From assembly GCA_000432855.1 (NCBI GenBank), contig HF990868.1:84534-148533 (forward strand): a stretch of 64,000 nucleotides of DNA. The letters are read 5' to 3'. Positions 1 to 64,000 of the stretch are shown here, in pieces. The notes under the pieces are model-generated. The model saw nothing but the letters and a program-made list of their open reading frames with translations, had not been told where the DNA came from and did no database searches. The stretch is from Firmicutes bacterium CAG:822 (lineage in GTDB: Bacteria; Bacillota_I; Bacilli_A; RF39; UBA660). Numbering within the stretch: the stretch's first letter is position 1; every line of letters starts with the position of its first letter. The translations under genes and the position numbers were made by a program.

Positions 1-165
1 GACATTTTATTACCTCCATTATTTTCCCCTTAAAAATTTTGAAAATAAGGTAAATCATTAGCATTTTGTAGCATTCAAGTACGTTTAATTCCTTGAAAAA
101 TAAAGGAAAATAAAACATATATATAATGGTACGTTATCCTGTTTTCCCGACCATTTTTTTGTTTA

Positions 166-196
166 TAAAGCCCTAATTGAATAAGGGCTTTTATAA
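166..196. terminator. putative hairpin terminator (AAAGCCCT..AGGGCTTT)
   Basis: Inverted repeat aaagccct/agggcttt with a short T tract, in the intergenic region downstream of the minus-strand ORF 322..639. Confidence 0.35.
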
Positions 197-321
197 TGCC
201 AAAATATTCAGTATAAATAAAGATTGCCGCAACAACATATTAATATTTTTTTGTTGACAACGCATTGGCACCACACCTATTGATATTTTTATTAATTTTA
301 CTATCAAAAAAGCTAATTAAA

Positions 322-639
322 TTAGCTCTTTTCAATATCAACAATATCTGTTAAAGGTATTAGTTCATTATCGATTGTAATTAAATGAGTCGCATTCCTA
401 CCGACAATTCTTTTGGTTACAACCCCGTCTTTTAAAGTAAGTTTAACATCAGCTTTATAAATATAACTAGATGAATTAAATATTTCATTTAATTTTTGAT
501 TAACATTTTTTCCTTTCAACTTGGAAGGGGTTTCCACAGTCCTTTCTTCTTTATTATCAAAAGAACAATATACATCTTCATTATTTCCAGCTTTACCTTC
601 GATCTTATTCGCAAATACCTTTGGTAATTTCTTTTCCAC
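322..639 (-). CDS. hypothetical protein
   Basis: 105-aa ORF with coding-like composition and no recognisable motif. Confidence 0.45.
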   Translation of the reverse strand: MEKKLPKVFANKIEGKAGNNEDVYCSFDNKEERTVETPSKLKGKNVNQKLNEIFNSSSYIYKADVKLTLKDGVVTKRIVGRNATHLITIDNELIPLTDIVDIEKS

Positions 640-673
640 AATATCACCTCTAAATAATCATATGAATTAAAAT

Positions 674-1510
674 TTATAATTTGCTAAAAAAGATATTTAT
701 TTTTTTAGTTATCCAAGTTCCAAATACAAATAAACAAATACCTATAATAATATCTGTGATGGAAAATACTTGACTAAAAGCATCCTCTAACATAATCACC
801 AACGATGCACTCATAAATCCTAAGACACCCGTATAAGCCATCACCTTTTTATTATCAAAAAGCCATGTTATTAATTTAGAAATCAAAATTGTACTAATAA
901 TAAATCCGCTGAAAAACAATAGTAGAGTAGTGACATCAATATTAAAATTAGTTATACTTTCAAAAATAGATAGTAATGTTTCGTACCACCCTAAAGCCAT
1001 AAATATGGCCGTACCACTAACTCCCGGGATAATTGTTGTTAGAGATTCAATTACTCCTATCAAGAAATAGATAAAATTTTTGCCAGCAGTAATGTTTTCA
1101 CCACCATTTAAATTAACTAAAAAGTAAAGTACCGTAAAAGACACTATAAAAACAAAAACAATTTTAACATTAATTTTATTTTTAGTAATTTCATTAGTTA
1201 TTTCTGGAATGCCGCCAGCAATCAAGCCGATAAATAGTAACATAGTTGGCAGATAATAGGCCTCTAGACACCATTTTACACCTTTGCATAACACCCCAAT
1301 ACCCAAGGCTGCCCCAATAAGCAATGAAACTAAGAATTTCAAGTCATCTAGCTTTATTTGTAAAGGCCTAGACATAATTTTTACAAGCCGTTCATAAACC
1401 CCAAATGAAATAGCAATAATAGCTCCGCTCACTCCCGGAATAATTTTAGCTACTCCAATAATAAATCCTTTGCACATTAACATTAAATATTTCATATTAA
1501 AATATATCAC
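674..1510 (-). CDS. polytopic membrane protein, DUF368-like (duplicated IIPGVSG motif)
   Basis: 278 aa, highly hydrophobic, with two copies of an IIPGVSG(A/T) motif suggesting an inverted-repeat topology like DUF368 / undecaprenyl-phosphate translocase family proteins. Confidence 0.5.
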   Translation of the reverse strand: MIYFNMKYLMLMCKGFIIGVAKIIPGVSGAIIAISFGVYERLVKIMSRPLQIKLDDLKFLVSLLIGAALGIGVLCKGVKWCLEAYYLPTMLLFIGLIAGGIPEITNEITKNKINVKIVFVFIVSFTVLYFLVNLNGGENITAGKNFIYFLIGVIESLTTIIPGVSGTAIFMALGWYETLLSIFESITNFNIDVTTLLLFFSGFIISTILISKLITWLFDNKKVMAYTGVLGFMSASLVIMLEDAFSQVFSITDIIIGICLFVFGTWITKKINIFFSKL

Positions 1511-1689
1511 TTAAATAAAACAAATATTACTAGCAAAAATATTCGTATAGGCAGAATATATATGCGTTTAAGCAATAATTTGTAAATTCAAAACAAAAGA
1601 GGGCACATTTAAGCAAAAGACTAAATACATTTATAATGGAATGGTATACTCACTCGTGCAGTAGGTAGTATTTTAGAAAGGAAAAGAAT

Positions 1690-2307
1690 ATGGATAATGA
1701 TAAATTACTATCATCACTAAGCGAACACATTGCCTATTGGTATACTAGTATAAAAGGAGAAAAAGATATTGTCTTTCCAATTAATAATGTGATTAAAGAA
1801 AGAGCTAATCAAATCTTTAGAAATAGATATCACGATGCTAATACGATTATTAGTGAAAATGGTGATATATATAAAATTTCTGTAGAAGTATGCTGTGAAA
1901 GTAATGTATGGTCATATGTCTATTATTTAGATGATATGAAAAAAAACTATCGATTAAAACGTATTTGCAAGGAAATCCTTCCTTATGATTTAAGTGATAC
2001 TAATATTGATAAATTGAACAAAATTATTAAGTTAAAAATTCCTTGTGAAATTCTAACCGTTGAAATTGAACCAGAAAATATAAGTAAGTTAAAAGAAATA
2101 ATTTATCCTTATTTAAAGTGCTACACATATATAAATAGCCGAAAGAGAAAGATTATTGCTTATCCCGATGTTATTGCATATGGAAATAACCAAGTAAAGA
2201 TTCTTCTCAATTATTATCACCACCACCATATGGAAAAGCAAATCAAAAAAATAAAAAAAGCTATATTAAAATATAAAGAGGTTGACATTACTGTTCAAAA
2301 TGTTTAA
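1690..2307 (+). CDS. hypothetical protein (His-run near C-terminus)
   Basis: 205-aa ORF with an HHHH run and no recognisable domain. Confidence 0.45.
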   Translation: MDNDKLLSSLSEHIAYWYTSIKGEKDIVFPINNVIKERANQIFRNRYHDANTIISENGDIYKISVEVCCESNVWSYVYYLDDMKKNYRLKRICKEILPYDLSDTNIDKLNKIIKLKIPCEILTVEIEPENISKLKEIIYPYLKCYTYINSRKRKIIAYPDVIAYGNNQVKILLNYYHHHHMEKQIKKIKKAILKYKEVDITVQNV

Positions 2308-2361
2308 ACGGCAGATAATCTCTTTTTATTTTCATAAAATTTGATGATATAATTAAAATGG

Positions 2362-3846
2362 GTGATAAAAATGCAACAAGTAGTTACAAAAGAAGTTATG
2401 AAAAATAGTGATAAATATACAATCGAGCACAAATGCTCATCTATAGAACTTATGAATAAAGCAGCTGAAGCAGTCATGAATAGTTATCCTTTTAAAGGCA
2501 AAGTCTTAATTGTTACAGGTACTGGTAATAATGCAGGTGACGGTTATGCTTTAGCTCTTCTTCTAAATAAAGCTCATATTGAAGTTAATATTTTACAAAC
2601 GAAAGCAGAATATTCTAATGACGGAAAATACTATTATGATTTATGTCAAAAAAATAATATAAAAACTTTTTTATATAATGGCACATTTAATTTTAAAAAT
2701 TATGATGTACTAGTTGATGCTATATATGGGATTGGTTTTCATGGTGAGATGCCAGAAGAAAATTCAAATATAATCAATAGAATGAATGAAAGCCACATCC
2801 CAATTGTAAGTATTGATATAAATAGTGGTTTAGACGCTGACAACGGTCTAGCTAAGACATGCATTCATTCCACTCTTACAGTATCTATTGGAGCTTTAAA
2901 TCCAGGTCACCTTTTAAATATGGCTAAAGACAACATTGATAAATTGGTCAATCAAAACATTGGTATTGATATTGTGGATGAACATTACTATCTATTAGAA
3001 CATGAAGAATTTAAAGAATTTTTACCTAAAAGGAAAAACTTTAGTCATAAAGGTACCTATGGTTTAGTCGGAATATTGGGCGGTTCACTAAAGTATAGTG
3101 GCTCTGTTAAATTAGCTAGTCTAAGCTTATCCGCATTAACATCAGGTGCTGGTGTATCGAGATTAATTGTCCCAAATACTATAACAAAAAGCCTTCTTTT
3201 ATATGTTTTGGAAAGTACAATTTTTCCAATCGATGACGATAAAGGGCAGATGGTTTTTAATCCTAAAGAAATAGATAAAGCCTTAGAAAAAGTAACCGCT
3301 CTTTTAATCGGTATTGGATGGGATCAAAATCCAAATAATGAGAAAATATTAACATATATATTAGAGAACTATAATTTTCCAATTGTTATTGATGCCGATG
3401 GTTTAAATATTTTATCTAAAACTAAAAACATTAGACCAAATCTTATATTAACTCCTCATTTAAAAGAGTTTTCTAGACTTACTGGTATAGAAATAGACAC
3501 AATTTCCAAAGATCCTATAACTATAGCCAAAACCTATGCTAAAGAACATAAAATAATTCTTCTTTTAAAAGGACCATCCACTATTATAACTGATGGAAAC
3601 ACGGTTTATTTAATTAATACTGGTTGTAGTGGAATGGCCACTGCTGGCAGTGGTGATGTTTTATCGGGTATTTTAATTGGCCTATTAGGTTATAAAACAC
3701 CAGATATCAAAACAGTTGCCTTTGCTGCGTACATCAATGGATTGGCTGGAGAACTAGCTGAAAAGCAAAAGAGTAGTGTTAGTATGTTGGCTAGAGATAC
3801 AGCTTCATGTTTAGCTAAAGCTATCAAACCATATATTCAAAAGTAA
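2362..3846 (+). CDS. nnr: bifunctional NAD(P)H-hydrate repair enzyme (YjeF-N epimerase + YjeF-C ADP-dependent dehydratase)
   Basis: N-terminal GTGNNAGDGYALA (YjeF-N) and C-terminal GSGDVLSG carbohydrate-kinase-like motif (YjeF-C); 494 aa. Confidence 0.88.
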   Translation: MIKMQQVVTKEVMKNSDKYTIEHKCSSIELMNKAAEAVMNSYPFKGKVLIVTGTGNNAGDGYALALLLNKAHIEVNILQTKAEYSNDGKYYYDLCQKNNIKTFLYNGTFNFKNYDVLVDAIYGIGFHGEMPEENSNIINRMNESHIPIVSIDINSGLDADNGLAKTCIHSTLTVSIGALNPGHLLNMAKDNIDKLVNQNIGIDIVDEHYYLLEHEEFKEFLPKRKNFSHKGTYGLVGILGGSLKYSGSVKLASLSLSALTSGAGVSRLIVPNTITKSLLLYVLESTIFPIDDDKGQMVFNPKEIDKALEKVTALLIGIGWDQNPNNEKILTYILENYNFPIVIDADGLNILSKTKNIRPNLILTPHLKEFSRLTGIEIDTISKDPITIAKTYAKEHKIILLLKGPSTIITDGNTVYLINTGCSGMATAGSGDVLSGILIGLLGYKTPDIKTVAFAAYINGLAGELAEKQKSSVSMLARDTASCLAKAIKPYIQK

Positions 3847-3943
3847 AGCAAAACTAAGCATTTTCACTAAAATTTCACGGCATATTATTGCTTATAAAAC
3901 AATAAATATGTTATTATATTAAAGGAAAGAAGAGGTACAGAAT

Positions 3944-4798
3944 ATGAATGAAAATAAAAGAATGTTAATTTTTTTCATTTCGGTAGTTTTAGTTATAGCT
4001 GTTATCCTAGTTATAGCTTTTTGGCCACAATCTGATACAACGTTTGCCTGTGGAGTAAAAGCCGATAGTGATTATAGTAGATTAGGCAGTGTAAACTATG
4101 AACAATATAGTTGTTTAATGGAACAAGATGATAAAATTGCTCTTGTTGTTTCTGACGGTTTAAACGATGATGAAAAGAAATCGCTTAACGATGTTGCTGA
4201 AAGGATAAGTAAAAGCATTTATTATTTAAGTGATGAAGTATCTAATACAGATTTAAATAATATTAAAGATGACTTAAAAACAGATGAAGTTTCTTACGAT
4301 AACCCAAGTCTAGTCATCATTGAAAATGGAAAAGTTACTGATGGTATAGATAAAAATTTAGATAATAGTGATGATGTCTATGATTTCTTGCAAGACGCTG
4401 GTTTTGCTAAATTTGCTTGTAATGCCACAAGTGATTCCGAATACGAAAATCTTTCGAGATTGACATATGATCAATATCAATGTCTATATGATAGTGGAGA
4501 ACCATTTGTTATGATTCTTACTCAATCTACATGTAGCTATTGTGCACAGTTCTTACCAGTAATTAATGAATATGCTGGTGAAAATAATCTCCCAGTTTAC
4601 TTCTTAGAAATTGATACTATGGATTCAGATGATCTTCAATCAGTCTTTTCTTCATTAAGTTACTTTAGTGATAACTCTGATTGGGGTACACCACTTACTT
4701 TAGGAATTAAAGATAAAGAAGTTGTAACAGAACTTAGTGGTTATACTGATGATACATCATCAATCGAAAATCTATTTACTGAATTAGGATTAAAATAA
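3944..4798 (+). CDS. membrane-anchored thioredoxin-fold protein with internal tandem duplication
   Basis: N-terminal TM helix, then two ~120-aa modules both beginning FAC(G/N)..Y(E/D)QY(S/Q)CL. Only the second keeps a CSYC redox motif. Confidence 0.5.
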   Translation: MNENKRMLIFFISVVLVIAVILVIAFWPQSDTTFACGVKADSDYSRLGSVNYEQYSCLMEQDDKIALVVSDGLNDDEKKSLNDVAERISKSIYYLSDEVSNTDLNNIKDDLKTDEVSYDNPSLVIIENGKVTDGIDKNLDNSDDVYDFLQDAGFAKFACNATSDSEYENLSRLTYDQYQCLYDSGEPFVMILTQSTCSYCAQFLPVINEYAGENNLPVYFLEIDTMDSDDLQSVFSSLSYFSDNSDWGTPLTLGIKDKEVVTELSGYTDDTSSIENLFTELGLK

Positions 4799-4821
4799 TG
4801 AGCAAAAGCTCATTATTTTTT
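4798..4821 (+). terminator. rho-independent terminator (ATGAGC-aaaa-GCTCAT + T tract)
   Basis: Perfect 6-bp stem followed by tattttttc directly after the stop of 3944..4798. Confidence 0.6.
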
Positions 4822-4822
4822 C

Positions 4823-4847
4823 ACAAAAAAAGCATCTATAAATGCTT
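4823..4847 (-). terminator. rho-independent terminator for the minus-strand lipoprotein gene
   Basis: AAGCAT/ATGCTT stem; on the minus strand it is followed by a run of 7 U. Confidence 0.55.
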
Positions 4848-5277
4848 ATTTACAACTATATCCATCTTCTTCTAGAGATTCTTTAACTTGGTCAAATGAA
4901 GAATTATCCGCAATCCCTAAACTTTGTTTAACATCATCACTCATTTTATTGTAATCACCAGATACAGTGACAGATATATTATTATCATCAACTGTAGTAT
5001 TATATTCTAAACCATCTTCTTCAGTATAATCTTTAAATGGTTCTTCTAAACTTTCAACCAGTGTATCTGCATAATCTTTATATTCATCTTTAAGTGCAAT
5101 TGACATAGTCGCTTCATATGACTTAATTTTATTATTATCGAAAGTAATCAATTGTACCTCTTTAGTCTTACCGGCATCAATTTCTTCTTCTTTAGTGCAG
5201 CTTAGTGATTTACTATCACATCCAGTAAGTAATAATCCAAAAATAAAAAATATCGCTAATAATTTAGTCTTTTTCAT
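4846..5277 (-). CDS. lipoprotein, function unknown
   Basis: Signal peptide with LLTGC lipobox; acidic mature region. Confidence 0.6.
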   Translation of the reverse strand: MKKTKLLAIFFIFGLLLTGCDSKSLSCTKEEEIDAGKTKEVQLITFDNNKIKSYEATMSIALKDEYKDYADTLVESLEEPFKDYTEEDGLEYNTTVDDNNISVTVSGDYNKMSDDVKQSLGIADNSSFDQVKESLEEDGYSCK

Positions 5278-5319
5278 TAAATCACCCTAAATTAAGTATA
5301 GCGACAAATTTAATTTTAA

Positions 5320-5661
5320 TCAATAAGTTTTCGTAAAATACAATTTAATTTTAACTAAATTTGTATTAATATATTTATTTTTAATACCATAGTCAAAGAT
5401 ATTTTTAAGCAAATTCATAATTTTTCTAATATAACTTTGGCTATATAAATGACCGTTATAAGTTCTGTTTGTTAAATACATATAAAAATAATCAATATCA
5501 TTGCTAGTCAAATCTTTAATGCACTTATATCCTAAAATATCTTTAATAAAATTATTATAAATTCTATCATAATTTTCTTTACATCTATGATTGTGTATCA
5601 TTTCCTTATAAACCTGATTTAAAGTCTTATCTCCCCCTGAAACAGCAAATTTTACTATCAT
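5320..5661 (-). pseudogene. tyrosine integrase N-terminal (SAM-like core-binding) domain fragment; catalytic domain absent
   Basis: 113-aa ORF with the typical integrase N-terminal pattern (..LNQVYKEMIHNHRCKENYDRIYNNFIKDILGYKCIKDLTSNDIDYFYMYL..YSQSYIRKIMNLLKNIFDYG). It ends 40 bp before the next gene with no room for a catalytic domain. Confidence 0.5.
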
Positions 5662-5804
5662 TTTTACTACTCCTTCTACTACTAAATTAATTTTAAATTA
5701 TTCTTTCTAAATCTATCACAACCTTTACTGCAATAACAATTGTATCATACAAAATCTTCTTCGTTAGCACATAACAAAAAAGACTACATGAAATCTCAAA
5801 AATA

Positions 5805-6536
5805 TTACATGAAATGTATTTGAGTTTGCTGTAATCTTATTTTTTTTATAAAGCTATCTGAAAGTAAATTAATAGTCATCCCGTTTTTAAATTTTATAAT
5901 TTTTACAACCGTATCGATATAAATTACTTGCTCATGATTTATGATACAGCTTCTATGAGAATATTCGAATCTATAATCTAAAATTTGTTTCAATTTTTTA
6001 AGTGTCAATCTAACCTCAGTCATTCCATCACATGTATGGATAATACTTCTTCGCCTCTGGCTATCAGCTTGTATATATATAATGTTTCGCATATCAAATG
6101 TATAAATAATCCCCTGGTCTTTAAATCGAATAACATTGTTTTGAAAACCTAATTTAAATATTTTCTTAAGTTTTTTAAGTAGTTCTTCATGATAATTTTT
6201 TCTTTTAGAAATATAACCTATAAACATCGTGTCACTACTAACAACTTGGCTAATGTATCTAGCTGTATAGCTACTTATAAAAATTAGAAAAGCATTTAAA
6301 TCTTTATTTCTAATCTTTTTAGCCATGTCAATTCCATTTCCATTAGGTGTTTCGATGTCTAAAATATATACTTTATTGTCGAGTTCTTTGCGCATAATAT
6401 CATAAAATTCACTGCCATAATTATTAAAAGCATATATTTTAAAATTGATTTTTTTACTAAGACAAAAATCATTAATAATGTTATAAATTTCCATTAAAAA
6501 AAACTCATTGTCATCACAGATGATAAAATTAATCAT
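5805..6536 (-). CDS. LytTR-family response regulator (REC + LytTR DNA-binding domain), orphan
   Basis: N-terminal receiver (ICDDN...ILDIETPNGNGIDMAKKIR) and C-terminal LytTR (IYIQADSQRRRSIIHT...SHRSCIINHEQVIYID). No histidine kinase gene is adjacent. Confidence 0.8.
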   Translation of the reverse strand: MINFIICDDNEFFLMEIYNIINDFCLSKKINFKIYAFNNYGSEFYDIMRKELDNKVYILDIETPNGNGIDMAKKIRNKDLNAFLIFISSYTARYISQVVSSDTMFIGYISKRKNYHEELLKKLKKIFKLGFQNNVIRFKDQGIIYTFDMRNIIYIQADSQRRRSIIHTCDGMTEVRLTLKKLKQILDYRFEYSHRSCIINHEQVIYIDTVVKIIKFKNGMTINLLSDSFIKKIRLQQTQIHFM

Positions 6537-6662
6537 TTTTCTCGCCCCATACCTATTCGTTAATTAATATAACAGTAATTATTAAATAAAGCAAGAAAAA
6601 ATATATAAGTGAGTAGTTACATATGAAAAAAGTAATTTAATATAATTAAAATAGGTGATAGA

Positions 6663-7322
6663 ATGAAAACAAACTTATCTTTTAACCTAGATAAATTATA
6701 TATAGTAACTGATTTCGATCACACCTTAACTACAAAAGATAGTCAAAATTGTTGGGGTGTACTATCAAGTATTCCAAATGTTAATAAAGAATATATTAAA
6801 AGAAGTCATAAAAATAATGATTATTATCTACCCATTGAACAAGACACTAATCTCGATTACGAAACTAAGAATATGAATATGCAAAGATGGTATACAAACC
6901 ATTTCGATATGTTGATAAAGTATAAAATAAAAGAAATAGAAATTAATGAAATTGGCCAAAGTAAATCCATAATTTTAAGAGATGGTGTAACTGAATTTTT
7001 AAAATTTACAAATAAAAATAATATTCCAGTAATTATAGTTTCAGCTGGTATTTCCAATATAATTGAAAACGTTCTCAAAAGAAATAACTGTTTTTATAAT
7101 AATATTTATATTATTTCCAATATATTTAAATTTAAAGATGGACAAATTAAATCACTAAGAAATCACATAATTCATTCCTTAAATAAAAATGAAATAAATT
7201 TACCAATCAAAATAAAAGAAGTTTTAAAAGATAAAGATGAAGTTATCATTTTAGGTGATAATATAGATGATAGTAAGGTTCATTTAAAAGAAAACAAAAA
7301 AAGCTTACAATTGGTTTTCTAG
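6663..7322 (+). CDS. HAD-superfamily hydrolase, pyrimidine 5'-nucleotidase (cN-III/UMPH-1)-like
   Basis: Motif I IVTDFDHTLT, VSAG and motif IV ILGDNIDD; the cap arrangement resembles the cytosolic 5'-nucleotidase III family. Confidence 0.5.
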   Translation: MKTNLSFNLDKLYIVTDFDHTLTTKDSQNCWGVLSSIPNVNKEYIKRSHKNNDYYLPIEQDTNLDYETKNMNMQRWYTNHFDMLIKYKIKEIEINEIGQSKSIILRDGVTEFLKFTNKNNIPVIIVSAGISNIIENVLKRNNCFYNNIYIISNIFKFKDGQIKSLRNHIIHSLNKNEINLPIKIKEVLKDKDEVIILGDNIDDSKVHLKENKKSLQLVF

Positions 7323-7516
7323 ATTATAATGATTATAATAAATTAAAAAGTTTTCAACAGCACTTTGATATTGTTTACTCTCAAAATTCATCATTTATAA
7401 ATCTAGTAAATATTCTAATAGAAAATAAACCTTCTTAAATACCTTTTATGATAAATAATTGCTTTTACACACAAAAATATATATAATAATTACAATTAAA
7501 TGAAAGGTGTGTTTAT

Positions 7517-8122
7517 ATGCAAGTGGAAAATAAAACGATGTATCACATCCATACCCCAAATAAATATGATGAAATGTGGCAAGAGGGCAATGAGCTCATT
7601 ATAGATGATAACTTCTATTCCGAATGTGGCTTATCAATTCCATATTTCAATACTGATGTTGTCTGTTCAAATGGTAGTTTAATTAGTATAGTTGGTCCTT
7701 TGCGAAAATATTTAGATGAAGGTATAGAAAAATTAACCATGGAAGAAATTAAGACTATATTCGAAGATGTTTATAGAATTTTATATAATAACAACCGAAC
7801 CAAATGTGAGGCCGCATTAGAAATATGCCGAAGAGAAAAGTTTAAATTATGTCCCAGTAGACTTCATTCACTATGGGTAACCGATAAAGATAATTTAGAT
7901 TATTGGCTAAATATTTTAAATGGGAAGGAAATATATGAACTAAACTTAACAGGCACTTTATTTAAAACTAGTGATATTTATATTCCAGATGATAATTTAT
8001 CTTTAGTTCAAGCAATTAAAGCAGCTGAATCTTACTGGAATCCAAATTTTACTGAAGAAGCCGAAGAAAAGAAAGAATATTTATTTCAGGGAACAGCCTT
8101 AATAAAAAGAAAAATTAAATAA
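7517..8122 (+). CDS. hypothetical protein (first gene of a 3-gene + strand cluster)
   Basis: 201-aa ORF, no recognised domain. It sits 23 bp upstream of the ASCH gene. Confidence 0.5.
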   Translation: MQVENKTMYHIHTPNKYDEMWQEGNELIIDDNFYSECGLSIPYFNTDVVCSNGSLISIVGPLRKYLDEGIEKLTMEEIKTIFEDVYRILYNNNRTKCEAALEICRREKFKLCPSRLHSLWVTDKDNLDYWLNILNGKEIYELNLTGTLFKTSDIYIPDDNLSLVQAIKAAESYWNPNFTEEAEEKKEYLFQGTALIKRKIK

Positions 8123-8145
8123 GCTAATTTATAATAGGTGGTAAA

Positions 8146-8565
8146 ATGAAGGCATTAACAATTCAAGAGCCGTATGCAACATTTATAATGCAAGGGTTAA
8201 AAAAGATAGAAACCCGTAGTTGGAAAACCAATTACCGAGGAGAAATATATATTCATGCTGGCAAATCCAAACAATTCTTAAAAACGATAGATAATGAGCA
8301 AGTGCTATCATTAGTAAAACAGAATAATATGAACTATGGTAAAATCATTTGTAAGACTGAACTTGTAGATTGCATATATATGACAGAAGAATTTATAGAA
8401 TATATAAAAATTAATTATCCAGAAGAATATAAATTAGCTATATATAAAGTGGGAAGATATGCTTGGGTTTTAAAAAATACTAAAAAATTAAATACTAAAA
8501 TACCCACCAAAGGTAAATTAAACATATGGACTTATAATAAAAATGAGGTTAAATATGGAAGATAA
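8146..8565 (+). CDS. ASCH (PUA-like) domain protein
   Basis: N-terminal MKALTIQEPYATFIMQGLKKIETRSW matches the ASCH-domain opening; 139 aa. Confidence 0.7.
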   Translation: MKALTIQEPYATFIMQGLKKIETRSWKTNYRGEIYIHAGKSKQFLKTIDNEQVLSLVKQNNMNYGKIICKTELVDCIYMTEEFIEYIKINYPEEYKLAIYKVGRYAWVLKNTKKLNTKIPTKGKLNIWTYNKNEVKYGR

Positions 8566-9122
8566 AATATGTATATCATGGAAGTTCACAACAAGGATTA
8601 AAAATAATCAAAAAGAATAAAAGCACTCATGGTAAGCCATGGGTATATGCAACGTTATCCAAAACAATTTCTACAATTTTTATAAGCAATAAAGGTAGTG
8701 ATTTATATTACTATTTAAATGGTGATGGAGCAGAAAATAACCCAGTAATTCTAGTAGAAAGAAAAGAAAATATGTTTAAAGATATTTTTAACGTTTCAGG
8801 TTCACTTTATACATTAAGTGGCAAAAACTTTATTTCTGGAAAAACTGGGTGGCCAGCCGAAGTAGTTAGTGAATTTGATGAAGATATTATTCACGAAGAA
8901 AATATAGATAATGTTTTTGAAAAACTTAAAGAATTAAATGACAAAGGAGAATTACAACTCTACTTATATCCTAATAGGCCAACTTTTATTCCGAAAGATA
9001 ATAGTGATTTAATTCATAAAGTCATAAGCTGGGGGAAAAGAGGCATAAACATAGACCAATTTTTTAAATTATACCCAGAATTAAAAGAACAATATTTAAA
9101 TCAATTAAAAAAAGAAAAATAA
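8555..9122 (+). pseudogene. hypothetical protein, frameshifted at an A4 run (8564-8567); ATG 8555 overlaps the ASCH gene stop
   Basis: A stop-free frame from 8553 encodes ..KYVYHGSSQQGLKIIKKNKSTHGKPW.. continuous with ORF 8772..9122, but has no in-frame ATG/GTG/TTG. ATG at 8555 (ATGGAAGATAA overlap) is one A out of frame. Confidence 0.4.
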
Positions 9123-9166
9123 ATTCATCTTCTTTTCGTTTCACAAAATAATTTTATGTTATAGCA

Positions 9167-9493
9167 TTAATAATACCAATTTTTAAACAAATTGGTGTTT
9201 TTCTCTCTTTCTTTTCTTTTTTTCCTATTTTCATCTCTCAATTTTTCGACATACTTGATATGATTTTTCTTTTTTAATTCAAAACATATAGGATCAAATA
9301 AATTAATTAAATCAAATAGATCATCATATTTTTGATCTAAATAATTTAAATCATTATCAATTTTATCAATAAATTCATTAGTAATATTATCATCATTTAA
9401 TATTTCATTAATTCTTTTGATTAAATCTTGAATTAAAGTAAAATCATCATCATATTGAGTATCGTTTTCTAGACTTTTCAAAATGTCTAGCAT
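9167..9493 (-). CDS. small acidic protein with basic KR-rich tail (paralog 1)
   Basis: 108 aa; ~85% identical to 10878..11186, and the upstream promoter region is duplicated with it. Confidence 0.55.
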   Translation of the reverse strand: MLDILKSLENDTQYDDDFTLIQDLIKRINEILNDDNITNEFIDKIDNDLNYLDQKYDDLFDLINLFDPICFELKKKNHIKYVEKLRDENRKKRKEREKNTNLFKNWYY

Positions 9494-9636
9494 TTTGTTT
9501 AAACTTTCTTCTATAATGTTTATCTCCTCCTTCCTCCTTATAAATTTATAAACATATTAACACTTCTTGTTATAAAGCTCAATGTTACATTATGATAGAA
9601 AAAAATTTTAAAAAAGTGATATAAATGTGGTATTGT

Positions 9637-9693
9637 AAAATAAAAACCCTTATAAAATAAGGACTAAACCACTAAATTGGTGGAGAATAGGAG
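9637..9693 (-). repeat. partial copy of the tRNA-Ala 3' end (16 nt) plus its terminator hairpin; direct repeat of 12031..12087
   Basis: 54 of 57 nt identical to 12031-12087, including the cccttat/ataaggg hairpin and ttggtggagaataggag (tRNA 3' end incl. CCA). Confidence 0.8.
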
Positions 9694-9826
9694 TTTTCTT
9701 TATAAGATTTAATAAAAATTAAAAAGTTTGTTTTTCCTTTATTTTTAAGCATTTTCGTTTACTTTTTTTTAAAAGATTTAATGTGAATTTTTTTAAAATT
9801 AAGGAAAAAGTGATAAAAAAGTGATA

Positions 9827-10390
9827 TTATGCTAGAGCTGGTTTATTATGTAAAGCACCAATTTTTTTTACAAAACCAGTTTCTTGCTCTTTTTCTTTTT
9901 CGCCAAATTGTTCGTTTAAAGCTAAAACACTACTTTTATATCTATTGTATGCAAAATCATAGTCGCCATTTTCGATAGCTTTAACACAAGCTTCTACAAT
10001 ATGGCTATATATATAATTATATATTTGTTCATTGTCATCTAATGCATCGATATTTTTGACTATTATAGGTGCAACATTATAATATAGTTCAATGTCCTCT
10101 TTTGAAACAAAATTATCTCTAAACCATCTTAAAACAGTTAATTCATAGCAGTTATCATCAAATTCATCCTGAAAATGTTTCATACAAGCAGATGTTAAAT
10201 AACATTGACCACTGGTTGATTCTTTTTTGCCATCAACTTTAGTAACAATTTCAACTTTTTTACCCTCACTAACTTTTATGTGTGCAGTATCATGTGGAAC
10301 AGCACGGCTACTAGGACTATATACATCAATTTTTGCTCCTTTTCCATTACTATATGGTGTTACTTTAATTTCTTTATCATTATCTGACAT
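9827..10390 (-). CDS. hypothetical protein with Cys-rich CYxTSxC..ELTVLRWFRDNF motif
   Basis: 187-aa ORF; shares an LR(R/W)FRDN-containing Cys motif with the C-terminus of 29410..30519. Confidence 0.5.
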   Translation of the reverse strand: MSDNDKEIKVTPYSNGKGAKIDVYSPSSRAVPHDTAHIKVSEGKKVEIVTKVDGKKESTSGQCYLTSACMKHFQDEFDDNCYELTVLRWFRDNFVSKEDIELYYNVAPIIVKNIDALDDNEQIYNYIYSHIVEACVKAIENGDYDFAYNRYKSSVLALNEQFGEKEKEQETGFVKKIGALHNKPALA

Positions 10391-10823
10391 TTTTCTCTTC
10401 TCCTCTCATATTAATTAATTTTTTTCTTAACTGCATTATTTCAGACAACCATATAACGGCTTCATCAGAAAGCTCATCTTCATTGCCTGTATCAACCTCA
10501 AAAATATACTTTTCCTTTAGCTTATCTAATTTATTATAGATATCTAATAATTCGTTAGGCATAATAAAATCTAAATTTCTAATAGTTTGAAATTTCGTCC
10601 CCCACTCAACTATCTTATCTAGTATTTGTTTAATTTCTTTATGGTCGTTTTGATAAGTTTTTAAGTTTGCCATCATAGACAATGGGCCGATTAATCTTGT
10701 GAATGCAACATATAATTTACTTTCTACTTCATATAAGTTTCTCTGCAAATTATTATCATTATTTTCCAATGTTAACCTCCAATCCTTTAAAGAAAAAAAT
10801 AAAATAATAATTCTTATATTCAA
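10380..10823 (-). CDS. hypothetical protein (true start probably internal, MMANLK..)
   Basis: The low-complexity N-terminal 50 aa look non-coding; the downstream part is coding-like. Confidence 0.35.
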   Translation of the reverse strand: MNIRIIILFFSLKDWRLTLENNDNNLQRNLYEVESKLYVAFTRLIGPLSMMANLKTYQNDHKEIKQILDKIVEWGTKFQTIRNLDFIMPNELLDIYNKLDKLKEKYIFEVDTGNEDELSDEAVIWLSEIMQLRKKLINMRGEEKNVR

Positions 10824-10877
10824 TTATAAATAATATTATTACTTTTTATTATAGGCAGCAATATTTTTATTCTTTCT

Positions 10878-11186
10878 TCAGTTATTTTTAACTTTATCTC
10901 TTTCTTTTCTTTTGTTCCTATTTTCCTCTCTCAATTTTTCGACATACTTAATATGATTTTTCTTTTTTAATTCAAAACATATAGGATCAAATAAATTAAT
11001 TAAATCAAATAAATCATCATATTTTTGATCTAAATAATTTAAATCATTATCCATTTTATCAAGAAAGTCATTAGTAATATTGTCATCACTTAATATACTA
11101 TTAATTCGCTTGATTAATTCTTGAATTAAAGTAAAATCATTATCATATTGATTGTCGCTTTCTAGACTTTTTAAAATGTCTAGCAT
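10878..11186 (-). CDS. small acidic protein with basic tail (paralog 2)
   Basis: 102 aa, paralog of 9167..9493. Confidence 0.55.
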   Translation of the reverse strand: MLDILKSLESDNQYDNDFTLIQELIKRINSILSDDNITNDFLDKMDNDLNYLDQKYDDLFDLINLFDPICFELKKKNHIKYVEKLREENRNKRKERDKVKNN

Positions 11187-11370
11187 TTTGTTTAAACTTT
11201 CTTCTATAATGTCTATCTCCCCCTTATAAATTTATAAACATATTAACACTTTTCTTATAATTTATCAATACTTTATAAAATAAAACGACCATGTAACGTA
11301 TCCGAATGTCATTTTTAGGGAATATTAATTGTTATAATGATGAAAACTATAAATGACTGGCGGTGAATAT

Positions 11371-11589
11371 ATGAAATTTCGGCTAAATGATTATGAAACA
11401 AAAGATGTAATGCGAATTTTAAGGGAATGGACTGAATTAGATCGAAAAGAATTTGGAAAATCAATTAGCCGAAGTGCCAAAAGTATAAAAAGTTATGAAA
11501 ATGGCGAACGAAATTACACCGTTCAGTTACTAAAAGATATTATTAAAAAGTATAATATCACAGTAGTTTTTGAAAAGAATAAAAAATAA
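11371..11589 (+). CDS. small HTH (XRE-like) DNA-binding protein
   Basis: RBS GGCGGTGA 6 nt before ATG 11371. Helix-turn-helix-like segment LREWTELDRKEFGKSISRSAKSIKSYENGER. Confidence 0.45.
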   Translation: MKFRLNDYETKDVMRILREWTELDRKEFGKSISRSAKSIKSYENGERNYTVQLLKDIIKKYNITVVFEKNKK

Positions 11590-12030
11590 AAGAGTGTCTG
11601 CCAACACTCAAAAGTTATGGGACTGCAATACTGCTTACTACTAATTTATTTGTCCTGTAATTTTTTTTTGGAAAAATAGTCCACAACAGATAACTTCATA
11701 ATAACCCACATTATAACTTTGGTTATATCTTGTTCGCCAATTGTACTACTTATATTAAATTGAATAATATCTTTTATTTTTAATGGTGATTGTATAGTTC
11801 TATTGTTTGTTCCTAATACTTTATTAATTAAGTCGTTGGCTATATGGTCGCTTCATTTTCTAAATCGTAATATTGCATACTTTTTTCGCCTTTACAAAAA
11901 TATTCATAGCTAAAAAATTCTTGGGTGCTATTAATATTTTCTTCATCTAAATCAAGTATATCTTTAATATTTGATTTTTTAATTTCAATAAGATAATTAT
12001 TAATTAATTTTTCTTATAGTATCATTAACA

Positions 12031-12057
12031 AAAATAAAAACCCTTATAAAATAAGGG
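12031..12057 (-). terminator. rho-independent terminator of tRNA-Ala
   Basis: On the minus strand, hairpin ccctta-ttt-taaggg followed by a U-rich tract (rc of aaaataaaaa) immediately 3' of the tRNA. Confidence 0.65.
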
Positions 12058-12071
12058 CTAAACTACTAAAT

Positions 12072-12148
12072 TGGTGGAGAATAGGAGACTCGAACTCCTG
12101 ACCCCCTGCGTGCAAAGCAGGTGCTCTAGCCAACTGAGCTAATTCCCC
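12072..12148 (-). tRNA. tRNA-Ala (anticodon UGC)
   Basis: The reverse complement reads GGGGAAUUAGCUCAGUUGG...CCUGCUUUGCACGCAGG...GGUCAGGAGUUCGAGUCUCCUAUUCUCCACCA. It has a G3:U70 pair, anticodon loop UUUGCAC, a T-loop GTTCGAG and an encoded CCA. Confidence 0.9.
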
Positions 12149-12238
12149 ATCAGACAAATTACTCATTAAGTATATCATTAAAATCTATATAAAGTCAATA
12201 TATTTTATACTTTTTATAAAAAAAGATGATAATTTTTA

Positions 12239-13354
12239 TCATCTTGAGTATTCTTTTACCTTGTTTTTAAGCTTTAATGTTAATATTAATAAAATAATTA
12301 AGATTAGAATCTTCAAATAGTCAAAAAAGTGACTAGTATTAGCTACACTTGATGTAGTTTTATTATTATCCACTTTTAAAACATGTTGATATTGAGTAGG
12401 AAGTTTAACCTTAAAAGATTTATCAATAGAACTTTGTTCTAATATTGGTGTCTTTACATTCATAAAATTTATTTCTTTATTTTTTGGAGTAATTTTATTT
12501 GTTTCTTCTTGTATCGGTAGCTCCTTTATTGTATTTACAGAACTGAAATCACTATTTATAATTGGAACATCAATATAATCGTTTTCATCCCTATAAATAT
12601 AATCCTCAAATGGTTCTGTTAAATATTGGTCATAGTATTCTTTTTCAAGTTTGTAGGACTGATACTTATAATCTTGGTATTGATATAATTTTATTTCGCC
12701 TTTATAAGTTAAATCAGAGGATACATCTAATTTATCTAAACTATAAATATCTTCATAGGCGTTTGCTTTTATTGAACTATTTTGTCCATATAATGTAATA
12801 TTTTCCATAAAAGCTATCGTATTTAATTGACTTACCAATTTATCTCCGTTCTTAAAATAAATATAAAAACTATGAGTATCTTTCCCATCCCCACTTTTTC
12901 CAGTTATAATTAGACTGTTAAGATCATAATCACCATTTAAATCATATCGTACATAATCATCACCACTTAAAACATCACTACTACTTTCATATATAATTTC
13001 TTTGCCTTCGCTTTCAATTTTAATATCATTTATAATTTCATCTTTATCAACCTTAATTTCTATTGTATTAATCTTTGGCGTTTTTAAATAGTGATATCCA
13101 TTATATTCATAAATTTTTCTCCCATCTTTTTCTAGAGGTTTAACCGGTAATAATTCACTTAATTGTTCTTCAAAATATTGATTTTCATCAATCGATGGAA
13201 ATTTATCACTAACTTCATCTTTTGAAACAATGGGACCTAACACCTTATTTAATCGATAATACTTATACTTTCTTATAACATTATTGTCACTTTCCAAACC
13301 TTTAACGGGAATTACCAACATTAGCAAAAAAACTAAGAATAAAAATTTTTTCAT
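12239..13354 (-). CDS. secreted/cell-surface protein, Tyr/Asp/Lys-rich, C-terminal hydrophobic anchor
   Basis: Signal peptide MKKFLFLVFLLMLVIPVKG; C-terminal LKILILIILLILTL followed by a KNK tail. Confidence 0.55.
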   Translation of the reverse strand: MKKFLFLVFLLMLVIPVKGLESDNNVIRKYKYYRLNKVLGPIVSKDEVSDKFPSIDENQYFEEQLSELLPVKPLEKDGRKIYEYNGYHYLKTPKINTIEIKVDKDEIINDIKIESEGKEIIYESSSDVLSGDDYVRYDLNGDYDLNSLIITGKSGDGKDTHSFYIYFKNGDKLVSQLNTIAFMENITLYGQNSSIKANAYEDIYSLDKLDVSSDLTYKGEIKLYQYQDYKYQSYKLEKEYYDQYLTEPFEDYIYRDENDYIDVPIINSDFSSVNTIKELPIQEETNKITPKNKEINFMNVKTPILEQSSIDKSFKVKLPTQYQHVLKVDNNKTTSSVANTSHFFDYLKILILIILLILTLKLKNKVKEYSR

Positions 13355-13593
13355 GTACTCTCCTTTCTAAGCCCCTCTATAATAAAAATACGACATTATC
13401 GCCTTTATTTCCTTCTTATTTATATAAATTTTGTAAATTTATTTTTAATATTATAAAAAATTATGGTATAATATCGACTGCTCAAACACATTGAAGCATG
13501 TTTAGACACCGTAAAAACACAAACAAATCAAGGGTTTCTTTACTTTTATACTGAATTTTGTTATACTTTAAAAGTATAGACAGGTGATAAAAT

Positions 13594-14175
13594 ATGAAAA
13601 TAAAATCCGTAGATTTAGCAATTTCGGCTATTCGACGAAGTCAATATCCAACTGATAATAAACCGGAATATATGTTAGTTGGTAGATCAAACGTTGGTAA
13701 AAGTAGTTTTATAAATACAATCATAAACCGTAAAAACTTTGCGAGAACATCTAGTAGACCAGGAAAAACTCAAACAATTAATTTTTATAATGTCAACGAT
13801 GAATTCTATTTAGTAGATGCGCCTGGATACGGTTTTGCCCAAGTGAGTAAAACCAAAAGAAAAAAATTTGGCTTAATGATTGAAGATTATTTAGTAAACC
13901 GAAAAAACCTTAGAGGTGTATTCTTACTAATTGATTTTCGTCACCGTCCAACTAACGATGATATATTAATGTATAACTTTTTAAAATACTATAAATTACC
14001 AGTAACTATTGTTGCGACAAAGGTTGATAAAATAGGTATTACTGCTAGACAAAAGCAGAGAAATATGATTTTAAATGACCTTGATTTAGTAGTCGGTGAT
14101 GAATTCGTCATGTTTTCCAGTTTAACTAAAGATGGTAAAGAAGAAATCCATAAAAAAATTGAAAGGACAATGTAA
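13594..14175 (+). CDS. engB: ribosome biogenesis GTPase EngB/YsxC
   Basis: G1 GRSNVGKSS, DAPGYG, TKVDK; typical ~190-aa YihA/EngB. Confidence 0.9.
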   Translation: MKIKSVDLAISAIRRSQYPTDNKPEYMLVGRSNVGKSSFINTIINRKNFARTSSRPGKTQTINFYNVNDEFYLVDAPGYGFAQVSKTKRKKFGLMIEDYLVNRKNLRGVFLLIDFRHRPTNDDILMYNFLKYYKLPVTIVATKVDKIGITARQKQRNMILNDLDLVVGDEFVMFSSLTKDGKEEIHKKIERTM

Positions 14176-14224
14176 TTTTATAACACTATAATATTAAGTT
14201 TCATACACTATTTTAGGTGATAAA

Positions 14225-14710
14225 ATGAAACTTATAATAGATGATAACATTGTCGTTTTTTTAGATAAAGTTTACCTGCAAAACCTTGATTTAACAAATC
14301 AAAACTTAATTGAAAAAAAACTAGTCAAATTAATTAATAAACTTCAAAACAAATATACTATAGATTTAAATGGTTATTATAATGTCTATATCCATAAAGA
14401 TATAAACTATGGACTGATTATAGACATGCAGAAAGAAGAGCTAGAATATATAGATTATTTTAATAACCAATTAGAACTCAATATTGAAATAATTGAAGAC
14501 TCTTTTTTATATAAAATAGAAGACATTTTTACTATAAATAAAAACTTATTAAATAAATTTATTATATATAAAAATGGTTATACATTCTACCTTAAACCAA
14601 AAGCAAACCTAAGTAGTATTGAACTTGGAATGATTTTAGAAAATGCTGAAATTTTATATGGCAAAGAAGCTAAAAAAATAGAACAGAAAAGTCAAATAAT
14701 AAAAGTGTAG
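14225..14710 (+). CDS. hypothetical protein, weak MecA-adaptor-like pattern
   Basis: 161 aa; the N- and C-terminal patterns loosely resemble short MecA-like adaptor proteins (inference only). Confidence 0.4.
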   Translation: MKLIIDDNIVVFLDKVYLQNLDLTNQNLIEKKLVKLINKLQNKYTIDLNGYYNVYIHKDINYGLIIDMQKEELEYIDYFNNQLELNIEIIEDSFLYKIEDIFTINKNLLNKFIIYKNGYTFYLKPKANLSSIELGMILENAEILYGKEAKKIEQKSQIIKV

Positions 14711-14719
14711 GTGATAATT

Positions 14720-16033
14720 ATGAGAAAACAAGTAGTCGCATTAGTCGGAAGACCAAACGTCGGAAAATCAACAATATTTAACCGTTTAGTCGGTAGTAAG
14801 GTTGCCATAATTGAAGATACCCCAGGAGTTACTAGAGATAGACTTTATGGAACTGTAAATTACTTAGATTATAGCTTTCATCTTATCGATACTGGTGGCA
14901 TTGACATAACTACTGGTAATTTTAATACTGAAATCAAAGGACAAGCCGAAATTGCTATAGATGAAGCTGATATCGTTGTTTTTGTCGTTGACGGAAAAGA
15001 AGGTTTAACCGCTAATGATTATACCGTTAGAGATATATTAAAGAAAAGTGGTAAACCAGTAATAGTTGCCATAAATAAAACCGATTCTAAAGCCTATGAA
15101 GAACATAAATATGATTTCTATGACTTAGCTTTCGATAACTACATCGAATTATCTGCTGAGCACAATCTTGGAATAGGAACCTTATTAGATGAAATAACGA
15201 AAAACTTTAAAGAAATCAAAGATGACTATGATGAAGAAGTTATTAAATTTTCGATAATTGGTAGACCAAACGTCGGAAAAAGTAGTTTAGTAAACGCTTT
15301 ATTAAACGAAGACAGAGTTATTGTCAGTCCAGTTGCTGGAACAACAAGAGATGCCATTGATACACCATTCAAATATCATGAAAAAGATTTTGTGGTTATT
15401 GATACTGCTGGTATGCGTAAACGCGGAAAAATCTATGAAAACGTCGAGAAATATAGCTTATTACGTTCATTAAAAGCGATTGATAGATCTGATGTCTGTG
15501 TTATTGTCATAAATGCCGAAGAAGGTATTATTGAACACGACAAACATATTGCTGGCTATGCTATTGAAGCAGGAAAAGCTGTTGTCATTGCTGTCAATAA
15601 ATGGGACACCGTTGAAGATAAAGATAAAGCTATGAAGGAATGGAAAGAAGAAATTAAATATCAATTTGGGTTTATGCCATATGCTAAAGTTGTCTTCCTA
15701 TCAGCTTTAACTAAAAAACGTATTCATACCTTAATGCCAGAAATTATTAAAGCCAATGAAAACGCTCATAAAAAAATACCTACAAGTGCTTTAAATAGTG
15801 TTATAACTGATGCCTATGCTTTAAATTTACCACCTTCATACAAAGGTAAAAGACTAAAAATATACTTTTCAAATCAGAGTAGCATTTGCCCACCAACTTT
15901 TAATATTCAGGTTAATAGTAAAGGCTTAATACACTTTTCATATGAAAGGTATTTAGAAAATAAAATAAGAGAGAACTTCGATTTTACAGGCACCCCAATC
16001 ATCTTAAACTTTAAAAACAAAGGAGAGCAGTAG
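14720..16033 (+). CDS. der: ribosome-associated GTPase Der/EngA (tandem GTPase domains + KH-like domain)
   Basis: Two G-domains (GRPNVGKST and GRPNVGKSS; DTAG twice; NKxD). Start moved to ATG 14720, preceded by GGTGA. Confidence 0.92.
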   Translation: MRKQVVALVGRPNVGKSTIFNRLVGSKVAIIEDTPGVTRDRLYGTVNYLDYSFHLIDTGGIDITTGNFNTEIKGQAEIAIDEADIVVFVVDGKEGLTANDYTVRDILKKSGKPVIVAINKTDSKAYEEHKYDFYDLAFDNYIELSAEHNLGIGTLLDEITKNFKEIKDDYDEEVIKFSIIGRPNVGKSSLVNALLNEDRVIVSPVAGTTRDAIDTPFKYHEKDFVVIDTAGMRKRGKIYENVEKYSLLRSLKAIDRSDVCVIVINAEEGIIEHDKHIAGYAIEAGKAVVIAVNKWDTVEDKDKAMKEWKEEIKYQFGFMPYAKVVFLSALTKKRIHTLMPEIIKANENAHKKIPTSALNSVITDAYALNLPPSYKGKRLKIYFSNQSSICPPTFNIQVNSKGLIHFSYERYLENKIRENFDFTGTPIILNFKNKGEQ

Positions 16034-16076
16034 CCTTATAAAACCTCCCGCATATATTAATGTAGGAGGTTTTAAA

Positions 16077-16319
16077 ATGGCATTTTCAGATAGCTTTTTC
16101 AAACGTGTAGAAAAGAAAACCAATGTAAATAAAGAAACAATCTTAGACCTAGCAAAAAAACTTCAAGAAGGAAATTTAAAAGATGAAGGAACTTTAAGAG
16201 AAGTAATTAGTGAATTAAGTCAAATGACAGGTAGACCAGTCTCCGAAGAAAATCAAAAGAAAATCATTGACGCTGTTGTCAATGACCAAGTACCAAAAGA
16301 CATTGATAAAATGATTTAA
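16077..16319 (+). CDS. small protein, SpoVIF-family-like
   Basis: 80 aa; FFKRVEKKTNVNKETILDLAKKLQEGNLKDE..PVSEENQKKIIDAVV pattern resembles stage VI sporulation protein F. The SD lies inside a hairpin. Confidence 0.45.
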   Translation: MAFSDSFFKRVEKKTNVNKETILDLAKKLQEGNLKDEGTLREVISELSQMTGRPVSEENQKKIIDAVVNDQVPKDIDKMI

Positions 16320-16334
16320 TCAATGTCTTTTATA

Positions 16335-17300
16335 TTATAGTTTATTATGCAATTTTAAAATAGAAATAAGCATCTTATCACGATATTCAGCTAAAGAAGC
16401 ATCATCATTACCAATTTCTTTAGGTCGATTCTCTAAAGCCTCTTCTACACCTTTTCTCGCAATCTCTGGAAATTCTTCTGGAAAATCTTTAAAATCAGCC
16501 ATATCGTGAAGCCATAAACTAATAGATGGATTTAAATGTTTCATAAGTCCATCAATATGACCTTCACCGCCACCTAATTCAAAAACTAAACTAGGTCCCA
16601 TAATCGCCCATCTAAGTCCTGGACCAAAAGTTACCGCTTTATCTGCATCTTCGATTGTACATACACCTTTCATAACTAGATTACACACTTCTCTATAAAC
16701 TGCCATTTGAATACGGTTACAAATAAATCCTAATGCCTCTTTTTGTAAAACAACAGGTTCTTTATCGATTAATTGGTAAAATTCTTTAGCTACTTCTACA
16801 ACTTTAGGATCGGTTTTGTCACCTTTAGTAAGCTCTACTAGTGGAATTAAATGTGGTGGATTATAAGGATGGGCTCCTATAAACCTTTCAGGGTGTTTCG
16901 CATTTTTAGCTATTTCACTAACAAGTAGTCCAGAAGTCGAAGATGCAATAATTGTTTCACTTGATGTATATTTTTCCATCTCTTCAGCCATCTGACGTTT
17001 AACTTCATAATTTTCAGGACCTGATTCGGTAATAAATTGTACATCTTTAACAGCTTCTTCCATTGAAGTTGTATAATTTATTCTTTCTTCAATTTCTGTA
17101 ATTTCATCTTCAGTTACAACATCATTTTTCATTAAATTAAGTAAGCTTTCATGAATTCTTTTTTTAGCTAAATCAAGTTTTTCCTCAGTTAAATCATAGA
17201 CATTTACTGATAACTTCTTTAAAGAATAATAAAGTGCCCAGCTATAACCAATAACTCCCGCACCTACACAAGCTACTTTTTTAATATCTTTTGCTTCCAT
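16335..17300 (-). CDS. 3-hydroxyacyl-CoA dehydrogenase family protein (L-carnitine dehydrogenase-like)
   Basis: Rossmann motif ACVGAGVIGYSWA and AHPYNPPHLIPLVEL signature of the 3HCDH / carnitine dehydrogenase family. Confidence 0.75.
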   Translation of the reverse strand: MEAKDIKKVACVGAGVIGYSWALYYSLKKLSVNVYDLTEEKLDLAKKRIHESLLNLMKNDVVTEDEITEIEERINYTTSMEEAVKDVQFITESGPENYEVKRQMAEEMEKYTSSETIIASSTSGLLVSEIAKNAKHPERFIGAHPYNPPHLIPLVELTKGDKTDPKVVEVAKEFYQLIDKEPVVLQKEALGFICNRIQMAVYREVCNLVMKGVCTIEDADKAVTFGPGLRWAIMGPSLVFELGGGEGHIDGLMKHLNPSISLWLHDMADFKDFPEEFPEIARKGVEEALENRPKEIGNDDASLAEYRDKMLISILKLHNKL

Positions 17301-17423
17301 ATCATCGCCTCCATTATAATTGTAGTTCTATGAAAAAAATAAAGCAATATTAAATCAAACCTATAAGTGTTAAATAGTGTACATAAAATAGTAAAAAACT
17401 TTATATTTAATCGAGCTTTTTCT

Positions 17424-17451
17424 TCATATTTATAATTTTTCCTCATATATT
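17424..17451 (+). promoter_or_regulatory. putative sigma-E-type promoter upstream of spoIVA (TCATATT -13 nt- CATATATT)
   Basis: Matches the B. subtilis sigma-E consensus kmATATT-(~14)-CATACAmT; ~24 nt upstream of the ATG at 17475. Confidence 0.35.
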
Positions 17452-17474
17452 TAAATGAAGAAAGTAGGGATAAT

Positions 17475-18761
17475 ATGGAAAAAATAGACATTATCAAAAA
17501 TATCACCGAACGAACAGGTGGAGATATTTATTTAGGAGTAGTAGGAGCCGTAAGAACTGGTAAATCAACCTTTATTAAAAGGTTTATCGAAAATCTCGTT
17601 GTTCCTAATATTGAAGATGAATATGAAAGAAAAAGAACCTTAGATGAAATTCCCCAATCAGCGCAAGGTAAAACTATCATGACTACTGAGCCCAAATTTG
17701 TTCCAAGCAATGCCGCTAAAATAAAAATTGATGATTTTACCGCTGATGTAAGATTAGTTGATTGTGTTGGATACATTATCGAAGGGGCCAAAGGTTATGA
17801 AGATGAAAATGGTCCTAGAATGGTTCACACCCCATGGTATGAAGAGTCAATACCATTTGTCGAAGCAGCTGAAATAGGCACTGAAAAAGTTATTAAAGAT
17901 CATTCGAGTATTGGGGTTTTGGTCACGACTGATGGCTCTATTGGTGAATTTGAAAGAAGTGACTATGTCGAAGCCGAACAAAGAATAGCTAAAGAACTAA
18001 AAGAAATAGGTAAACCATTTATTGTCATTGTCAATTCAACACATCCAATGTTGCCAGAAACTGAAAATTTAGCTGAAAAATTAAAAGAAGAATATGGTGC
18101 TCCTGTTATACCAATGAATATTGACAACATGAGTGAACGAGATGCTTATAATATTTTAAGAGAAGCACTATATGAATTTCCAGTCGTATGTATCGATGTT
18201 GAAATGGCCGATTGGGTCGCATGTTTAGAGCCAAATAACTGGTTAAAAAAATCATATATTGATGCCATTAGAAATAGTATTCATGAAATAGATAAACTTA
18301 GAGATATTGAACAAATAACCGGCAAATTAGAGGAATGCGAATATATTGAAAAGGCCTATCTATCAGAAGTGGATACCGCAACCGGTAATGTTAGGGTAAC
18401 CTTAAAAACACCAGCCAATCTTTACAACGAAGTATTAAAAGATATAATTGGTGTAGACATTACTAGTCGTTCCCAATTACTTAGTCTATTTCAAGATTTA
18501 GGCGAAGCCAAAAGAGAATACGACCAAGTAAAAGACGCTTTAAAGATGGTTAAGCAAACTGGTTATGGTGTTGCTTCACCAACCTTAAATGATATGACAC
18601 TAGACACTCCAGAAATAATCAAACAAGGAAGTCGTTATGGTATTAAATTGAAAGCCGTTGCTCCTTCAATTCACATAAGGAATATAATTCTGATGTTACT
18701 GTATTTGAAAGATGTCTTAATGCAAAAAGTAAGAAAAAATATGATTTCATTTACAATATAG
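17475..18761 (+). CDS. spoIVA: stage IV sporulation protein A, 5' segment (residues 1-400, then 28 element-encoded codons to a stop)
   Basis: MEKIDIIKNITERTGGDIYLGVVGAVRTGKSTFIKRF (Walker A), ..LKAVAPSIH collinear with SpoIVA. Homology ends at codon 400 (18674) and the tail IRNIILMLLY.. is unrelated. Confidence 0.85.
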   Translation: MEKIDIIKNITERTGGDIYLGVVGAVRTGKSTFIKRFIENLVVPNIEDEYERKRTLDEIPQSAQGKTIMTTEPKFVPSNAAKIKIDDFTADVRLVDCVGYIIEGAKGYEDENGPRMVHTPWYEESIPFVEAAEIGTEKVIKDHSSIGVLVTTDGSIGEFERSDYVEAEQRIAKELKEIGKPFIVIVNSTHPMLPETENLAEKLKEEYGAPVIPMNIDNMSERDAYNILREALYEFPVVCIDVEMADWVACLEPNNWLKKSYIDAIRNSIHEIDKLRDIEQITGKLEECEYIEKAYLSEVDTATGNVRVTLKTPANLYNEVLKDIIGVDITSRSQLLSLFQDLGEAKREYDQVKDALKMVKQTGYGVASPTLNDMTLDTPEIIKQGSRYGIKLKAVAPSIHIRNIILMLLYLKDVLMQKVRKNMISFTI

Positions 18762-18827
18762 AGAGTTATATAAGTATATAGAATATGTGCTGAAAAGCAT
18801 ATTTTTTATTTAATGGAAGTGAGAAAA

Positions 18828-19694
18828 ATGTCTAAAAAGAAAATGGGTATAGGAACAATAGATATTAATAAAAAATTTAAAGATCAAGAAGAAGCTAGTA
18901 GATATGCTAAAAGATTAAGAGAATATATTCGTTATATCTGTAAAAAGTATAATTATCAAGCAAGTGTTATGACAGTTATTAGTAATACAAAAAGTGATGT
19001 TACTTCATTAAGATATGTTCACAATGGGAAAAGAGGTAGACCTCGGAAACAATTAGTAGTTATGAATACTTATATGGCGAATGTTTGGTATAAAGGAAAT
19101 TTTAATACAGATTGGCATATTCATATTTTAATAGTAAGTAAACCTAGTTATGCACTTAGAAATCATATAAAAAAGTATGTTGATAAAAATTGGATTAATA
19201 TAGCTAATATTCGCGAAAAGAAAGAATTTGATATTAGTATGTTAAATAAAAAGAAAGTCTATAAAAAGACTTGTAATATTAAAATAGCTGATTATTTTAT
19301 TAATCAAAGTGCGGAAATAAGGTTTATGTCTTGTAATTATAGTGATGAAGATGATTTCAAATATAGTCTTAAAGATTATTATAAAGAATATATGAAGTTT
19401 CATTATAATTACATTAAACTTCATAGAAAAAATAAATCTTTGGGAATAACTATGAGCGAAGAAGAATTTATAAAAAGATATGCTAAGATAGAAAGTAAAT
19501 TTAAAATGATTGAAGATTATTTTTATAATATAACAAAAGAAGATGAAGAAAAAGCGAGAAAAGATTTTTTAAAGGAAATTAAAATATCAAAAATTATGGA
19601 AAATTATAATAAAATGCAGAATGTTAAATGTTTTAGAGCAGCTGATGGTAGTTTATTTATAATAAGAAGGAATGAAGAAGAAAGTATATTTTAA
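18828..19694 (+). CDS. hypothetical protein with possible HUH motif (WHIHILIV)
   Basis: RBS GGAAGTGAG before ATG 18828; an HxH-hydrophobic motif and downstream Tyr/Lys motifs suggest, weakly, a Rep/relaxase-like HUH protein. Confidence 0.4.
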   Translation: MSKKKMGIGTIDINKKFKDQEEASRYAKRLREYIRYICKKYNYQASVMTVISNTKSDVTSLRYVHNGKRGRPRKQLVVMNTYMANVWYKGNFNTDWHIHILIVSKPSYALRNHIKKYVDKNWINIANIREKKEFDISMLNKKKVYKKTCNIKIADYFINQSAEIRFMSCNYSDEDDFKYSLKDYYKEYMKFHYNYIKLHRKNKSLGITMSEEEFIKRYAKIESKFKMIEDYFYNITKEDEEKARKDFLKEIKISKIMENYNKMQNVKCFRAADGSLFIIRRNEEESIF

Positions 19695-19761
19695 CTGTCA
19701 TATAATAGATATGTATATAATCAGTATATAAATAATACAGAGATAAAACGAAAACAAATAT

Positions 19762-19790
19762 AAAAATCTCATGTTTAAATGAGATAAAAT
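19762..19790. terminator. bidirectional hairpin terminator (ATCTCAT-gtttaa-ATGAGAT) between convergent genes
   Basis: Perfect 7-bp stem flanked by A/T runs on both sides. Confidence 0.5.
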
Positions 19791-19883
19791 AGTATAAATT
19801 ATTTAATATTTGTTCTATATATTTATTTTGATTATGTTGAAAATAAAAGCTTTATTTAATAAAATTTAAGAAATGAGTATAGA

Positions 19884-20219
19884 TTATTTATCATTAAGTC
19901 CATCAATATAACTATTTATTTTAGCTTTATCAATAGTTGAAAGATTTCTATATTTATCTAGTAATTGTAATTCATCTTGTGGTAAAGAACTTGAAAAAGC
20001 GTTATTAATAGAATAATCTATATCAGTTCTCTCTAATAGATAATCAGTAGTAGTATTTAAGTAATCAGCAATTTTAATTAATGTATCAGCACTAGGTTTA
20101 GCTTTATTATTAAGATAAGCACTAATAGTTTCTTGAGTAACTCCAATTTGAACTGATAAATTTATTTGAGTAATGTTTTTCTTAGTCATAAGAGCTTTTA
20201 AATTTTTCATACATAACAC
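19884..20219 (-). CDS. XRE-family HTH transcriptional regulator
   Basis: ITQINLSVQIGVTQETISAYLNNKAKPSADTLIKIADYL is a typical cI/Cro-type HTH; divergent from the next operon. Confidence 0.75.
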   Translation of the reverse strand: MLCMKNLKALMTKKNITQINLSVQIGVTQETISAYLNNKAKPSADTLIKIADYLNTTTDYLLERTDIDYSINNAFSSSLPQDELQLLDKYRNLSTIDKAKINSYIDGLNDK

Positions 20220-20346
20220 CTCTATATCATTATAAATTTTATAAATTGTATTTTTAGATATTGTATTTATAATATATATAGATATAACTTGTATTTTGTA
20301 GAAATATAGTATATAATAAATTTATATTAGAAAGAGGTTGTTTGTA

Positions 20347-20940
20347 GTGGGAGAAAAAAAATTATGCAAATATTGTAAATCAGAAATTGATAAAAAAGCT
20401 AAAATATGTCCTTTTTGTAAACGAGGTCAAGGCAATGTTGTTCTTAGATTACTATTTGTATTTATTATTATAACTTTTGTTATCACAGTTCTTGCAAGTT
20501 TAGGAGATAGTTCAAATAGTACATCTAATGAAAAGAAAACAGTAAATATGGGAGAAAAAGTTACAGTTAATGATGTTGATTATATAGTTAATGAAAAGAA
20601 AATACAAAAAGAAATAAGTGTAGCTAGTGGTTATTTTAAATATACAGCTGATGGTAATTATTTGTTAATAAATATTACAATTACTAATAATAGTAAAAGT
20701 TCAATAAATATTGACTCAACAGATTTTAGATTAAAAGATGAAAACGGAGCTACATATTCAGCAAGTATATTAACAAGTGTTGATAATATGGATATGCTTA
20801 ATTTTGAAACAATAAATCCAAATGCAACTGAAAGTGGTTATATAGCTTATGATATAGCAAATACTGATTTACATTATACATTAACAATTGATGGCGATGA
20901 GTTTTTTGATTCAGCTGGAATAGAAGTTTCTATTCAGTAA
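20347..20940 (+). CDS. zinc-ribbon / single-TM protein with DUF4352-like extracellular domain
   Basis: GTG 20347 sits 9 nt after AGAGG. CKYC..CPFC zinc ribbon, then a TM helix, then a beta-rich domain (..YIAYDI..) resembling DUF4352. Confidence 0.5.
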   Translation: MGEKKLCKYCKSEIDKKAKICPFCKRGQGNVVLRLLFVFIIITFVITVLASLGDSSNSTSNEKKTVNMGEKVTVNDVDYIVNEKKIQKEISVASGYFKYTADGNYLLINITITNNSKSSINIDSTDFRLKDENGATYSASILTSVDNMDMLNFETINPNATESGYIAYDIANTDLHYTLTIDGDEFFDSAGIEVSIQ

Positions 20941-21183
20941 GGTTTAAGTCTAATAGTAATATTAGGCTTTTATTTTTGATTTAATAATGTATTTTTAAGC
21001 AATAAGAGATTATCATATATTTTATTGAATTATTATATTTGACTTGTTATAAAGCGATTATGTTAAGAAATATAATATAATTTGAACAAATAGATTAAAA
21101 AGTCGGGACAAAGAATAGTTGAAGATATATAATATTTAAAAAATCATTGTTTTTTAGTGTATAATAGGTTTTGGTGATGTTAT

Positions 21184-23169
21184 ATGGAACAAAAGTACAT
21201 GGATGAAGATGAAGTAATAAGTCTTATAGACAATTATGTAAAAAACGTTAAAATAGATTATGCAATTCTTTTAGATGGTGCTTGGGGAAGCGGAAAAACT
21301 AAATTTATACAAGAAAAAGTAATAAAAAAGCTTAATGATGATTATAAAAAAGAAAAGTCAAAAACAAAAGATGATAAAGATGAAAACATTAAAGCAAAAA
21401 GACCTATATATATATCTTTATATGGTATAAACTCTATAGATGATATTAAGTCACAATTATTACAATCAATTATAAGAAGTGAAAAAATAAAAAAATATAT
21501 ACCAATAATTAACATTGGTGCTACTATAGTTGATGATATAGTAAAATCATGTTCAAATGTTTCTGACATAAGTAAAAAAATAGAAGATTTAGTTACATTT
21601 TTTTATAAATTAGATAATACAGTTATATTCTTTGATGATTTAGAAAGGTGTAATCTTAATATAAATTTAGTATTAGGATATATAAATCAATTAGTTGAGC
21701 ATAATCATTTAAAAGTTGTTTTAATTGCAGATGAAAACAAGATTGGAAAACTGAATTATGAAGATAATAAAGAATTAAAATATTTAACTGTTTTAAATGA
21801 ACACATTGATTTTCAGCAAACAGAAAAAAAAGATATAATGGGTAATCATCAACAAGGAAATACTACATTTACTATAGAAGATATAGAAAATCGTTCAAAG
21901 ATGTTATTTAGAGAAAATATATTTTATAATGAGATAAAAGAAAAATTAATTGGTCAAACAATATATTTTAAGCCAAATATAAACAATATATATGATATTA
22001 TGGCAAATGAAATAATTTCAGATGCAAAAGTTAAAGATATAGTTAATGAAAAGAAAGAACTTTTAATTAGTATGCTATCAAAAAAAGAACATTTGAATTT
22101 GAGAACTTTACAATTTATTTTTCAAACATTTGAAACATTAGTTAAAATTTCAATGGAGGAAGTAGATTTACGAGATTTTAAAGATCAATATTTAACAAAT
22201 TTATTTGAATATTGTATATTAAAATCAATACAGATTAAAAATGGGCAAACATCATATAATTGGAAAGAAAATCAAGAATTTGGAACAATATATTTAGGCG
22301 ATGAAAAAAATGAATATAATTATAATAATTATGTAAATGGATTCAAATTTGTTGATGATTATTTAATGTATTCTTATATAGATAAAGCAGCAATTAAAAC
22401 AACGCTTGAAAATTATATTTATGTTAAAACATTAGAAATTGAAAACCCTAATGATCCATTATATAAGCTAAAAAAATACTGGTTAATTCCAGAACAAGAG
22501 TTAGAAAATATAGTTGATGAAATTATAGATAATATTAGTAAAAATAAATATGTTCTAAATTTATATTCTAAAATTGTATTTTATTTTGCTTGTATTTTTG
22601 ATATGGGAATATGTGAAGATAAAATCAATAATGCTATAAAATTATTAGAAAAGAACATAGAAGAAGAGTGTGTTCAGGGTACATTTGAAGAAGAAAGATT
22701 ACATACAAATTCAAAAAGTGTTTCTCAGAAATATAAAGAATTTATGAAAAAAATAAGAACATTAGTAAATAAGAAAGAAACAAAAACTAAACATGATGAA
22801 ATAATAAAAATTTTAGAAAGCAATAATTGGGGAAGTGAGTTAAAAGAATATTGTAAAACAAATGTTGGACAATTTCTTGAAGACAAAAAATACGCATATT
22901 TGTTAAATATTGAATTAATTATTAATAATATTAAAAATAAAAATATAGAACAAATATATGAATTCTTATATTCGTTACAACAAATATATGGTTTTTCTAG
23001 TGTAAAGGATTATTTTATAGAAGACAAAAATATTTTAATTAATTTAAAACAAGAGTTATCTAATATAGATAATATTGACAAAGTAAAAAGATATGTAATT
23101 AATGATATTATTTCTTTATTAGATGATGTCATTAATATTTTAAATTCTAAAAACGAAAAAGCAAATTAA
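21184..23169 (+). CDS. KAP-family P-loop NTPase
   Basis: AILLDGAWGSGKT is the diagnostic KAP Walker A (G-x-WG-x-GKT); 661 aa, long helical C-terminal region. Confidence 0.7.
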   Translation: MEQKYMDEDEVISLIDNYVKNVKIDYAILLDGAWGSGKTKFIQEKVIKKLNDDYKKEKSKTKDDKDENIKAKRPIYISLYGINSIDDIKSQLLQSIIRSEKIKKYIPIINIGATIVDDIVKSCSNVSDISKKIEDLVTFFYKLDNTVIFFDDLERCNLNINLVLGYINQLVEHNHLKVVLIADENKIGKLNYEDNKELKYLTVLNEHIDFQQTEKKDIMGNHQQGNTTFTIEDIENRSKMLFRENIFYNEIKEKLIGQTIYFKPNINNIYDIMANEIISDAKVKDIVNEKKELLISMLSKKEHLNLRTLQFIFQTFETLVKISMEEVDLRDFKDQYLTNLFEYCILKSIQIKNGQTSYNWKENQEFGTIYLGDEKNEYNYNNYVNGFKFVDDYLMYSYIDKAAIKTTLENYIYVKTLEIENPNDPLYKLKKYWLIPEQELENIVDEIIDNISKNKYVLNLYSKIVFYFACIFDMGICEDKINNAIKLLEKNIEEECVQGTFEEERLHTNSKSVSQKYKEFMKKIRTLVNKKETKTKHDEIIKILESNNWGSELKEYCKTNVGQFLEDKKYAYLLNIELIINNIKNKNIEQIYEFLYSLQQIYGFSSVKDYFIEDKNILINLKQELSNIDNIDKVKRYVINDIISLLDDVINILNSKNEKAN

Positions 23170-23364
23170 TTATATTTAGCGTTTAAAAAAGTACACATTT
23201 TCAAAGATTTAAAATAGTAGTTATTTTAAGTCTTTTTTTGTTTGTAAAAGTATGTTTTATAATTTTTAAATATTTAAAAAGTTTTTGGACTTTTTCAAAG
23301 TATCGGGAGTGACAATATTAAAATTTGTTTATAAAATTAAAGTAAAGTGGAAAGGAGTTTTAAA

Positions 23365-23595
23365 GTGAACAAATCAATATTAATTAAAATAGTAAAATGG
23401 ATTTGTGATGGTTATGTTGATGCTTTAATCACAGGAATAGAAGAAAATGAAAATTATTTTCCTTATACTATCGCAGTTATTCATTTTATAGATGAACTTC
23501 AAAGAAAAAACATTAAAATTGATTATAAAGAAATATTTAATGACTCTATAATTGATAATGTTTTAAAAGAAGCAAATGATTATTTAATGAGGTGA
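23365..23595 (+). CDS. small hypothetical protein
   Basis: AAGGAG RBS 8 nt before GTG 23365; its stop is 4 nt before the invertase gene. Confidence 0.4.
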   Translation: MNKSILIKIVKWICDGYVDALITGIEENENYFPYTIAVIHFIDELQRKNIKIDYKEIFNDSIIDNVLKEANDYLMR

Positions 23596-23599
23596 TATT

Positions 23600-24196
23600 T
23601 TGAAAAATAAAGTATTTGGTTATGCTAGAGTTAGCAGTAAAGAACAAAACGAAGAAAGACAATTATCAGCATTTCAAAAATTTGGTATTGATGAAAGAGA
23701 TATTTATGTTGATAAACAAAGCGGTAAAGATTTTAATAGAAAAGAATATCTTACACTTAAAAATATATTAAGAGAAAATGATTTATTAGTTATTAAAAGC
23801 ATTGATAGATTAGGAAGAAATTACGATATGATAGTTAATGAGTGGAAAGATATTACTAAGAATATTAAAGCAGATATTGTTGTTATTGATATGCCTTTAT
23901 TAGATACTAGAAAAAATAAAGATTTATTAGGAACATTTATTAGCGATATTGTATTACAAATATTATCGTATGTCGCAGAACAAGAAAGAACATTTATTAA
24001 GCAAAGACAAAAAGAAGGTATTTTAGTAGCTAAGAACAATGGAGTTAAATTTGGTAGACCAAAAATAGAAAAACCACAAAATTTTGATATTGTGGTTAAT
24101 AAATGGAAAAATAAAGAAATCAAAAGTAAAGATGCTATGAAGCTATTAGGACTTAAAGCAAATACATTTTATAATATGGTTAAAGATATTAGTTAA
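23600..24196 (+). CDS. small serine recombinase (resolvase/DNA-invertase type)
   Basis: VFGYARVSSKEQNEERQ (catalytic Ser), a resolvase N-terminal domain and a C-terminal HTH; 198 aa. Confidence 0.8.
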   Translation: MKNKVFGYARVSSKEQNEERQLSAFQKFGIDERDIYVDKQSGKDFNRKEYLTLKNILRENDLLVIKSIDRLGRNYDMIVNEWKDITKNIKADIVVIDMPLLDTRKNKDLLGTFISDIVLQILSYVAEQERTFIKQRQKEGILVAKNNGVKFGRPKIEKPQNFDIVVNKWKNKEIKSKDAMKLLGLKANTFYNMVKDIS

Positions 24197-25079
24197 TCGG
24201 ATAGTTATTTTCATAATTATTAATAAAGTCTTTTAATATACTTATATCATTAGTCTTTAGATATTGTTTCATAGCTTCTTTATATCGTTTCTTATAATTA
24301 TCAATATATTCTAAAGAAACATATTTGTTATTATTAAGACGATGTAAAAAATTAGTATGTTTTTTATTCAACTGTAAATATTGATAAGTCTTTTTTAAAA
24401 TCATTGACTTTTTGGCACAAGTAATATCTTTATCATTAAATTTAGTAATTCGTTTACAATATTTAGAATCAGTTTCAGTGGTTAAATAATATCTATCACA
24501 TATATCACATTTTTTAAGACAGTATTTTCGTTTAGAAGTAAATACACAATGTAAAAAACTAATTAGCATATCTGATATTTCATATTTACTTTTATTAGTA
24601 AATATAGTTTTTTCAGAAATTAGATTAAAATTACTATCTGATAATTGTTCTTCTAATAGTGATTTTCTTTCACTAATAGGAAATAACATTTTAGGGTTTT
24701 TAGTATTTTTTATAATAACATTATTATCATAATCAGTCTTATTTATTGTTGTATTTGTGTTTCTTCCATTATTTTGAACTGAAAAATCATAACTAGTAAG
24801 TTTGTCAAAATTAGTATATAAAAATCTTTCAGAAATAGGAGAAATTTGAGTTTTAGATGATACTAAAAAAGTAAACCAAGTTGAATTATCTATATAATCA
24901 TAATTAGTACTTTCAAATAGTCTTTCTAAAAACATTTTAGAATATTCATCTTTCATAATGCAAAAATCAAAAATTTCGTGAAAATCTAGTTTTATAAGTT
25001 TATTATCTGATTTAATTGCGATTTCTTTTGTATTTAGATTTTCATAAAATGTCATTATTTTATAATGCTCATTGCTCAT
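24189..25079 (-). CDS. hypothetical protein with C-terminal Cys cluster (CLKKCDICDRYY...C..C)
   Basis: 296-aa ORF convergent with and 8 nt overlapping the invertase gene; no recognised domain. Confidence 0.45.
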   Translation of the reverse strand: MSNEHYKIMTFYENLNTKEIAIKSDNKLIKLDFHEIFDFCIMKDEYSKMFLERLFESTNYDYIDNSTWFTFLVSSKTQISPISERFLYTNFDKLTSYDFSVQNNGRNTNTTINKTDYDNNVIIKNTKNPKMLFPISERKSLLEEQLSDSNFNLISEKTIFTNKSKYEISDMLISFLHCVFTSKRKYCLKKCDICDRYYLTTETDSKYCKRITKFNDKDITCAKKSMILKKTYQYLQLNKKHTNFLHRLNNNKYVSLEYIDNYKKRYKEAMKQYLKTNDISILKDFINNYENNYPIN

Positions 25080-25273
25080 ATAATATCATCTCATTTCTTT
25101 ATTATATATATAGAAAATGTTTTTGCAAAAACTTCTTCAATATAAAGATTACTATATATTATATTTGTTATATAATCAAATTGTCAATTAATTAAATGAA
25201 AATTATTGTCAATTGCTTAAGATAATATATAATACATAATTTTCATAAAATGGACTAGAAAGGAAGATTATAT

Positions 25274-25552
25274 ATGACATTTATGAGTGAATATGATGAC
25301 AATAACAATTTAATTAAAGAGTCTTTGATAGATAAATATGGTAATGAAGAAGTATCATATTTAAACGAAGATTTAGATAAAGAGTTAAATGGTATACAGT
25401 TGTTTAAAGATTTAGGCACATTTTATAAATTACAATTAACTATCAATAAACAAATGTATGAAAGCGGTGATATATCTAAAGAACTTTATAATAAAGTTGA
25501 AGATATAATACTAGATAGAATAAAACCATTTCAAAAATATATTAATAATTAA
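25274..25552 (+). CDS. small hypothetical protein upstream of large serine recombinase
   Basis: 92 aa, acidic; AGGAGG-containing junction to the recombinase gene 13 nt downstream. Confidence 0.45.
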   Translation: MTFMSEYDDNNNLIKESLIDKYGNEEVSYLNEDLDKELNGIQLFKDLGTFYKLQLTINKQMYESGDISKELYNKVEDIILDRIKPFQKYINN

Positions 25553-25565
25553 AGGAGGTGTCATA

Positions 25566-27197
25566 ATGGAACTATATCGTATAAGAGAAGAATTAAAAAC
25601 AAAGAGTATAACAGATATTCCTTTAAGAGTAACCTTTTATGCTAGAGTATCTACTGATAAATATGAACAACTAAATTCATTAGAAAATCAAGTTTCTTAT
25701 TTTAAAGATTTAATAAAGCAAAATAAGAACTGGACTTATGTTGATGGATATGTAGATGAAGGTATTAGTGGTACATCAACAAACAAAAGAGAAAGTTTCT
25801 TAAAAATGATAGAAGATGGTAAAGAAAAAAAATTTGATTTAATCTTAACAAAAGAAGTTTCAAGATTTGCTAGAGATACATTAGATAGTATTGCAAATAC
25901 TAGATTATTGTTAAAATATGATGTTGGAGTACAATTCATAAATGACGGAATTAATACATTAATGCCTGACTCAGAACTAAGATTAACTATTATGTCTTCA
26001 CTAGCACAAGATGAAGTCAGAAAATTATCAGAGAGAGTTAAATTTGGTTATCAAAGGTCAATAAAAAGTGGCAGAGTATTAGGAAATGATGATATTTGGG
26101 GTTATGATAAAAAAGATGGAAAACTTACTATTAATGAAGAAGAAGCAAAAATGATTAGAAGAATATTTGAACTATATACAACAGGAAAATATGGTTTGAA
26201 TACAGTATCAAAAATTATCTATAAAGAGGGATTTAAAAACAAAAATGGTAATAAATTATCAATGACAACAATTAGTTATATCATTAGAAATCCAAAATAT
26301 AAAGGTTATTACTGTGGAAATAAGTCAACAATAGTTGATTATAAACTTAAAAAGAAAATTAAGAAAGATCAAGAAGATTGGGTAATGTATGAAGACCATG
26401 AAACAGTACCTCCAATCATAAGTGAAGAACAATGGGAATTAGCACAGACTATTTATAATAAAAGAAGTGCAAAATGTAGTGATGTAGATAAAAGAATATA
26501 TCAAAATAGATATACTTTTAGTGGAAAAATCAAATGTAATTGTCATGATAAAAGTTTTCATAGAAAAGTATATAGATATAAAACAAAAGATGACGCAGTT
26601 GTTTGGTTATGTCCATATAATAATGGAACAAAAGTAGAAAAATGTGATACTCCTGTACTTTATGAAACTGAATTAATGCAAATACTTAGACAACAAATAA
26701 AAGATTTCATTAATCGTAAAGAAAGTATTATTTATTCATTAACTCAGTTATATAAAGAGAATATTAACTTAAGAGATTATGATAAAGAAATCAATAAGAA
26801 ATTAAGTGATATAGAAGTAATTAAAAGACAAAAAGATAAGTTGTTATCACATAATATGAATGATATTATTTCTGATAAAGAGTTTATGATTAGAAATAAT
26901 GAATGTAATGATAAAATTAAAATATTAGAAAATGAAATTGAAAACATTAGAACAGAAAAAAGAAAATCAGATAATATGGAAGAAGAAGTCTTAAAATTAG
27001 AGCAATTAATAGAAGATAAGATAAATTTTCCATCAGATGATATGATAATTGATTTATTAGATAAAATTGTAGTTTATAGCAGTGATGAAACTCATAATGT
27101 AAAACTAAGAATATATCTAAAAATCGGCGAAGAAATTATCGCTGATTATAAAAATCATAAATCACATCAGTTTAATGTTGTCAAGGCATATGATTAG
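25566..27197 (+). CDS. large serine recombinase (resolvase domain + recombinase domain + zinc ribbon + coiled coil); the 3' end crosses the right junction into spoIVA
   Basis: YARVSTDKYEQ catalytic Ser; FARDTLDSIANTRLL; zinc ribbon CNCH...C..C; 543 aa. The last codons and the TAG stop (27195-97) lie in host spoIVA DNA beyond the AT crossover. Confidence 0.9.
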   Translation: MELYRIREELKTKSITDIPLRVTFYARVSTDKYEQLNSLENQVSYFKDLIKQNKNWTYVDGYVDEGISGTSTNKRESFLKMIEDGKEKKFDLILTKEVSRFARDTLDSIANTRLLLKYDVGVQFINDGINTLMPDSELRLTIMSSLAQDEVRKLSERVKFGYQRSIKSGRVLGNDDIWGYDKKDGKLTINEEEAKMIRRIFELYTTGKYGLNTVSKIIYKEGFKNKNGNKLSMTTISYIIRNPKYKGYYCGNKSTIVDYKLKKKIKKDQEDWVMYEDHETVPPIISEEQWELAQTIYNKRSAKCSDVDKRIYQNRYTFSGKIKCNCHDKSFHRKVYRYKTKDDAVVWLCPYNNGTKVEKCDTPVLYETELMQILRQQIKDFINRKESIIYSLTQLYKENINLRDYDKEINKKLSDIEVIKRQKDKLLSHNMNDIISDKEFMIRNNECNDKIKILENEIENIRTEKRKSDNMEEEVLKLEQLIEDKINFPSDDMIIDLLDKIVVYSSDETHNVKLRIYLKIGEEIIADYKNHKSHQFNVVKAYD

Positions 27198-27465
27198 AGT
27201 TGATGTTGAAAGCACCTTTGAACCAATTATAGGTTCGGAAATTCAAAGTAAAGAACTTATTAATTATTTAATGAAGGACAAAGAATCTGGAAGTCAAAAT
27301 ATTTGGAAAAGTGAAATCTTTGGCCGTAGCTTAGACGTTATAGTTCAAGAAGGTATTCAAGCAAAACTATCACTAATGCCAGAAAGTGTTCGCTTTAAAT
27401 TAAAACAAACACTTTCAAAACTAGTAAATAAAGGTTCTGGGAACTTATTCGCCATTGTCATTTAA
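27190..27465 (+). CDS. spoIVA: stage IV sporulation protein A, 3' segment (residues 401-491)
   Basis: MIRVDVESTFEPIIGSEIQSKELINYLMKD..FGRSLDVIVQEGIQAKLSLMPESVRFKLKQTL..GSGNLFAIVI matches the conserved SpoIVA C-terminus. It is in frame with the 5' segment once 18677-27189 is removed. Confidence 0.85.
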   Translation: MIRVDVESTFEPIIGSEIQSKELINYLMKDKESGSQNIWKSEIFGRSLDVIVQEGIQAKLSLMPESVRFKLKQTLSKLVNKGSGNLFAIVI

Positions 27466-27614
27466 TAATCAAAAATATTACCAATAATATAAATTTAATG
27501 CTTTCCCTTTAAATATAAGGAAAATATCGATATAGTAAAATTTTAAATATTTAACACATCATTCACGTCAAAACCGTAAAAAAAGCTTAAAATATATTGA
27601 TTTTTCTAAACAAA

Positions 27615-27626
27615 CATGGTACCATG
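27615..27626. promoter_or_regulatory. perfect 12-bp palindrome CATGGTACCATG overlapping the predicted -10 of hup
   Basis: TTGATT (27597-602), 17 nt, TACCAT (27620-25); the palindrome spans 27615-27626. Confidence 0.3.
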
Positions 27627-27672
27627 TAAATGTAAGCAAGATAGCTTAACAAAACAAGGGAGGTATATTTAA

Positions 27673-27945
27673 ATGACAAAACAAAATTTAGTAAACTATA
27701 TTGCCGAAGAAACAGGAATGACTAAAGCAGATGCTACTAGAGCATTAGATGCTGTATTAAATGGAATTGTAGAAGGATTAAAAAGCGAAGGAAAAGTTAC
27801 TTTAACTGGTTTCTGCACATTTGCAACTCAACACAAAGAAGCTAGACAAGGCCGTAACCCAAGAACAGGTGAAGCTGTAACTATTCCTGCAAGAACAGCT
27901 GTTTCTATCAAAGCTGGCGCAAAATTAAAAGATGCATTAAACTAA
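27673..27945 (+). CDS. hup: DNA-binding protein HU
   Basis: MTKQNLVNYIAEETG..GFCTFATQHKEARQGRNPRTGEAVTIPA..; 90 aa. Confidence 0.92.
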   Translation: MTKQNLVNYIAEETGMTKADATRALDAVLNGIVEGLKSEGKVTLTGFCTFATQHKEARQGRNPRTGEAVTIPARTAVSIKAGAKLKDALN

Positions 27946-27967
27946 GGCTTTGACGCCTTTTTTTAAT
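27944..27967 (+). terminator. rho-independent terminator of hup
   Basis: AAGGC-tttgac-GCCTT followed by 7 T. Confidence 0.65.
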
Positions 27968-27987
27968 ACAACAATGGAGATGAATTA

Positions 27988-29100
27988 ATGTTTGAAACCG
28001 CAATTAGACTTTTAGAAAAAATTAATAGTTATGGGTACACCGCATATATGGTTGGAGGATACCCGCGAGATTTATATTTGAAAAGAACCTTTACTGATAT
28101 AGATATATGTACTGATGCTACCCCTATGGAATTACATCAAATTTTTTCTGAAGTAGTAACTACTAACTCAGAATATGGGTCAGTAACAATAGTCTTTGAA
28201 AAGACCAAATTTGAAATTACAACCTTCAGAAAAGAATTTAAATATAAAGATCATCGAAGACCAGAAAAAATAGAGTATGTCGATACTTTAGAAGAAGATA
28301 TTAAAAGAAGAGATTTTACCATAAATACTTTATGCATTGATAAAGATGGTAATCAAATTGATTTAATTGGGGCTAAACAAGATTTAGATAATAAAATAAT
28401 CAGAACAGTTAGTAATCCTAAAATAAGCCTTAAAGATGATGCCTTACGTATTTTAAGAGCTATTAGATTTGCAACTACTTTAAATTTTACTATTGAGCCT
28501 AAATTAAAAACATATATCCGCAAATATGGACATCTATTAAAAAAAATATCAAAAGATCGAAAAAAGGACGAATTAGATTTAATATTTTCTAGTCCTAATA
28601 AAGCCTATGGAATTGAACTTTTAAATTCATTAAAACTTAGTGATTATCTAGAAATTCCAAACTTAAAGAAAGCTAAAATTACTCCATCAATGATTGTCAC
28701 TTGGGCTCAGTTAGATGCTTTAGATAAATATAATTTTAATGCCATAGAAAAAGAAAGTATTAGAAAAATAAACGAAGTTAAAGATAAAAATCTTTTAGAT
28801 AATCATGTCTTATATAATTATGGTTTATATATTTGTACTATGGCTGCTGAATTAACCGAAACTGATAAACAAAAGATAAATGAAAAATATGCTAGAATTC
28901 CGATAAAAAGTAGATTGGATATTGCTATCAGCCCAATGGAAATATGTGAACTATTAAATAAAGAAGCCGGTTCATTTCTAAAACCACTTTTATCTGATTT
29001 AGAAAACCAAATATTAGATGGAAAATTATCTAACGAAAAAGAAGAATTAACTAACTATATTATAAATACATATAAAACCGAAGAAACTATAAACTCATAG
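27988..29100 (+). CDS. cca: CCA-adding tRNA nucleotidyltransferase
   Basis: Pol-beta head GGYPRDLYL..DIDICTD and the tRNA-NT body domain; 370 aa. Confidence 0.82.
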   Translation: MFETAIRLLEKINSYGYTAYMVGGYPRDLYLKRTFTDIDICTDATPMELHQIFSEVVTTNSEYGSVTIVFEKTKFEITTFRKEFKYKDHRRPEKIEYVDTLEEDIKRRDFTINTLCIDKDGNQIDLIGAKQDLDNKIIRTVSNPKISLKDDALRILRAIRFATTLNFTIEPKLKTYIRKYGHLLKKISKDRKKDELDLIFSSPNKAYGIELLNSLKLSDYLEIPNLKKAKITPSMIVTWAQLDALDKYNFNAIEKESIRKINEVKDKNLLDNHVLYNYGLYICTMAAELTETDKQKINEKYARIPIKSRLDIAISPMEICELLNKEAGSFLKPLLSDLENQILDGKLSNEKEELTNYIINTYKTEETINS

Positions 29101-29409
29101 TTTCTTTTAATTTATTCTTCCACATAACCAATCAACTGAACAATTATATTCTTTCGCAAACTTTCAAATATATACTGTTAGAATCAAAACATTATTATTT
29201 TCATAAGTATATTATGTAGAATCAATAGTATTTGAAGAACTCATAATCTTTTTTGTGATTTATAAATTTTATTTTTACAAAATAGTTATTAAATGTTTAC
29301 TATATTATATGACAAAGTTGTGATATAATTAAGTAAAGTAGATGAGTAAATAATGTAGTAATATATATAATTTACAATCTAATAAAATATGTAGAAAGAA
29401 GGAGAGAAC

Positions 29410-30519
29410 ATGGCCAAAACCGCCTTAGAAGCATTACAATGTCCTAAATGTGGTTGAGCAGTTGAACTTGATAGTAATCAAGAATATGGGGTTTGTAAAT
29501 ATTGTGGAGCAAAAGTACAGAACACAAATTTTAAGAAAATTAAAGGAGAAGTAAAAATAATAGGAAATCCAACTGTAGAAAACTTTATAAAATTAGCAAA
29601 AAGAGACTATGATGACGAAAACTATAATGAAACATTAGAAAAATATAATAAAGTTTTAGACATTGAACCAGATAATTGGGAAGCTGTTTATAAAAGAGGA
29701 ATATGTATTACAAAAACAACCACTCTTGGCGCATTTAGAATGGACGATATTGTTAAAGGCTCAAAAAATGCATTAAAGATTATTGAGGAAAACAAAGAAC
29801 TAAAAGTAAATATAAATCAAATAAAATTAGATATGGCATATGATATATTAATGTCTTGCTATGAAATGTTTAGATTTGCATTAAATCATTATAACGAATT
29901 TTGGGAATTGGAAAATTCTGCATCTGAAATGTGGAATAGGGAAGCAGCAGTATTAAATGCGGCTGAATATGCTGCAACACTTATAGAAGGTATACCAGAC
30001 GATAAAATAAAGACTACAATATCTGGAGAAACAAAAAAAGATGTATTATTATCTGCATACGATGCAATAATTCTTTGCTGCGTTACAATTTGTCAAACAA
30101 GAAGTTATAAAGATTTAAATAGTTATCCTAAAACTTGGATAAAAGATGAATATAGAAATAATTATGTTCAGATTTATGATAAATATTCAGCAAAGATAAA
30201 AGAAATTGATCCTAATAAAGAAATCAAGAAAATTCAAAGAACAGGTAATCAGGGATGTTATATAGCTACCTGTGTGTATGGCTCATATGATTGTCCAGAA
30301 GTATGGACCTTAAGAAGATTCAGAGATAATGATTTAGCAAAGAAATGGTATGGAAAATTATTTATTCATATTTATTATTCCATTAGTCCTACGATTGTTA
30401 AATTATTTGGTAAAAGCAAATGGTTTAAAAGCATATTTAAACCTTCATTAGATAAACTTGTAAAAAGATTAAAAGAACAAGGATATGAGTCATCACCATA
30501 TGATGATCAAACATGGTAA
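29410..30519 (+). pseudogene. zinc-ribbon + TPR-like protein with conserved Cys-containing C-terminal module, interrupted by in-frame TGA at 29455-29457
   Basis: Strong RBS GAAGGAGAG before ATG 29410. MAKTALEALQCPKCG-TGA-AVELD..CKYCG continues in frame into ORF 29740..30519; C-terminal GCYIATCVYGSYDCPEVWTLRRFRDN. Confidence 0.55.
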
Positions 30520-30561
30520 TTATACTAATTCCAGCTTTAATACATTTATAAAGACAACATC

Positions 30562-30587
30562 AAAGTCCATTTTTGGACTTTTTTCTA
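30562..30587 (+). terminator. rho-independent terminator (AAGTCC-attttt-GGACTT + T run)
   Basis: Perfect stem followed by 6 T. Confidence 0.6.
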
Positions 30588-30644
30588 TACATATTCTTGT
30601 AAAGAAGTAGATATTTAAGTTATAATAAATAACAAGGTGATTTT

Positions 30645-31274
30645 ATGACAGGAAAGATAATAGAACTCATGAAACATGGTCATATTTTAGTTCCCATGGC
30701 CTTACTTCAAAATTATAAAAAATTAAAATTAACTGATAAAGAGTTAATTGTTTTAATCTATTTATTAGGCGCTAATGAATTTGATCCCGAAAAAATGTCT
30801 AAAGATTTAAATATAAAATTAGCTGACATTTTAAAATTAATTGATAGTTTAACTAGTAAAGATATGTTAAAAATATCTGTTAAATCTGGTAAGGTCTGCG
30901 AAGAATATATTGATTTAGATGAAATGTATAATAAACTAGCCATGAGTATGATAAATGACAAAGAAGAAGCTCCTAAAACCACCATATATGATAAATTTGA
31001 AAAGGAATTTGGTAGGACTCTGTCACCTATGGAATATGAGATTATTGGTGCTTGGATTGATGGTAATTATACTGAACAGTTGATTGAACTTGCTTTAAAA
31101 GAAGCTGTTTATAATGGTGTATCTAACTTAAGATATATTGATAAAATATTATCTGAATGGCATAAAAAAGGTATAAAAACCGAAAATGATATAAAAAAAG
31201 ATCATGAAAAACGTAACAAACAAAAACCAAAGAAGGAAGTATTTGACTATGACTGGCTTAACGAAAAAGATTGA
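30645..31274 (+). CDS. dnaD: DnaD-domain replication initiation/membrane attachment protein
   Basis: C-terminal DnaD/DDBH2 pattern (YEIIGAWIDGNYTEQLIELALKEAV..YIDKILSEWHKKGI); conserved dnaD-nth adjacency. Confidence 0.7.
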   Translation: MTGKIIELMKHGHILVPMALLQNYKKLKLTDKELIVLIYLLGANEFDPEKMSKDLNIKLADILKLIDSLTSKDMLKISVKSGKVCEEYIDLDEMYNKLAMSMINDKEEAPKTTIYDKFEKEFGRTLSPMEYEIIGAWIDGNYTEQLIELALKEAVYNGVSNLRYIDKILSEWHKKGIKTENDIKKDHEKRNKQKPKKEVFDYDWLNEKD

Positions 31275-31884
31275 AGATTATCTAGATGAATTATTTCCAA
31301 ACCCAAGATGTGAGTTAAATTACAACAAAGATTACGAACTTCTTTTAGCAACCATGTTAAGTGCTCAAACCACCGATAAAAGAGTTAATTCAGTAACCGC
31401 TATTTTATTTAAAAAATATCCAACTTTAAAAGAATTATCTGAAGCTAATATTATTGATGTTCAAAATATCATTAGACCTATTGGTACCTATCATAAAAAA
31501 GCTCAAAATTTAATTGAAATAGCCAAAAGATTAGAAGAAGATTATCATGGCCAGCTACCTAATAATCGGGAATATTTAGAAAGCCTTCCAGGCGTTGGAA
31601 GGAAGACCACTAATGTTGTTTTAAGTAATATATTTAATGTACCTTGTATTGCTGTAGATACTCATGTATCTAGAGTAAGTAAAAGATTAAACCTAGCTAA
31701 AGAAAGTGATGGCCCTTTAGAAATAGAAAAGAAATTAAACAAAAAATTTAAAAAGGAAGACTTATGTAAAAGGCATCATCAACTAGTTTTATTTGGTAGG
31801 TATCACTGTTTAGCTAGAAATCCTAAGTGTGAAGAGTGTAAGTTAAAAGAAATGTGTAAATACTATAAACACCTTAATAAGTAG
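31249..31884 (+). CDS. nth: endonuclease III
   Basis: HhH-GPD LPGVGRKTTNVVL, catalytic Lys/Asp context, C-terminal 4Fe-4S C..C..C..C. Start set at ATG 31249 after RBS AGAAGGAAG. Confidence 0.9.
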   Translation: MTGLTKKIEDYLDELFPNPRCELNYNKDYELLLATMLSAQTTDKRVNSVTAILFKKYPTLKELSEANIIDVQNIIRPIGTYHKKAQNLIEIAKRLEEDYHGQLPNNREYLESLPGVGRKTTNVVLSNIFNVPCIAVDTHVSRVSKRLNLAKESDGPLEIEKKLNKKFKKEDLCKRHHQLVLFGRYHCLARNPKCEECKLKEMCKYYKHLNK

Positions 31885-31895
31885 GTGTTTTTTCA

Positions 31896-31926
31896 TACAA
31901 AAAAGCGATAGCTTTGAGCTATCACT
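31896..31926 (-). terminator. terminator of ponA (hairpin AGCGATAGCT/AGCTATCACT + U run on minus strand)
   Basis: 10-bp stem (one mismatch) with aaaaaa on the + strand side; lies between convergent nth and ponA. Confidence 0.6.
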
Positions 31927-34900
31927 CGCTAACCGTAATTGTTTTAGTTAAAGTAGTAACTGTTTCACCTTGATAAGTAACTTTATAACTAAAGGTATAA
32001 CTGTCAGCTGTTTTACCAACAACGTTTTTCCAATTACTTACCGGTGTACCAGTTGAATCAGTAACTGTTAAAGTAATATCTACATCATCACTGTTAGTAA
32101 TGTCTTCACCATCTAATGTTACAGTTACAGGTTTTACTGGCTCAGAATGAATTGAACCGACCTTTAATGAAACGTTAGCATCACCATTTAAAGTAGCTTT
32201 AACATCACTAGCTGATACTCCTTGATAATCCACACTAACTTCAACACCACTGCTATCGCTACCAGAGAAATTAGAATATCCAGTCTTAACGACAATCGTT
32301 GGTGAATCTATATTAGGTAATTTTACTGTAGCTGAAGTATCACTAGTTGTTGTTAAAAGAGTTAAATCATTACCATTCTTATAATATATTTTATAAACTA
32401 AACTTCCTAAAACACGATTATTATAATTCATTATATAAGATAAATAACTATTTTGGTCTTTGGCCAATCCAAATGCCTTTTCGACAAATGGTTGCCAATA
32501 ACTTTTATTAAGTGCCTCAGGAGTACTTACTCCAGACCAAGATATAGTTGCTCTATTACCAGAAACACTAGCTTTAAGATTAGATACATTATTTAATGTA
32601 TTAAATCTAGCTGACACCTCAGTTGGTTTAGTACTTTCTCTAAACAACTCAGTTGTTTTTGCACTATCAGGTGTATTTTCACTAGGAAGTAGAGAAGTAC
32701 CTGTATTTCTTTCAACTGTAACTTCGACAACTTCATCTGGTTTTTCAAATTTAGCATCCGCATCAAAGAATTTTTTAGCTACTGCATTAAACAATCTTGA
32801 GTTTTGTGCCGAACCAAATCTATTATAATATTTACTAGAATTACTTGGATAACCATACCATACGGCAATCGAATAATCAGGATTATAACCTGCAACCCAT
32901 AAATCGTTAACTGCATTATTAGGTAAGCCTAATTTTTTCTGAGTTTCTTCATCATAGTTACTTGTACCAGTCTTAGCTGCATAAGTTGCACCGTTAATAT
33001 TTCTATAACGACCAAGTGCATTTTCAGCTGTATCGACAAGCATATCAGTTATCATATAAGCTGTTGCTTCACTCATAACTCTTGTTTTTTCTGGTTCATA
33101 TTCTTCAACTTCACCAGTTTCATCAAATTCTATTTTAGTAACAGTATGTGGTTCAATATAATATCCACCAGTTGCAAATGCTGAATAAGCTCCAGCTACA
33201 GATAATGGATATTCACCATTATAACCACCAATCGCATCAGCTTCATATAATTTACCACTATCATCCATTCCTGGATGTAAGCCAATACTTGTTGCAAATT
33301 CTTTAATCTTATTACTATCAACACTTTGGAATGTCTTAACGGCTGGAACATTTCGAGATTCAACTAAAGCCTGTCTCATTGTAATAATACCTTTATAATT
33401 TCCATCCCAGTTGTTAACTGGTGTACCATCACTATAAGTGTGTTGTGAATCAATAATTGGATGATCAGTATTCCAGTTATTGTATTCAATTGCTGGACCA
33501 TAATCATAAAGTGGTTTAGCGGTTGAACCGATTTGTCGTACATTACCACCTGAACCAGTCGCAAAGTCTTGCCATGTTTCACCTTCTTGGTTACGTCCAT
33601 TACTAACGGCAACTATACCACCAGTTTCGTTGTCTATAGCCACAACACCAGCTTGAACAACATCATTTTCCCATTTATAATTTTTTCCTTCCATTATGTC
33701 ATTTAAAGCGTCTTGTTTTTCTTTGTCCATAGTTGTATAAATTTTCATTGAAGATTGATAAGGATTTAATCCTGTTTTTTCTTCAACTTCTTCAGCCACC
33801 GCATTTATAAATCCGCGATATTGAAGGTTATCAGTCGTTGAACTATTACCTTTAATTACAATTTTATCAACTGTCATCTTTTTAGCTATTTCATATTCTT
33901 GATCTGTAATATATCCATGACGTTTCATTAGACTTAATACAACAAGTCTTCTTTCTTCTGTTTTTTCTGGATTAATATTAGGGTCATATGATACTGGAGA
34001 TTGGAATAAACCAGCAATCATCGCTGCTTCAGATATATTTAAATCTTTAGCTTCCTTATTAAAGTAAGTTTCTGCAGCTTGTTCAACACCATAAGCTCCA
34101 CTACCTAAATAATAAGAATTCGCGTAAAACTCTAATATTTCTTCCTTAGAATAATTAGGTTCTATTTGAAACATTGAAATATATATATCGGTAAATTTAC
34201 GTTTAATACCTTCCCATCCAGTTGCGACATTTGAAGTGTATTGGTTTTTAGAAACCTGCATAGTAAGGGTAGACGCTCCACCCGCATCTTGACCTAAAAG
34301 CTGACCAAATGATGCTTTCATAAAACGTGGTAAATCAAAACCATTGTGTTCAAAGAAACGTGAATCTTCAGTTGCCACAATCGCATTAATTAACTCTTCT
34401 GACATATCATCATACGAAATTTTTTGCCTCATTTCCGCACCCAACTTCGCATATGTATCTCCGTTGACATCAACTAAAGTACTTGCTTCTTTAGAATATA
34501 ATTTATCAGGATCAAACTTACCTGCTGTAACCGCAATATATATAAAGAAAACAATACCGGCAATGATACAAATTAAGAAGAAAATTAAAAATCCAAGTAA
34601 AATTTTCTTACCAAGTTTTTTCTTTCCATTTTTCTCCTTTGTCTTTTTCCCTTTTTTAGCCACTTTATCACTTCTTTCTTCCAAAGCCACACTAACTTTC
34701 TCAGCTTCTTCATTTAAATTATCATTTTCACTATCAATAGTTTTGATAGATTTCTTTGTCTCATCTCTAGTTTTAAGTTTCTTTTTCCATTTTATAAAAG
34801 GAATAACCCAAATTAAATTTACTGCTATAAATACTACTAAGCCGACCAAAAAATTAACTACTAAAGTGCCTATCAGTAAAATAATAATTGATAAAATGAA

Positions 34901-34951
34901 TACTAGTAAATTAAATGGATCCTTTTTAAAAAAAGCTTTTAATTCTTTCAT
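31922..34951 (-). CDS. ponA: bifunctional class A penicillin-binding protein 1A (glycosyltransferase GT51 + transpeptidase) with long C-terminal Ser/Thr/Val-rich extension
   Basis: TM anchor, GT51 motif ATEDSRFFEHNGFD, transpeptidase STAKP; the C-terminal ~250 aa look beta-rich and repeat-like; ponA-recU synteny. Confidence 0.9.
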   Translation of the reverse strand: MKELKAFFKKDPFNLLVFILSIIILLIGTLVVNFLVGLVVFIAVNLIWVIPFIKWKKKLKTRDETKKSIKTIDSENDNLNEEAEKVSVALEERSDKVAKKGKKTKEKNGKKKLGKKILLGFLIFFLICIIAGIVFFIYIAVTAGKFDPDKLYSKEASTLVDVNGDTYAKLGAEMRQKISYDDMSEELINAIVATEDSRFFEHNGFDLPRFMKASFGQLLGQDAGGASTLTMQVSKNQYTSNVATGWEGIKRKFTDIYISMFQIEPNYSKEEILEFYANSYYLGSGAYGVEQAAETYFNKEAKDLNISEAAMIAGLFQSPVSYDPNINPEKTEERRLVVLSLMKRHGYITDQEYEIAKKMTVDKIVIKGNSSTTDNLQYRGFINAVAEEVEEKTGLNPYQSSMKIYTTMDKEKQDALNDIMEGKNYKWENDVVQAGVVAIDNETGGIVAVSNGRNQEGETWQDFATGSGGNVRQIGSTAKPLYDYGPAIEYNNWNTDHPIIDSQHTYSDGTPVNNWDGNYKGIITMRQALVESRNVPAVKTFQSVDSNKIKEFATSIGLHPGMDDSGKLYEADAIGGYNGEYPLSVAGAYSAFATGGYYIEPHTVTKIEFDETGEVEEYEPEKTRVMSEATAYMITDMLVDTAENALGRYRNINGATYAAKTGTSNYDEETQKKLGLPNNAVNDLWVAGYNPDYSIAVWYGYPSNSSKYYNRFGSAQNSRLFNAVAKKFFDADAKFEKPDEVVEVTVERNTGTSLLPSENTPDSAKTTELFRESTKPTEVSARFNTLNNVSNLKASVSGNRATISWSGVSTPEALNKSYWQPFVEKAFGLAKDQNSYLSYIMNYNNRVLGSLVYKIYYKNGNDLTLLTTTSDTSATVKLPNIDSPTIVVKTGYSNFSGSDSSGVEVSVDYQGVSASDVKATLNGDANVSLKVGSIHSEPVKPVTVTLDGEDITNSDDVDITLTVTDSTGTPVSNWKNVVGKTADSYTFSYKVTYQGETVTTLTKTITVSE

Positions 34952-35520
34952 ACATTACCTCCAAAATATAGTTTATCTAAAACTTCCAAATAGTCCACTC
35001 GTGGATTGTATTTATCATTAATTATATACCCATTTTTTTCAAAATATGAAAGTGGTATCGATTTACGAGTGCTTTCTTCTAAAAATTTAGTCAAAGTTTC
35101 AATAGGTAATAAAAAAGTCTTGTTAATCATTGTAAATCTTACAATTATAAATCCAATTCCACCGTGTTTATATATACGTTTCAAATGATTAATTTGGTGT
35201 TGATGAATATTACTTAAAGGAAAAGAAGTCTTAAGTTTAGTTTCCTTAGCTTCAAAATCTATATATTTTCCTTTATATATACCATTGTAATCGGTTGTTG
35301 ATGGAGTTCGAAAATAGCCTTCCTTAATTACCGCCTCCATCCTCGATGGATAGTTAACCTTAGATATGGTAATTGGCGTCGGCTTTTTATATATAACTGC
35401 AATATCGTTTGCTAAATAATAATCGTTGCTGGCCTTTAAATCAGCCTCTAATGTCATACCTCTATTCGCATACGTATTTATATTTCTAAAACTAGTTCTA
35501 GCCCCTATAATTTTGTTCAT
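34948..35520 (-). CDS. recU: Holliday junction resolvase RecU
   Basis: RecU signature (..YKGKYIDFEAKETK.., GGIGFIIVRF..); overlaps the ponA start by 4 nt as in Bacillus. Confidence 0.88.
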   Translation of the reverse strand: MNKIIGARTSFRNINTYANRGMTLEADLKASNDYYLANDIAVIYKKPTPITISKVNYPSRMEAVIKEGYFRTPSTTDYNGIYKGKYIDFEAKETKLKTSFPLSNIHQHQINHLKRIYKHGGIGFIIVRFTMINKTFLLPIETLTKFLEESTRKSIPLSYFEKNGYIINDKYNPRVDYLEVLDKLYFGGNV

Positions 35521-35815
35521 AATAACACCAACCTAATTATACTATAATTACAAAAATTTGCCAACTTCATAATTAAAAATTAAGAAGTTCTAATTATAGC
35601 TAGTATTGTCGAATTTGTAGCCAGTAAAAAAACTAAATGATATCATAAAACTGGTGAAATAATATGGATATAAATAAAATAAATGCAATGTTTAAAGAAA
35701 TGTTAGATGATGTTAAATATATTAAATTAAAATCGTTTATTCAAACAAAAAAATAAACTCAACTTAAAAATGTTGTTATTTAATCAAATAAAGTGTAAAA
35801 TTACTCAAAAAGGAT

Positions 35816-36478
35816 GTGCGTTTTATGTTAAAAGCTTTTTATATTTTTATCATATATTCTATTCTCGGCTGGCTTATGGAAGTAGTTATTGTTTCCACTA
35901 AAAAAAGAAAAATAACAGACCGTGGTTTTCTTATCGGCCCTTGGTGCCCAATTTATGGATTTGGTGCTTTATTTATAACCTTGTTATTGCGCAAATATTA
36001 TGAAGATCCGCTAGTATTATTCATTATGTCTTTTTTACTTGGCAGTATATTAGAATATATCACTAGTTATTTAATGGAAAAGATATTTCATGCCAGATGG
36101 TGGGATTATAGTGATCATAAATTTCATATAAATGGCCGAATCAGTTTAACAACCTCTTTAGGATTTGGTGCTTTAGGTCTTATCTTAGTTTATGTTTTTA
36201 ACCCTTTTTTTCTTAGAATAGTAAAAAATATATCACCGATAATCTTTAATATTATCATGGTAATTATTTTATTAATTTTTATAATTGATGTCGTAACCTC
36301 TTTTAAGATAATTTATAATCTTAGAAAAGAAAGTTACATAAGTATAAAAGATATTACTGAAACAACAACGGAAGAAGTTAAAAAAGCCCTTAGAGAAAAA
36401 TCAATCTTTAACCGCCGACTTTTAAATTCATTTCCTCATTTAAAGTTTATATTTAAGCAAAAAAAACCATCCAAATAA
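35816..36478 (+). CDS. polytopic membrane protein (GWxxE..GPWCPIYG motif; putative ABC-transporter type IV/CmpB-like family)
   Basis: ILGWLMEVV..FLIGPWCPIYGFGA is a family signature; 220 aa with 5-6 TM helices. Confidence 0.45.
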   Translation: MRFMLKAFYIFIIYSILGWLMEVVIVSTKKRKITDRGFLIGPWCPIYGFGALFITLLLRKYYEDPLVLFIMSFLLGSILEYITSYLMEKIFHARWWDYSDHKFHINGRISLTTSLGFGALGLILVYVFNPFFLRIVKNISPIIFNIIMVIILLIFIIDVVTSFKIIYNLRKESYISIKDITETTTEEVKKALREKSIFNRRLLNSFPHLKFIFKQKKPSK

Positions 36479-36540
36479 CTTTGTTTATCAAAAATATAAA
36501 AAGGTGTGCTATAATAAAAATATAGTAGGAGGGGCTGTTT

Positions 36541-37725
36541 ATGGATAAAAAAACTATTGAAAGAGAAACATTAGACTTTTCTTCCTTACCAAATATCATT
36601 AGATTAATGATTGAAGATAATTCTGATGCAGCTACAGTTATTGATAAATTAATTGAATTAAAAGGAGAAAGTAACGCTTTAGCTACTTTAATTTTATTAG
36701 ATGACATGAACATTAGAGGAATTCAACTATCTATTTTATATAAAATGTGTAATCAAGATATTGAAACTTTTTATGAAACCGTCATCAACATTACTAAAGA
36801 TGATATCGAATTATTAAATCGAACCTCTGCCCCATTATGCGTATATAAAGCAATATTCGAAGGAACTAGTGAAGATAGAAAAAAGTATCCAAATAAGTAT
36901 ATTTTTACCAACGTAGAAAGAGAAAATTATACAAAAAGTAAAGAAAAAAATAATGCTGTGGAAAAAGATTTATACCCAACTATTACTATAGAAGAAGCTT
37001 TAAAAATAATTAAAAATAAAGGATTTAAGTGCGGCTACAAAACGGAATATATTAATGATAACCACATTAAAGAAGTATACTGGATTTTTTATAATAAATT
37101 AGGGGATATTCTTTATACTAATTCATTAGAAAATAAAAACATCTTTCTTTGGAAAGACTCTAAATTAAATGTTGTTCGCTCAAAAGATAATAATAATATA
37201 AATTATGTCATCGAATTAAAAGATCACCCATTTGAAACATATGATAACCTTTTAAAAAATAGTCATGATAAACTAAATGATGATATTAATTCAATTCCAA
37301 TAATCAAGACAATTAAAGGAATTAAATATACTGAAAAAAATCCTAATTATAGTTCATGTGTAACCGCCTTAATATATGATTTACTATCTTTTGAACAAAT
37401 TTATAATGAATTAGATGAAGGACTAAAAGCAATATATAAACCATTATTAGAACAAGCTAGTGACAAGGCTTATGATGAAATTATCAATCATCTAAATGCC
37501 GATGATGGTATTGAAATAGCTACTAATTTGCAAAACATATTAGGTTTTAATTTGAGTAAATCAAAATTACTAGCCGCCAAAGATCGCTTCTGTAAGGCTA
37601 GGGGACATGAAACAAATAATTCTAAGAAAAAATTCTTAAGTAGATTAGTTTCTGATGATCCATATACTAAAGATATGAATCATCGAATTATCGAAGTTTT
37701 AACTAAAGATATTGAAACAATATAA
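36541..37725 (+). CDS. hypothetical protein
   Basis: 394-aa ORF with RBS AGGAGG; no recognised domain. Confidence 0.5.
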   Translation: MDKKTIERETLDFSSLPNIIRLMIEDNSDAATVIDKLIELKGESNALATLILLDDMNIRGIQLSILYKMCNQDIETFYETVINITKDDIELLNRTSAPLCVYKAIFEGTSEDRKKYPNKYIFTNVERENYTKSKEKNNAVEKDLYPTITIEEALKIIKNKGFKCGYKTEYINDNHIKEVYWIFYNKLGDILYTNSLENKNIFLWKDSKLNVVRSKDNNNINYVIELKDHPFETYDNLLKNSHDKLNDDINSIPIIKTIKGIKYTEKNPNYSSCVTALIYDLLSFEQIYNELDEGLKAIYKPLLEQASDKAYDEIINHLNADDGIEIATNLQNILGFNLSKSKLLAAKDRFCKARGHETNNSKKKFLSRLVSDDPYTKDMNHRIIEVLTKDIETI

Positions 37726-37736
37726 TGATAGAAAAA

Positions 37737-37764
37737 ATACCCCATATTAATTTGGGGTATTTTC
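37737..37764. terminator. bidirectional hairpin (ATACCCC...GGGGTAT) between convergent genes
   Basis: 7-bp G/C-rich stem, A run 5' and T run 3'. It overlaps the annotated stop of 37747..38844, so that ORF end may be slightly off. Confidence 0.4.
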
Positions 37765-38844
37765 CATATAATAAGCGTAGTATTCTTCTAAAGTAATATC
37801 ATCTTCATAAATTATTTTAGCCACCTCTTCACCGACATATCTGTAATGCCATGGTTCATATTTATAACCTGTAATATCTTCCTTTCCTTTTGGAAACCTT
37901 AAAATAAACCCATACTTATAAGCATTATTTTTAAGCCAATTGGCCTCGTCAGAGCCCTCAAAACTATCACTAACATTATTTAAATCCGTACATAATCCTG
38001 TTTGATGTTCAGAATATCCTGGTCTAGCCGAATATTTGTCAGCAGCTTCCTGGCCATCTCTTTTAATATATTTGTTATATAAATTCACTTGATAGTTATA
38101 ACTTCTAAAAGCCGACATGTTATAAAGAGAAATATTCTCAAGACTAGCCGCATCGACCATCTTCATTAAAGCCTCCGCCGCATCTTTTCGCATTTTATTA
38201 TTTACGCCTTTGTTATATTGACCAGATAATGTTACTAAGTCATTAGGCGTATAATCTTCTTTTAAATGATAAAATTTATTCACTAATACTAGATTATTAT
38301 CATCTAAATTACTATCATAACTATTACTATAAAAGCCCAAATCAGCTTTAGAATTAACCATACTGATAATTTTTTTGCTATCTTGATTATGACTATTTCC
38401 ATAATCTAAATAACGGGCCACATTGTCATTTATATAATATTTTTCTTTAACTAAACCAGCTAACAAATCGGATGCTGGATAATTCATTAAATCATAACCA
38501 GAATTAATAATTGTAATAATATTGTTAATATTTTCATCTTTATTTTTCACATAATATTCTATGTAATTTTCAAATAAATTTTCTTGATAATTGTTAGAAG
38601 ATAATATACTGATTAAACTTTTATCATAACCAAGTTTTAACACAGAATCATAATCATCATTGGAAACCTTATTTAAAATTAAAGCCACTTCATTATCTGA
38701 ATAACCACTATTTTTAAGTTTATCTTTAATACTTTCGTCTTTTTCCTGATTAAAAAAGAAAAAGAGTGAAGCACTTAAAAGACATAATAATATAATAACT
38801 ATAATTATCCATACCTTTTTATTCATACTCTCACCCTTAATCAT
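37747..38844 (-). CDS. membrane-anchored D,D-carboxypeptidase, VanY/M15B family (paralog A)
   Basis: SARPGYSEHQTGLCTDL and YEPWHYRYVG (zinc peptidase M15 motifs); N-terminal TM. Confidence 0.75.
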   Translation of the reverse strand: MIKGESMNKKVWIIIVIILLCLLSASLFFFFNQEKDESIKDKLKNSGYSDNEVALILNKVSNDDYDSVLKLGYDKSLISILSSNNYQENLFENYIEYYVKNKDENINNIITIINSGYDLMNYPASDLLAGLVKEKYYINDNVARYLDYGNSHNQDSKKIISMVNSKADLGFYSNSYDSNLDDNNLVLVNKFYHLKEDYTPNDLVTLSGQYNKGVNNKMRKDAAEALMKMVDAASLENISLYNMSAFRSYNYQVNLYNKYIKRDGQEAADKYSARPGYSEHQTGLCTDLNNVSDSFEGSDEANWLKNNAYKYGFILRFPKGKEDITGYKYEPWHYRYVGEEVAKIIYEDDITLEEYYAYYMENTPN

Positions 38845-39790
38845 CTAAATAATAAGCATAATATTCATCGTATGTCAAACCACTATCATAAACTTTTTTA
38901 GCTAAATCTTTACCGACATAACGATAGTGCCAAGCCTCGTAATTGTAACCTGTAATTTCTTCTTTACCTTCAGGATATCTTAAAATAAATCCATATTTAT
39001 AACAATTTTCGCTAAGCCATTTAAAAGTTTCGGTATCGGCAAAATTACTCATATTAGCCCCCGGAGAAAAGACGTCTAGAGAAAGCCCAGTCTGATGTTC
39101 TGAAAAATCAGGCCTAGCCGCATAAGTGTCCGCATACTCTTTTCCACGGCTATCTTCATAATCTTCATAAATTTCTTTTTGCTCATCAGAAGTCCTATAA
39201 GAAGAGTTAACAATTAAAGTATATCCATCTTCTTGCGCTGCCGCACTCATTTCTTTAAATGCATCATATACTTCTTGTCTAATACTATTATTAGGATAAG
39301 CATACCAATTACTCATCTCTACTATATCATCAGGCGCATAATTTTCTGGCAAATAAGTATATTTATTTACTAATATCGCATATCCTTTATCCATGTCTGT
39401 TTCTTTAGTATTCGTATAAGGATCATTATTCGCACCAACATTAACTAAAGACACAACTCGACTATAGTCAACTTTAGTATTTCCATATTCGTCATCTATA
39501 TATTTAATATATTTATCATAGTTTTTCCAAAGGAAATACTTTTCTTGAAGAAGAGGAATAAAGTCATCCTCATAGTCGTGTTCTATCGCATAAGTAATAT
39601 ATTTTTCATCAAACTTTAAAATTTCAGAAATTTCATCTTCATTATATCCGGCTTGCCCAAGCCTATATTCGTCACTTGTATAGTGTTTATATAAATTTAT
39701 GCCAACTATCACCAAAATAATCACTAAAATAATTACTATAAGTACAATAATTGGTCCCTTTTTAATTCTACGTTTTTTTGTATAATACAT
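38837..39790 (-). CDS. membrane-anchored D,D-carboxypeptidase, VanY/M15B family (paralog B)
   Basis: AARPDFSEHQTGLSLDV, YEAWHYRYVG; tandem with paralog A, overlapping by 8 nt. Confidence 0.75.
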   Translation of the reverse strand: MYYTKKRRIKKGPIIVLIVIILVIILVIVGINLYKHYTSDEYRLGQAGYNEDEISEILKFDEKYITYAIEHDYEDDFIPLLQEKYFLWKNYDKYIKYIDDEYGNTKVDYSRVVSLVNVGANNDPYTNTKETDMDKGYAILVNKYTYLPENYAPDDIVEMSNWYAYPNNSIRQEVYDAFKEMSAAAQEDGYTLIVNSSYRTSDEQKEIYEDYEDSRGKEYADTYAARPDFSEHQTGLSLDVFSPGANMSNFADTETFKWLSENCYKYGFILRYPEGKEEITGYNYEAWHYRYVGKDLAKKVYDSGLTYDEYYAYYLDD

Positions 39791-39852
39791 ACCATCACCA
39801 TCTTCATTATATCATCTTTCTATAATTAATACTATTAAGAAAATCTTAAATT

Positions 39853-39905
39853 TCTTATTTACACCTTGTCAAAATATGAGAGTCTTTGGAGAATGTAACT
39901 TATTA
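39853..39905. repeat. ~50-bp conserved intergenic motif, copy 1 (TTTACAC..CAAAATATGAGAGTCTTTGGAGAATGT..)
   Basis: Near-identical to 47957-48010; lies ~170 bp upstream of ruvX. Confidence 0.6.
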
Positions 39906-40076
39906 ATATATCTAATGGTAATATTTAGGTAAGATAAGATAGTAAAATAAAAAAACAACAAACTTAAAACTGTAAATTTACAAATTATTTACACCAACTT
40001 AAATTTCCATAATTGGCTATACAAAAATTAAAATAAATGGTATAATTTTAATGTACATAAATAGAGGGTGGTTAAC

Positions 40077-40493
40077 TTGAAATATTTAGGTCTAGATTTA
40101 GGAACCAGAACACTTGGCGTTTCTATATCGGATATGACAAAAACAATTGCAACCGCTTATGGAACTATTCATTTTGAAGATAGTAATTATGATGAAGCCA
40201 TAAGTAAGCTATCATCTATTGTGCAAAAAGAACCTATTGAAAAAATCGTTCTAGGTTTCCCTAAAAACATGAACGGCACAGTAGGTCCCAGGGCTTTAGT
40301 AACCTTAGATTTCAAAAAAAAGTTGGAAGATACCTTTAATATTCCTGTAGAGATGCAAGATGAAAGGTTGTCAACTAAAGAAGCCAGTGGTTATATGATT
40401 GCGGCTGATATGTCTAGAAAAAAGAGAAAACAAAAAATAGACAGCCTTGCAGCCAATATCATTTTACAAACATATTTAGATAGAAAGGACTGA
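40077..40493 (+). CDS. ruvX: Holliday-junction resolvase-like pre-16S rRNA nuclease RuvX/YqgF
   Basis: (M)KYLGLDLGTRTLGVSISD typical N-terminus. TTG 40077 preferred over GTG 40068 (RBS GAGGGTGG 7 nt upstream). Confidence 0.82.
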   Translation: MKYLGLDLGTRTLGVSISDMTKTIATAYGTIHFEDSNYDEAISKLSSIVQKEPIEKIVLGFPKNMNGTVGPRALVTLDFKKKLEDTFNIPVEMQDERLSTKEASGYMIAADMSRKKRKQKIDSLAANIILQTYLDRKD

Positions 40494-40498
40494 AAAAT

Positions 40499-40837
40499 AT
40501 GCAAGACGCTAATGAAACTGTAAAATTCAAAGCAATTGACGATGAAGGAAGACAATTAGATTGTGAGGCATTATTCTTATTCGAATCTCCAGAAACAAAG
40601 AAAAATTATATTGTTTATACTGACCATTCAATCGACAATGAAGGAAACACTAAAGTATATGCTTCAATTTATGATCCAAAAGATTTAAAATCTGATGAGA
40701 ATAACGAGTTTGCAGCTTTACCTTTAAAACCAATTGAAACCGAGAAGGAATGGAAAATAATTGAAACTATCTTAAACGAAATGCAATCACAAATTGAATC
40801 TGCTAGCAATAACGCTGACCAAACTTCTCAAAACTGA
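40499..40837 (+). CDS. DUF1292 (YrzB-like) protein
   Basis: Small acidic protein conserved between ruvX and mltG in Bacilli. Confidence 0.7.
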   Translation: MQDANETVKFKAIDDEGRQLDCEALFLFESPETKKNYIVYTDHSIDNEGNTKVYASIYDPKDLKSDENNEFAALPLKPIETEKEWKIIETILNEMQSQIESASNNADQTSQN

Positions 40838-40850
40838 GTAGGTTTTTACC

Positions 40851-41930
40851 TTGAAAAAAGTTCGTAAATTTAAAGTAGGTAAATTCTTACTCTTTTTATT
40901 GCTTCTCATCATTATTTTAGTTTTAATTGCTCTTGGTATATATAAATATGAAACAAGCGCTGTTAGTTCTAATACTGATTCTAAGATTATTACCGTTGAT
41001 GAAGGCGATAATTACATTTCCATTGCTAGTAAACTAAAAGAACAAAACTTAATTCGTTCGGAAACATTTTATAGATTATACTTAAGATTTGCTAATCCTG
41101 GTACTTTAATGAGTGGTGATTATGAACTAAACGAAGCTATGAGTGTTCCAGAAATTATCAAAGTTTTAAGTGACGAAAATAGTAGAGATAGTACAGTCAA
41201 AATAACATTTAGAGAAGGTTTAAATATTACTCAAATTGCAAAAATTGTCGAAGAAAAGACAGATATTACAGCTGAAGAATTCATAAACAAACTTGCCGAC
41301 ACATCATATTTACAAAGCTTGCAACAAGATTATTGGTTTTTAACCGATGAAATTTATAATAGTGAAATATATTATCCTTTAGAAGGGTATTTATATCCAG
41401 ATACTTACCATTTTGAAAAAAGTGAGTTAAACATCGATGATATTGTCAGAAAGATCCTAGATAACACAGAAGCTAAATTGGAGCCTTATAAAGAACAGTT
41501 ACAAAGTGGTACTTATACAACCCATCAAATTTTAACCTTAGCTTCTATTGTCGAACTAGAAGCTGTATCTGATTCTGATAGAGCTACGGTTGCTGGCGTT
41601 TTATATAATCGTTTAAATGATAATTGGTCATTAGGCTGTGATGCTACTACTTACTATGCTGCTAAAAAGTCAATGACCGAAAGCTTAACCCAAAGTGATT
41701 TAACTGCTTGTAATGGCTATAATACTAGATGTACATCTATGACCGGATTACCTGTAGGTCCGATTGATAATCCAAGTATTAGTTCAATTGAAGCCGCTTT
41801 AAATCCTACTGAGAGTGATTATTATTACTTTGTTGCTGATACTGACAAAAAAGTTTATTTTACAAAAAATGCGACTGAACACGATAGAATAATTGCAAAG
41901 TTAAGAGATGAAGGTAAATGGGCAGCATAA
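40851..41930 (+). CDS. mltG: endolytic murein transglycosylase MltG (YceG/YrrL)
   Basis: TM anchor + YceG-like domain (..YLYPDTYHF.., ..TGLPVGPIDNP..); TTG start. Confidence 0.82.
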   Translation: MKKVRKFKVGKFLLFLLLLIIILVLIALGIYKYETSAVSSNTDSKIITVDEGDNYISIASKLKEQNLIRSETFYRLYLRFANPGTLMSGDYELNEAMSVPEIIKVLSDENSRDSTVKITFREGLNITQIAKIVEEKTDITAEEFINKLADTSYLQSLQQDYWFLTDEIYNSEIYYPLEGYLYPDTYHFEKSELNIDDIVRKILDNTEAKLEPYKEQLQSGTYTTHQILTLASIVELEAVSDSDRATVAGVLYNRLNDNWSLGCDATTYYAAKKSMTESLTQSDLTACNGYNTRCTSMTGLPVGPIDNPSISSIEAALNPTESDYYYFVADTDKKVYFTKNATEHDRIIAKLRDEGKWAA

Positions 41931-42505
41931 CAAACTTAGAAATATATGCCAAAGAAAACAATGTTCCAATCATTCAAAAAGAAGGTTTAAACTTTCTTAT
42001 AGAATACATCAAACAAAATAATGTTAAAACTATTTTAGAAATAGGAACTGCCATCGGATATTCATCAATCAATATGGCATTAGTTTCTGATGATATTCAA
42101 ATTACAACAATTGAAAGAAACGAAAAGATGTATAAACAAGCTATTAAAAACATCAAAGATTTTAATTTAGAAAATAGAATTAACGTTATATATGGAGATG
42201 CCTTAGATACGGTTGTTCAAGGTAAATATGATTTGATATTCATTGATGCTGCTAAAGCACAGTACATTAAATTCTTTGAAAAATATAAACAAAACTTACA
42301 AATGAGCGGCACAATAATTACTGACAACTTAAATTTTCATGGTTTTGCACTCCATCCAGAAGAAATCCACAGCAAAAATCTTAAAGCCTTAGTCCAAAAA
42401 ATAAATAATTATAAAGATTTTCTAATTAACAATAAAGAATTCCAAACTGTTTTTTACGAAATCGGTGATGGGATTGCTGTCAGTAAGTATAATAAAATGG
42501 ATTAA
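41918..42505 (+). CDS. SAM-dependent O-methyltransferase, YrrM/TrmR-like
   Basis: Class I MTase motifs (ILEIGTAIGYS, DLIFIDA); synteny with the yrrM position. Confidence 0.7.
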   Translation: MGSITNLEIYAKENNVPIIQKEGLNFLIEYIKQNNVKTILEIGTAIGYSSINMALVSDDIQITTIERNEKMYKQAIKNIKDFNLENRINVIYGDALDTVVQGKYDLIFIDAAKAQYIKFFEKYKQNLQMSGTIITDNLNFHGFALHPEEIHSKNLKALVQKINNYKDFLINNKEFQTVFYEIGDGIAVSKYNKMD

Positions 42506-42574
42506 TTTCCATTTTTTTGTGTAAAAATTAAACACTTATGATATAATTGTAATAGTAGAAAAGGGGTATGTTAT

Positions 42575-43303
42575 ATGACTGAGAGTGTTGATATTAAGAA
42601 AATTAAAGCTAAAGCACGTAAAAGTTTAACTGGAAAATATTTTGATGTAGTTGTTGCTATTTTGATCTATGGACTTTTATGTTTTATGAGTGTGGCTACT
42701 GCTAAATTTATTAAAGAACCACCAATGATGATTTTTTTAAATTTAATCATTACTAGTTTATTTTACATGGGTTTATTACAAATAATGATAAAAATAGCCC
42801 GTAATAAAAAACCTTCATTTAATGAATTATTTCAAAGAACTGATGCCTTTTTCCGATGTGCAGCTATAACCATTGTATTTTTAGCTATCAATGTCATTTG
42901 CGCATTATTAGAATATACAGCGTTTAATTCATTAATTGTCTTTATTTCTTACCAAACTGATTTAAATATTGCATTATCTTCATTTATGATTGTAATTGGA
43001 ATTATATTAAGTGCGGCTATCATCGTATTTTGGGTTGTACTAATGTTATGTTTATCTCAAAGCTATTTCATTTTATATGATAATGAAGATATGCCATTAG
43101 GAGATATTTTTAGATTAAGTATGGACATGATGGATGGACATAAAACAGATTATATTATATTATGTTTAAGCTTTGTTGGTTGGGTTTTCCTAGGAATATT
43201 TACCCTTGGAATTCTATATTTGTGGTTAATTCCTTATGTTTTTGTTAGTATGGCCAACTTCTATGATAAGATAAAAAAAGATGTTAAAATACTAGATGCT
43301 TAA
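42575..43303 (+). CDS. DUF975-like polytopic membrane protein
   Basis: 242 aa, 5-6 TM helices. Confidence 0.5.
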   Translation: MTESVDIKKIKAKARKSLTGKYFDVVVAILIYGLLCFMSVATAKFIKEPPMMIFLNLIITSLFYMGLLQIMIKIARNKKPSFNELFQRTDAFFRCAAITIVFLAINVICALLEYTAFNSLIVFISYQTDLNIALSSFMIVIGIILSAAIIVFWVVLMLCLSQSYFILYDNEDMPLGDIFRLSMDMMDGHKTDYIILCLSFVGWVFLGIFTLGILYLWLIPYVFVSMANFYDKIKKDVKILDA

Positions 43304-43326
43304 AAGTCATAAATATGACTTTTTTC
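43304..43326 (+). terminator. rho-independent terminator (AAGTCAT-aaat-ATGACTT + T5)
   Basis: Perfect 7-bp stem directly after the stop. Confidence 0.6.
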
Positions 43327-43395
43327 ATTTGGCTCAATATAAGTGGAAAAATATTTCTTTTTCTGATATAATCTTTTATTGACTGGAGGCGTAAT

Positions 43396-44199
43396 ATGAG
43401 TAAAGTTGCCGCGATAATTAATAGTTTAGATGAGGCTAGCAATATAAAAGACTATATTGACGCCTATCTTGTACCTTTAAAAGATTTAAGTATCAATTAT
43501 ATTAATACTTTTTCTTTGGAAGATATCGAAAAAATAAAGCAATTTGATAAAGAAATTTTTGTTGTTATAAACAAAAACATTCATAATAATGAATTATCCT
43601 TATTAGAACAATCTTTAAAAGAAGTAGATAAATTAAACATAAATGGTATTATTTTTTACGATATTGCCTTAGTAAATATAAAAAATAAACTGGGTTTACA
43701 AACCCCGTTAGTTTGGAATCAGGAACACCTCTCAACCAACTATGGAACTGTGAATTATTGGTATAAAAAAAGTGTGGAATATGCCTATCTTTCATCGGAA
43801 CTTACCAAAAGAGAAATAGATGAAATTCAAAAAAATACAAAATCCAAATTATTTGTGAATGTATTTGGCTATATTCCTATGTTTACCTCTAGAAGACATC
43901 TAATTCAAAACTATTTAGATATCTTTAATTTAAAAAGTAAAAATAAAAACACCATTAGAAAAGAAGGTAAAAGTTATCCAATAAATGATACTAATTTAGG
44001 AACTACAGTTTACTCTAATTATATTCTAAATGCTGTGGATATTGATTTTAGTAATATTGATTATTTAGTTTTTAACAGTAATCTTATAGATGAAACTGAT
44101 TTTCAAAATGTTTTAAAAGATTACCAAAAGCATAAAGAAAATAAATTTCCAAAAGAAACAGGATTTCTTTATAAAGAAACAATATATAAGGTGAAGTAA
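43396..44199 (+). CDS. peptidase U32 family protein (YrrN-like)
   Basis: U32 fold signature region. Paired with the following U32 gene as in B. subtilis yrrN-yrrO (a family implicated in tRNA U34 hydroxylation). Confidence 0.6.
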   Translation: MSKVAAIINSLDEASNIKDYIDAYLVPLKDLSINYINTFSLEDIEKIKQFDKEIFVVINKNIHNNELSLLEQSLKEVDKLNINGIIFYDIALVNIKNKLGLQTPLVWNQEHLSTNYGTVNYWYKKSVEYAYLSSELTKREIDEIQKNTKSKLFVNVFGYIPMFTSRRHLIQNYLDIFNLKSKNKNTIRKEGKSYPINDTNLGTTVYSNYILNAVDIDFSNIDYLVFNSNLIDETDFQNVLKDYQKHKENKFPKETGFLYKETIYKVK

Positions 44200-44200
44200 A

Positions 44201-45382
44201 ATGAAAAAACCAGAGTTATTAGCCCCAGCCGGCGATTTAGAAAGATTAAAAATAGCTTTGTTATATGGTGCGGATGCCGTTTATATCGGTGGTGCTTTTA
44301 ATTTAAGAGCTAATGCCGATAACTTTAAATTAGATGAAATTAAAGAAGGTGTCGAATATGCACATAAATTAAATAAAAAGGTTTATGTCACCGTTAATAT
44401 TGCTATGCATAATAAAGAATTAGAGAAAGTTAAAGACTATTTAATTAATCTAGATAAAATAGGTGTCGATGCCATTATTGTCAGTGATCCAGCAATTATT
44501 GAATTAGCAAAACAAACAAATCTAGAAATTCACTTATCAACCCAAGCTTCTACTTTAAACAAAGAAGCCATAGAATTTTGGAAAAATGAAGGTGTAACGC
44601 GAATTGTTTTAGCTAGAGAATGTACTAAAGAAGATATTATTGATATCAAAAAAAGTATCGATATTGAATTAGAAGTTTTCATACATGGTGCCATGTGTGC
44701 CTCTTATAGTGGAAGATGTGTTTTATCAAACTTTTTAACAAACAGAGACTCCAATAGAGGTGGATGTAGTCAAATCTGTCGGTGGGATTTTGATTTATAT
44801 GATGACAACCATCATCTACAAGGTGAAAAGCCATTTACTTTTTGTACCAAAGATTTATCTATGGCTAAACACATTCCGGAGTTAATTGATATAAATGTCG
44901 ACAGTTTAAAAATTGAAGGACGTATGCGTTCAATATACTATATTGCAACTGTTGTCAAAGTATATAGAACGTTAATTGATGATTATTGTCACAATCCCAA
45001 AAAATATGAATATAATTTAAAGTATGAGGGAACATTAAGAAGGGTAGCTAACCGCGATTCAATTACTCAATTTTTCGATGGCAATTTTGGAAAAGATGTT
45101 CAGTACTATAATGGTAGACAAGAAATCACCAATCAAGACTTTTTAGGCCTAGTACTAGAGTATGATGAAAAAACAAATTTAGCTAAATTGCAGCAAAGAA
45201 ATTACTTTAAAAAAGATGATAAAGTGGAAATATTTGGACCTGATAAGGACTTTGAATTTACCATCGAAGACATATATGACGAAGATAAAAATCCTATCGA
45301 TATTGTCCGTCATCCCAAACAAATAGTTTACCTAAAAGTACCTAAAAAAGTAAGTGTAAATGACATGATGAAAATATGTTGA
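44201..45382 (+). CDS. peptidase U32 family protein (YrrO/TrhP-like)
   Basis: ELEVFIHGAMCASYSGRCVLSNF..GGCSQICR U32 consensus (E-x-F-x-H-G-x-C-x-SGRC). Confidence 0.8.
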   Translation: MKKPELLAPAGDLERLKIALLYGADAVYIGGAFNLRANADNFKLDEIKEGVEYAHKLNKKVYVTVNIAMHNKELEKVKDYLINLDKIGVDAIIVSDPAIIELAKQTNLEIHLSTQASTLNKEAIEFWKNEGVTRIVLARECTKEDIIDIKKSIDIELEVFIHGAMCASYSGRCVLSNFLTNRDSNRGGCSQICRWDFDLYDDNHHLQGEKPFTFCTKDLSMAKHIPELIDINVDSLKIEGRMRSIYYIATVVKVYRTLIDDYCHNPKKYEYNLKYEGTLRRVANRDSITQFFDGNFGKDVQYYNGRQEITNQDFLGLVLEYDEKTNLAKLQQRNYFKKDDKVEIFGPDKDFEFTIEDIYDEDKNPIDIVRHPKQIVYLKVPKKVSVNDMMKIC

Positions 45383-45442
45383 CAAAGCATAAAATATGTA
45401 GTAATATTTTATGGAGTAAATAGAAAACTGAGGTGAAAAACA

Positions 45443-45913
45443 ATGACAAATACAGATGAAGTTTACGTAACTGAACAAGGTTTAGAAGATATGAAAAAAG
45501 AATTAGAATATCTTAAAATGGAAAAAAGACCGGCAGTTATTGAAGCTTTAAAAGAAGCTAGAGCCTTAGGCGATCTAAGTGAGAATGCCGAATACGATGC
45601 TGCTAGAAATGAACAATCAGAAACTGAAAATCGTATAGCAATCCTTGAAAAACAAATTGAAAAAGCAATCGTTATTAAAAACGTTAAAACCGATAAAGTT
45701 TCAGTTGGTAACACTGTTGAATTAGAATATGTTGGCGACGACGACACCGATACTTATACTATCGTTGGTGTTAAAGAAGCAGATCCATTTGCTAACAAAA
45801 TCTCTAATGAATCACCAATTGCTAAAGCAATAATGGGTGCTAAAGTTGGGGATGTCGCTACTGTTGCTAGTCCAAACGGTGAATATCAAGTTAAAATTGT
45901 AGCTATAAGTTAA
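45443..45913 (+). CDS. greA: transcription elongation factor GreA
   Basis: Coiled-coil N-terminal domain, LGDLSENAEYDAAR, and a C-terminal FKBP-like domain. Confidence 0.92.
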   Translation: MTNTDEVYVTEQGLEDMKKELEYLKMEKRPAVIEALKEARALGDLSENAEYDAARNEQSETENRIAILEKQIEKAIVIKNVKTDKVSVGNTVELEYVGDDDTDTYTIVGVKEADPFANKISNESPIAKAIMGAKVGDVATVASPNGEYQVKIVAIS

Positions 45914-45936
45914 GGACATTTATGTCCTTTTTAATT
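45912..45936 (+). terminator. rho-independent terminator of greA
   Basis: AAGGACAT-t-ATGTCCTT followed by a T run. Confidence 0.65.
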
Positions 45937-46056
45937 TACGCAAAATAAAAAAAGCAAATTGTTAAAATTTGCTTGTGTAACGAATAGTTATATTATATAA
46001 TGTATATAGGGAATACATTAACAGTTGGGTGCTTGCCTCCGAAAGGAGGTGATGAA

Positions 46057-46131
46057 ATGACTAAAAAAGATTTTTTAATCTCCGCTTTAATCATTATCAT
46101 CCTTCTACTTATAATTTTATTATTTCAATAA
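46057..46131 (+). CDS. 24-aa hydrophobic peptide MTKKDFLISALIIIILLLIILLFQ (candidate small membrane protein / type I toxin-like)
   Basis: Strong SD GGAGGTG 7 nt before the ATG. The SD is paired in the hairpin CCTCC-gaaa-GGAGG (46036-46049). A single TM helix. Confidence 0.35.
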   Translation: MTKKDFLISALIIIILLLIILLFQ

Positions 46132-46391
46132 TGAATTATAAAAAGAAAAAGCACTCAATTTACTTTCATCAGTAGATTAAGTGCTAACCCAATTATTGGG
46201 CAAGTACTCAACTTTGGCTTGTTAAGTATTCCCTTTTTTATTTTATGAGATTTCTCTCATCTATATACATCATAACACAAAATTAACTTTTTTTCAATAA
46301 TGCAAAAAACACAAAAATTATTTTTCTTGACTTCTCACTATATTACCTTTACAATAGAATTAGGGAGAAAGTTCCCGTATGGAGGTAAAAT

Positions 46392-47945
46392 ATGAACAAT
46401 ATTGTTTTCTCCATATTGCTGATCTTAATTGGTCTTTTTGTTGGTATTATCTTTATGATAATTTTAAATTCTATTAAATTAATGAACGCTTCCAAAAAAG
46501 TACAAAGTCTACTTGATAATGCGAAAAAGGAAGCTGATAAATTAAAACGCGATAGCATTTTAGAAGCTAAAGAAGAAAATCATAGATTAAAAGTTGAATT
46601 AGATAAAGAAACAAAAGAAAAGAAACAAGAAATTAAAGACTCCGAAGAACGTCTTTTAGCACGTGAAGAGAGTATGGATCGTCGTGACCAAACTCTTCAA
46701 AATAGAGAACAAATGCTAGAAGACAAAGAAAACAATTTGATACTTAAGCAAAAAGAAATTCAAGAAAAGCAATTGGAGTTAGAAGAAACAAAAGAAGAAC
46801 AATTAAAATTACTTGAAAAAATAGCTGGCTATACTAAAAAACAAGCTAGAGAATTAATTATGAAAAAAGTCGAAGATATGATGAATTTAGAAATCACTTC
46901 ATATATTAAAGACCGTGAAGCCGAAGCCAAATTGCAAGCCGATAAAAGTTCTAAAGAAATGTTAGTTAGTACTATGCAAAGGTATGCTGCTGATATTGCT
47001 GGCGAGCAAACCGTTACTGTTGTGACATTGCCAAACGATGAAATGAAAGGGCGTATTATCGGAAGGGAAGGAAGAAACATCAGAACCATTGAAGCTGTTA
47101 CTGGCGTTGATTTAATTATCGATGATACCCCAGAAGCTTTAGTCTTATCTAGCTTTGATCCTTACCGAAGAGAAATAGCTAGACTCACTCTAGAAACATT
47201 AATTAAAGATGGAAGAATTCATCCTAGCCGTATTGAAGAAGTTTATGATAAAACAGTCAAAGAAATGAAAGCCGAGTTAATTGAAATAGGTAATAATGCC
47301 TTATTTGAATTAGGTATAACAAAAATGGAACCAGAACTAGTTGAAACGATTGGTAAACTACAGTTTAGAACAAGTTATGGACAAAATGCCTTAAAACATT
47401 CACTAGAAGTAGCTAATTTAGCTGGACTTTTAGCCGGTGAATTAGGAGAAAATATTACTTTGGCTAAAAGAGCCGGACTTTTACACGATATTGGTAAAGC
47501 CATTGACCACGAAGTTGAAGGTAGCCATGTTGAATTAGGGGCTAACTTAGCTAGAAAATATGGTGAAAATGAAATAGTAATTAATGCTATTGAATCACAT
47601 CATGGTGATGCTGAACCAACGAGTATTATCAGTACCCTCGTTGCCATTGCAGATACTATTTCAGCTTCAAGACCAGGAGCTAGAAACGACTCATTAGAAA
47701 ATTACATTAAGAGATTAACTGAACTTGAAGAAATTGGTAATGATGTCGAAGGTGTTGAAAAAGCCTATGCTGTTCAAGCGGGTAGAGAACTTAGAGTTAT
47801 CGTTAAACCAGAAGAAATCGACGACTTAGAAAGTCATAAAGTAGCTCGAGAAATTAAAAACAAAATTGAAGAAAGCTTACAATATCCAGGTACAATTAAA
47901 GTTGTTGTTGTAAGAGAAACTAGAGTAACCGAAGAAGCTAAATAA
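46392..47945 (+). CDS. rny: ribonuclease Y
   Basis: N-terminal TM helix, coiled coil, KH domain and HD domain ([10 protein letters not shown]); 517 aa. Confidence 0.92.
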
Positions 47946-47960
47946 CGGCTTCTTTTTTCT
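47931..47960 (+). terminator. rho-independent terminator of rny
   Basis: GAAGAAGC-loop-GCTTCTT followed by a T tract; overlaps the stop. Confidence 0.6.
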
Positions 47961-48010
47961 TTACACTTTTCGCAAAATATGGGAGTCTTTGGAGAATGTG
48001 GTAATTAAAT
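47957..48010. repeat. ~50-bp conserved intergenic motif, copy 2 (TTTACAC..CAAAATATGGGAGTCTTTGGAGAATGT..)
   Basis: See 39853-39905. Confidence 0.6.
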
Positions 48011-48124
48011 AAACAAAATAAACTATAAAATAATCTTATTAAGATACAGTAACAGTTAATAATATAAACAAAAAGCTTTAGCTTTACATATTGTAAAAAT
48101 ATAGAAATCTTTGAAGAATAATAC

Positions 48125-48508
48125 CTAAATTGTAGGGTTTTCCTCTGATGTAATATTACTTCTAGATTTTACCCCTACATAAAGGACAATCGCAGCTGCA
48201 ATAAAATTAAATAAACTCGCATCTATTTGTAAATTGGCAAATTCATCTTCAGAGTTGTATTTTTCTTTGACATTTTTATCGCGAATATTAATATAAATAA
48301 AAAGCGCTGCAACGATAAACATAATAGTTCTGTTAAAAATTAAAATATCAAGACTTTCTTTCTCACTATATATTGGTGGCTTTTTTTCAAGTTTTAGCAA
48401 AAAGTCATAAGATAGAGTAATTGATATAATCGTGGTAAAAAGCAAGACAAAAGATAAAAGTATTTGTAGTTTTATAAGTTCCGATTCTTCTAAATCGTAA
48501 TTTGTCAT
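48125..48508 (-). CDS. small membrane protein
   Basis: 127 aa with 3 TM helices; its stop overlaps the upstream deacetylase gene by 4 nt. Confidence 0.45.
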   Translation of the reverse strand: MTNYDLEESELIKLQILLSFVLLFTTIISITLSYDFLLKLEKKPPIYSEKESLDILIFNRTIMFIVAALFIYINIRDKNVKEKYNSEDEFANLQIDASLFNFIAAAIVLYVGVKSRSNITSEENPTI

Positions 48509-49722
48509 TCACTTTCCCTTAAAGTTTTAAGTTCTAAAAGTTCTGTTACTGTTACAAATTTATATCCTTGTTTTTTTAAACTTTCAATCATATCTTCCAA
48601 AGCATTAAGTGAATAATCATGATTGTCATGCATTAAAATAATGCTGCCACTTTTTACGTTAGGTAAAACATTTTTCAAGATTTTATCTTTAGTTTTAACT
48701 TGCCAATCTCTAGAATCAACATCCCATAAAACAAATTTTAAATCAGTATAACTCTTTAAAGTATTTGTATATCCACCATAAGTTGGTCTAAATAGCGTTG
48801 GAGTAAAACCAGTAACCTTTTTAATTGCTTCCTGTGTTTTATTTAGTTCTTCTTGAAATTCTTCTTTGGATAACCTTGTTAGTAATTTATGATCGTAAGA
48901 ATGATTTCCTATCTCACTTCCTTCCTCCAGCATTCGCCTAAGCGTATCACTATAAAACTCGACCTTGTTGCCAATTAAAAAGAATGTCCCACATGCATTA
49001 TATTTTTTTAAAACATCTAAAATTTTATTTGTATATTTACTAGGACCATCGTCGAAAGTCAAAGCAACCACTTTATCATCTATAGACACATTTCTTTTTT
49101 TTATAGATAAATAAGTATCTTTACCTTCATTTATATCTATATCCACCAGCATCTTCAAACTATCCAAAGGAACATCTATGTATATTAATTCATCGTGTTT
49201 ACTCTTGATTTCTGCTGGATTAAAATAAAGGGTTAGATTTTCATCATCAATAGTAAAATAGTCATAACTGACATCGCTTAAATAATCCATATCCGCATCT
49301 TGATATTTTTCCAAGAGTTCTTTTTTTATCTCATAATCTAAGCCATTTAAATCTTCAACTAAATCTTCCATTGTTAAAAACTTATCGTTTGTTTTATTGT
49401 AAGTAAATGTCTTTATTTTATTAATAGTTTTATCAGTCACTATTTCTGTTTTTAAACTGACGTTTATAATGTCTTCATTAATTTCTTTATACGTATAAGA
49501 AATATTAAGTTCTGGTATCACTGAAGAATCCATATTTTTAAAATTATAATAAGTCTGATTCACGTAACTACTAATCGCATCATCTAAAACATTAATATTA
49601 GTCACTGGATAATTAATTGATACTAGTTCATCATTTGAACTAATATAACTTTCTACGTTTTTTTCTTTCTCACAGCCACAAAGTAATAAAACAAGTATCA
49701 CTAAAATTGTCACTTTCTTCAT
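48505..49722 (-). CDS. polysaccharide deacetylase (NodB domain) lipoprotein with N-terminal accessory domain
   Basis: Lipobox LLCGC; NodB motifs TFDDGP, HSYDH, LMHD. Confidence 0.8.
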   Translation of the reverse strand: MKKVTILVILVLLLCGCEKEKNVESYISSNDELVSINYPVTNINVLDDAISSYVNQTYYNFKNMDSSVIPELNISYTYKEINEDIINVSLKTEIVTDKTINKIKTFTYNKTNDKFLTMEDLVEDLNGLDYEIKKELLEKYQDADMDYLSDVSYDYFTIDDENLTLYFNPAEIKSKHDELIYIDVPLDSLKMLVDIDINEGKDTYLSIKKRNVSIDDKVVALTFDDGPSKYTNKILDVLKKYNACGTFFLIGNKVEFYSDTLRRMLEEGSEIGNHSYDHKLLTRLSKEEFQEELNKTQEAIKKVTGFTPTLFRPTYGGYTNTLKSYTDLKFVLWDVDSRDWQVKTKDKILKNVLPNVKSGSIILMHDNHDYSLNALEDMIESLKKQGYKFVTVTELLELKTLRESE

Positions 49723-49954
49723 CTAAATCACCCTTAAACAAGTATATGTTTTGTTTGTATTCTATATACCTAAAAAGCGAACATTTTACCTTTTATATTT
49801 ACAAATATTCACGATTTTTTTAAAAGTCAAAAATATAAAAAATAAGAAAATAGAAAAAAACCAAAAATTAAAAAGACGTATTTTTGACAAAAAATCAAAA
49901 ATAACAAAAGTGAAGAAAAAAACGCACAAACTAAACAAAAATAAGGGCAAAACC

Positions 49955-49970
49955 GTGTACTAAAGTACAC
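49955..49970. promoter_or_regulatory. palindrome GTGTACTAAAGTACAC in A-rich nrdD upstream region
   Basis: 7-bp perfect inverted arms, ~200 bp upstream of nrdD. Promoter-like TTGACT-17-TATAAT at 50114-50142. Confidence 0.3.
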
Positions 49971-50166
49971 AAAAGCACAAAAACAAAAATCAAAAAAAGT
50001 AAAAATGTAAAAATGTAAAATTTTACAAAAATTTATTTTTTGAAAAAATATTGAAAAATAAAGGCTCGCGAAATGTCTTAAAAAAAACTTCAAAAAAAAC
50101 GAACATTTCTATTGACTCTCACAATAACGCGGTATATAATCAGTGTAGAAAATATGGGAGGTACTT

Positions 50167-52464
50167 ATGACAATTGAAGAAGAAAAATTAGACTACTTAA
50201 CAGTCATCAAACGTAGTGGGAAAAAGGTTGAATGGAATGGTACTAAAATTGCCATTGCCATCAAAAAATCCTTTGATAGTCTAGAAAAGGGCGAAGAAAA
50301 AAGTTATTCAGAAAAAGACGTTAATAAAGTTTATAATGCAGTTATCAAACGCATAGAAAAAGAATATAAAAATGAAGAAAAAATTAAAATAGAAGCTATT
50401 CAAGATTTAATTGAAGCTGAACTTCAAAAACAAGGGTATCCAGATGTTTATAAAGCATTTGCTGATTACCGTGAAAGAAGAAATATTTCAAGGCAAGTTT
50501 TCTTCGGTGAAAAGAAACAACACAAATTTTTAAAAGCATTAGAAAGTTTAGGACTAAAATCATCTTACGAAGAAAATGCTAAGAGAGAAAATGCTAATGT
50601 TGACGGTGATACTGCCATGGGAACAATGCTTCAATATGGCTCAACCGTTTCTAAAGAATTTGCTAAGGCATATTTAATGAAACCAAAATTCGCTGAAGCT
50701 CACGACAATGGTGATATTCATATTCACGATATGGATTTCTTACCAATGGGTACTACAACTTGCTGCCAAATAGATATCCGTAAACTATTTAAAAATGGTT
50801 TCTCAACAGGCCATGGTTATCTAAGAGAACCAAAAGATATTATTAGTTATACCGCTTTAGCTGCTATTGCTATTCAAGCCAATCAAAATGATCAACACGG
50901 TGGCCAAGCTATTCCAGCTTTTGATTACTATATGGCTCCAGGCGTTTTGGCTACATTTAAAAAACAATTAAAACAAGCCATTTATGATTATTTAGATTTA
51001 ACTGATTTTGAATATTTCATAAATATGGATAGAGTAGCTAAAGAAATAGATAAATTAAAAACTATCGATATAGATTTAAGTATGTTTGATTCATTTACTA
51101 AAGATTCAGACCAAGTAAAAAGGTTATTCAAAAAAGCTTATGAAAAGGCTTATGAAAAAACCGATAGACAAACATATCAAGCAATGGAAGCATTTATTCA
51201 TAATTTAAATACTATGCATTCAAGAGCTGGTGCTCAAGTACCATTCTCATCAATTAACTTTGGAACAGATACGTCACCAGAAGGTAGAATGGTCATGAAA
51301 AATTATTTACTTGCTACTGATGCTGGTTTGGGAAATCATGAAACTCCAATTTTTCCAATTTCAATTTTCAAAGTAAAAGAAGGAGTTAATTATAATGAAG
51401 GAGATCCAAACTATGATTTATTTAAATTATCTTGTGAAGTTTCCGCAAAAAGATTATTTCCAAACTTTTCATTTATCGATGCTCCATTTAACTTAGAATA
51501 TTATAAACCAGACGATTACGAAACAGAAGTAGGATATATGGGTTGTCGAACTAGAGTTTTAGCTGATATAACATCAGATTATCCAGTAACTCCAGGTAGA
51601 GGTAACCTCTCATTCACATCTATTAATTTACCAAGATTAGGTATTAAACACGGAATTGTCAGCGGAGAAACTGATTTAGATGGTTTCTTTAAAGAATTAG
51701 AAGAACTAATGGAATTAGTAAAAGATCAATTACTTGAAAGATTTGAAATACAATGCTCTAAGAGAATTTATAATTTCCCATTCTTATTAGGTCAAGGAGT
51801 TTGGATGGACAGTGAAAAACTAAAACCGACAGACCGCTTAAGAAAAGTCTTAAAACATGGCACGCTTACAATTGGTTTTATCGGATTAGCCGAATGTTTA
51901 AAAGCATTAATTGGTAAACATCATGGTGAAAGTGAAGAAGCCCAAAAACTAGGACTAAAAATAATTGGATTTATGAGAAAGAAACTAGATGAATACTCTA
52001 AAGAATATAATTTAAATTTCTCATTGATTGCAACCCCAGCTGAAGGGTTATCAGGTAGATTTACCAATATTGATAAAGCTATATATGGAAAAATAAAAGG
52101 TGTAACTGACAAGGATTATTATACAAATTCATTCCATGTTCCAGTTTATTATAATATTTCAGCTGTTAAAAAAATTCAAATAGAAGCTCCATACCATGCT
52201 CTTACTAATGGTGGACATATCACTTATGTTGAGTTAGATGGTGATACCGCTATGAATGTTGATGCATTCGAAAAAATCATTAGAGTTATGCATGATAATG
52301 GTATTGGTTATGGTGCTATAAATCACCCTGTAGACCGCGACCCAGTTTGTGGATATACTGGTGTAATTGGTGATTTCTGTCCAGGATGTGGACGTAAGGA
52401 AGGCGAAGGCGTTCCAATGGAAAGAATAAAAAACGCAAGTTTAAACTCTTGCGGAGGAAGATAG
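50167..52464 (+). CDS. nrdD: anaerobic ribonucleoside-triphosphate reductase NrdD, ending at TAG before the glycyl-radical domain
   Basis: ATP cone, class III RNR core and C-terminal Zn-ribbon cysteines (..CGYTGVIGDFCPGCG..). Stop TAG 52462-64. No glycyl-radical motif inside this ORF. Confidence 0.9.
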   Translation: MTIEEEKLDYLTVIKRSGKKVEWNGTKIAIAIKKSFDSLEKGEEKSYSEKDVNKVYNAVIKRIEKEYKNEEKIKIEAIQDLIEAELQKQGYPDVYKAFADYRERRNISRQVFFGEKKQHKFLKALESLGLKSSYEENAKRENANVDGDTAMGTMLQYGSTVSKEFAKAYLMKPKFAEAHDNGDIHIHDMDFLPMGTTTCCQIDIRKLFKNGFSTGHGYLREPKDIISYTALAAIAIQANQNDQHGGQAIPAFDYYMAPGVLATFKKQLKQAIYDYLDLTDFEYFINMDRVAKEIDKLKTIDIDLSMFDSFTKDSDQVKRLFKKAYEKAYEKTDRQTYQAMEAFIHNLNTMHSRAGAQVPFSSINFGTDTSPEGRMVMKNYLLATDAGLGNHETPIFPISIFKVKEGVNYNEGDPNYDLFKLSCEVSAKRLFPNFSFIDAPFNLEYYKPDDYETEVGYMGCRTRVLADITSDYPVTPGRGNLSFTSINLPRLGIKHGIVSGETDLDGFFKELEELMELVKDQLLERFEIQCSKRIYNFPFLLGQGVWMDSEKLKPTDRLRKVLKHGTLTIGFIGLAECLKALIGKHHGESEEAQKLGLKIIGFMRKKLDEYSKEYNLNFSLIATPAEGLSGRFTNIDKAIYGKIKGVTDKDYYTNSFHVPVYYNISAVKKIQIEAPYHALTNGGHITYVELDGDTAMNVDAFEKIIRVMHDNGIGYGAINHPVDRDPVCGYTGVIGDFCPGCGRKEGEGVPMERIKNASLNSCGGR

Positions 52465-52476
52465 GAGGAAAATAAA

Positions 52477-52644
52477 ATGAAAGCAGATGAAAAAAAAGTA
52501 GGAGAAGGAGTAAAATTCGAAAGAATTAGAAGAATTACAGGTTATTTAGTAGGTACTACTGATAGATTCAATAATGCTAAAAGAGCCGAAGAACATGACC
52601 GTGTAAAACACAGTACTGCTGGACTTATGAAAGAAGCTAAATAA
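52477..52644 (+). CDS. separate glycyl-radical domain ORF (RIRRITGYLVG), same frame as nrdD, own SD and ATG
   Basis: AGGAGG (52463-68) 8 nt before ATG 52477. 55 aa with the class III RNR glycyl-radical signature; stop TAA overlaps the nrdG ATG (taATG). Confidence 0.6.
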   Translation: MKADEKKVGEGVKFERIRRITGYLVGTTDRFNNAKRAEEHDRVKHSTAGLMKEAK

Positions 52645-53195
52645 TGAAAATACGTTTAGCCAGCGACTTACAACCAGATAGTATAGTCGATGGCCCAGGA
52701 ATTAGAACCGTCGTTTGGACTCAGGGGTGTAGCCATAATTGTGAAGGATGTCACAATCCAACTACCCATGATTTTAAAGGCGGCTTTTCTGTCAGTACTG
52801 ATGAAGTGAATCAAGAGTTAGATACTCTTTTAGGTCAACAAGGCATTACCTTATCAGGTGGTGACCCAATGTTTCAAGCTAAAGCTTGTGCTGAAATAGC
52901 TAAACATGCCAAAGAAATTGGCTTAAATGTATGGTGCTATACCGGCTTTACCTATGAAGAAGTTCTTAAAAGTAAAGATATGTTAGAACTATTAAAATAC
53001 GTTGATGTTCTTGTCGATGGCAAATTTGATATCAAAGAATTTAGTTTGAACTTAGATTTTAGAGGTTCTAGAAATCAAAGAATTATTGATGTTCAAGCAA
53101 GTTTAAAAGAAAATAAAGTAATTCTAATTGATAAATACATGCATGAACGTACTCATAAAATTGAAATTCCAAGAAAGAAACATGTATATATATAA
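52644..53195 (+). CDS. nrdG: anaerobic ribonucleotide reductase activating protein (radical SAM)
   Basis: GCSHNCEGCHN (CxxxCxxC), ~180 aa, immediately downstream of nrdD. Confidence 0.9.
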   Translation: MKIRLASDLQPDSIVDGPGIRTVVWTQGCSHNCEGCHNPTTHDFKGGFSVSTDEVNQELDTLLGQQGITLSGGDPMFQAKACAEIAKHAKEIGLNVWCYTGFTYEEVLKSKDMLELLKYVDVLVDGKFDIKEFSLNLDFRGSRNQRIIDVQASLKENKVILIDKYMHERTHKIEIPRKKHVYI

Positions 53196-53203
53196 GGAGA
53201 AAT

Positions 53204-53806
53204 ATGAACAAAGAAGGATTAAGAAAATTAACCTATGGTGTATATATTATTAATACCAAAGATAGTGGTTGTGTTGTAAATACTTTGACTCAAGTTACTA
53301 ATGATAATGTAATAGTTGCTATTAATAAAGAAAATTATACCAATACAATGTTAAAAAAATATAAAAAATTTAATGCTACAGTACTTACCCAAAATACCGA
53401 TATGAAAGTCATTCAAACTTTTGGCTTTACAAGTAGTAAAGATACTGATAAATATGTAGATTTTAAAACAGAACGAGATAGTAACGGTATTAAATATCTA
53501 AAAGATCATATGGCAGCATTAATCGAATGCGAAGTGAAAAATGAAATAGATTTGGACACTCATACTATATTTATTGCTAAAGTTATAAATACAAAAAAGC
53601 TATCAGATGAAGAAGTAATGACTTACGATTATTATCATAAAGTAAAAAAAGGCGTAACACCACCAAAAGCACCAACATATGAAAAAACAAAAAAAGGATA
53701 TCGTTGCCCAATCTGTGGTTATGTTTATGAGGGTGACACTTTGCCAGATGATTTCGTATGTCCAATTTGTGGAGCTCCTGCCAGCGTTTTTGAGAAAATA
53801 GATTAA
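53204..53806 (+). CDS. flavin reductase-like domain fused to rubredoxin (high-molecular-weight rubredoxin type)
   Basis: N-terminal FMN-binding split-barrel-like region; C-terminal CPICGYVYEG...CPICGAP rubredoxin. Confidence 0.7.
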   Translation: MNKEGLRKLTYGVYIINTKDSGCVVNTLTQVTNDNVIVAINKENYTNTMLKKYKKFNATVLTQNTDMKVIQTFGFTSSKDTDKYVDFKTERDSNGIKYLKDHMAALIECEVKNEIDLDTHTIFIAKVINTKKLSDEEVMTYDYYHKVKKGVTPPKAPTYEKTKKGYRCPICGYVYEGDTLPDDFVCPICGAPASVFEKID

Positions 53807-53882
53807 ACTATTTTCTTTTTTTCGACATTTATTGACAAAGTAAAATTCCTCTGATATTCTAAAATAGAAAGTAGGGGAGAAA

Positions 53883-55097
53883 ATGAAAAAAAGTTTTAAA
53901 GTTTTATGTCTTATGTTAGTTGCTTTTATGATGTCTGGATGCATGAAATTTAACATGAATATGGATATAAATAGCGACAAAAGTATGAATTTAGAACTTA
54001 TAGTCGCATTTGCAAATGAAATGATGGGAAGTTCTAATGAAACTAATATGGATAATAGTGAAATCCAAAAACTTAAAGATAATGGATTTAATGTTGAAGA
54101 GTATTCTGATGACACTATGACTGGATATACAATTTCCACAAAGATAAATAATATTGATGATGTTAGTACTGAAAAAGATACCATGTTTAATTTAAATGAT
54201 ATTTTCAATGGTGAAAAATTATCTGATATCTTTACCGTAAAAAAAGGCTTTTTCAAAAATACTTATACAGTTAAAATTGGTGAAGAAGAATCAACTGATA
54301 TGACAAATGAACTTGAAGATGATTTAAACTCTACATATTCTAATGACTCATTATTAGCCACAGATGATGCAGATTTATCAATGCTTTTAAATAGTATGGA
54401 TATAAATTTCACAATTAATTTACCATATAAAGCTATAAGTAGTAATGCTACTAATACAGAAAACAATGGAAAAACATTAGTATGGCAACCAACATCAGCT
54501 AGCAATTCTTCTAGTAATATTGAATTTTCTTTTGAACTTTACAATATGACTAACATTTATTTAATGGTTGGAATTGTAATTCTAATTATTGTGATCATTA
54601 TTATTTTAATTGTTAAACATTGCAAAAAAACAAAATCTAATAAATCCTCATTAAACTCACACAAAAATGAGTCAACTTTAAATAATGAAACCGTAGAAAC
54701 ACATGTGACTCCAATAACTGAACCCTCAAATCCAACAAATATTCAGACAAACACAATTTCAAATTTAAATAATGAGACTCTAATCACTACACCAGTTGCC
54801 CAAGTTCAAGAGGTATCACCAGAGCCAGTAGCTACAGCTACTCCAGTTCAAGAAGTCACACCAGTAAAAACTATAGCTCCAACAGGAACTACTGTAACTC
54901 AAGTAGAACCATTCGCATCAGCTCCACAGCCTAGCACACCTGAGCCATTACAAGAAAATCAAAATACTGTGGAAAACACTAATGTTGGCGCAGAACCAAT
55001 AGTAACTGTTAATTCTGAAACTCAAAAACCAGAAAATAGTGTCAACACAGTTACTACTGACATATTTAATGCATTACCAAACGATGAAAACAAATAA
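53883..55097 (+). CDS. lipoprotein with central TM helix and Pro/Thr/Val-rich repetitive C-terminal region
   Basis: Lipobox MMSGC; TM IYLMVGIVILIIVIIIILIV; repeats ..EVSPEPVATATPVQEVTPV.. Confidence 0.5.
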   Translation: MKKSFKVLCLMLVAFMMSGCMKFNMNMDINSDKSMNLELIVAFANEMMGSSNETNMDNSEIQKLKDNGFNVEEYSDDTMTGYTISTKINNIDDVSTEKDTMFNLNDIFNGEKLSDIFTVKKGFFKNTYTVKIGEEESTDMTNELEDDLNSTYSNDSLLATDDADLSMLLNSMDINFTINLPYKAISSNATNTENNGKTLVWQPTSASNSSSNIEFSFELYNMTNIYLMVGIVILIIVIIIILIVKHCKKTKSNKSSLNSHKNESTLNNETVETHVTPITEPSNPTNIQTNTISNLNNETLITTPVAQVQEVSPEPVATATPVQEVTPVKTIAPTGTTVTQVEPFASAPQPSTPEPLQENQNTVENTNVGAEPIVTVNSETQKPENSVNTVTTDIFNALPNDENK

Positions 55098-55111
55098 CAT
55101 AAGATAAAACG

Positions 55112-55136
55112 AAGTCTATAATTAGACTTTTTTTCT
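55112..55136 (+). terminator. rho-independent terminator (AAGTCTA-taat-TAGACTT + T run)
   Basis: Perfect 7-bp stem followed by 7 T. Confidence 0.65.
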
Positions 55137-55198
55137 TGTTAAAATCTTTGAAAATAATTATAGATGTGCTAAAATGATAATATACGAGGGGTGATTAA

Positions 55199-56521
55199 AT
55201 GAAAAGACAAACTTATGTCGATGAAGAAGGCAATCCAATTAACCAGTCATTGGAAAACAAAAAACCATTACTTCGCTTTTTCTTTGTATTTGGAACAATT
55301 CTACCAATTATAATTTTAATTTTTATTGTTGTTGCTGTAATTCAAAATAACAATTGTTTAAAAATATATGACACATTAAAAAGTGCTAGTTTAAAATATG
55401 CCAAAGATCAAGGTAGTATACCAACCCTCGAAGGGGAAAGCACCAGTGTTAGACTAGATGATTTATATAATAATGAATATCTAAGAAGTGCCAGTACCGA
55501 TAACACACTTTGCTCAGGTACTGTAAAAATAACTAAATATAAAAATGATTATGTTTATACCATAGATGCTAGAAATTGTGGCAAATGTTCAGTAAATACT
55601 AAATATGGAGAATGGAGTGCTGAACAAACCGCCTATCCAAGTGGTAAGGCCATTATTGATGTTATTCCTTATTATAATTATTATGATAGAGAAGTGAGTA
55701 CTACTGAATGGACTGATTATTTTGATGATTCACAGTTACAAGATGAAACCTCAGAATATGGTATTAAATTGCCACTAGATGAGGAAGAACTTCCAGAAGT
55801 TCCATCAGAAGGAAATATTGTTAACATCGAAAACCAAACTACATATTATTATCGTTATCGCGACCGTAGTTGGAAATGGTATGACATAGAAGGAGACTAT
55901 TCAGAATTTTCATCCGAACAACCTTCAGGATATGCCAATAGAGATGATAGTAGTGAAATATATACTGAATGGACTGAATGGTCTTTAAATTACCCAGAGG
56001 AAAAAGATTACCGTACTATTGAAAATACCGTCGGTTACAAATTTTATTATCTAAATGATAAAGGTGATAAAGTTTATTATAATAATGGAAAATATACTGC
56101 CAGAGATGATGTTGATACCACAAAATATAATAAAACAGATGAAGATACAACAACCCTATATCGTTATCGCGATAAAAAGTGGCGTTGGTATAATGGTACA
56201 AAACGTAAATACAGTTCATATTCTTCTAGTCAGCCTAGTCAAATGCCATATAAAGATAGAGACACTGAGACATTAGGTAATCCAACATCATGGTATGCCG
56301 AAAGCCGTGTAAATGAAAGTAACCAAGAATACCGTGTAGAGGAAAGAAAACTCATGACTAGATTCAGAATTGAGTATGAAATTTTATCTTTAAAAGTCTT
56401 AGATACCCCATTAAATCATTCGGATTTTGAAGAAAAAGTAAAAATGTCTATACCAGAATTTGCTACTAACGAAAATTATAAATTAGAAGTAACTTATAAA
56501 TTTAAATATCGAAAAAGCTAG
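55199..56521 (+). CDS. membrane-anchored protein with tandem YRYRD-x2-W-x-WY...S-rich repeats
   Basis: N-terminal TM; two repeats TTYYYRYRDRSWKWYD..SEQPSGY and TTLYRYRDKKWRWYN..SSQPSQ. Confidence 0.5.
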   Translation: MKRQTYVDEEGNPINQSLENKKPLLRFFFVFGTILPIIILIFIVVAVIQNNNCLKIYDTLKSASLKYAKDQGSIPTLEGESTSVRLDDLYNNEYLRSASTDNTLCSGTVKITKYKNDYVYTIDARNCGKCSVNTKYGEWSAEQTAYPSGKAIIDVIPYYNYYDREVSTTEWTDYFDDSQLQDETSEYGIKLPLDEEELPEVPSEGNIVNIENQTTYYYRYRDRSWKWYDIEGDYSEFSSEQPSGYANRDDSSEIYTEWTEWSLNYPEEKDYRTIENTVGYKFYYLNDKGDKVYYNNGKYTARDDVDTTKYNKTDEDTTTLYRYRDKKWRWYNGTKRKYSSYSSSQPSQMPYKDRDTETLGNPTSWYAESRVNESNQEYRVEERKLMTRFRIEYEILSLKVLDTPLNHSDFEEKVKMSIPEFATNENYKLEVTYKFKYRKS

Positions 56522-56540
56522 AGTCAATCTCTAGCTTTTG
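56517..56540 (+). terminator. rho-independent terminator (GCTAGAG-tcaat-CTCTAGC + T run)
   Basis: Perfect 7-bp stem overlapping the stop codon. Confidence 0.6.
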
Positions 56541-56575
56541 TAATTATTAATTATATATTTTGAATATATTTAAAT

Positions 56576-57337
56576 ATGAATAGAATTCACTTAAAAAGAA
56601 AATTTAAATTATCAAAAATAAAGCCAATTAATTTAATTGCTATTTTTATTGTGGCCATTTTAGTTGGAATATATTTTATTTTTGGATATATAAAAGAAAG
56701 AATTATGCCATCAATTTTTAAATATGGAGCCCTAGAAGCAAAAAAGTTTTCAAGTATTATTGTCAATGATGCAATTGATAAATATATAACAGAAAAAGTT
56801 GAGGTGGATAATCTATTTATAGTTTCCACCAATTCAGAAGGAGAAATTACCTCCATTGATTTTAATACAGCATTAATAAATCAATATTTGACAGACACTA
56901 CTAAAAGTATCCAAAAAAACTTAAAATACATAGAAAATGGTGATATTCAAAAAGTTGAATATCAAGCTGATTTATTAGAAAACTATGATAAAGATGCTTT
57001 AAAAAACGGGGTTATTTATTACTTAAATAGTGGTTTTATATTTAATAATCCAATATTTTCAAACTTTGGTGCCCAAATTCCTATAAAAATATCATTAACC
57101 GGTGATGTCATTACCAATATAGCAACTGAAGTTACTAATTATGGAATTAATAATGCTTTAATTAAAGTATATGTTAATATTGAAATTACCGAGCAAGTTA
57201 TACTTCCATATTATGATAAAGAAATAAAAATTGAAAATAAAGTTCCAATTGCTTTAAAACTAGTAACCGGAACCGTTCCAAGTTACTATGGCAATCTAAA
57301 CACCGCAACCCCATCTTTAACTCTGCCAAATAGCTAA
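56576..57337 (+). CDS. yunB: sporulation protein YunB-like
   Basis: N-terminal TM; IPIKISLTGDVITNIATEVTNYGINNALIKVYVNIEI..KVPIALKLVTGTVP matches the YunB family core. Confidence 0.6.
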   Translation: MNRIHLKRKFKLSKIKPINLIAIFIVAILVGIYFIFGYIKERIMPSIFKYGALEAKKFSSIIVNDAIDKYITEKVEVDNLFIVSTNSEGEITSIDFNTALINQYLTDTTKSIQKNLKYIENGDIQKVEYQADLLENYDKDALKNGVIYYLNSGFIFNNPIFSNFGAQIPIKISLTGDVITNIATEVTNYGINNALIKVYVNIEITEQVILPYYDKEIKIENKVPIALKLVTGTVPSYYGNLNTATPSLTLPNS

Positions 57338-57367
57338 ATTATGTTATAATAAACATAGGTGATATAA

Positions 57368-57649
57368 ATGAAAAAATATAAAATAGAAAATAATGATTAT
57401 GAATTAATCAAAGATTATAAAAATGGTTTTGATTACGACGCCATAAAAGAAAGATATACAGAATATTTTGATGATTATGATTATATTTTAGGTGATTGGT
57501 CATATGGTAAATTACGTCTAAAAGGTTTCTGTGAAAAAAATAATCCAAAATTTAAACCTATAAATGATATCGAAAAAGCCGAAGAATATATTAAAAGTAA
57601 TGGCGCATACGATTGTAAATACTTTATCTTAAAAAAAATATACAAATAA
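57368..57649 (+). CDS. small protein, YutD (DUF1027)-like
   Basis: 93 aa; ..YDYILGDWSYGKLRLKGF.. pattern; YunB/YutD neighbourhood as in Bacillus. Confidence 0.4.
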   Translation: MKKYKIENNDYELIKDYKNGFDYDAIKERYTEYFDDYDYILGDWSYGKLRLKGFCEKNNPKFKPINDIEKAEEYIKSNGAYDCKYFILKKIYK

Positions 57650-57730
57650 TTGTATATTTTTTCCATTCAATTTATCTAGTAAAAAATTGAATAATCTGAT
57701 ATAATGAATTAATGATAGGGAGGCACATCT

Positions 57731-58829
57731 ATGGAACTAAAAGAAACTATAAATTTATATGAAAAATATTTAGATAAACTGCAAGATTTATGGAGGTCAC
57801 TTTGACCCCGAAAGCAAGCAAGCAAAGATAAAAGAATTAGAAAATGAAATGTCAGCCCCCAATTTCTGGGATGATACAAGACACAGCGAAGAAGTAATTT
57901 CTTTATTAAATAGTGAAAAAAAAGTTCTAAACGATGTTAAAAACCTATTAGATGAAGCGACAGATTATTTAGAAATGGCAAAAGCTTTAGAAAATGACGA
58001 TGAAGAAAGTTTAACGTGGCTTGAAGAAGAAAGTAAAACTCTTGAACCAAAAATCGATGAAGTTGAAACAATGATACTTCTAAGTGGTGAGTATGATAAA
58101 AACGATGCGGTCTTAGAAATCCATTCGGGTGCTGGTGGTACCGAAGCATGCGATTGGGCTAATATGCTTTATCGAATGTATTCAAGATATGCTGAAAAGA
58201 AAAACTACAAACTAGAAGTTGTCGATGAACAACCTGGCCTAGAAGCCGGTATTAAAAGTATTACGGTTATTGTTAAAGGATTGTATGCCTATGGATATTT
58301 AAAAAATGAAAAAGGAATTCATCGTTTAGTAAGAATTTCTCCATTTGATTCAGGTGCAAGAAGACATACTTCATTTGCCTCAGTAGGTGTTACTCCGGTC
58401 ATCGATGATACAGTTAAAGTAGATATCAACGAAAAAGATTTAAAAATCGACGTTTTCCACAGTAGTGGAGCTGGTGGACAAAGCGTCAACACCACTGATA
58501 GTGCTGTTAGAATCACCCATTTACCAACAGGTATTGTCGTAACTTGTCAAAACGAAAGAAGTCAAGTTCAAAATAAAGCAAAAGCCATGCAGATTTTAAA
58601 AAGTAAGTTATATGAAATAGAAGAAGAAAACAAGAAAAAAGAATTACAACAGTTAAAGGGTGAACAAAGAGATATCAATTTTGGCTCCCAAATTAGAAGT
58701 TATGTTATGCATCCATATTCATTAGTTAAAGATCATCGAACCAATTGTGAGGAAACTAATGTAAATAAAGTAATGGATGGCGATTTAGATAAATTTATCA
58801 ATGCTAATTTAAGGAGGAATGCCGGATGA
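57731..58829 (+). CDS. prfB: peptide chain release factor 2, with programmed +1 ribosomal frameshift at CTT TGA C (57800-57806)
   Basis: ORF0 MELKETINLYEKYLDKLQDLWRSL + internal SD GGAGG (57792-96) + CUU UGA C. The +1 frame continues DPESKQAK..SPGQ-type RF2 body (GGQ motif SGAGGQSVN). Confidence 0.9.
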
Positions 58830-59713
58830 TATTTGCTAAAAAAAAGCAAATAGATAATAACAATCTTTTAAAAGAAATTACTGGTAGTAAAAAAATAAAG
58901 CGTTATGTTATGTTTTTCATTGGTGTATTTTTATCAGCTTTTGCTTTTAATGTTTTTTTAAAACCCTGTAATTTGACTTTTGGTTTAAGTGGTCTTTCAA
59001 TTATTACTGAAAAATTTTTTAACATCGATCCATCACTAGTAATCTTAATTGGTAATGTTCTTTTACTAATTGCGAGTTTCGTGTTTCTAGGCATGGAAAA
59101 GACCAAATCAACAGTTTTAGGTTCTATTTTGTACCCAGTTTTAGTCAAAGTTACTGAAGTTTTCCCAGAATACATTAATCTGGGTGATACTGAGACTATC
59201 GTTATTGCTCTTTGTGGCGCACTTATAAGTGGTGTTGGTACCGGTCTAGTTTTTAAAAATAACTTTACAACTGGTGGTACTGATGTTTTAAAACAAATTT
59301 TATCTCAATATGGGAAAATGCCATATAGTAAAGCTAATCTATATTCTGAGGGTCTAATTATGGCTGCTGGTGGCGTCTTCTTTGGGTGGCAATCATTTAT
59401 ATATTCAATAATAACTTTATACTCATCAGGCATTATTAGTGATAGAGTAATATTAGGTATTTCAGAATATAAGACATTAGAAATAATTACTACCGAAGAA
59501 AAAGCTATTAAAGACTTTATTATGGAAACTTTAAATCACGGTGTTACCGAAATAGATGCCCAAGGTGGTTATACAAATAAAAGAAAAAAAGTCTTATTGT
59601 GTGCCATTCCAACCAGAGAATACTTTGTGGCCACCGAAGCCATAAAAAAACTAGACCCCGAAGCTTTCGTTATTGTTATAGATACTTATGAAATACAAGG
59701 ACATAAAGCCTAA
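58826..59713 (+). CDS. YitT-family membrane protein (DUF161 + C-terminal DUF2179)
   Basis: 5 TM helices, Gly-rich GTGLVFKNNFTTGGTDV, C-terminal soluble domain; 295 aa. Confidence 0.65.
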   Translation: MIFAKKKQIDNNNLLKEITGSKKIKRYVMFFIGVFLSAFAFNVFLKPCNLTFGLSGLSIITEKFFNIDPSLVILIGNVLLLIASFVFLGMEKTKSTVLGSILYPVLVKVTEVFPEYINLGDTETIVIALCGALISGVGTGLVFKNNFTTGGTDVLKQILSQYGKMPYSKANLYSEGLIMAAGGVFFGWQSFIYSIITLYSSGIISDRVILGISEYKTLEIITTEEKAIKDFIMETLNHGVTEIDAQGGYTNKRKKVLLCAIPTREYFVATEAIKKLDPEAFVIVIDTYEIQGHKA

Positions 59714-59734
59714 TTAGTAGAAAGAAGTGATATA

Positions 59735-60430
59735 GTGGATTTAATCAGGATGACAAATGTAAAAAAAACCTACAAAACCGGTGTTACGGCTATTCAAGAT
59801 TTAAATCTTAGAATAGCTAAAGGTGATTTTGTCTTTATAATTGGTTCTACCGGTTGTGGTAAAAGTACTTTGATCAAGATGCTTTATCGTGAAGAAAAGC
59901 CGACATCTGGTCAAATAATTGTCGGAGGAATTGATGTTGGTAAACTAAGAAACGGTAAAGTTTATAAAATTAGAAGAAAAATAGGTGTTGTTTTCCAAGA
60001 CTATAAATTATTACCTAAATCAACAGTTTATGAAAACGTCGCTTTTGCTCTTGAAATATTTGGTTTACCTAAAGATGAAATTCATGCCAAGGTTCTTAAA
60101 GTTTTGGAACTAGTTGGCCTTAAAAATAAAATAAAAAACTACCCATCACAACTATCTGGTGGAGAACAACAACGTGTTGCTATTGCTAGGGCTATTGTTA
60201 ATGGTCCAAAATTATTAATATGTGACGAACCAACTGGAAACTTAGACCCATCAACGGGTATGGAAATTATGGAAGTTTTAGAAGAAATTAATAAATTAGG
60301 CACAACAATTATTATGGTTACTCACGATATTAATATCGTAAAAAAAATGAACAAAAGAGTTATTGTATTAGATTCAGGCAGAGTATTAAAAGATTATGAG
60401 AAAGGAACTTATAGCAATGAAAACATTTAG
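59735..60430 (+). CDS. ftsE: cell division ATP-binding protein FtsE
   Basis: GSTGCGKST Walker [15 protein letters not shown] signature, Walker [13 protein letters not shown]; followed by ftsX. Confidence 0.88.
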   Translation: MDLIRMTNVKKTYKTGVTAIQDLNLRIAKGDFVFIIGSTGCGKSTLIKMLYREEKPTSGQIIVGGIDVGKLRNGKVYKIRRKIGVVFQDYKLLPKSTVYENVAFALEIFGLPKDEIHAKVLKVLELVGLKNKIKNYPSQLSGGEQQRVAIARAIVNGPKLLICDEPTGNLDPSTGMEIMEVLEEINKLGTTIIMVTHDINIVKKMNKRVIVLDSGRVLKDYEKGTYSNENI

Positions 60431-61316
60431 AATTATTGGAAGAAACTTCCGTGATGCCTTTAAAGGTGTCTTTAGAAACTTTTCATTATCCTTTGCCTCT
60501 ATCTCTTGTATAACCATAACCCTAATTGTTGTTGCTGTTTCTATGGTTCTTTCTAATAACGTCGATAATTTTACTCAACTAGTTGAAAGGGACGTTACAA
60601 TTGTTGCTTTCATCGATAATGAATACAATGATGAGCAAATCGATGAAATTAAAGATAAAATAAGTGTTATTGATAATGTTGATACTTATGAATTCCGTTC
60701 AAAACAAGATATCACCACTGACATGCGTGATTCATCTGAAGTCTTCGATAGTATTATGAAAAACTGGACTGATGAAGAAAATCCAATTCAAAACACCTTC
60801 CAAGTTAAAGTTAAAGACATTGACAAAATAGATAATGTAGCTAAAGAAATAGAAAATATCGATGGTATAACCTTAGTCAAATATGGTGAAGGTATGGTTG
60901 AACAATTAATCTCTACATTTGATTTTGTTCATAAAATCTGTATTGGTGCCGTTATTGCCCTAATTTTAGTTACTGCATTCTTAATTTCTAATACTATTAA
61001 AATTACTATCAATTCTCGTCAAAGGGAAATTGGTATCATGAGATTAATTGGTGCATCTAACCTAAATATTAGAATTCCATTTATCATTGAAGGTCTACTT
61101 CTAGGTGCTTTAGGTTCTATAATTCCAATTCTTACAACCGTTTATGGATATAATGCATTATATAGACATTTTGATGGACATCTATTCTCACAATTTATTA
61201 AATTGATTGAACCTGTCCCATTTGTCTATACTACTTCTTTGATTCTTCTAGGAATTGGTATCCTAGTTGGTATGTTTGGTTCATGGCGAGCAGTAAGAAA
61301 ATACTTAAAAATTTAA
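60417..61316 (+). CDS. ftsX: cell division permease FtsX
   Basis: MKTFRIIGRNFRDAFKGVFRN matches the FtsX N-terminus. 4 TM helices with a large extracellular loop; overlaps ftsE by 14 nt. Confidence 0.85.
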   Translation: MKTFRIIGRNFRDAFKGVFRNFSLSFASISCITITLIVVAVSMVLSNNVDNFTQLVERDVTIVAFIDNEYNDEQIDEIKDKISVIDNVDTYEFRSKQDITTDMRDSSEVFDSIMKNWTDEENPIQNTFQVKVKDIDKIDNVAKEIENIDGITLVKYGEGMVEQLISTFDFVHKICIGAVIALILVTAFLISNTIKITINSRQREIGIMRLIGASNLNIRIPFIIEGLLLGALGSIIPILTTVYGYNALYRHFDGHLFSQFIKLIEPVPFVYTTSLILLGIGILVGMFGSWRAVRKYLKI

Positions 61317-61321
61317 TTTAC

Positions 61322-61348
61322 AAACTCTGGTTCATTTCAGAGTTTTTT
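61322..61348 (+). terminator. rho-independent terminator of ftsEX
   Basis: AAACTCTG-gttcattt-CAGAGTTT followed by a T run. Confidence 0.6.
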
Positions 61349-61401
61349 CTATACTTTATGAAAATATTGTGATATGATTAAAGTAGAGAGTAGGGGTTAA
61401 A

Positions 61402-63918
61402 ATGATTGAATTTAAAAATGTCAGTAAAATCTATAAAACTAAAAAAGGAGTAGAAACTAAAGCCTTAAATAATATCAATCTGAAAATTGGTAATAAAGGC
61501 CTAGTTTTTATAGTAGGTAAATCTGGTAGTGGTAAATCAACTATGTTAAACTTACTAGGTGGACTAGATAATATAACAAGCGGTAAACTATTCATAAATA
61601 ATAAAGACATAAGTAAATTTAAAAACAAACAGTATGATGCATATAGAAATACTTATGTGGGTTTTATATTTCAAGAATTCAATATTTTAGAAAATTATAA
61701 TGTTTATGAAAACATTGAACTAGCTCTAAGACTTCAAAACAAAAAATCATCTAAAGAAGAAATTGATAATTTATTAAAAAAACTTGGACTAGAAAATTTA
61801 GATCAAAGAAAAATAAATGAACTATCAGGAGGACAAAAACAAAGAGTAGCTATCGCTAGAGCCCTAATCAAAAACCCTGAAATAATTTTAGCTGATGAAC
61901 CAACTGGAAACCTCGACCAAACATCTAGTAAACAAATCTTTGATTTATTAAAAGAAATATCTAAAGAAAAACTAGTTATAGTCGTATCTCATGACATGGA
62001 ATCCGCAAAAAACTATGCCGATAGAATAATCGAAATATCAGATGGAAATATTATAAATGATACCAATCCAGAAATAGACATAACTGAAGAAAAATTCAAT
62101 CTAAAAAAATCTAAACTACCATTTTCTTATAGTATTAAAATGGCTTTAAGAGGCTTAACTATAAAACCATTCAAATTATTTATGACATGTGTTTTAACCG
62201 CCATGGCTTTAATATTCATGGGTTTTACCATTAACTGTTATTTATTTAATGAACCAGAATTTATAGCTAAAACATTAAATGATAATAATAGACATGTCTA
62301 TAGTATATCTAAAACAAAATTCGATGGTGATGGAGACTCTTTTGCTACACCTCTCACAGATAAAGATGTCAAAAAAATAGAAAAGATAACTGGTTCTACA
62401 GTAAGTAAAGGATATCACTTACAGAATAATGAATATCTTTTAGAATTTGAATTTGGAGAAGTAAATCCAGATAATAGACCTGATTATTATATCAGTTATC
62501 CATATATAGATAACTTTATAGAATTAGAAGATGATAGAATTCCAGGAAAAGTTATTGGTAATCTTCCAAAAACCGATAGAGAGCTTGTAATTCATAAATA
62601 CCTAGCCGAATACATTATAAAATATGGTGTTGTTGATAGTGAAAATAATCTATATAAACCATCCAGTATCGAAGATTTAATAAATTCAAAACATGAATTA
62701 AAATTAGGTGAAAACGCTGTAACTATAAGTGGTGTTGTCGATGATAATAATACCCCGCTTGAAAAGTACAAAGATGGTTCTAGTATTTATGATTTTGATT
62801 TAAGAACCTTTTATAGTGATATATATGTCGCCGCTTCAAGTAATGTTTATGTAAAAGGTTTTACTAAAACTGTAAAATTAAATAATACTGCCATTAATCT
62901 TTTAGATGGAATATATATAGAAAAAGTAATTGATAAAAAAAATGAATACGATCAGTGGAATGGCGAAAGCGGTTTTAAAAATATTAAAGATAATGCCAAA
63001 GAAGTAATAACTAAAGATGGATTAAAGGTTATAAACACCTTAGCTAAAAATGAAGTGGTTTTATCTATAAAAGCCATGCAGAAAATGGACTCTAATTATG
63101 AACAAGGACTAGCACATTATCTTAAACAAAATATGAATACCTCTTATAATATGGCTGTTCAAACATATACTCAAAATTATATGCAAACAGAAAATTTTGA
63201 TAATATAAAAGTCAAATTATATGATAACCGTGAAGGAATAGATGAAACTAGAGATGTTAAAATCATCGGCATCATCATCGATGAAAATTCTTATATTAGT
63301 AATGACTATGCGGAAGAATATGATATTCAAGTAAAATATTTAAATAGTCTATTTATTTATGATGATGATCTAAATCATCTAATAAAAATGTTTAAAAACT
63401 TTAAATACGATAATGGATTAAATATGACCCATGAAGGAGTAGAGTACACCTACAATGTTTATGGTGTAAGTGCAAACAATCTTAATGAAATCATTAGTAC
63501 GTATATAGTTTTAAAAAATTATATTTTAATAGTAAGCCTAGTTTTCACAATCTTTGCTATCTTACTATTCTCAAACTTTATTGGTGTATCAATCTCATAT
63601 TCTAAAAAAGAAATCGGAATATTAAGAGCCTTAGGAGCTAGAAATAAAGACACCTTAAAAATATTTGCTTATGAAGCTCTAATTATTGGAATTATATCTT
63701 GGATTATATCAATAATTGGTTGGAATTACACTTGTGATTTATTAAATAAAAGTATGTTTGGTAACGCATATTATATTTTAAATGGCTTTGTTAAAAGTTC
63801 ACTAATACCTGTTGGAATGTTTATTTTCACCATAATCATATCAGTAATTATAACCGCAATTGCTATTAGAAAAACAAATAAAATAAAACCAATAGATGCT
63901 ATATTAAATAAAAGGTAG
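61402..63918 (+). CDS. ABC transporter, fused ATP-binding and FtsX/MacB-like permease
   Basis: N-terminal ABC ATPase ([32 protein letters not shown]) and C-terminal FtsX-type permease with a large extracytoplasmic domain; 838 aa. Confidence 0.8.
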
Positions 63919-63927
63919 GAATTAAAA

Positions 63928-64000
63928 TGATAGAGTTTAAAAATGTCAGTAAAATCTATAAAACAAAAAAAGGTGTAGAAACCAAAGCCCTAAACAATAT
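63928..64000 (+). CDS. ABC transporter ATPase/permease paralog (5' end only, runs off window)
   Basis: [24 protein letters not shown] is nearly identical to the N-terminus of 61402..63918. Confidence 0.6.

What the first reader, a model, noticed from the sequence alone, without database searches (positions are those of the whole stretch)
9637..12148. tRNA-Ala(UGC) with a 57-bp partial duplicate (3' end + terminator) 2.3 kb away: att-like direct repeats bracketing a small cargo
tRNA-Ala lies at complement(12072..12148) and its terminator at 12031-12057. The 57 bp comprising the last 16 nt of the tRNA plus the terminator hairpin recur at 9637-9693 (3 mismatches). Direct repeats of a tRNA 3' end are the hallmark of site-specific integration into tRNA genes. 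The bracketed 2.3 kb holds a duplicated small gene, two unknown ORFs, a small HTH gene and a stretch of frameshifted ORF remnants (11600-12030). No intact integrase is present, so this looks like a decayed integrated element or a recombination hotspot.
Basis: seen in the sequence. Interest (0 to 1): 0.6.

Follow-up and report, generated by a model that had tools for sequence, protein, structure and literature searches.

The report
Integrase-less mobile-element relic at tRNA-Ala

Summary
tRNA-Ala(UGC) lies at 12072-12148 (-). Its last 16 nt plus the 41-nt terminator recur at 9637-9693, with 2 mismatches rather than 3. There are only two copies in the window and none is expected by chance.

Close relatives from gut metagenomes (uncultured Bacilli) carry, at the same tRNA, a complete ~11-kb integrative mobilizable element (IME). 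It encodes a tyrosine integrase next to the tRNA, a MobV relaxase, an AAA_25 helicase-like protein, regulators, the same small HTH gene (99% identical) and the same distal cargo. The window keeps only the distal 2.3 kb: HTH, A2, ORF129, ORF187 and a 133-nt element arm.

The "frameshifted remnants" are the 3' two-thirds of an IME gene, cut by a ~6-kb deletion that ends 4 nt from the terminator. The same element (96% nucleotide identity) sits between equivalent repeats in another species whose flanks are only 66-74% identical. A sister species has the tRNA with a different terminator and no repeat. Other genomes carry arrays of up to three such integrase-less cassettes.

This is a CIME-like relic of tandem accretion and decay. 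The cargo function is unknown. Interest is modest.

The parts
12072..12148 (-). Intact tRNA-Ala(UGC) gene with encoded CCA. This is the integration target (attB side). A promoter-like site lies at 12198-12169.
   Evidence: ARAGORN; Rfam RF00005, 68 bits; promoter scan.
12031..12087 (.). Proximal repeat: the last 16 nt of the tRNA (T-stem 3' strand, acceptor 3' strand, discriminator, CCA) plus a 41-nt terminator of the type that intact IMEs carry next to their integrase. It is an attL-like junction whose P' arm has been deleted.
   Evidence: Terminator hairpin 12039-12059. Comparison with intact junctions L112/L108/L019.
11649..12026 (-). Pseudogene: the last 122 codons of a 153/174/201-aa IME gene of unknown function, with one frameshift near 11850-11864. 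The 5' end was removed by the deletion that also took the integrase, relaxase and helicase-like genes.
   Evidence: Six-frame translation. tblastn with L097_201, L112_174 and L115_153 gives two frames at 76-98% identity. Nucleotide homology to L113/L115 ends at 12026. Alignment to L097.
11371..11589 (+). Small XRE-type HTH regulator (72 aa; 78 aa from the ATG at 11353). It is a backbone gene of the IME family.
   Evidence: Pfam HTH_31/HTH_3. 99% identical to the HTH of the full IMEs L112-L114. 51% identical to the HTH of the int-bearing element in L035. 65% identical to the HTH at the end of the Int-MobV-AAA_25 IMEs L103-L107.
10878..11186 (-). A2: a 102-aa protein with an acidic N-terminus and a basic tail, function unknown. 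It is the first gene of the distal cargo module.
   Evidence: no family. Orthologues at the same position in L097, L098 and L112-L115.
10380..10769 (-). ORF129: a small partner gene that overlaps the start of ORF187, function unknown. Together with the N-terminus of ORF187 it replaces a 246-bp segment of the L097 variant (a cassette swap).
   Evidence: A distant homologue (26% identity) sits before the 198-aa gene in L115.
9827..10390 (-). ORF187: a member of a large uncharacterised family (beta-rich N-terminal domain and helical C-terminal domain; invariant H33, H37, C63, C69, C81). In the junctions where such a gene is present (window, L097, L098, L112, L115, L119) it is the last gene before the distal att.
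   Evidence: 871 homologues at E<=1e-5, none with a Pfam domain. Alignment. Sub-threshold match to NCBIfam CFI_box_CTERM. 51% identical homologues in ~150-kb IMG/VR contigs. AF2 model with pLDDT 67.5 and no fold match.
9694..9826 (-). Element end (P arm), 133 nt. It is conserved at every distal junction examined and carries two tandem TATCAYTTTT repeats (9805-9815, 9816-9826), which are candidate arm-type integrase sites.
   Evidence: Alignments of 8 junctions from 5 genomes. Motif enrichment: 3 of 5 window matches lie within 215 bp of the distal repeat.
9637..9693 (.). Distal repeat: an orphan copy of the tRNA 3' end (16 nt) plus terminator. It is an attR-like or hybrid junction (P arm - core - downstream).
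9610..9636 (-). 27-nt motif ACAATACCACATTTATATCACTTTTTT just beyond the distal repeat. It is homologous to the P' arm that separates terminator and integrase in intact IMEs, and also to the flank that follows the native-type terminator in L115 and, partially, in L018.
9167..9493 (-). A1: the chromosomal-side homologue of A2 (86% aa; 376 bp at 92% nt over 9200-9575 vs 10893-11260). It lies outside the bracket. It is either native flank or the stump of an older element.
   Evidence: An A-like gene sits at the same place in L018, L097, L113 and L115.

Best explanation
The region is the stump of an integrative mobilizable element (IME) of gut Bacilli. The IME uses a tyrosine integrase to insert into the 3' end of tRNA-Ala(UGC).

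How the intact element is built. It is ~11 kb in L112. Its attP carries a copy of the last 16 nt of the tRNA and a replacement terminator, so integration regenerates a complete, terminated tRNA next to the integrase gene. Integration leaves a displaced tRNA 3' fragment at the far end, behind a conserved 133-nt element arm.

What happened in the window's lineage. A deletion of ~6 kb or more then removed the P' arm, integrase, MobV relaxase, AAA_25 helicase-like gene, Xis-like gene and most regulators. It stopped inside a 153-201-aa gene. What remains is the HTH regulator, the distal cargo (A2, ORF129, ORF187), the P arm and both core repeats.

Consequences. The relic cannot move by itself. Because the P' arm is gone, it is probably also a poor substrate for excision in trans. 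The regenerated tRNA end remains a usable target for new IMEs. That would explain why related genomes show a full IME beside relics, or arrays of two or three relics (tandem accretion followed by decay).

Status of each step. Shown: the repeats, the homology to intact IMEs, the deletion junction, the cross-species occurrence, and a repeat-free form of the tRNA locus. Inferred: integrase-mediated origin, crossover within the 16 nt, the TATCAYT repeats as arm sites, and present immobility.
For: - The repeat is exact in position and is not chance.
- L112 holds both ends of a full IME on one contig: tRNA-Ala; a core of 16 nt, terminator and motif (~85 nt); then Int (366 aa), a 78-aa gene, MobV (474 aa), AAA_25 (314 aa), a 76-aa gene, HTH167, 149 aa, cargo, HTH94, 174 aa, HTH72, A (102 aa) and 208 aa; then the P arm and the repeat. 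Integrase domains are confirmed on the 371-aa integrase that occupies the same position next to tRNA-Ala in L108 and directly for L112.
- The window HTH is 99% identical to the HTH of L112-L114.
- Window 11300-12026 matches L113 at 95.9% nucleotide identity, and the homology stops 4 nt from the repeat.
- L097 has the same chromosomal context at 93% identity. It carries the undeleted 201-aa gene followed by HTH94, HTH167, AAA_25 and MobV.
- In L098-L101 (a different species) A2 and HTH are 96% identical in nucleotides while the flanks are 66-74% identical. The element lies between two copies of the tRNA 3' end plus terminator, and the P arm is identical.
- L018 (sister species, EngB 96%) has the tRNA with a different terminator, no repeat, and one A gene. 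The same native-type terminator is the distal-most repeat in L115.
- L035 has a related integrase (40% identity) at the same tRNA with a 16-nt direct repeat and a homologous HTH.
- The literature describes exactly this path of integration, decay to a CIME and accretion (PMC5704250; PMC5357655). The tDNA-fragment principle is set out in PMC4383910.
Against: - No integrase, relaxase or oriT is present in the window itself, so integrase-mediated origin rests on comparison.
- No excised circle or precisely emptied site of this particular relic was found.
- The terminator parts of the two copies are more alike within a genome (window 2/41 differences, L098 0/37) than between genomes that carry a near-identical element. 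A single crossover within the 16-nt core does not predict this without gene conversion or an accretion history.
- The window's distal repeat has an element-type terminator, not the native type. At least one further recombination event must therefore be assumed.
Confidence: 0.85

Rival explanations
1. The relic, and the similar two-gene units in related genomes, are still mobile. On this view they are cis- or trans-mobilizable cassettes (CIMEs used like integron cassettes) that a co-resident IME integrase excises and reinserts at tRNA-Ala. The arrays would then reflect cassette traffic rather than decay.
For: In L115 and L112 each unit is flanked by the core repeat, with the P arm and its two TATCAYT repeats on its distal side. 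The two tRNA-proximal units of L115 and the second unit of L112 also begin with the P'-type motif, which has two more such repeats. Units with unrelated cargo (L112: 189, 130 and 130 aa) have the same arm architecture. Many contigs carrying the 187-aa family are 1-3 kb long, as expected for repeated or variable units. CIME mobilisation by accretion is documented (PMC5704250).
Against: In the window the proximal junction lacks the P' motif, because the deletion ends 4 nt after the terminator. The window unit still carries backbone debris (the HTH gene and a pseudogene), which points to decay. Every assembly of this lineage that spans the region (six metagenome contigs and L111) shows the same structure. 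No circle junction or emptied site was seen.
Confidence: 0.1
2. The repeats arose by an ordinary segmental or tandem duplication of the tRNA-distal region (replication slippage or unequal crossing-over), with later indels. No site-specific integration was involved.
For: Two separate duplicated blocks exist: the 57-bp repeat and the 376-bp A1/A2 block. They are in the same order and orientation.
Against: - The two blocks have different spacings, 2394 vs 1693 bp.
- The repeat starts exactly at the T-loop / T-stem 3' strand boundary, as in the intact integrase-bearing elements.
- The same P arm-core junction occurs in another species with unrelated flanks.
- The bracket content is homologous to an IME backbone.
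Confidence: 0.03
3. The bracket is a remnant of a prophage or phage satellite (PICI-like) rather than of a conjugatively mobilizable element.
For: ORF187 has 51% identical homologues in ~150-kb IMG/VR contigs. Neighbouring chromosomal genes (ASCH, DUF2441) hit PHROG families. L035 carries a different small int-xis-HTH-HTH_36 element at the same tRNA.
Against: The closest intact relatives encode a MobV relaxase and an AAA_25 protein, with no capsid, terminase or packaging genes. There was no DNA match in 50,697 phage records and no core match in IMG/VR.
Confidence: 0.03

Closest known systems
CIMEs (cis-mobilizable elements), e.g. the ICESt1-related CIMEs of Streptococcus thermophilus (Pavlovic et al. 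2004 and Bellanger et al. 2011, as cited in PMC5704250)
   Same: It is flanked by att-type direct repeats. [quoted passage not shown] It sits in tandem with related elements at the same target in sister genomes.
   Different: The parent is an IME, not an ICE, and the host is an uncultured gut Bacilli lineage. The tRNA-proximal junction has lost its P' arm, so it may not meet the 'retained functional attL and attR' criterion. Cis-mobilisation is untested.
Streptococcal IMEs with a tyrosine integrase targeting the 3' end of tRNA genes and a MobV (PF01076) relaxase (Coluzzi et al. 2017, PMC5357655; e.g. IME_Sag2603_tRNAlys)
   Same: The intact relatives (L112-L114, L108, L097) have the same module set: a tyrosine integrase next to a tRNA 3' end, a MobV relaxase, a size of ~10 kb, and frequent accretion with decayed elements.
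   Different: The target is tRNA-Ala(UGC). The element carries an AAA_25/DnaB_C-like protein and a distinctive distal 'partner + 187-aa' cargo. The window copy lacks every defining IME gene.
tDNA genomic islands as defined by Islander (PMC4383910) and Williams 2002 (T-stem-region attachment sites)
   Same: There is a regenerated tRNA at one end and a displaced 3' tRNA fragment in direct orientation at the other. The identity block begins in the T-stem region.
   Different: An Islander-type call requires an integrase inside the interval, and this interval has none. Arrays of three integrase-less units, as in L115, would be filtered out by that algorithm.
Integron gene-cassette arrays
   Same: Related genomes show short arrays of 1.4-2.5-kb units, each with one to three small genes and bounded by a repeated recombination site.
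   Different: There is no IntI-type integrase with an adjacent attI and Pc promoter, and no attC hairpins. The sites are tRNA-derived att junctions with long arms. The units are most simply explained as deletion products of a larger element.

Membership tests
tRNA-integrated genomic island (tyrosine-integrase type) | Intact tRNA gene at one boundary | tested here: met
   tRNA-Ala(UGC) 12072-12148, found by ARAGORN and Rfam.
tRNA-integrated genomic island (tyrosine-integrase type) | Direct repeat of the tRNA 3' end at the other boundary, in the correct orientation | tested here: met
   16 nt of the tRNA 3' end plus 41 nt at 9637-9693, in direct orientation, 0 expected by chance.
tRNA-integrated genomic island (tyrosine-integrase type) | Integrase gene inside the island | tested here: not met
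   No recombinase domain in any ORF of 9694-12030 and no tblastn match to the L035 integrase. An integrase is present at the equivalent position in L112-L114, L108 and L035.
tRNA-integrated genomic island (tyrosine-integrase type) | Island absent from some related genomes, or present in unrelated contexts (evidence of horizontal origin) | tested here: met
   L018 lacks it. L098-L101 carry it at 96% identity with flanks at 66-74%.
IME (integrative mobilizable element) | Own integration/excision module | tested here: not met
   Absent in the window; deleted relative to L113/L112.
IME (integrative mobilizable element) | Relaxase and/or oriT for mobilisation | tested here: not met
   No Mob_Pre or MobV in the window bracket. 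MobV is present in L097 and L112. An oriT was not searched for.
CIME (cis-mobilizable element) | Lacks integration and transfer genes but derives from an ICE or IME | tested here: met
   Backbone HTH at 99% identity and a truncated backbone gene.
CIME (cis-mobilizable element) | Retains both attL and attR | tested here: inconclusive
   Both core repeats and the P arm are present, but the P' arm motif is missing at the tRNA-proximal junction. Which sequences the integrase needs is unknown.
CIME (cis-mobilizable element) | Can be excised or transferred together with an accreted functional element | not testable with these tools
   Needs an experiment or read-level junction evidence.
Integron cassette array | IntI integrase with attI and Pc, and cassettes ending in attC | tested here: not met
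   The only related integrases are phage-type with an Arm-DNA-bind_4 domain. The repeats are tRNA-derived, not attC-like.

The most novel reading that the evidence does not exclude
The tRNA-Ala locus of this Bacilli clade may work as a cassette platform. Integrase-less units retain the core repeat, the P arm with its conserved TATCAYT repeats and, in most units, the P'-type motif. They would be shuffled in trans by IME integrases. The translationally coupled 'small partner + 187-aa CFI-box-like protein' pair is kept in most relics examined, and also occurs on ~150-kb phages. It would be retained because it is an addiction, exclusion or defence module of a so-far undescribed type.
Probability: 0.1. 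Interest if true: 0.65.

Novelty: new member of a known kind. Interest (0 to 1): 0.3.

Why it matters
The practical result is an annotation. The interval is a dead IME stump, its 'remnants' are neither integrase nor Abi, and the tRNA is intact.

Beyond that, the work defines an IME family, its tRNA-Ala(UGC) attachment site and its arm architecture in an uncultured, poorly annotated gut Bacilli lineage. It shows that this one site repeatedly collects relics. It also flags an abundant, uncharacterised two-gene module (more than 870 homologues without a Pfam family) that survives most decay events examined and also occurs on large phages. That module is the only part that might repay experimental work. 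The integration biology itself is textbook.

Tried and rejected
**Checks that ruled something out**
- A third, decayed copy of the repeat was sought with up to 3 mismatches and with blastn-short. None was found.
- The 113-aa Phage_int_SAM-like ORF at 5320-5661 was tested as a possible integrase stump of this or an older element. It was rejected: no similarity to the IME integrase, and it is conserved as an intact gene in L018 and L097.
- I first read L017, L019 and L022 as empty sites because the tRNA terminator is followed by the motif seen after the window's distal repeat. I withdrew this. L019 and L022 match the integrase-proximal P' arm of L108/L112, and L017 continues into a TnpB-like ORF.
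- The 17 nt next to the proximal repeat looked like filler when aligned to L097. They are in fact part of the truncated gene in the L113/L115 variant.

**Searches that found nothing useful**
- Phage DNA search and an IMG/VR search for the core: no match. A2 has no IMG/VR relatives.
- The cargo has no significant Pfam, PHROG or PADLOC hit and no PDB sequence hit.
- The AF2 model of ORF187 has pLDDT 67.5. Its Foldseek hits against PDB and BFVD have TM ~0.2 (for example the Hsp70 substrate-binding domain) and are not meaningful.

Full report
**Observation**

ARAGORN finds a single tRNA in the window, tRNA-Ala(UGC) at 12072-12148 on the minus strand, and Rfam agrees. The repeat finder and pattern searches show that 12031-12087 recurs at 9637-9693. 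That segment is the last 16 nt of the tRNA, including the encoded CCA, plus 41 nt that contain a terminator hairpin. There are 2 mismatches, not 3.

The whole unit, its tRNA part and its terminator part each occur exactly twice in 64 kb. None is expected in shuffled sequence.

A second duplication (9200-9575 vs 10893-11260, 92% identity) covers a small gene and its upstream region. It has a different spacing (1693 vs 2394 bp), and one copy (A1) lies outside the bracket.

The window is 100% identical to a human-gut metagenome contig. Five further independent metagenome assemblies (L002-L006), and also L111, show the same structure at 99.5-99.9% identity. It is therefore not an assembly artefact. 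The organism is an uncultured gut Bacilli lineage; the MAGs are labelled 'uncultured Bacilli' or 'Tenericutes'.

**Content of the bracket**

Read in the tRNA's direction, the order is:
- proximal repeat;
- a frameshifted ORF remnant (11649-12026);
- a convergent XRE-type HTH gene (11371-11589);
- three co-directional genes: A2 (102 aa), ORF129 and ORF187;
- 133 nt of non-coding DNA;
- distal repeat.

Only the HTH gene has a family assignment. The cargo hits nothing in Pfam, PHROGs or PADLOC.

**What it derives from**

Homologues of the HTH protein led to contigs that explain the structure.

- *L112-L114* (HTH 99% identical) carry a complete element. On one contig, L112 has tRNA-Ala, then an ~85-nt att block (16 nt, terminator, and the motif ACAATATCACATTTATATCAC). 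Next come a 366-aa tyrosine integrase whose 3' end faces the tRNA, a 78-aa gene, a 474-aa MobV relaxase, a 314-aa AAA_25/DnaB_C-like protein and a 76-aa Xis-like protein. These are followed by HTH regulators, optional cargo, a 174-aa gene, the HTH72 gene, an A gene, a 208-aa homologue of ORF187 and a conserved arm. The att block then repeats 11.2 kb from the tRNA. The integrase domains (Phage_integrase, Arm-DNA-bind_4) were confirmed on the 371-aa integrase at the same position next to tRNA-Ala in L108.
- *L097* has the window's own chromosomal context at 93% identity. After the HTH gene it carries the undeleted 201-aa gene, the regulators, AAA_25 and MobV.
- *L108* completes that type with the integrase abutting tRNA-Ala.

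This is the module set of an integrative mobilizable element (IME) as described for streptococci: a tyrosine integrase at a tRNA 3' end, a MobV relaxase, and a size of about 10 kb (PMC5357655).

**The deletion**

The window's 'remnants' align to residues 80-201 of the L097 201-aa protein, in two reading frames. Nucleotide homology to the intact IME of L113 (95.9%) runs from the HTH gene to window position 12026, which is 4 nt before the proximal repeat.

Relative to L113, the window lacks about 6.3 kb. The missing part comprises the first 48 codons of that gene, the regulators, the Xis-like gene, AAA_25, MobV, the integrase and the P' motif. There is no residual similarity to an integrase anywhere in the bracket. 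The same junction is present in the diverged strain L111, so the deletion is old within this lineage.

**Evidence that the repeats are attachment junctions**

1. The identity block begins exactly at the boundary between the T-loop and the 3' strand of the T-stem in all junctions.
2. Every distal junction has the same ~133-nt element arm in front of the core, including two tandem TATCAYTTTT repeats at a fixed distance. This holds for the window, L097, L098, two junctions in L112 and three in L115. In most of them the downstream side carries an ATATCA-containing motif holding one further TATCAYT repeat. In the window, 3 of the 5 matches to this motif lie within 215 bp of the distal repeat. Because the integrase has an arm-binding domain, these are plausible arm-type sites. 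This is inference.
3. In L098-L101, a different species, the A2-HTH segment is 96% identical to the window, whereas EngB-Der and the other flanks are 66-74% identical. The element lies between two copies of the tRNA-Ala 3' end plus terminator, next to a NUDIX gene instead of A1. An IS1595-family transposase occupies the place of the deleted backbone.
4. The sister species L018 (EngB 96% identical) has the tRNA followed by a different terminator, no second copy and a single A gene. The same native-type terminator follows the tRNA in strain L008 and forms the distal-most repeat in L115.
5. L035 carries a different 4.7-kb element at the same tRNA. It has a 40% identical integrase, a Xis-like gene and a 51% identical HTH, and its direct repeat is just the 16 nt.

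The minimal identity shared by all junctions is 16 nt (L035, L112_DR3, L113, L115_DR4). The crossover therefore most likely lies within the tRNA 3' end. The terminator belongs to the element's P' side, meaning that the IME brings a replacement terminator for the tRNA. This too is inference.

**Hotspot and arrays**

The site accumulates relics.

- L112 has a full IME followed by a second small att-bounded unit (189, 130 and 130 aa).
- L115 has four copies of the tRNA 3' end bounding three integrase-less units: 122+198 aa; A-like 132+200 aa; and a window-type unit at 98% identity.
- L119 has two partner-plus-187-family pairs between the tRNA and a distal repeat, and its integrase is deleted.
- L121 has one such pair and no distal repeat.

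This matches the published three-step path of integration, decay to a CIME, and accretion of a new element at the regenerated target (PMC5704250). It also matches the tDNA-fragment logic used by Islander (PMC4383910).

In most cases the surviving part is the distal module. A 180-210-aa protein of the ORF187 family is the last gene before the arm, preceded by a small, often overlapping partner from the A family or the ORF129 family.

**Cargo**

The ORF187 family has 871 members at E<=1e-5. None has a Pfam domain or a source name, and many lie on 1-3-kb contigs. The family has invariant His33, His37, Cys63, Cys69 and Cys81 and a very conserved motif, CYLT[ST]ACM...FDDNC.EL..LRWFRD.

NCBIfam gives a sub-threshold match to the CFI-box-CTERM domain (24 vs 40 bits). 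Homologues occur in ~150-kb IMG/VR contigs without the partner gene. They also occur as a 124+181-aa pair in an unrelated chromosomal context. The AF2 model (pLDDT 67.5; beta-rich N-terminal half, helical C-terminal half) has no meaningful structural neighbour in PDB or BFVD. The function remains unknown. Any addiction or defence role is speculation.

**Open points**

- The terminator segments of the two copies are nearly identical within a genome (window 2/41 differences, L098 0/37) but differ between genomes that carry almost the same element. A single crossover in the 16-nt core does not predict this without gene conversion, host-adapted attP variants or an accretion history.
- The window's distal repeat carries an element-type terminator, not the native type. 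Yet in L115 the motif and the A1-like gene follow a native-type terminator. Whether A1 and its 27-nt motif are native flank or the stump of an older element is therefore unresolved.
- Independent decay events (window, L115, L098, L119) all removed the integrase side. An IS1595-family element lies immediately after the tRNA terminator in L098-L101, and the L008 contig breaks there at a similar-looking sequence. This offers a mechanistic bias as an alternative to selection for the cargo.

**Verdict**

The feature is a CIME-like, integrase-less relic of a MobV-type IME integrated at the 3' end of tRNA-Ala(UGC). It is a new member of a well-known kind, in an under-studied host. Interest is modest. 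The only potentially novel aspect is the persistently retained, abundant two-gene module and the cassette-like arrays it forms.

Noticed in passing
window 17475-27462: spoIVA is split. Residues 1-401 are encoded at 17475-18677 and residues 398-491 at 27181-27462, separated by an 8.5-kb low-GC insertion (18674-27180) that is absent from other strains (L002, L003, L005-L008, L111). The insertion carries a 293-aa ORF, an XRE HTH gene, DUF4352, a KAP NTPase, a small resolvase, DUF6076 and a 543-aa large serine recombinase that ends at the right junction. This looks like a skin-like sporulation-gene intervening element in spoIVA that is polymorphic in the population.
   Followed up: partly
window 9827-10390 (-); L009 9971-10504; L116 6637-7546: The ORF187 family has 871 homologues and no Pfam family. 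It gives a sub-threshold CFI-box-CTERM match and has invariant His and Cys residues suggestive of metal binding. It occurs in IME relics, in ~150-kb IMG/VR phage-like contigs and as a 124+181-aa pair in an unrelated chromosomal site.
   Followed up: partly
L098 8659-9564 (also L099-L101); ends of L008 and L005: In L098-L101 an IS1595-family transposase sits immediately after the tRNA-Ala terminator. The L008 contig breaks at the same spot at a similar-looking sequence (GGTACAA), and L005 breaks inside A1 at a related-looking sequence. This may explain both the assembly breaks and the repeated deletion of the integrase side.
   Followed up: partly
window 5320-5661 (-): A stand-alone 113-aa ORF resembles a phage-integrase N-terminal SAM-like domain. 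It is conserved intact in L018 and L097 and is unrelated to the IME integrase, so it is not a stump of this element.
   Followed up: yes
L112 4759-7543; L113 811-3744: Full IMEs carry variable inserted cargo. One has a 719-aa protein (weak match to a bacteriocin-associated 7-TM immunity family) plus an ABC-type ATPase. The other has 294-aa and 476-aa proteins plus an ABC-type ATPase.
   Followed up: no
L007 11799-11874: In one strain the sequence diverges inside the 3' end of the HTH gene into unrelated DNA (…CCCCGCAGCAAGCTACGGGG…GTGCGATGTC…). This may be another mobile insertion.
   Followed up: no
L035 1200-6026: A distinct 4.7-kb element lies at the same tRNA-Ala in a related species. It has an integrase (40% identical to the IME integrase), a Xis-like gene, a homologous HTH, a 436-aa membrane protein and an HTH_36 replication-initiator-like protein, bounded by a 16-nt repeat.
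   Followed up: partly
window 10206-10874 vs L097 7258-7503: There is a cassette swap inside the cargo. The window has ORF129 plus a different N-terminal part of ORF187, where L097, L098 and L112 have a 246-bp segment that gives a single 208-210-aa protein. The C-terminal domain and the arm are shared.
   Followed up: partly

What the first reader, a model, noticed from the sequence alone, without database searches (positions are those of the whole stretch)
17424..27465. spoIVA is split by an 8.5-kb skin-like intervening element with a large serine recombinase at the junction
ORF 17475..18761 matches SpoIVA residues 1-400 (Walker A GAVRTGKST ... LKAVAPSIH). It then diverges into 28 unrelated codons. 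ORF 27175..27465 matches the SpoIVA C-terminus from M401 (MIRVDVESTFEPIIG...GSGNLFAIVI). Removing 18677..27189 joins them in frame: ...tca att cac AT g att aga... gives ...SIHMIR..., for a 491-aa SpoIVA, the normal size. The inferred crossover is a shared AT dinucleotide (18675-76 and 27190-91). A 543-aa large serine recombinase gene (resolvase domain, zinc ribbon, coiled coil) sits at the right end and terminates 6 nt past the crossover inside spoIVA DNA. This is the architecture of developmentally excised elements (skin in sigK, SPbeta in spsM) that rebuild a mother-cell gene during sporulation. spoIVA (the basement-layer coat morphogenetic ATPase, normally sigma-E-transcribed) is not among the classically described interrupted genes. 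A sigma-E-like promoter precedes the 5' segment.
Basis: partly seen in the sequence, partly recalled or inferred. Interest (0 to 1): 0.92.

Follow-up and report, generated by a model that had tools for sequence, protein, structure and literature searches.

The report
Mobile element splitting spore-coat gene spoIVA
An 8.5-kb mobile DNA element carrying its own cut-and-paste enzyme sits inside spoIVA, a gene needed to build the spore coat; it belongs to a large, apparently undescribed family of such elements in gut and soil spore-formers that must be cut out to restore the gene.

Summary
ORF 17475-18761 covers the SpoIVA profile 1-402 and ORF 27175-27465 covers 399-492. Removing 8515 bp gives a 491-aa SpoIVA (TIGR02836, 711 bits). 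That exact protein is encoded by an uninterrupted gene on at least 49 public contigs. Eight empty-site strains match the window minus the element at about 99% identity (98.8-99.3) over 16-20 kb.

The element has no phage structural genes. It carries a large serine recombinase (LSR), a small SHOCT-like ORF just upstream, a second small serine recombinase, an HTH regulator and a candidate defence NTPase.

It is more likely the CA of the His400 codon (18672-73 / 27187-88). That choice reproduces the natural attB exactly and is the dyad centre of attP in all 7 related elements.

Related LSRs split spoIVA at the same codon in at least 19 other genomes, including Ruminiclostridium papyrosolvens C7 and Anaerovirgula multivorans SCA. 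Sister recombinases split sigK and spoVD. In one vertically inherited pair, both spoIVA halves show dN/dS of 0.02 or less.

Excision during sporulation is inferred, not shown. No paper in the searched library describes a split spoIVA. Verdict: new member of a known kind.

The parts
17424..17451 (+). Candidate sigma-E-type promoter of spoIVA (TCATATT-N13-CATATATT)
   Evidence: Pattern match found. The consensus comes from my own knowledge of B. subtilis sigma-E promoters. A similar ATA-N-CATATATT is upstream of spoIVA in L013 and L015. Function not tested.
17475..18674 (+). spoIVA 5' segment, codons 1-400 (ATPase domain plus most of the middle domain). As it stands the ORF runs on to 18761 through 28 element-derived codons.
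   Evidence: TIGR02836 profile 1-402, E 5.5e-176. Pfam SpoIVA_ATPase and SpoIVA_middle.
18650..18697 (+). attL. The proposed crossover dinucleotide is CA at 18672-18673. Base 18674 (C) and everything to its right are element DNA (the P' arm, with CTGATG at 18691-96).
   Evidence: Empty sites read TTCATATGATT, whereas attL reads TTCACATAAGG. The dyad-symmetry centre of the rebuilt attP is this CA (14/24 against 3-10/24 elsewhere).
18674..27188 (+). Intervening element, 8515 bp, 22% GC, no phage structural genes
   Evidence: It is 100% identical over 8515 bp in an independent metagenome contig, L001. It is absent from 8 same-species loci.
18813..19694 (+). ORF of 293 aa, no known family
   Evidence: No hit in Pfam, PHROGs, PADLOC or PDB sequences.
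19884..20219 (-). HTH_3 (Cro/CI-type) transcriptional regulator
   Evidence: Pfam HTH_3 E 4e-15. PHROG transcriptional regulator/repressor families.
20338..20940 (+). Zinc-ribbon / membrane / DUF4352 protein
   Evidence: Pfam DUF4352 E 6e-22. phrog_806.
21184..23169 (+). KAP-family P-loop NTPase, a candidate anti-phage defence gene (PDC-S49)
   Evidence: PADLOC PDC-S49 E 2.6e-52 over the full length. Pfam KAP_NTPase.
23600..24196 (+). Small serine recombinase (resolvase/invertase type), role unknown
   Evidence: Pfam Resolvase E 2.5e-25. phrog_125 DNA invertase E 1e-47.
24189..25079 (-). DUF6076-like protein
   Evidence: Pfam DUF6076 E 3.9e-5, just above the cutoff.
25158..25251 (.). Divergent promoter region. 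Minus strand: TTGACA-18-TATAAT (25187 to 25158). Plus strand: TTGTCA-16-TATAAT (25206-25233). A sigma-E-like TAATATA-N14-CATAAAAT overlaps at 25223-25251. The motif ATTGTCAATT occurs twice.
   Evidence: Consensus matches only. The total count of promoter-like sites in the region is no higher than in shuffles.
25274..25552 (+). Small SHOCT-like ORF (92 aa) 13 nt upstream of the LSR; candidate recombination directionality factor
   Evidence: Homologues lie on the same strand upstream of the LSR in 19 of 23 spoIVA-linked loci, against 1 of 22 sigK-linked and 1 of 8 spoVD-linked loci. Nine of 12 members give sub-threshold SHOCT_2 hits. Function is inferred.
25566..27197 (+). Large serine recombinase, 543 aa. 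Its last codons and stop codon lie across attR in spoIVA DNA.
   Evidence: Pfam Resolvase and Recombinase. Invariant YxRVST with Ser29 and C324/H327/C349/C360. AF2 model with a coiled coil at 367-487. Foldseek hits to full-length serine integrases at E about 1e-20.
27165..27212 (+). attR. The proposed crossover dinucleotide is CA at 27187-27188. The P arm carries CATCAG at 27165-70.
27190..27465 (+). spoIVA 3' segment, codons 401-491 plus the stop codon (end of the middle domain plus the C-terminal domain)
   Evidence: TIGR02836 profile 399-492, E 6.8e-34. Pfam SpoIVA_C.

Best explanation
The 8515-bp segment is a non-phage integrative element. Its large serine recombinase (LSR) inserted it site-specifically into the conserved ...APSIH|MIR... 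coding sequence of spoIVA, exchanging strands at the CA of the His400 codon.

While integrated, the chromosome encodes only a truncated SpoIVA: 400 residues plus a 28-residue junk tail, without the C-terminal domain. The same LSR, most likely helped by the small SHOCT-like protein encoded just upstream (a candidate directionality factor), recombines attL with attR. That releases an 8.5-kb circle and restores an intact spoIVA identical to the natural allele.

The most likely setting is the terminally differentiated mother cell early in sporulation, as for skin/sigK, SPbeta/spsM, phi3T/kamA and gin/gerE. The spore's own chromosome would then keep the element.

Shown here:
- the split and the exact in-frame repair
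- the existence of empty sites in the same species
- the LSR's identity
- the att-site architecture
- recurrence of the same junction in other genomes
- purifying selection on both gene halves

Inferred:
- that excision happens at all in this host
- that it is timed to sporulation and confined to the mother cell
- that the SHOCT-like ORF is the directionality factor
For: 1. The composite SpoIVA covers TIGR02836 1-492 at 711 bits. It is exactly the product of an intact gene on at least 49 contigs.

2. The window minus the element aligns end to end with eight empty-site loci in the same synteny, at 98.8-99.3% identity over 16-20 kb. With a CA crossover the predicted attB equals the natural attB of L084, L086 and L090 over 80 nt.

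3. The rebuilt attP has dyad symmetry centred on that CA in all 7 elements that have both junctions: 12-22 of 24 arm positions, against 3-10 at other centres. LSRs cleave at the central dinucleotide of a symmetric attP (PMC5595907).

4. LSR homologues at 45-69% identity abut SpoIVA C-fragments starting at the same codon in 19 genome loci (19 of 80 loci; 23 carry a SpoIVA fragment of some kind). Six of them also hold the N-fragment upstream. Element sizes run from about 3.1 to 9.4 kb, and there is a phage-like version in A. multivorans. The C-terminal tails of 98 of 120 LSR protein clusters carry the signature of reading into spoIVA.

5. L013 (R. papyrosolvens C7) and L015 carry the element at the same site and are collinear at 89.6% nt identity across element and flanks. 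dN/dS is 0.017 for spoIVA-N, 0.000 for spoIVA-C (dS 0.55) and 0.065 for the LSR. The split gene has therefore stayed functional since the insertion.

6. In an NJ tree the sister clades of this LSR abut broken sigK (22 loci) and broken spoVD (7-8 loci). Both are mother-cell genes.

7. A. multivorans SCA, the type strain, was described as spore-forming (title cited in PMC5244501). It carries an LSR abutting a SpoIVA C-fragment (L036).

8. In L023 and L029 the SHOCT-like ORF lies directly downstream of, and co-oriented with, the truncated spoIVA. In L023 it starts 24 nt after the stop codon and has its own RBS. This position would couple it to the spoIVA promoter.
Against: - No excision product was seen. 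The attP junction pattern is absent from IMG/VR and JGI metagenome contigs. The LSR variant expected from an excised circle is absent from the protein collection.
- All occupied copies in this species are identical. This species alone therefore says nothing about selection after insertion. Empty sites were found on more contigs than occupied sites (at least 49 against 16).
- The best promoter match upstream of the SHOCT-like ORF and LSR is sigma-A-like (11/12). That fits vegetative or repressor-controlled expression as well as sporulation control. Sigma-E/K-like motifs upstream of the small ORF are not consistently present across the family.
- The SHOCT-like ORF is missing from 2 spoIVA-linked loci that have enough upstream sequence (L007, L026).
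- A second intact spoIVA elsewhere in the genome cannot be excluded from a 64-kb window. Only the split copy is present in the window itself.
Confidence: 0.65

Rival explanations
1. This is an ordinary integrative mobile element that uses the conserved spoIVA sequence merely as a landing site. It knocks out sporulation in its hosts and excises only for horizontal transfer, for example on derepression of its HTH-controlled sigma-A promoter. There is no developmental programme.
For: - There is a near-perfect sigma-A-like promoter with repeated operator-like ATTGTCAATT motifs upstream of the small ORF and LSR, and an HTH regulator in the element.
- The element is polymorphic within the species, and all occupied copies are identical, which suggests recent acquisition.
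- The cargo looks like a defence island.
- Some LSR relatives sit in non-sporulation genes such as an ABC-transporter binding protein, a patatin and FeoB.
Against: - Both spoIVA halves are under strong purifying selection in a lineage that inherited the element vertically.
- The same site is used across distant classes, and sister recombinases split sigK and spoVD.
- A described spore-former carries an LSR abutting a SpoIVA C-fragment.
- A site-specific knock-out of an indispensable sporulation gene would be strongly selected against in bacteria that depend on spores for transmission (inference).
Confidence: 0.2
2. The element is a reversible switch in growing cells (active lysogeny or phase variation). 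It excises and re-integrates in a subpopulation before sporulation, setting the fraction of cells able to sporulate rather than acting only in the mother cell.
For: - A sigma-A-like promoter is present.
- There are precedents: the yabG yin element was found excised at all time points and shifted sporulation timing (PMC10747680), and comK in Listeria (PMC7192596).
Against: There is no direct evidence either way. If the excised circle replicates poorly it would be lost from dividing cells, and the element has no recognisable replication gene. Vertical persistence in L013/L015 fits germ-line retention better.
Confidence: 0.1
3. The two spoIVA fragments work as separate polypeptides that assemble, so no DNA rearrangement is needed.
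For: Purifying selection on both halves would also be expected under this model. An in-frame ATG at 27175, or Met401 itself, could start the C-fragment.
Against: - The break lies inside the SpoIVA middle domain (Pfam 238-415).
- No conserved start codon or ribosome-binding site precedes the C-fragment across the family.
- The N-fragment carries a junk tail of variable length.
- An active-looking LSR with matched att sites sits at every junction.
Confidence: 0.03
4. The junctions are an assembly or binning artefact that joined unrelated DNA.
For: The window and most related loci come from metagenome assemblies.
Against: The same junctions are present on 16 contigs from several samples, the element and both spoIVA junctions are base-for-base identical in the four places examined (window, L001-L003), and in isolate genomes with related elements. 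Removing the element restores collinearity with empty-site strains to the base.
Confidence: 0.01

Closest known systems
gin element in gerE of Bacillus cereus ATCC 10987 (LSR GirC plus directionality factor GirX)
   Same: It is a non-phage intervening element inside a sporulation gene. It carries more than one serine recombinase and an HTH regulator, and its attP is symmetric about the cleavage dinucleotide. An LSR plus a small partner protein rejoin the gene (PMC5595907).
   Different: gin is 28.6 kb and sits in gerE, a late sigma-K-stage regulator in Bacillus. Here the element is 8.5 kb and sits in spoIVA, an early structural/morphogenetic gene, in an uncultured low-GC Bacilli host. Excision of gin was shown experimentally; none is shown here. 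The partner protein here is SHOCT-like. I did not compare it with GirX.
skin elements in sigK (B. subtilis SpoIVCA/Skr; C. difficile CD1231/CD1234)
   Same: The logic is the same: an LSR at one end of the element, a small directionality factor next to it, and in-frame repair of a mother-cell gene (PMC5025042, PMC6957869). LSRs 41-48% identical to the one in the window abut broken sigK in 22 genome loci.
   Different: skin is a defective prophage of 14.6-48 kb and its target is a sigma factor.
SPbeta in spsM and phi3T in kamA (B. subtilis)
   Same: Both have a modular attL-rdf-int-attR unit carried by different mobile elements. kamA, like spoIVA, is sigma-E-dependent and is rebuilt about 3 h into sporulation (PMC4191935, PMC6957869). 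The A. multivorans member of the present family sits at the end of a phage-like region with RNR, dUTPase, a UvsX-like recombinase and a sigma factor, which IMG/VR calls a 108-kb provirus.
   Different: Those are active 130-kb phages. The element in the window has no phage structural genes. The Foldseek match to the solved serine integrase-RDF complexes is at only 16% sequence identity.
yin element in yabG of Clostridium botulinum V73
   Same: An LSR-bearing intervening element in a conserved clostridial sporulation gene, with an RDF proposed by modelling only (PMC10747680).
   Different: yin is a unique prophage-like element in a single strain. The spoIVA elements form a large, widespread family.
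XisF fdxN element of Anabaena heterocysts
   Same: An LSR-mediated developmental deletion that restores a gene in a terminally differentiated cell. The LSR here scores E 2.9e-22 on the NCBIfam XisF model.
   Different: The score of 79 bits is far below the equivalog cutoff of 375, and the phylum and developmental programme are different.

Membership tests
Large serine recombinases (serine integrases) | N-terminal resolvase-type catalytic domain with a nucleophilic serine in a YxRVS(T/S) motif | tested here: met
   Pfam PF00239 E 1e-29. Y25, R27, V28, S29, T30 and Q35 are invariant in 50 homologues. PDB sequence hits to resolvase and TP901-1 catalytic domains.
Large serine recombinases (serine integrases) | Recombinase domain followed by a zinc-ribbon domain with an embedded coiled coil | tested here: met
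   PF07508 E 2.5e-19. PF13408 scores only 20.2 bits, below the 25.3 cutoff, but C324, H327, C349 and C360 are invariant. The AF2 model (pLDDT 78) has strands at 322-348 and long helices at 367-487. Foldseek aligns the full length to serine integrase complexes 9y66, 9dxd and 9dxh (E about 1e-20), PhiC31, Bxb1 and 4kis.
Large serine recombinases (serine integrases) | Short att sites; attP an imperfect inverted repeat around a 2-bp crossover | tested here: met
   The symmetry scan peaks at the CA dinucleotide in 7 of 7 elements. Identity between attL and attR is limited to a few bases around it.
Large serine recombinases (serine integrases) | Excision (attL x attR) requires a directionality factor | not testable with these tools
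   There is only a candidate: the SHOCT-like ORF at 25274-25552, which is syntenic with the LSR in 19 of 23 spoIVA-linked loci.
Sporulation-gene intervening elements (skin, SPbeta, vfbin, vrin, gin, phi3T, yin) | Inserted inside the coding sequence of a mother-cell-expressed sporulation gene | tested here: met
   The gene is spoIVA by the TIGR02836 equivalog model. spoIVA is used as a sigma-E target in C. difficile (PMC5025042). That it is mother-cell and sigma-E-dependent in B. subtilis is established knowledge.
Sporulation-gene intervening elements (skin, SPbeta, vfbin, vrin, gin, phi3T, yin) | Carries its own site-specific recombinase, and precise deletion restores an intact in-frame gene | tested here: met
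   The composite equals a natural allele, and attB equals the natural empty site.
Sporulation-gene intervening elements (skin, SPbeta, vfbin, vrin, gin, phi3T, yin) | The split gene remains functional in carriers (selection is maintained; carriers sporulate) | tested here: met
   L013/L015: dN/dS 0.017 (N half) and 0.000 (C half) with the element inherited collinearly. Partial support: A. multivorans SCA is described as spore-forming. Its N-fragment and a possible second copy were not checked.
Sporulation-gene intervening elements (skin, SPbeta, vfbin, vrin, gin, phi3T, yin) | Excision occurs during sporulation, in the mother cell, under sporulation sigma factors | not testable with these tools
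   Promoter motifs are ambiguous, with sigma-A-like and sigma-E-like matches overlapping. No excised junction was found in public contigs.
Defective prophage ('skin-like' in the strict sense) | Phage structural, packaging or lysis genes | tested here: not met
   PHROGs finds only regulator, invertase, integrase and unknown-function families in the window's element. Other family members do sit in phage-like DNA (L036).

The most novel reading that the evidence does not exclude
A large, previously unrecognised radiation of serine-integrase units, each comprising an att site, a small partner protein and an LSR, has specialised on early mother-cell (sigma-E regulon) genes. These are spoIVA at the His400 codon, spoVD and sigK, across Clostridia and Bacilli. 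The units ride on carriers ranging from about 3-kb minimal cassettes to roughly 100-kb prophages. In these hosts the first step of spore-coat and cortex assembly depends on a DNA rearrangement. The SHOCT-like protein would be a new family of recombination directionality factors, in some elements transcribed from the spoIVA promoter itself, so that the target gene triggers its own repair.
Probability: 0.45. Interest if true: 0.8.

Novelty: new member of a known kind. Interest (0 to 1): 0.66.

Why it matters
SpoIVA is the one coat-morphogenetic protein conserved in all endospore formers. It acts at the start of coat and cortex assembly. If it is routinely rebuilt by DNA excision in many gut and environmental Firmicutes, three things follow.

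1. Annotation pipelines and sporulation-gene censuses will wrongly score these organisms as lacking spoIVA or as non-sporulating.
2. The list of developmentally rearranged genes extends from late regulators and surface functions to an early structural gene. That puts a tight timing demand on excision.
3. The family offers a set of natural serine integrases that share one well-defined 2-bp core and a conserved target. It also offers a candidate new directionality factor, and natural examples in both orientations. This is useful material for integrase engineering.

Cultured carriers exist (R. papyrosolvens C7, A. multivorans SCA, Pseudoflavonifractor strains), so the prediction can be tested directly.

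Tried and rejected
- Searched for the excised circle. The attP junction pattern (with Y at the diagnostic base) found nothing in IMG/VR or in JGI metagenome contigs. Exact look-up of the two LSR variants expected from a circle found nothing. These collections hardly sample this host, so the negatives weigh little.
- Exact look-up of the composite SpoIVA proteins of L013, L015 and L054 found no intact alleles.
- The phage collection has no close LSR. The best hit (MT837325, 41.5%) is a chromosomal fragment labelled as phage, with no terminal repeat and no spoIVA.
- dN/dS on other LSR-related pairs (L017/L026, L006/L007, L006/L029, L009/L025) was uninformative. dS is saturated and the elements are not collinear.
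- Scans for sigma-E/K promoter motifs upstream of the small ORF gave scattered matches in AT-rich DNA and no conserved motif across the family. I treat these as inconclusive.
- A profile of the SHOCT-like ORF against PDB sequences gave only noise (LptE, E 0.02).
- Repeats inside the element show nothing beyond what AT-rich DNA gives by chance, and no clear invertible segment for the small recombinase.
- Supplementary tables of the TIGER 'regulated gene integrity' survey have no SpoIVA entry.

Full report
**1. The observation**

The window has two ORFs that are the two parts of one SpoIVA. ORF 17475-18761 (428 aa) matches the NCBIfam equivalog model TIGR02836 at profile positions 1-402 (E 5.5e-176). 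ORF 27175-27465 (96 aa) matches positions 399-492 (E 6.8e-34). Joining codons 1-400 to codons 401-491 gives a 491-aa protein. It matches the model end to end (1-492/492, 711 bits, cutoff 460) and has all three Pfam SpoIVA domains.

The 8515 bp in between have 22.0% GC, against 27-35% in the flanks. A tblastn of the composite finds only this split copy in the 64-kb window. The in-frame deletion is 8515 bp.

**2. Direct proof that the split is an insertion**

The predicted composite protein exists, residue for residue, as the product of one uninterrupted gene on at least 49 public contigs (P0241). Eight such loci (L084-L091) share the window's gene order: der, spoVIF, a 3-hydroxyacyl-CoA dehydrogenase, spoIVA, the HU gene (hbs) and the CCA-adding enzyme gene (cca).

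The window with the element removed aligns with them across the junction without a break. Against L084 the identity is 99.3% over 20 kb, with three small gaps. The occupied form, with an identical LSR, is on 16 contigs from several samples. In L001 the element is 100% identical over all 8515 bp. The insertion is therefore real, polymorphic within one species and recent in that species. Between occupied and empty alleles spoIVA differs at 5-13 codons, all of them synonymous.

**3. Where the strands cross**

All eight empty sites read ...CCTTCAATTCATATGATTAGAG.... The window's attL reads TTCACATAAGG and its attR reads GGCATATGATT. Two exchanges keep the frame. CA, the first two bases of the His400 codon (18672-73 / 27187-88), predicts exactly the natural attB.

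I rebuilt attP for the seven elements that have both junctions and scanned for dyad symmetry. In every one the peak lies on this CA: 14, 19, 22, 21, 15, 12 and 18 matching positions out of 24, against 3-10 at all other centres. For the window, attP is CATCAG-N16-CA-N16-CTGATG. LSR attP sites are symmetric about the central dinucleotide where cleavage occurs (PMC5595907). A non-palindromic core also explains why orientation is fixed. I therefore place the element at 18674-27188.

One relative (L019) sits in the opposite orientation, with the 3' end of its LSR next to attL. That is what a flipped core would produce.

**4. What the element carries**

- The LSR (25566-27197) has the resolvase and recombinase domains and invariant YxRVST with Ser29. 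It also has invariant C324/H327/C349/C360.
- An AlphaFold model (pLDDT 78) shows the catalytic domain, the recombinase domain, a zinc ribbon and a long coiled coil at 367-487.
- Foldseek aligns the model over its full length to solved serine-integrase complexes (9y66, 9dxd, 9dxh; E about 1e-20), PhiC31, Bxb1 and the Listeria integrase 4kis.
- The LSR's last codons cross attR and its stop codon is spoIVA DNA.

The other genes are:

| Coordinates | Product |
|---|---|
| 18813-19694 | 293-aa protein of no known family |
| 19884-20219 (minus) | Cro/CI-type HTH regulator |
| 20338-20940 | DUF4352 membrane protein |
| 21184-23169 | KAP P-loop NTPase, full-length match to PADLOC candidate defence system PDC-S49 (E 2.6e-52) |
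| 23600-24196 | small serine recombinase of invertase type |
| 24189-25079 (minus) | DUF6076-like protein |

There are no phage structural, packaging or lysis genes. The element is therefore 'skin-like' in logic only. In make-up it resembles the non-phage gin element of gerE.

**5. A candidate directionality factor**

The 92-aa ORF at 25274-25552 ends 13 nt before the LSR. A profile built from it finds a homologue on the same strand upstream of the LSR in 19 of 23 spoIVA-linked loci. It finds one in only 1 of 22 sigK-linked and 1 of 8 spoVD-linked loci. The conserved core (...L.IN..L.E.G.ITEEMY.KAKE.I...) gives sub-threshold SHOCT_2 hits in 9 of 12 members.

In L013 and L015 cargo has been inserted between this ORF and the LSR, yet the ORF is retained. 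In L023 and L029 it lies directly after the truncated spoIVA and in the same direction. In L023 it starts 24 nt after the stop codon and has its own ribosome-binding site. Transcription from the spoIVA promoter would then produce it. Co-variation of a small partner with an integrase clade is what a directionality factor would show, but its function is inferred.

**6. Regulation is unresolved**

Upstream of spoIVA there is a TCATATT-N13-CATATATT motif (17424-17451). It resembles the sigma-E consensus as I recall it. The intergenic region before the small ORF holds the two best sigma-A-type matches in the whole region: TTGACA-18-TATAAT on the minus strand and TTGTCA-16-TATAAT on the plus strand. 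Both -35 boxes lie within a repeated ATTGTCAATT. A sigma-E-like TAATATA-N14-CATAAAAT overlaps them. Sigma-E/K-like motifs are not consistently present across the family.

In SPbeta and the C. difficile skin the integrase is constitutive and only the directionality factor is sporulation-specific. Here the two genes look co-transcribed, so the promoter would have to be either sporulation-specific or repressed.

**7. The family**

A scan of one genome per species with an LSR alignment returned 80 loci.

- In 19 of them a SpoIVA C-fragment beginning at the same His|Met codon lies directly after the LSR. Six of these also hold the N-fragment upstream.
- Hosts include Ruminiclostridium papyrosolvens C7, Pseudoflavonifractor capillosus An827, P. 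intestinihominis, Anaerovirgula multivorans SCA, and many Oscillospiraceae, Clostridia and Bacilli MAGs.
- Element sizes are about 3.1 kb (L021), 6105, 6270, 6866, 8515 and 9398 bp.
- In A. multivorans the LSR sits at the end of a phage-like region with a methyltransferase, a UvsX-like recombinase, ribonucleotide reductase, dUTPase, thymidylate kinase and a sigma factor. IMG/VR calls this region a 108-kb provirus.
- The R. papyrosolvens element carries an agrBD-kinase module and a dockerin-bearing glycosidase.

The LSR proteins themselves show where they are integrated. In the Bacilli group the tail ...[YH]D-stop or ...YDKSRC is spoIVA MIRVDV read in another frame. In the Clostridia group the tail ...TSVCTRQY[IT]-stop is the attP arm followed by a TGA taken from spoIVA ATGAT. 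These signatures are present in 54 of 58 and 44 of 62 of the best protein clusters.

**8. Evidence that the split gene still works**

L013 (R. papyrosolvens C7) and L015 (a related MAG) are collinear at 89.6% nucleotide identity through the left flank, the element and the right flank. The insertion therefore predates their split. Over that divergence (dS 0.37-0.55) dN/dS is 0.017 for the 403-codon N half, 0.000 for the 94-codon C half and 0.065 for the LSR. A gene permanently destroyed by an insertion would not be conserved like this.

The A. multivorans type strain was described as spore-forming (title cited in PMC5244501), and the genus Ruminiclostridium is described as spore-forming (PMC10701907). 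I could not check strain-level phenotypes or look for second gene copies.

**9. Relatives with other targets**

LSRs 41-48% identical to this one abut other broken genes:

- SigK broken at profile positions about 63-69: 15 loci with the C-fragment after the LSR and 7 with the N-fragment reversed.
- SpoVD broken at about position 409: 7-8 loci.
- A D-Ala-D-Ala carboxypeptidase-like gene: 1 locus.
- Some non-sporulation genes.

In a neighbour-joining tree the Clostridia spoIVA clade is sister to the sigK clade. The Bacilli spoIVA clade, which includes the window, branches separately. The tree is a rough one.

**10. Comparison with what is known, and novelty**

The described interrupted sporulation genes in the papers I could search are sigK, spsM, spoVFB, spoVR, gerE, kamA and yabG. 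One of these papers writes spoIVFB in its list (PMC6957869). Seven full-text searches and a look through the supplements of the TIGER survey found no report of a split spoIVA. The library lacks many subscription papers, so this is not proof of absence.

The mechanism class is well known. The target, the size of the family, the candidate partner protein and the spoVD relatives appear to be new. I therefore file it as a new member of a known kind.

**11. What remains open**

- Excision in this host has not been observed. Searches for attP junctions and for the LSR variant of an excised circle were negative.
- Timing and cell specificity are inferred by analogy and from selection.
- The main rival is a plain mobile element that disables sporulation and excises only for transfer. 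I give it about 0.2.
- A vegetative on/off switch gets about 0.1. Function as two separate polypeptides gets about 0.03, because the break lies inside the middle domain and no conserved start precedes the C half.
- L011 and L023 have arrangements I could not explain.

Noticed in passing
L055, L059, L064, L065, L068, L069, L071, L079 (directly 3' of the LSR match): LSRs about 42-44% identical to the window's abut a SpoVD C-terminal fragment starting near TIGR02214 position 409. spoVD, the sporulation-specific PBP, therefore also seems to be split by elements of this recombinase clade. I found no report of this either.
   Followed up: partly
L012, L014, L016, L018, L020, L024, L032, L041, L043, L046, L049, L057, L066, L067, L072; and L027, L028, L030, L039, L047, L048, L083: Sister LSRs abut SigK fragments broken at profile positions about 63-69, in both orientations (C-fragment after the LSR, or N-fragment reversed). 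These are skin-type elements in Oscillospiraceae and other Clostridia.
   Followed up: partly
L174 1-2823 (IMGVR_UViG_3300006213_000516): A true phage (terminase, portal, prohead protease, major capsid) abuts a SpoIVA reading frame that runs to about residue 426 and then fuses to the terminase ORF. This is a second, different insertion point in spoIVA. The SpoIVA part also has a frameshift near position 650-700.
   Followed up: no
L036 1-10000 (Anaerovirgula multivorans SCA) and L095: Upstream of the spoIVA-linked LSR lies a phage-like nucleotide-metabolism module (DNA methyltransferase, UvsX-like recombinase, ribonucleotide reductase, dUTPase, thymidylate kinase, sigma factor). IMG/VR lists the region as a 108-kb provirus. 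The N-terminal spoIVA fragment is more than 10 kb away and was not seen.
   Followed up: partly
L013 5917-9878 (R. papyrosolvens C7 spoIVA element): The cargo is an agrB-agrD-histidine kinase quorum-sensing module and a dockerin-bearing glycoside hydrolase. The spoIVA elements therefore carry quite different cargo in different hosts.
   Followed up: no
window 25158-25233: Divergent, near-consensus sigma-A-type promoters (12/12 and 11/12) have their -35 boxes inside a twice-repeated ATTGTCAATT. This looks like an operator-controlled switch between the DUF6076 gene and the small-ORF/LSR operon.
   Followed up: partly
window about 8700-12070, left of the tRNA at 12075-12148 (minus strand): Same-species loci L084, L085 and L086 stop being collinear with the window just left of this tRNA gene and carry different genes there (DUF2441/ASCH versus a radical SAM protein, and so on). 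This is a strain-variable island next to a tRNA.
   Followed up: no
L011 7279-7640 and L023 11560-11760: In L011 a SpoIVA C-fragment lies on the opposite strand 2.4 kb upstream of the LSR, with an attP-like arm unlike the family's. In L023 attL and the small ORF are present but no SpoIVA C-fragment follows the LSR. These may be nested or tandem elements. Unexplained.
   Followed up: no
window 21184-23169: The KAP P-loop NTPase matches the PADLOC candidate defence family PDC-S49 over its full length (E 2.6e-52). The spoIVA element doubles as a small defence island.
   Followed up: no
window 29740-30519: A 259-aa protein with a CFI-box-CTERM domain (NF041770, E 1.9e-22). In some same-species strains the gene called at this position is 369 aa with weak zinc-ribbon/TPR hits (L084, L086), so this locus varies between strains.
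   Followed up: no

What the first reader, a model, noticed from the sequence alone, without database searches (positions are those of the whole stretch)
18813..25552. Cargo of the spoIVA element: KAP NTPase, zinc-ribbon/DUF4352 membrane protein, XRE repressor, HUH-like protein, a second (small) serine recombinase and a Cys-cluster protein
The element carries no sporulation genes. It has an HUH-motif candidate (WHIHILIV, 18828..19694), an XRE repressor divergent from a zinc-ribbon/TM/DUF4352-like gene, and a 661-aa KAP-family P-loop NTPase (DGAWGSGKT). It also has a Hin/resolvase-type small serine recombinase (23600..24196) convergent with and overlapping a 296-aa Cys-cluster protein. KAP NTPases are frequent in defence or abortive-infection islands. 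A small invertase inside an excisable element suggests an additional invertible or resolvable segment. The recombinase operon is preceded by two direct copies of TTGTCAATT (25181-89, 25206-14), a possible operator.
Basis: partly seen in the sequence, partly recalled or inferred. Interest (0 to 1): 0.6.

Follow-up and report, generated by a model that had tools for sequence, protein, structure and literature searches.

The report
Mobile island splitting spoIVA, variable cargo
An 8.5-kb non-phage mobile island splits the spore-coat gene spoIVA of a human-gut Firmicute; it has a fixed backbone and a strain-variable cargo slot holding a candidate anti-phage KAP ATPase, and its small recombinase looks like a plasmid-type resolvase, not a switch that flips DNA.

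Summary
Profile searches confirm XRE, Zn-ribbon/TM/DUF4352, KAP NTPase, a small and a large serine recombinase, and (barely) DUF6076.

The element is a discrete 8,515-bp insertion (18677-27191). A strain 99% identical in the flanks has an intact 491-aa spoIVA with exactly the predicted junction.

Related islands in other uncultured Bacilli share a backbone: orf1, XRE, orf76/82, small recombinase, sometimes DUF6076, a small ORF, then a large serine recombinase. Some sit in spoIVA and others in different genes with unrelated integrases.

Between a conserved promoter and a conserved terminator lies a cargo slot. In this family it holds three KAP NTPase types (PADLOC PDC-S49 here, PDC-S20, PifA-like), PDC-S11, an ApeA-like protein and Macro domains. 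Within this species the KAP cassette is present, absent or replaced.

Three corrections:
- The small recombinase is Sin-resolvase-like, has one conserved upstream dyad region per element, and shows no flanking inverted repeats or inverted variants.
- The two TTGTCAATT copies are the -35 hexamers of two back-to-back promoters.
- The HUH assignment of orf1 rests on invariant motifs only.

Defence function and sporulation-timed excision are inferred, not shown. I rate it a new variant of a known kind, of moderate interest.

The parts
17475..18676 (+). 5' part of spoIVA (codons 1-400 plus 2 nt), ending ...APSIH
   Evidence: SpoIVA_ATPase 2e-109 and SpoIVA_middle 4e-56. Joins in frame to 27192.
18677..27191 (.). 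The inserted element (8,515 bp). The AT crossover dinucleotide lies at 18675-18676 and 27190-27191, within a CAYAT core.
   Evidence: Junctions are conserved in 10 species. Empty-site strain L188 aligns across the joined flanks in one HSP at 99.2%. GC is 22% against 28-29% in the flanks.
18828..19694 (+). orf1 (288 aa), a backbone protein of an unannotated family with invariant HxH, Y150 and Y161xxxQ165. Candidate HUH Rep/relaxase, unproven.
   Evidence: 136 homologs, none annotated. Invariant residues. AF2 pLDDT 78.8. No profile or fold match.
19884..20210 (-). XRE-family repressor (108 aa). It is a divergent allele, 42-46% identical to the otherwise 78-94% conserved XRE of sibling elements.
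   Evidence: HTH_3 4e-15. dN/dS table.
20220..20337 (.). Divergent promoter region between XRE and cargo slot 1. It contains three TTGTATTT repeats and TTGTAT-17-TATAAT reading rightward.
   Evidence: Read from sequence. The equivalent region is conserved up to the cargo RBS in sibling elements.
20338..20940 (+). Cargo slot 1: Zn-ribbon / single TM / DUF4352 membrane protein.
   Evidence: DUF4352 6e-22. phrog_806 1e-25. TM segment at 34-52. Zn-ribbon/TM part is 35% identical to the slot-1 protein of L001.
21135..21146 (+). Left copy (TTTAAAAAATCA) of the 12-bp imperfect direct repeat bounding the KAP cassette.
   Evidence: KAP-less strains retain one hybrid copy...TTTAAAAAATCA|CACATTTTC.
21184..23169 (+). 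Cargo slot 2: KAP-family P-loop NTPase (661 aa; Walker A GAWGSGKT, Walker B FFDDLER; no TM insert). It is preceded by the conserved TGTATAAT...GGTGAT leader.
   Evidence: KAP_NTPase 7e-12. PADLOC PDC-S49 2.6e-52 over its full length. phrog_4740 6e-35. Present, absent or replaced among strains. Leader.
23182..23193 (+). Right copy (TTTAAAAAAGTA) of the direct repeat. It is also the start of the conserved non-coding region.
23205..23240 (+). Conserved intrinsic terminator closing the cargo slot (14-bp stem plus T-run).
   Evidence: RNAalifold finds 14 pairs, 4 of them with compensatory double changes, in 11 elements.
23241..23299 (.). Conserved dyad region, one per element: TTTGTAAAAGT ... TAAATATTT ... 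AAAAGT-N6-ACTTTT(TCAAA). Candidate res site or operator of the small recombinase.
   Evidence: Alignment A3, 67% column identity in non-coding DNA. nhmmer finds one copy per element, with a self-reverse hit. Repeat mapping.
23309..23337 (+). Promoter-like site GTGACA-17-TAAAAT for the orf76/82 and small-recombinase operon.
23365..23595 (+). orf76/82, a small backbone ORF located 4 bp upstream of the small recombinase. Function unknown.
   Evidence: Conserved position in all elements, 33-49% identity. No family hit.
23600..24196 (+). Small serine recombinase, Sin-resolvase-like (R10, S12, DRLGR; C-terminal HTH). The most conserved protein of the family (80-86% identity).
   Evidence: Resolvase 2.5e-25. 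Sin 7.9e-30, gamma-delta 7e-19, Gin/Hin about 1e-8. dN/dS about 0.1. Nearest plasmid 'res' genes are 60-62% identical.
24189..25079 (-). DUF6076-like protein with an invariant C4 zinc site. Backbone gene, lost in the L001-L009 lineage.
   Evidence: DUF6076 3.9e-5. 26 representatives. The five sequenced contexts outside this species (L039, L045, L174, L175, L176) all lie in this element family. Invariant Cys. AF2 pLDDT 84.8 with no PDB fold match.
25114..25137 (.). Palindrome AAAATGTTTTTGCAAAAAC(T)T in the DUF6076 leader, conserved in L039 and L045.
25158..25187 (-). Consensus promoter TTGACA-18-TATAAT (12/12) reading into DUF6076. Its -35 is the first 'TTGTCAATT' copy read on the other strand.
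25206..25233 (+). Promoter TTGTCA-16-TATAAT (11/12) reading into orf92 and the large recombinase. Its -35 is the second 'TTGTCAATT' copy.
25274..25552 (+). orf92, a small ORF that co-varies with the spoIVA-type integrase. Candidate directionality factor.
   Evidence: Found only with the spoIVA-type integrase, 43-54% identity. Elements with other integrases carry unrelated ORFs in this position.
25566..27197 (+). Large serine recombinase (543 aa). Its last codons run across attR.
   Evidence: Resolvase 1e-29, Recombinase 2.5e-19, Zn_ribbon_recom. phrog_95 integrase 4e-109. dN/dS 0.13-0.24.
27192..27465 (+). 3' part of spoIVA (MIRVDVES... to the stop codon).
   Evidence: TIGR02836 positions 399-492, 7e-34. 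dN/dS 0.08-0.22.

Best explanation
The region is the interior of an 8,515-bp non-phage integrative island. A large serine recombinase inserted it at a fixed site in spoIVA of 'Firmicutes bacterium CAG:822'.

**Backbone and cargo.** The island is a conserved backbone carrying a plug-in cargo slot. The backbone is orf1, an XRE repressor, orf76/82 with a Sin-like resolvase, a DUF6076 zinc-ribbon protein, and orf92 with the integrase. The cargo lies between the XRE-divergent promoter and a conserved terminator. It has two positions, each with its own fixed promoter/RBS leader. In this copy they hold a Zn-ribbon/TM/DUF4352 membrane protein and a KAP NTPase of PADLOC family PDC-S49.

**Shown.**
- The element boundaries are exact, and an empty site exists in a near-identical strain.
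- The backbone is conserved across species and across integration sites.
- Backbone genes and both spoIVA halves are under purifying selection.
- Cargo turns over between species and between strains.

**Inferred.**
- The cargo genes are anti-phage or other conflict genes, exchanged between islands by recombination in the conserved flanks.
- The integrase, probably with orf92, excises the island precisely in the mother cell so that spoIVA is restored, as in skin- and gin-type elements.
- The small recombinase acts as a resolvase on the single conserved dyad region upstream of its operon. It would resolve dimers or cointegrates of the excised circle, and possibly autoregulate. It does not invert a segment.
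- orf1 may be the replication or mobilisation nuclease of the circle.
For: **Discrete insertion.**
- The in-silico join gives a 491-aa SpoIVA.
- Strain L188 has that gene at 99.5% identity with no gaps, and its flanks align across the joined window flanks in a single HSP at 99.2%.
- One sample holds both an occupied strain and an empty strain.

**Same site in many species.** Ten species-level genomes carry an element at the same site, with a CAYAT core.

**Backbone conserved at other loci.** The same backbone occurs with integrases only 23-27% identical: in an NMT1 gene in L039 (flanked there by NMT1 fragments on both sides), in L042, and at a different site in L045.

**Selection.**
- Small recombinase: 80-86% identity, dN/dS about 0.1 with dS 0.6-1.1.
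- spoIVA halves: dN/dS 0.08-0.23.
- Integrase: dN/dS 0.13-0.24.

**Cargo slot.**
- The promoter is conserved up to the cargo RBS.
- The terminator shows compensatory changes.
- The leader TGTATAAT..GGTGAT is conserved before the last cassette.

**Cargo content.** PDC-S49, PDC-S20 and a Macro/DarG-like protein, PDC-S11 at 1e-101 and ApeA_NTD1, and a PifA-like KAP at 1e-44.

**Cargo shuffling.**
- An ADP-ribosylglycohydrolase is 95% identical between two elements whose orf1 proteins are 48% identical.
- Within the species there are KAP+, KAP-less and replaced alleles, bounded by a 12-bp repeat.

**Resolvase reading.**
- The small recombinase is closest to Sin.
- Its nearest plasmid relatives are 'res' genes of small Bacillus cereus plasmids. 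The one examined (AP022898.1) is a rolling-circle plasmid that also carries an HUH Rep and an XRE.
- There is one dyad region per element.

**Not a phage.** No structural or lysis PHROGs, no orf1 relatives in IMG/VR or the phage and plasmid collections, and no Rfam or tRNA hits.
Against: - No experiment or read-level evidence for excision, circles or sporulation timing was available.
- The orf92-integrase operon has a sigma-70-type promoter, and I could not identify a mother-cell promoter in this 78% AT sequence.
- PDC-S49 is only a candidate defence family. I found no paper on it.
- DUF4352, the L184 cassette and several sibling cargo genes have no defence annotation.
- The resolvase target is inferred from conservation and symmetry only.
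- orf1 has no detectable similarity to any HUH family.
- Cargo exchange by homologous recombination cannot be distinguished from a site-specific route with these data.
Confidence: 0.7

Rival explanations
1. The small recombinase is a Hin/Gin-type invertase that flips a segment, for example 23200-25270, inside the element. That would give two expression states.
For: - PHROG names the best family 'DNA invertase' (phrog_125, 1e-47).
- The recombinase and DUF6076 are convergent and overlap, an odd arrangement.
- A weak 17/20 inverted match links 23270-23289 to 25124-25143.
Against: - Sin resolvase scores 7.9e-30 against about 1e-8 for Gin/Hin.
- The best inverted pairs between the two flanks are reached by 7 to 59 of 60 shuffles.
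- No inverted arrangement appears in any of the assemblies inspected across species and strains.
- nhmmer finds a single copy of the conserved site per element.
- The L001-L009 lineage keeps the recombinase but lacks the DUF6076 segment.
Confidence: 0.05
2. The island is an integrative mobilisable element or integrative rolling-circle plasmid. orf1 is a new HUH-type Rep/relaxase that nicks the excised circle, the resolvase keeps it monomeric, and the island spreads between strains by piggy-backing on conjugative elements.
For: - HxH lies in the central predicted strand (98-110). Y161xxxQ165 lies on the following helix, and Y150 is invariant.
- The HUH + YxxxQ pattern recalls IS200/IS605 TnpA (my own recollection).
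- The small Bacillus cereus plasmid with the closest 'res' gene has HUH Rep + XRE + resolvase.
- The same backbone occurs at three or more loci with different integrases, and presence is polymorphic at 99% flank identity. Both imply mobility.
- IMEs with a single serine integrase that disrupt genes are known (PMC5704250).
Against: - No HUH, Rep or relaxase Pfam family is hit by any of 38 family members, even at E<10.
- No PDB or BFVD fold match at E<1e-3.
- hhalign against the plasmid Rep gives probability 0.1.
- No orf1 homolog in 72,556 plasmids or 50,697 phages.
- No oriT or dso was identified.
Confidence: 0.3
3. The island is a decayed prophage remnant (skin-like). Its genes are leftovers with no current function except the excision module.
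For: - The best-known intervening elements are defective prophages (PMC5025042, PMC10747680).
- An XRE repressor next to a DUF4352 membrane protein resembles a lysogeny module, and phrog_806 and phrog_4740 hits exist.
Against: - There are no structural, packaging or lysis genes.
- The same compact gene set is kept in many species and at several loci, with dN/dS of 0.1-0.45.
- The backbone family is absent from phage collections.
Confidence: 0.08
4. The island is never excised. SpoIVA works as two polypeptides, a 428-aa N fragment plus a 91-96-aa C fragment translated by coupling to the integrase gene.
For: - An ATG-initiated ORF (27175-27465) overlaps the integrase stop by 23 bp.
- Gene callers report it as a separate SpoIVA_C product.
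- Both halves are under purifying selection. That is also what this model predicts.
Against: - The integrase is itself under purifying selection.
- Junctions are exact and an empty site exists.
- Every studied intervening element restores its gene by excision (PMC5595907, PMC4191935).
- The N fragment ends in 27 unrelated residues.
Confidence: 0.05

Closest known systems
gin element in gerE of Bacillus cereus ATCC 10987 (Abe et al. 2017, PMC5595907)
   Same: It is a non-phage island that interrupts a sporulation gene. It has low GC, carries more than one serine recombinase of which only one (GirC, with the small factor GirX) does the excision, and carries defence cargo (a restriction-modification system). 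Its authors suggested that the extra recombinases might resolve multimers.
   Different: gin has 31 genes against 9 here. Its target gene is different. Its extra recombinases are a girAB pair rather than a Sin-like small resolvase, and the backbone genes are not shared. Excision here is untested.
skin (sigK), SPbeta (spsM), vfbin, yin and related prophage-type intervening elements
   Same: A large serine recombinase sits next to one end. There is a short shared core at both junctions, and precise excision would restore the ORF. Small directionality factors are encoded nearby.
   Different: Those elements are prophages or prophage remnants of 20-130 kb. This island has no phage genes. In Bacillus subtilis spoIVA is expressed in the mother cell from sigma-E-dependent promoters (established knowledge of the B. 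subtilis programme; PMC5025042 treats spoIVA as a sigma-E target in C. difficile), whereas skin-type excision serves the later sigma-K stage. Excision here would therefore have to happen earlier. I found no report of a spoIVA-interrupting element.
Tn4451/Tn4453 and other serine-integrase IMEs of Firmicutes (review PMC5704250)
   Same: These are small (about 6 kb) non-conjugative elements moved by one large serine recombinase using a 2-bp core. They carry accessory cargo, and site-specific members insert inside genes.
   Different: Tn4451 has low site specificity, a MobV relaxase and antibiotic-resistance cargo. Here the site is fixed, no known relaxase family is present, and the cargo looks defence-related.
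Sin resolvase / resH of Staphylococcus aureus plasmids, and 'res' genes of small Bacillus plasmids
   Same: This is the best sequence match of the small recombinase (2r0q, 7.9e-30; 60-62% identity to Bacillus cereus plasmid 'res'). The catalytic R, S and DRLGR residues are present. A conserved dyad-rich region lies directly upstream of the gene, which is where res sites normally sit.
   Different: The gene is embedded in a chromosomal island behind a small extra ORF and convergent with DUF6076. The res-like site is unverified, and its sequence is not demonstrably similar to resH.
KAP NTPases in anti-phage systems: PADLOC PDC-S49 and PDC-S20 candidates, PifA, QatA
   Same: Walker A and B motifs are present and the Pfam KAP_NTPase domain is found. 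The PDC-S49 profile matches over its full length. Sibling islands carry PDC-S20 and PifA-like KAPs in the same slot.
   Different: PDC-S49 has no published test that I could find. This protein lacks the TM insert described for many KAP NTPases (my own recollection). It gives no hit to PifA or QatA.
Defence hotspots of P2/P4-type phages and satellites (Rousset et al. 2022, from my own knowledge)
   Same: Conserved flanking genes and regulatory signals bracket a short slot whose content is swapped between otherwise similar mobile elements. The slot is enriched in defence genes.
   Different: The carrier here is a non-phage serine-integrase island in Gram-positive gut bacteria, parked in a sporulation gene.

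Membership tests
Sporulation-gene intervening element | Interrupts the ORF of a sporulation gene. The two halves are otherwise intact. | tested here: met
   spoIVA N and C parts. No internal stops, and dN/dS is 0.08-0.23 in both halves.
Sporulation-gene intervening element | Site-specific recombinase encoded at one end, with a short identical core at both junctions. | tested here: met
   A 543-aa large serine recombinase ends across attR. The AT dinucleotide in a CAYAT core is present at both junctions in 10 species.
Sporulation-gene intervening element | Precise removal restores a full-length gene. | tested here: met
   The in-silico join gives 491 aa. A natural empty site is 99.5% identical with no gaps.
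Sporulation-gene intervening element | Excision occurs during sporulation in the mother cell and needs a directionality factor. | not testable with these tools
   orf92 is only a positional candidate. No mother-cell promoter could be called. The visible promoter is sigma-70-type.
KAP family P-loop NTPase (PF07693) | Pfam model above the gathering score, with Walker A and B motifs. | tested here: met
   45.6 bits against a cutoff of 20. GAWGSGKT and FFDDLER are read from the translation.
KAP family P-loop NTPase (PF07693) | Transmembrane helices inserted in the NTPase domain (described for many members; my own recollection). | tested here: not met
   The best 19-residue hydropathy window is only 1.33. 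This is not a universal feature of the family.
PADLOC PDC-S49 (candidate single-gene defence) | Full-length match to the family profile. | tested here: met
   PDLC05031, 2.6e-52, residues 11-658 against profile positions 9-621 of 624.
PADLOC PDC-S49 (candidate single-gene defence) | Protects against phage. | not testable with these tools
   Context only. The slot holds other defence-type genes. A homolog lies beside Abi_2 and a SLFN-like helicase.
Small serine recombinase, resolvase type (Sin/Tn3) | Resolvase catalytic domain with the R..S nucleophile motif and DRLGR, plus a C-terminal HTH. Closer to resolvases than to invertases. | tested here: met
   PF00239, 2.5e-25. YARVSS and DRLGR read from the translation. 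Sin 7.9e-30, gamma-delta 7e-19, Gin/Hin about 1e-8.
Small serine recombinase, resolvase type (Sin/Tn3) | A res site with several dimer-binding subsites next to the gene. | tested here: inconclusive
   A conserved, dyad-rich region of about 110 bp lies upstream, one per element. No binding data exist, and no similarity to known res sequences was established.
DNA invertase (Hin/Gin) | Two inverted crossover sites flanking an invertible segment. | tested here: not met
   No inverted pair beyond shuffles. One site per element. No inverted variants in any assembly.
HUH endonuclease (Rep / relaxase / Y1 transposase) | HUH motif on a beta strand and a catalytic Tyr on a nearby helix. | tested here: inconclusive
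   H102xH104 is invariant and lies in predicted strand 98-110. Y161xxxQ165 is invariant and lies on helix 158-164. Y150 is invariant but sits in a low-confidence loop.
HUH endonuclease (Rep / relaxase / Y1 transposase) | Detectable sequence or fold similarity to a known HUH family. | tested here: not met
DUF6076 (PF19553) | Pfam model above the gathering score. | tested here: met
   23.9 bits against a cutoff of 23.5, covering only residues 186-279. Borderline. The L039 homolog is annotated DUF6076 in precomputed Pfam.
DUF4352 (PF11611) | Pfam model above the gathering score. | tested here: met
   78.6 bits against a cutoff of 25.9.
Prophage | Capsid, tail, terminase or lysis genes. | tested here: not met
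   PHROG hits are limited to repressor, recombinases and two families of unknown function.

The most novel reading that the evidence does not exclude
The island family is a dedicated carrier for defence cassettes. It has two fixed expression slots (own promoter/RBS leader, shared terminator). The Sin-like recombinase and its adjacent site, which begins exactly at the stop codon of the last cassette, capture or swap cassettes site-specifically in an integron-like way. orf1 is a new HUH-type nuclease that replicates or mobilises the excised circle. Parking the island in spoIVA guarantees vertical inheritance while removing it from the terminal mother cell.
Probability: 0.12. Interest if true: 0.75.

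Novelty: new variant of a known kind. Interest (0 to 1): 0.5.

Why it matters
- **A new target gene.** This would add spoIVA, a morphogenetic ATPase needed early in the mother cell, to the short list of sporulation genes split by excisable elements. Excision timing would have to be earlier than for sigK- or gerE-type elements.
- **A compact defence carrier.** It defines a small, non-phage island family in uncultured gut Bacilli. The cargo slot concentrates candidate defence genes and turns over between strains. That makes it a tractable place to test PADLOC candidates (PDC-S49, PDC-S20, PDC-S11) and several unannotated cassettes.
- **Unstudied backbone proteins.** Three backbone proteins have confident structure models and invariant catalytic-looking residues but no known relatives: the orf1 family, the DUF6076 zinc-ribbon protein, and orf76/82.

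Tried and rejected
- **Invertible segment.** Searched for inverted repeats across the element and specifically between 23100-23400 and 25050-25300 with shuffles. Nothing exceeded chance. No inverted variants were seen in related or same-species assemblies.
- **Operator reading of ATTGTCAATT x2.** Replaced by two divergent -35 hexamers. The motif is absent from the XRE intergenic region and not conserved in sibling elements.
- **HUH assignment of orf1.** All of these were negative:
  - four profile libraries;
  - a Pfam scan of 38 family members at E<10;
  - a PDB profile search;
  - Foldseek against PDB and BFVD;
  - hhalign against a plasmid Rep;
  - tblastn against plasmids and phages;
  - IMG/VR.
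- **DUF6076 fold.** The AF2 model is confident but has no PDB match.
- **Circular-form (attP) search in metagenome contigs.** My degenerate pattern was too loose.
- **Human-faecal 'Bacteriophage sp.' contigs with related small recombinases (51-58% identity).** The three retrieved and checked share no other backbone gene.
- **Integron-like repeated sites between cargo genes.** nhmmer found only one copy of the conserved region per element.
- **Sporulation sigma promoters upstream of orf92.** They could not be called reliably in 78% AT sequence.

Full report
**1. What is in the sequence**

The window codes for SpoIVA in two pieces.
- The first piece (17475-18676) matches the ATPase and middle domains.
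- The second piece (27192-27465) matches positions 399-492 of the 492-position TIGR02836 model.
- Between them lie 8,515 bp of 22% GC DNA, against 28-29% in the flanks.

Profile searches confirm most of the labels:

| ORF | Result |
|---|---|
| XRE | HTH_3, 4e-15 |
| Membrane protein | DUF4352, 6e-22, behind a Cys4 ribbon and one TM helix |
| 661-aa protein | KAP_NTPase, 45.6 bits (cutoff 20) |
| 198-aa protein | Resolvase, 2.5e-25 |
| 543-aa protein | Resolvase + Recombinase + Zn ribbon |
| 296-aa Cys-cluster protein | DUF6076, 23.9 bits (cutoff 23.5) |

orf1, orf82 and orf92 hit nothing in Pfam, PHROGs, NCBIfam or PADLOC. There are no tRNAs or Rfam families in the element.

**2. The element is a discrete, polymorphic insertion**

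Joining 18676 to 27192 across a shared AT dinucleotide gives an uninterrupted 491-aa SpoIVA.

Exact look-ups identify the source as 'Firmicutes bacterium CAG:822'. A look-up of the adjacent HU protein found strains with the same gene order and an intact 491-aa spoIVA. One of them, L188, aligns to the window's joined flanks in a single 11.3-kb HSP at 99.2% identity. Its spoIVA is 99.5% identical to my in-silico join, with no gap.

One metagenome sample contains both an occupied and an empty strain. So the boundaries are exact and the element has been gained or lost recently.

**3. It belongs to a family with a conserved backbone**

A scan of one genome per species with the large recombinase found nine further species ('uncultured Bacilli/Tenericutes/Mycoplasma' MAGs) with a related element at the identical spoIVA position, all with the CAYAT core.

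Look-ups of orf1, DUF6076 and KAP homologs found the same gene order elsewhere:
- inside an NMT1-family transporter gene, flanked by NMT1 fragments on both sides (L039);
- beside a single NMT1 fragment, with a second integrase on the other side (L042);
- next to a Hydrolase_2 gene (L045, L174);
- at another site (L176);
- as a decayed copy (L047).

Where measured (L039, L042, L045), the integrases of these copies are only 23-27% identical to this one.

The shared backbone is orf1, XRE (opposite strand), cargo, orf76/82, the small recombinase, DUF6076 (opposite strand, lost in the L001-L009 lineage), a small ORF, then the integrase.

Conservation and selection:
- The small recombinase is the most conserved protein, at 80-86% identity everywhere. 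dN/dS is about 0.1 with dS 0.6-1.1, so this is purifying selection and not recent spread.
- XRE is 78-94% identical among the other elements but only 42-46% identical to the window's copy. The window therefore carries a different repressor allele.
- Both spoIVA halves (dN/dS 0.08-0.23) and the integrase (0.13-0.24) are also constrained. This argues that the split gene is still used and that the excision enzyme is kept.

**4. The real cargo**

The true cargo lies between the XRE-divergent promoter and a conserved terminator.
- In sibling elements the promoter region is conserved right up to the RBS of the first cargo gene.
- The terminator hairpin after the last cargo gene has 14 pairs, 4 of them with compensatory double changes.
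- The last cassette is always preceded by a short conserved leader, TGTATAAT...GGTGAT, then 4-6 nt, then ATG.

Slot content across the family:

| Element | Cargo |
|---|---|
| Window | DUF4352 protein + KAP NTPase (PADLOC PDC-S49, 2.6e-52, full length) |
| L009 | KAP of family PDC-S20 (8e-45) |
| L174 | 841-aa KAP matching PifA (1e-44) |
| L039 | DUF4268 = PDC-S11 (1e-101), ApeA N-terminal domain protein, ADP-ribosylglycohydrolase |
| Several | Macro domains (one DarG-like) with a 188-aa protein whose sequence suggests a PD-(D/E)xK nuclease motif (my reading; no profile hit) |

Cargo is mosaic. The ADP-ribosylglycohydrolase is 95% identical between two elements whose orf1 proteins are 48% identical and whose integrases are unrelated.

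Within CAG:822, assemblies with an identical small recombinase show three alleles:
- DUF4352 + KAP, as in the window;
- DUF4352 alone;
- a different pair of genes (275 and 110 aa, no family hit) in place of KAP.

The KAP cassette is bounded by an imperfect 12-bp direct repeat: TTTAAAAAATCA at 21135 and TTTAAAAAAGTA at 23182. KAP-less strains keep one hybrid copy, with 2,047 bp missing.

A 57%-identical KAP homolog elsewhere sits behind an XRE gene and an ADP-ribosylglycohydrolase, beside Abi_2 and a Schlafen-like helicase.

This is the pattern of a defence hotspot. The defence function itself is inferred. PDC families are candidates only, and I found no paper on PDC-S49 or DUF6076.

**5. The small recombinase is a resolvase, not an invertase**

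- Its best solved relative is Sin resolvase (7.9e-30), ahead of gamma-delta (7e-19) and Tn3 resolvase (1e-16). Gin/Hin-type invertases are far behind, at about 1e-8.
- Its nearest plasmid relatives (60-62% identity) are 'res' genes of small Bacillus cereus plasmids. The one examined also encodes an HUH Rep and an XRE protein.
- Directly upstream of its operon lies about 180 bp of non-coding DNA conserved in every element. It contains the terminator, a dyad-rich stretch (TTTGTAAAAGT ... TAAATATTT ... AAAAGT-N6-ACTTTT) and a promoter.
- nhmmer finds exactly one copy per element, plus a reverse-strand self-hit that reflects the dyad symmetry.
- No inverted-repeat pair brackets the recombinase/DUF6076 segment beyond what shuffles give.
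- No assembly, across species or strains, shows an inverted arrangement.

The simplest reading is that the enzyme acts on directly repeated copies of this single site. That would resolve dimers or cointegrates of the excised circle, and possibly repress its own promoter. This step is inferred.

**6. The 'operator' repeats are promoter hexamers**

The promoter scan's two best hits in the whole element are back to back:
- TTGACA-18-TATAAT (12/12) on the minus strand, 25187 to 25158, reading into DUF6076;
- TTGTCA-16-TATAAT (11/12) on the plus strand, 25206-25233, reading into orf92 and the integrase.

ATTGnCAAT is a palindrome, so the same word serves as a -35 on either strand. The repeats are absent from sibling elements and from the XRE intergenic region. 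They may still be bound by something, but no operator need be invoked.

A different palindrome, AAAATGTTTTTGCAAAAAC, lies in the DUF6076 leader and is conserved in L039 and L045.

**7. orf1 and DUF6076 remain unassigned**

*orf1.* It has 136 unannotated homologs. Invariant residues include H102, H104, Y150, and Y161/F162/I163/Q165. The AF2 model (pLDDT 78.8) places HxH in the long central strand and Y161xxxQ165 on the next helix. That is what an HUH nuclease would look like.

Every similarity test was negative. The more sensitive structure libraries were unavailable. I put about 0.3 on the HUH reading.

*DUF6076-like protein.* It has 26 representatives at 50% clustering. All five contexts outside this species that I could inspect (L039, L045, L174, L175, L176) lie in this element family. 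It has an invariant C4 site and a confident model with no PDB fold match. Its strong promoter faces the 3' end of the recombinase gene with no terminator between them, so antisense interference is possible. That is speculation.

**8. Comparison with what is known**

- **Closest precedent: the gin element in gerE of Bacillus cereus.** It is non-phage, carries several serine recombinases of which one plus a small factor does the excision, and carries restriction-modification cargo. Its authors themselves suggested a multimer-resolution role for the extra recombinases (PMC5595907).
- **Other kin:** serine-integrase IMEs that insert within genes (PMC5704250) and phage or satellite defence hotspots (my own knowledge).
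- **What differs here:**
  - The target gene. I found no report of an interrupted spoIVA.
  - The very small size.
  - The specific backbone: Sin-like resolvase, orf1 family, DUF6076.
  - The two fixed expression slots.
  - The modular swapping of integrase modules between otherwise homologous islands.

**9. Verdict**

- It is wrong or unsupported on the invertible segment and the operator.
- It is undecided on HUH.
- The object is a new variant of a known kind, and interest is moderate.

The main untested links are excision during sporulation, anti-phage activity, the resolvase target, and the activity of orf1.

Noticed in passing
L003:2018-3604 and L049:2929-4515 (sibling species): A second, unrelated large serine recombinase (528 aa, 26% identical to the window's) sits immediately upstream of spoIVA codon ~121. 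In these genomes spoIVA is apparently interrupted twice by two different elements.
   Followed up: partly
window 29101-30600 (between the CCA-adding enzyme gene and dnaD): A second strain-variable spot. The window has a 259-aa ORF (29740-30519). Other strains of the same species carry instead an XRE plus a 295-aa gene, a 578-aa gene, a 950-aa Flg_new/DUF285/LRR protein or a 369-aa Zn-ribbon/TPR protein.
   Followed up: no
L182:1316-2866 (same species, between the 3-hydroxyacyl-CoA dehydrogenase gene and spoIVA): One strain has a HipA_C kinase gene and a HIRAN-domain gene inserted just upstream of spoIVA. Both are absent from the window.
   Followed up: no
L042:553-2262 and L042:10729-11919: The element in L042, which lies beside a single NMT1 gene fragment, has an extra 569-aa serine recombinase (47% identical to the window's) directly left of orf1 and a HipA_C gene after its own integrase. 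Three independent contigs break just upstream of the extra recombinase. This suggests tandem or composite elements.
   Followed up: no
window 19884-20210 versus sibling elements: The window's XRE repressor is only 42-46% identical to the XRE of all other family members, which are 78-94% identical to each other. Its intergenic region has its own repeats (TTGTATTT x3). It looks like a distinct 'immunity' type.
   Followed up: partly
window 27175-27465: The spoIVA 3' fragment is preceded by an in-frame ATG that overlaps the integrase stop by 23 bp. Gene callers report a separate 91-aa SpoIVA_C product, so translational coupling to the integrase is possible.
   Followed up: no
L180 (ERZ21549426): One same-species assembly shows the whole locus broken into many short ORFs. 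The flanking housekeeping genes are broken as well, which points to frameshift-rich long-read assembly rather than biological decay.
   Followed up: no
L191:2300-12340: A 57%-identical KAP homolog lies in what looks like a recombinase-less remnant of the same cargo module (XRE, a 213-aa protein, ADP-ribosylglycohydrolase, KAP). It is flanked by Abi_2 and a Schlafen-like helicase gene.
   Followed up: no
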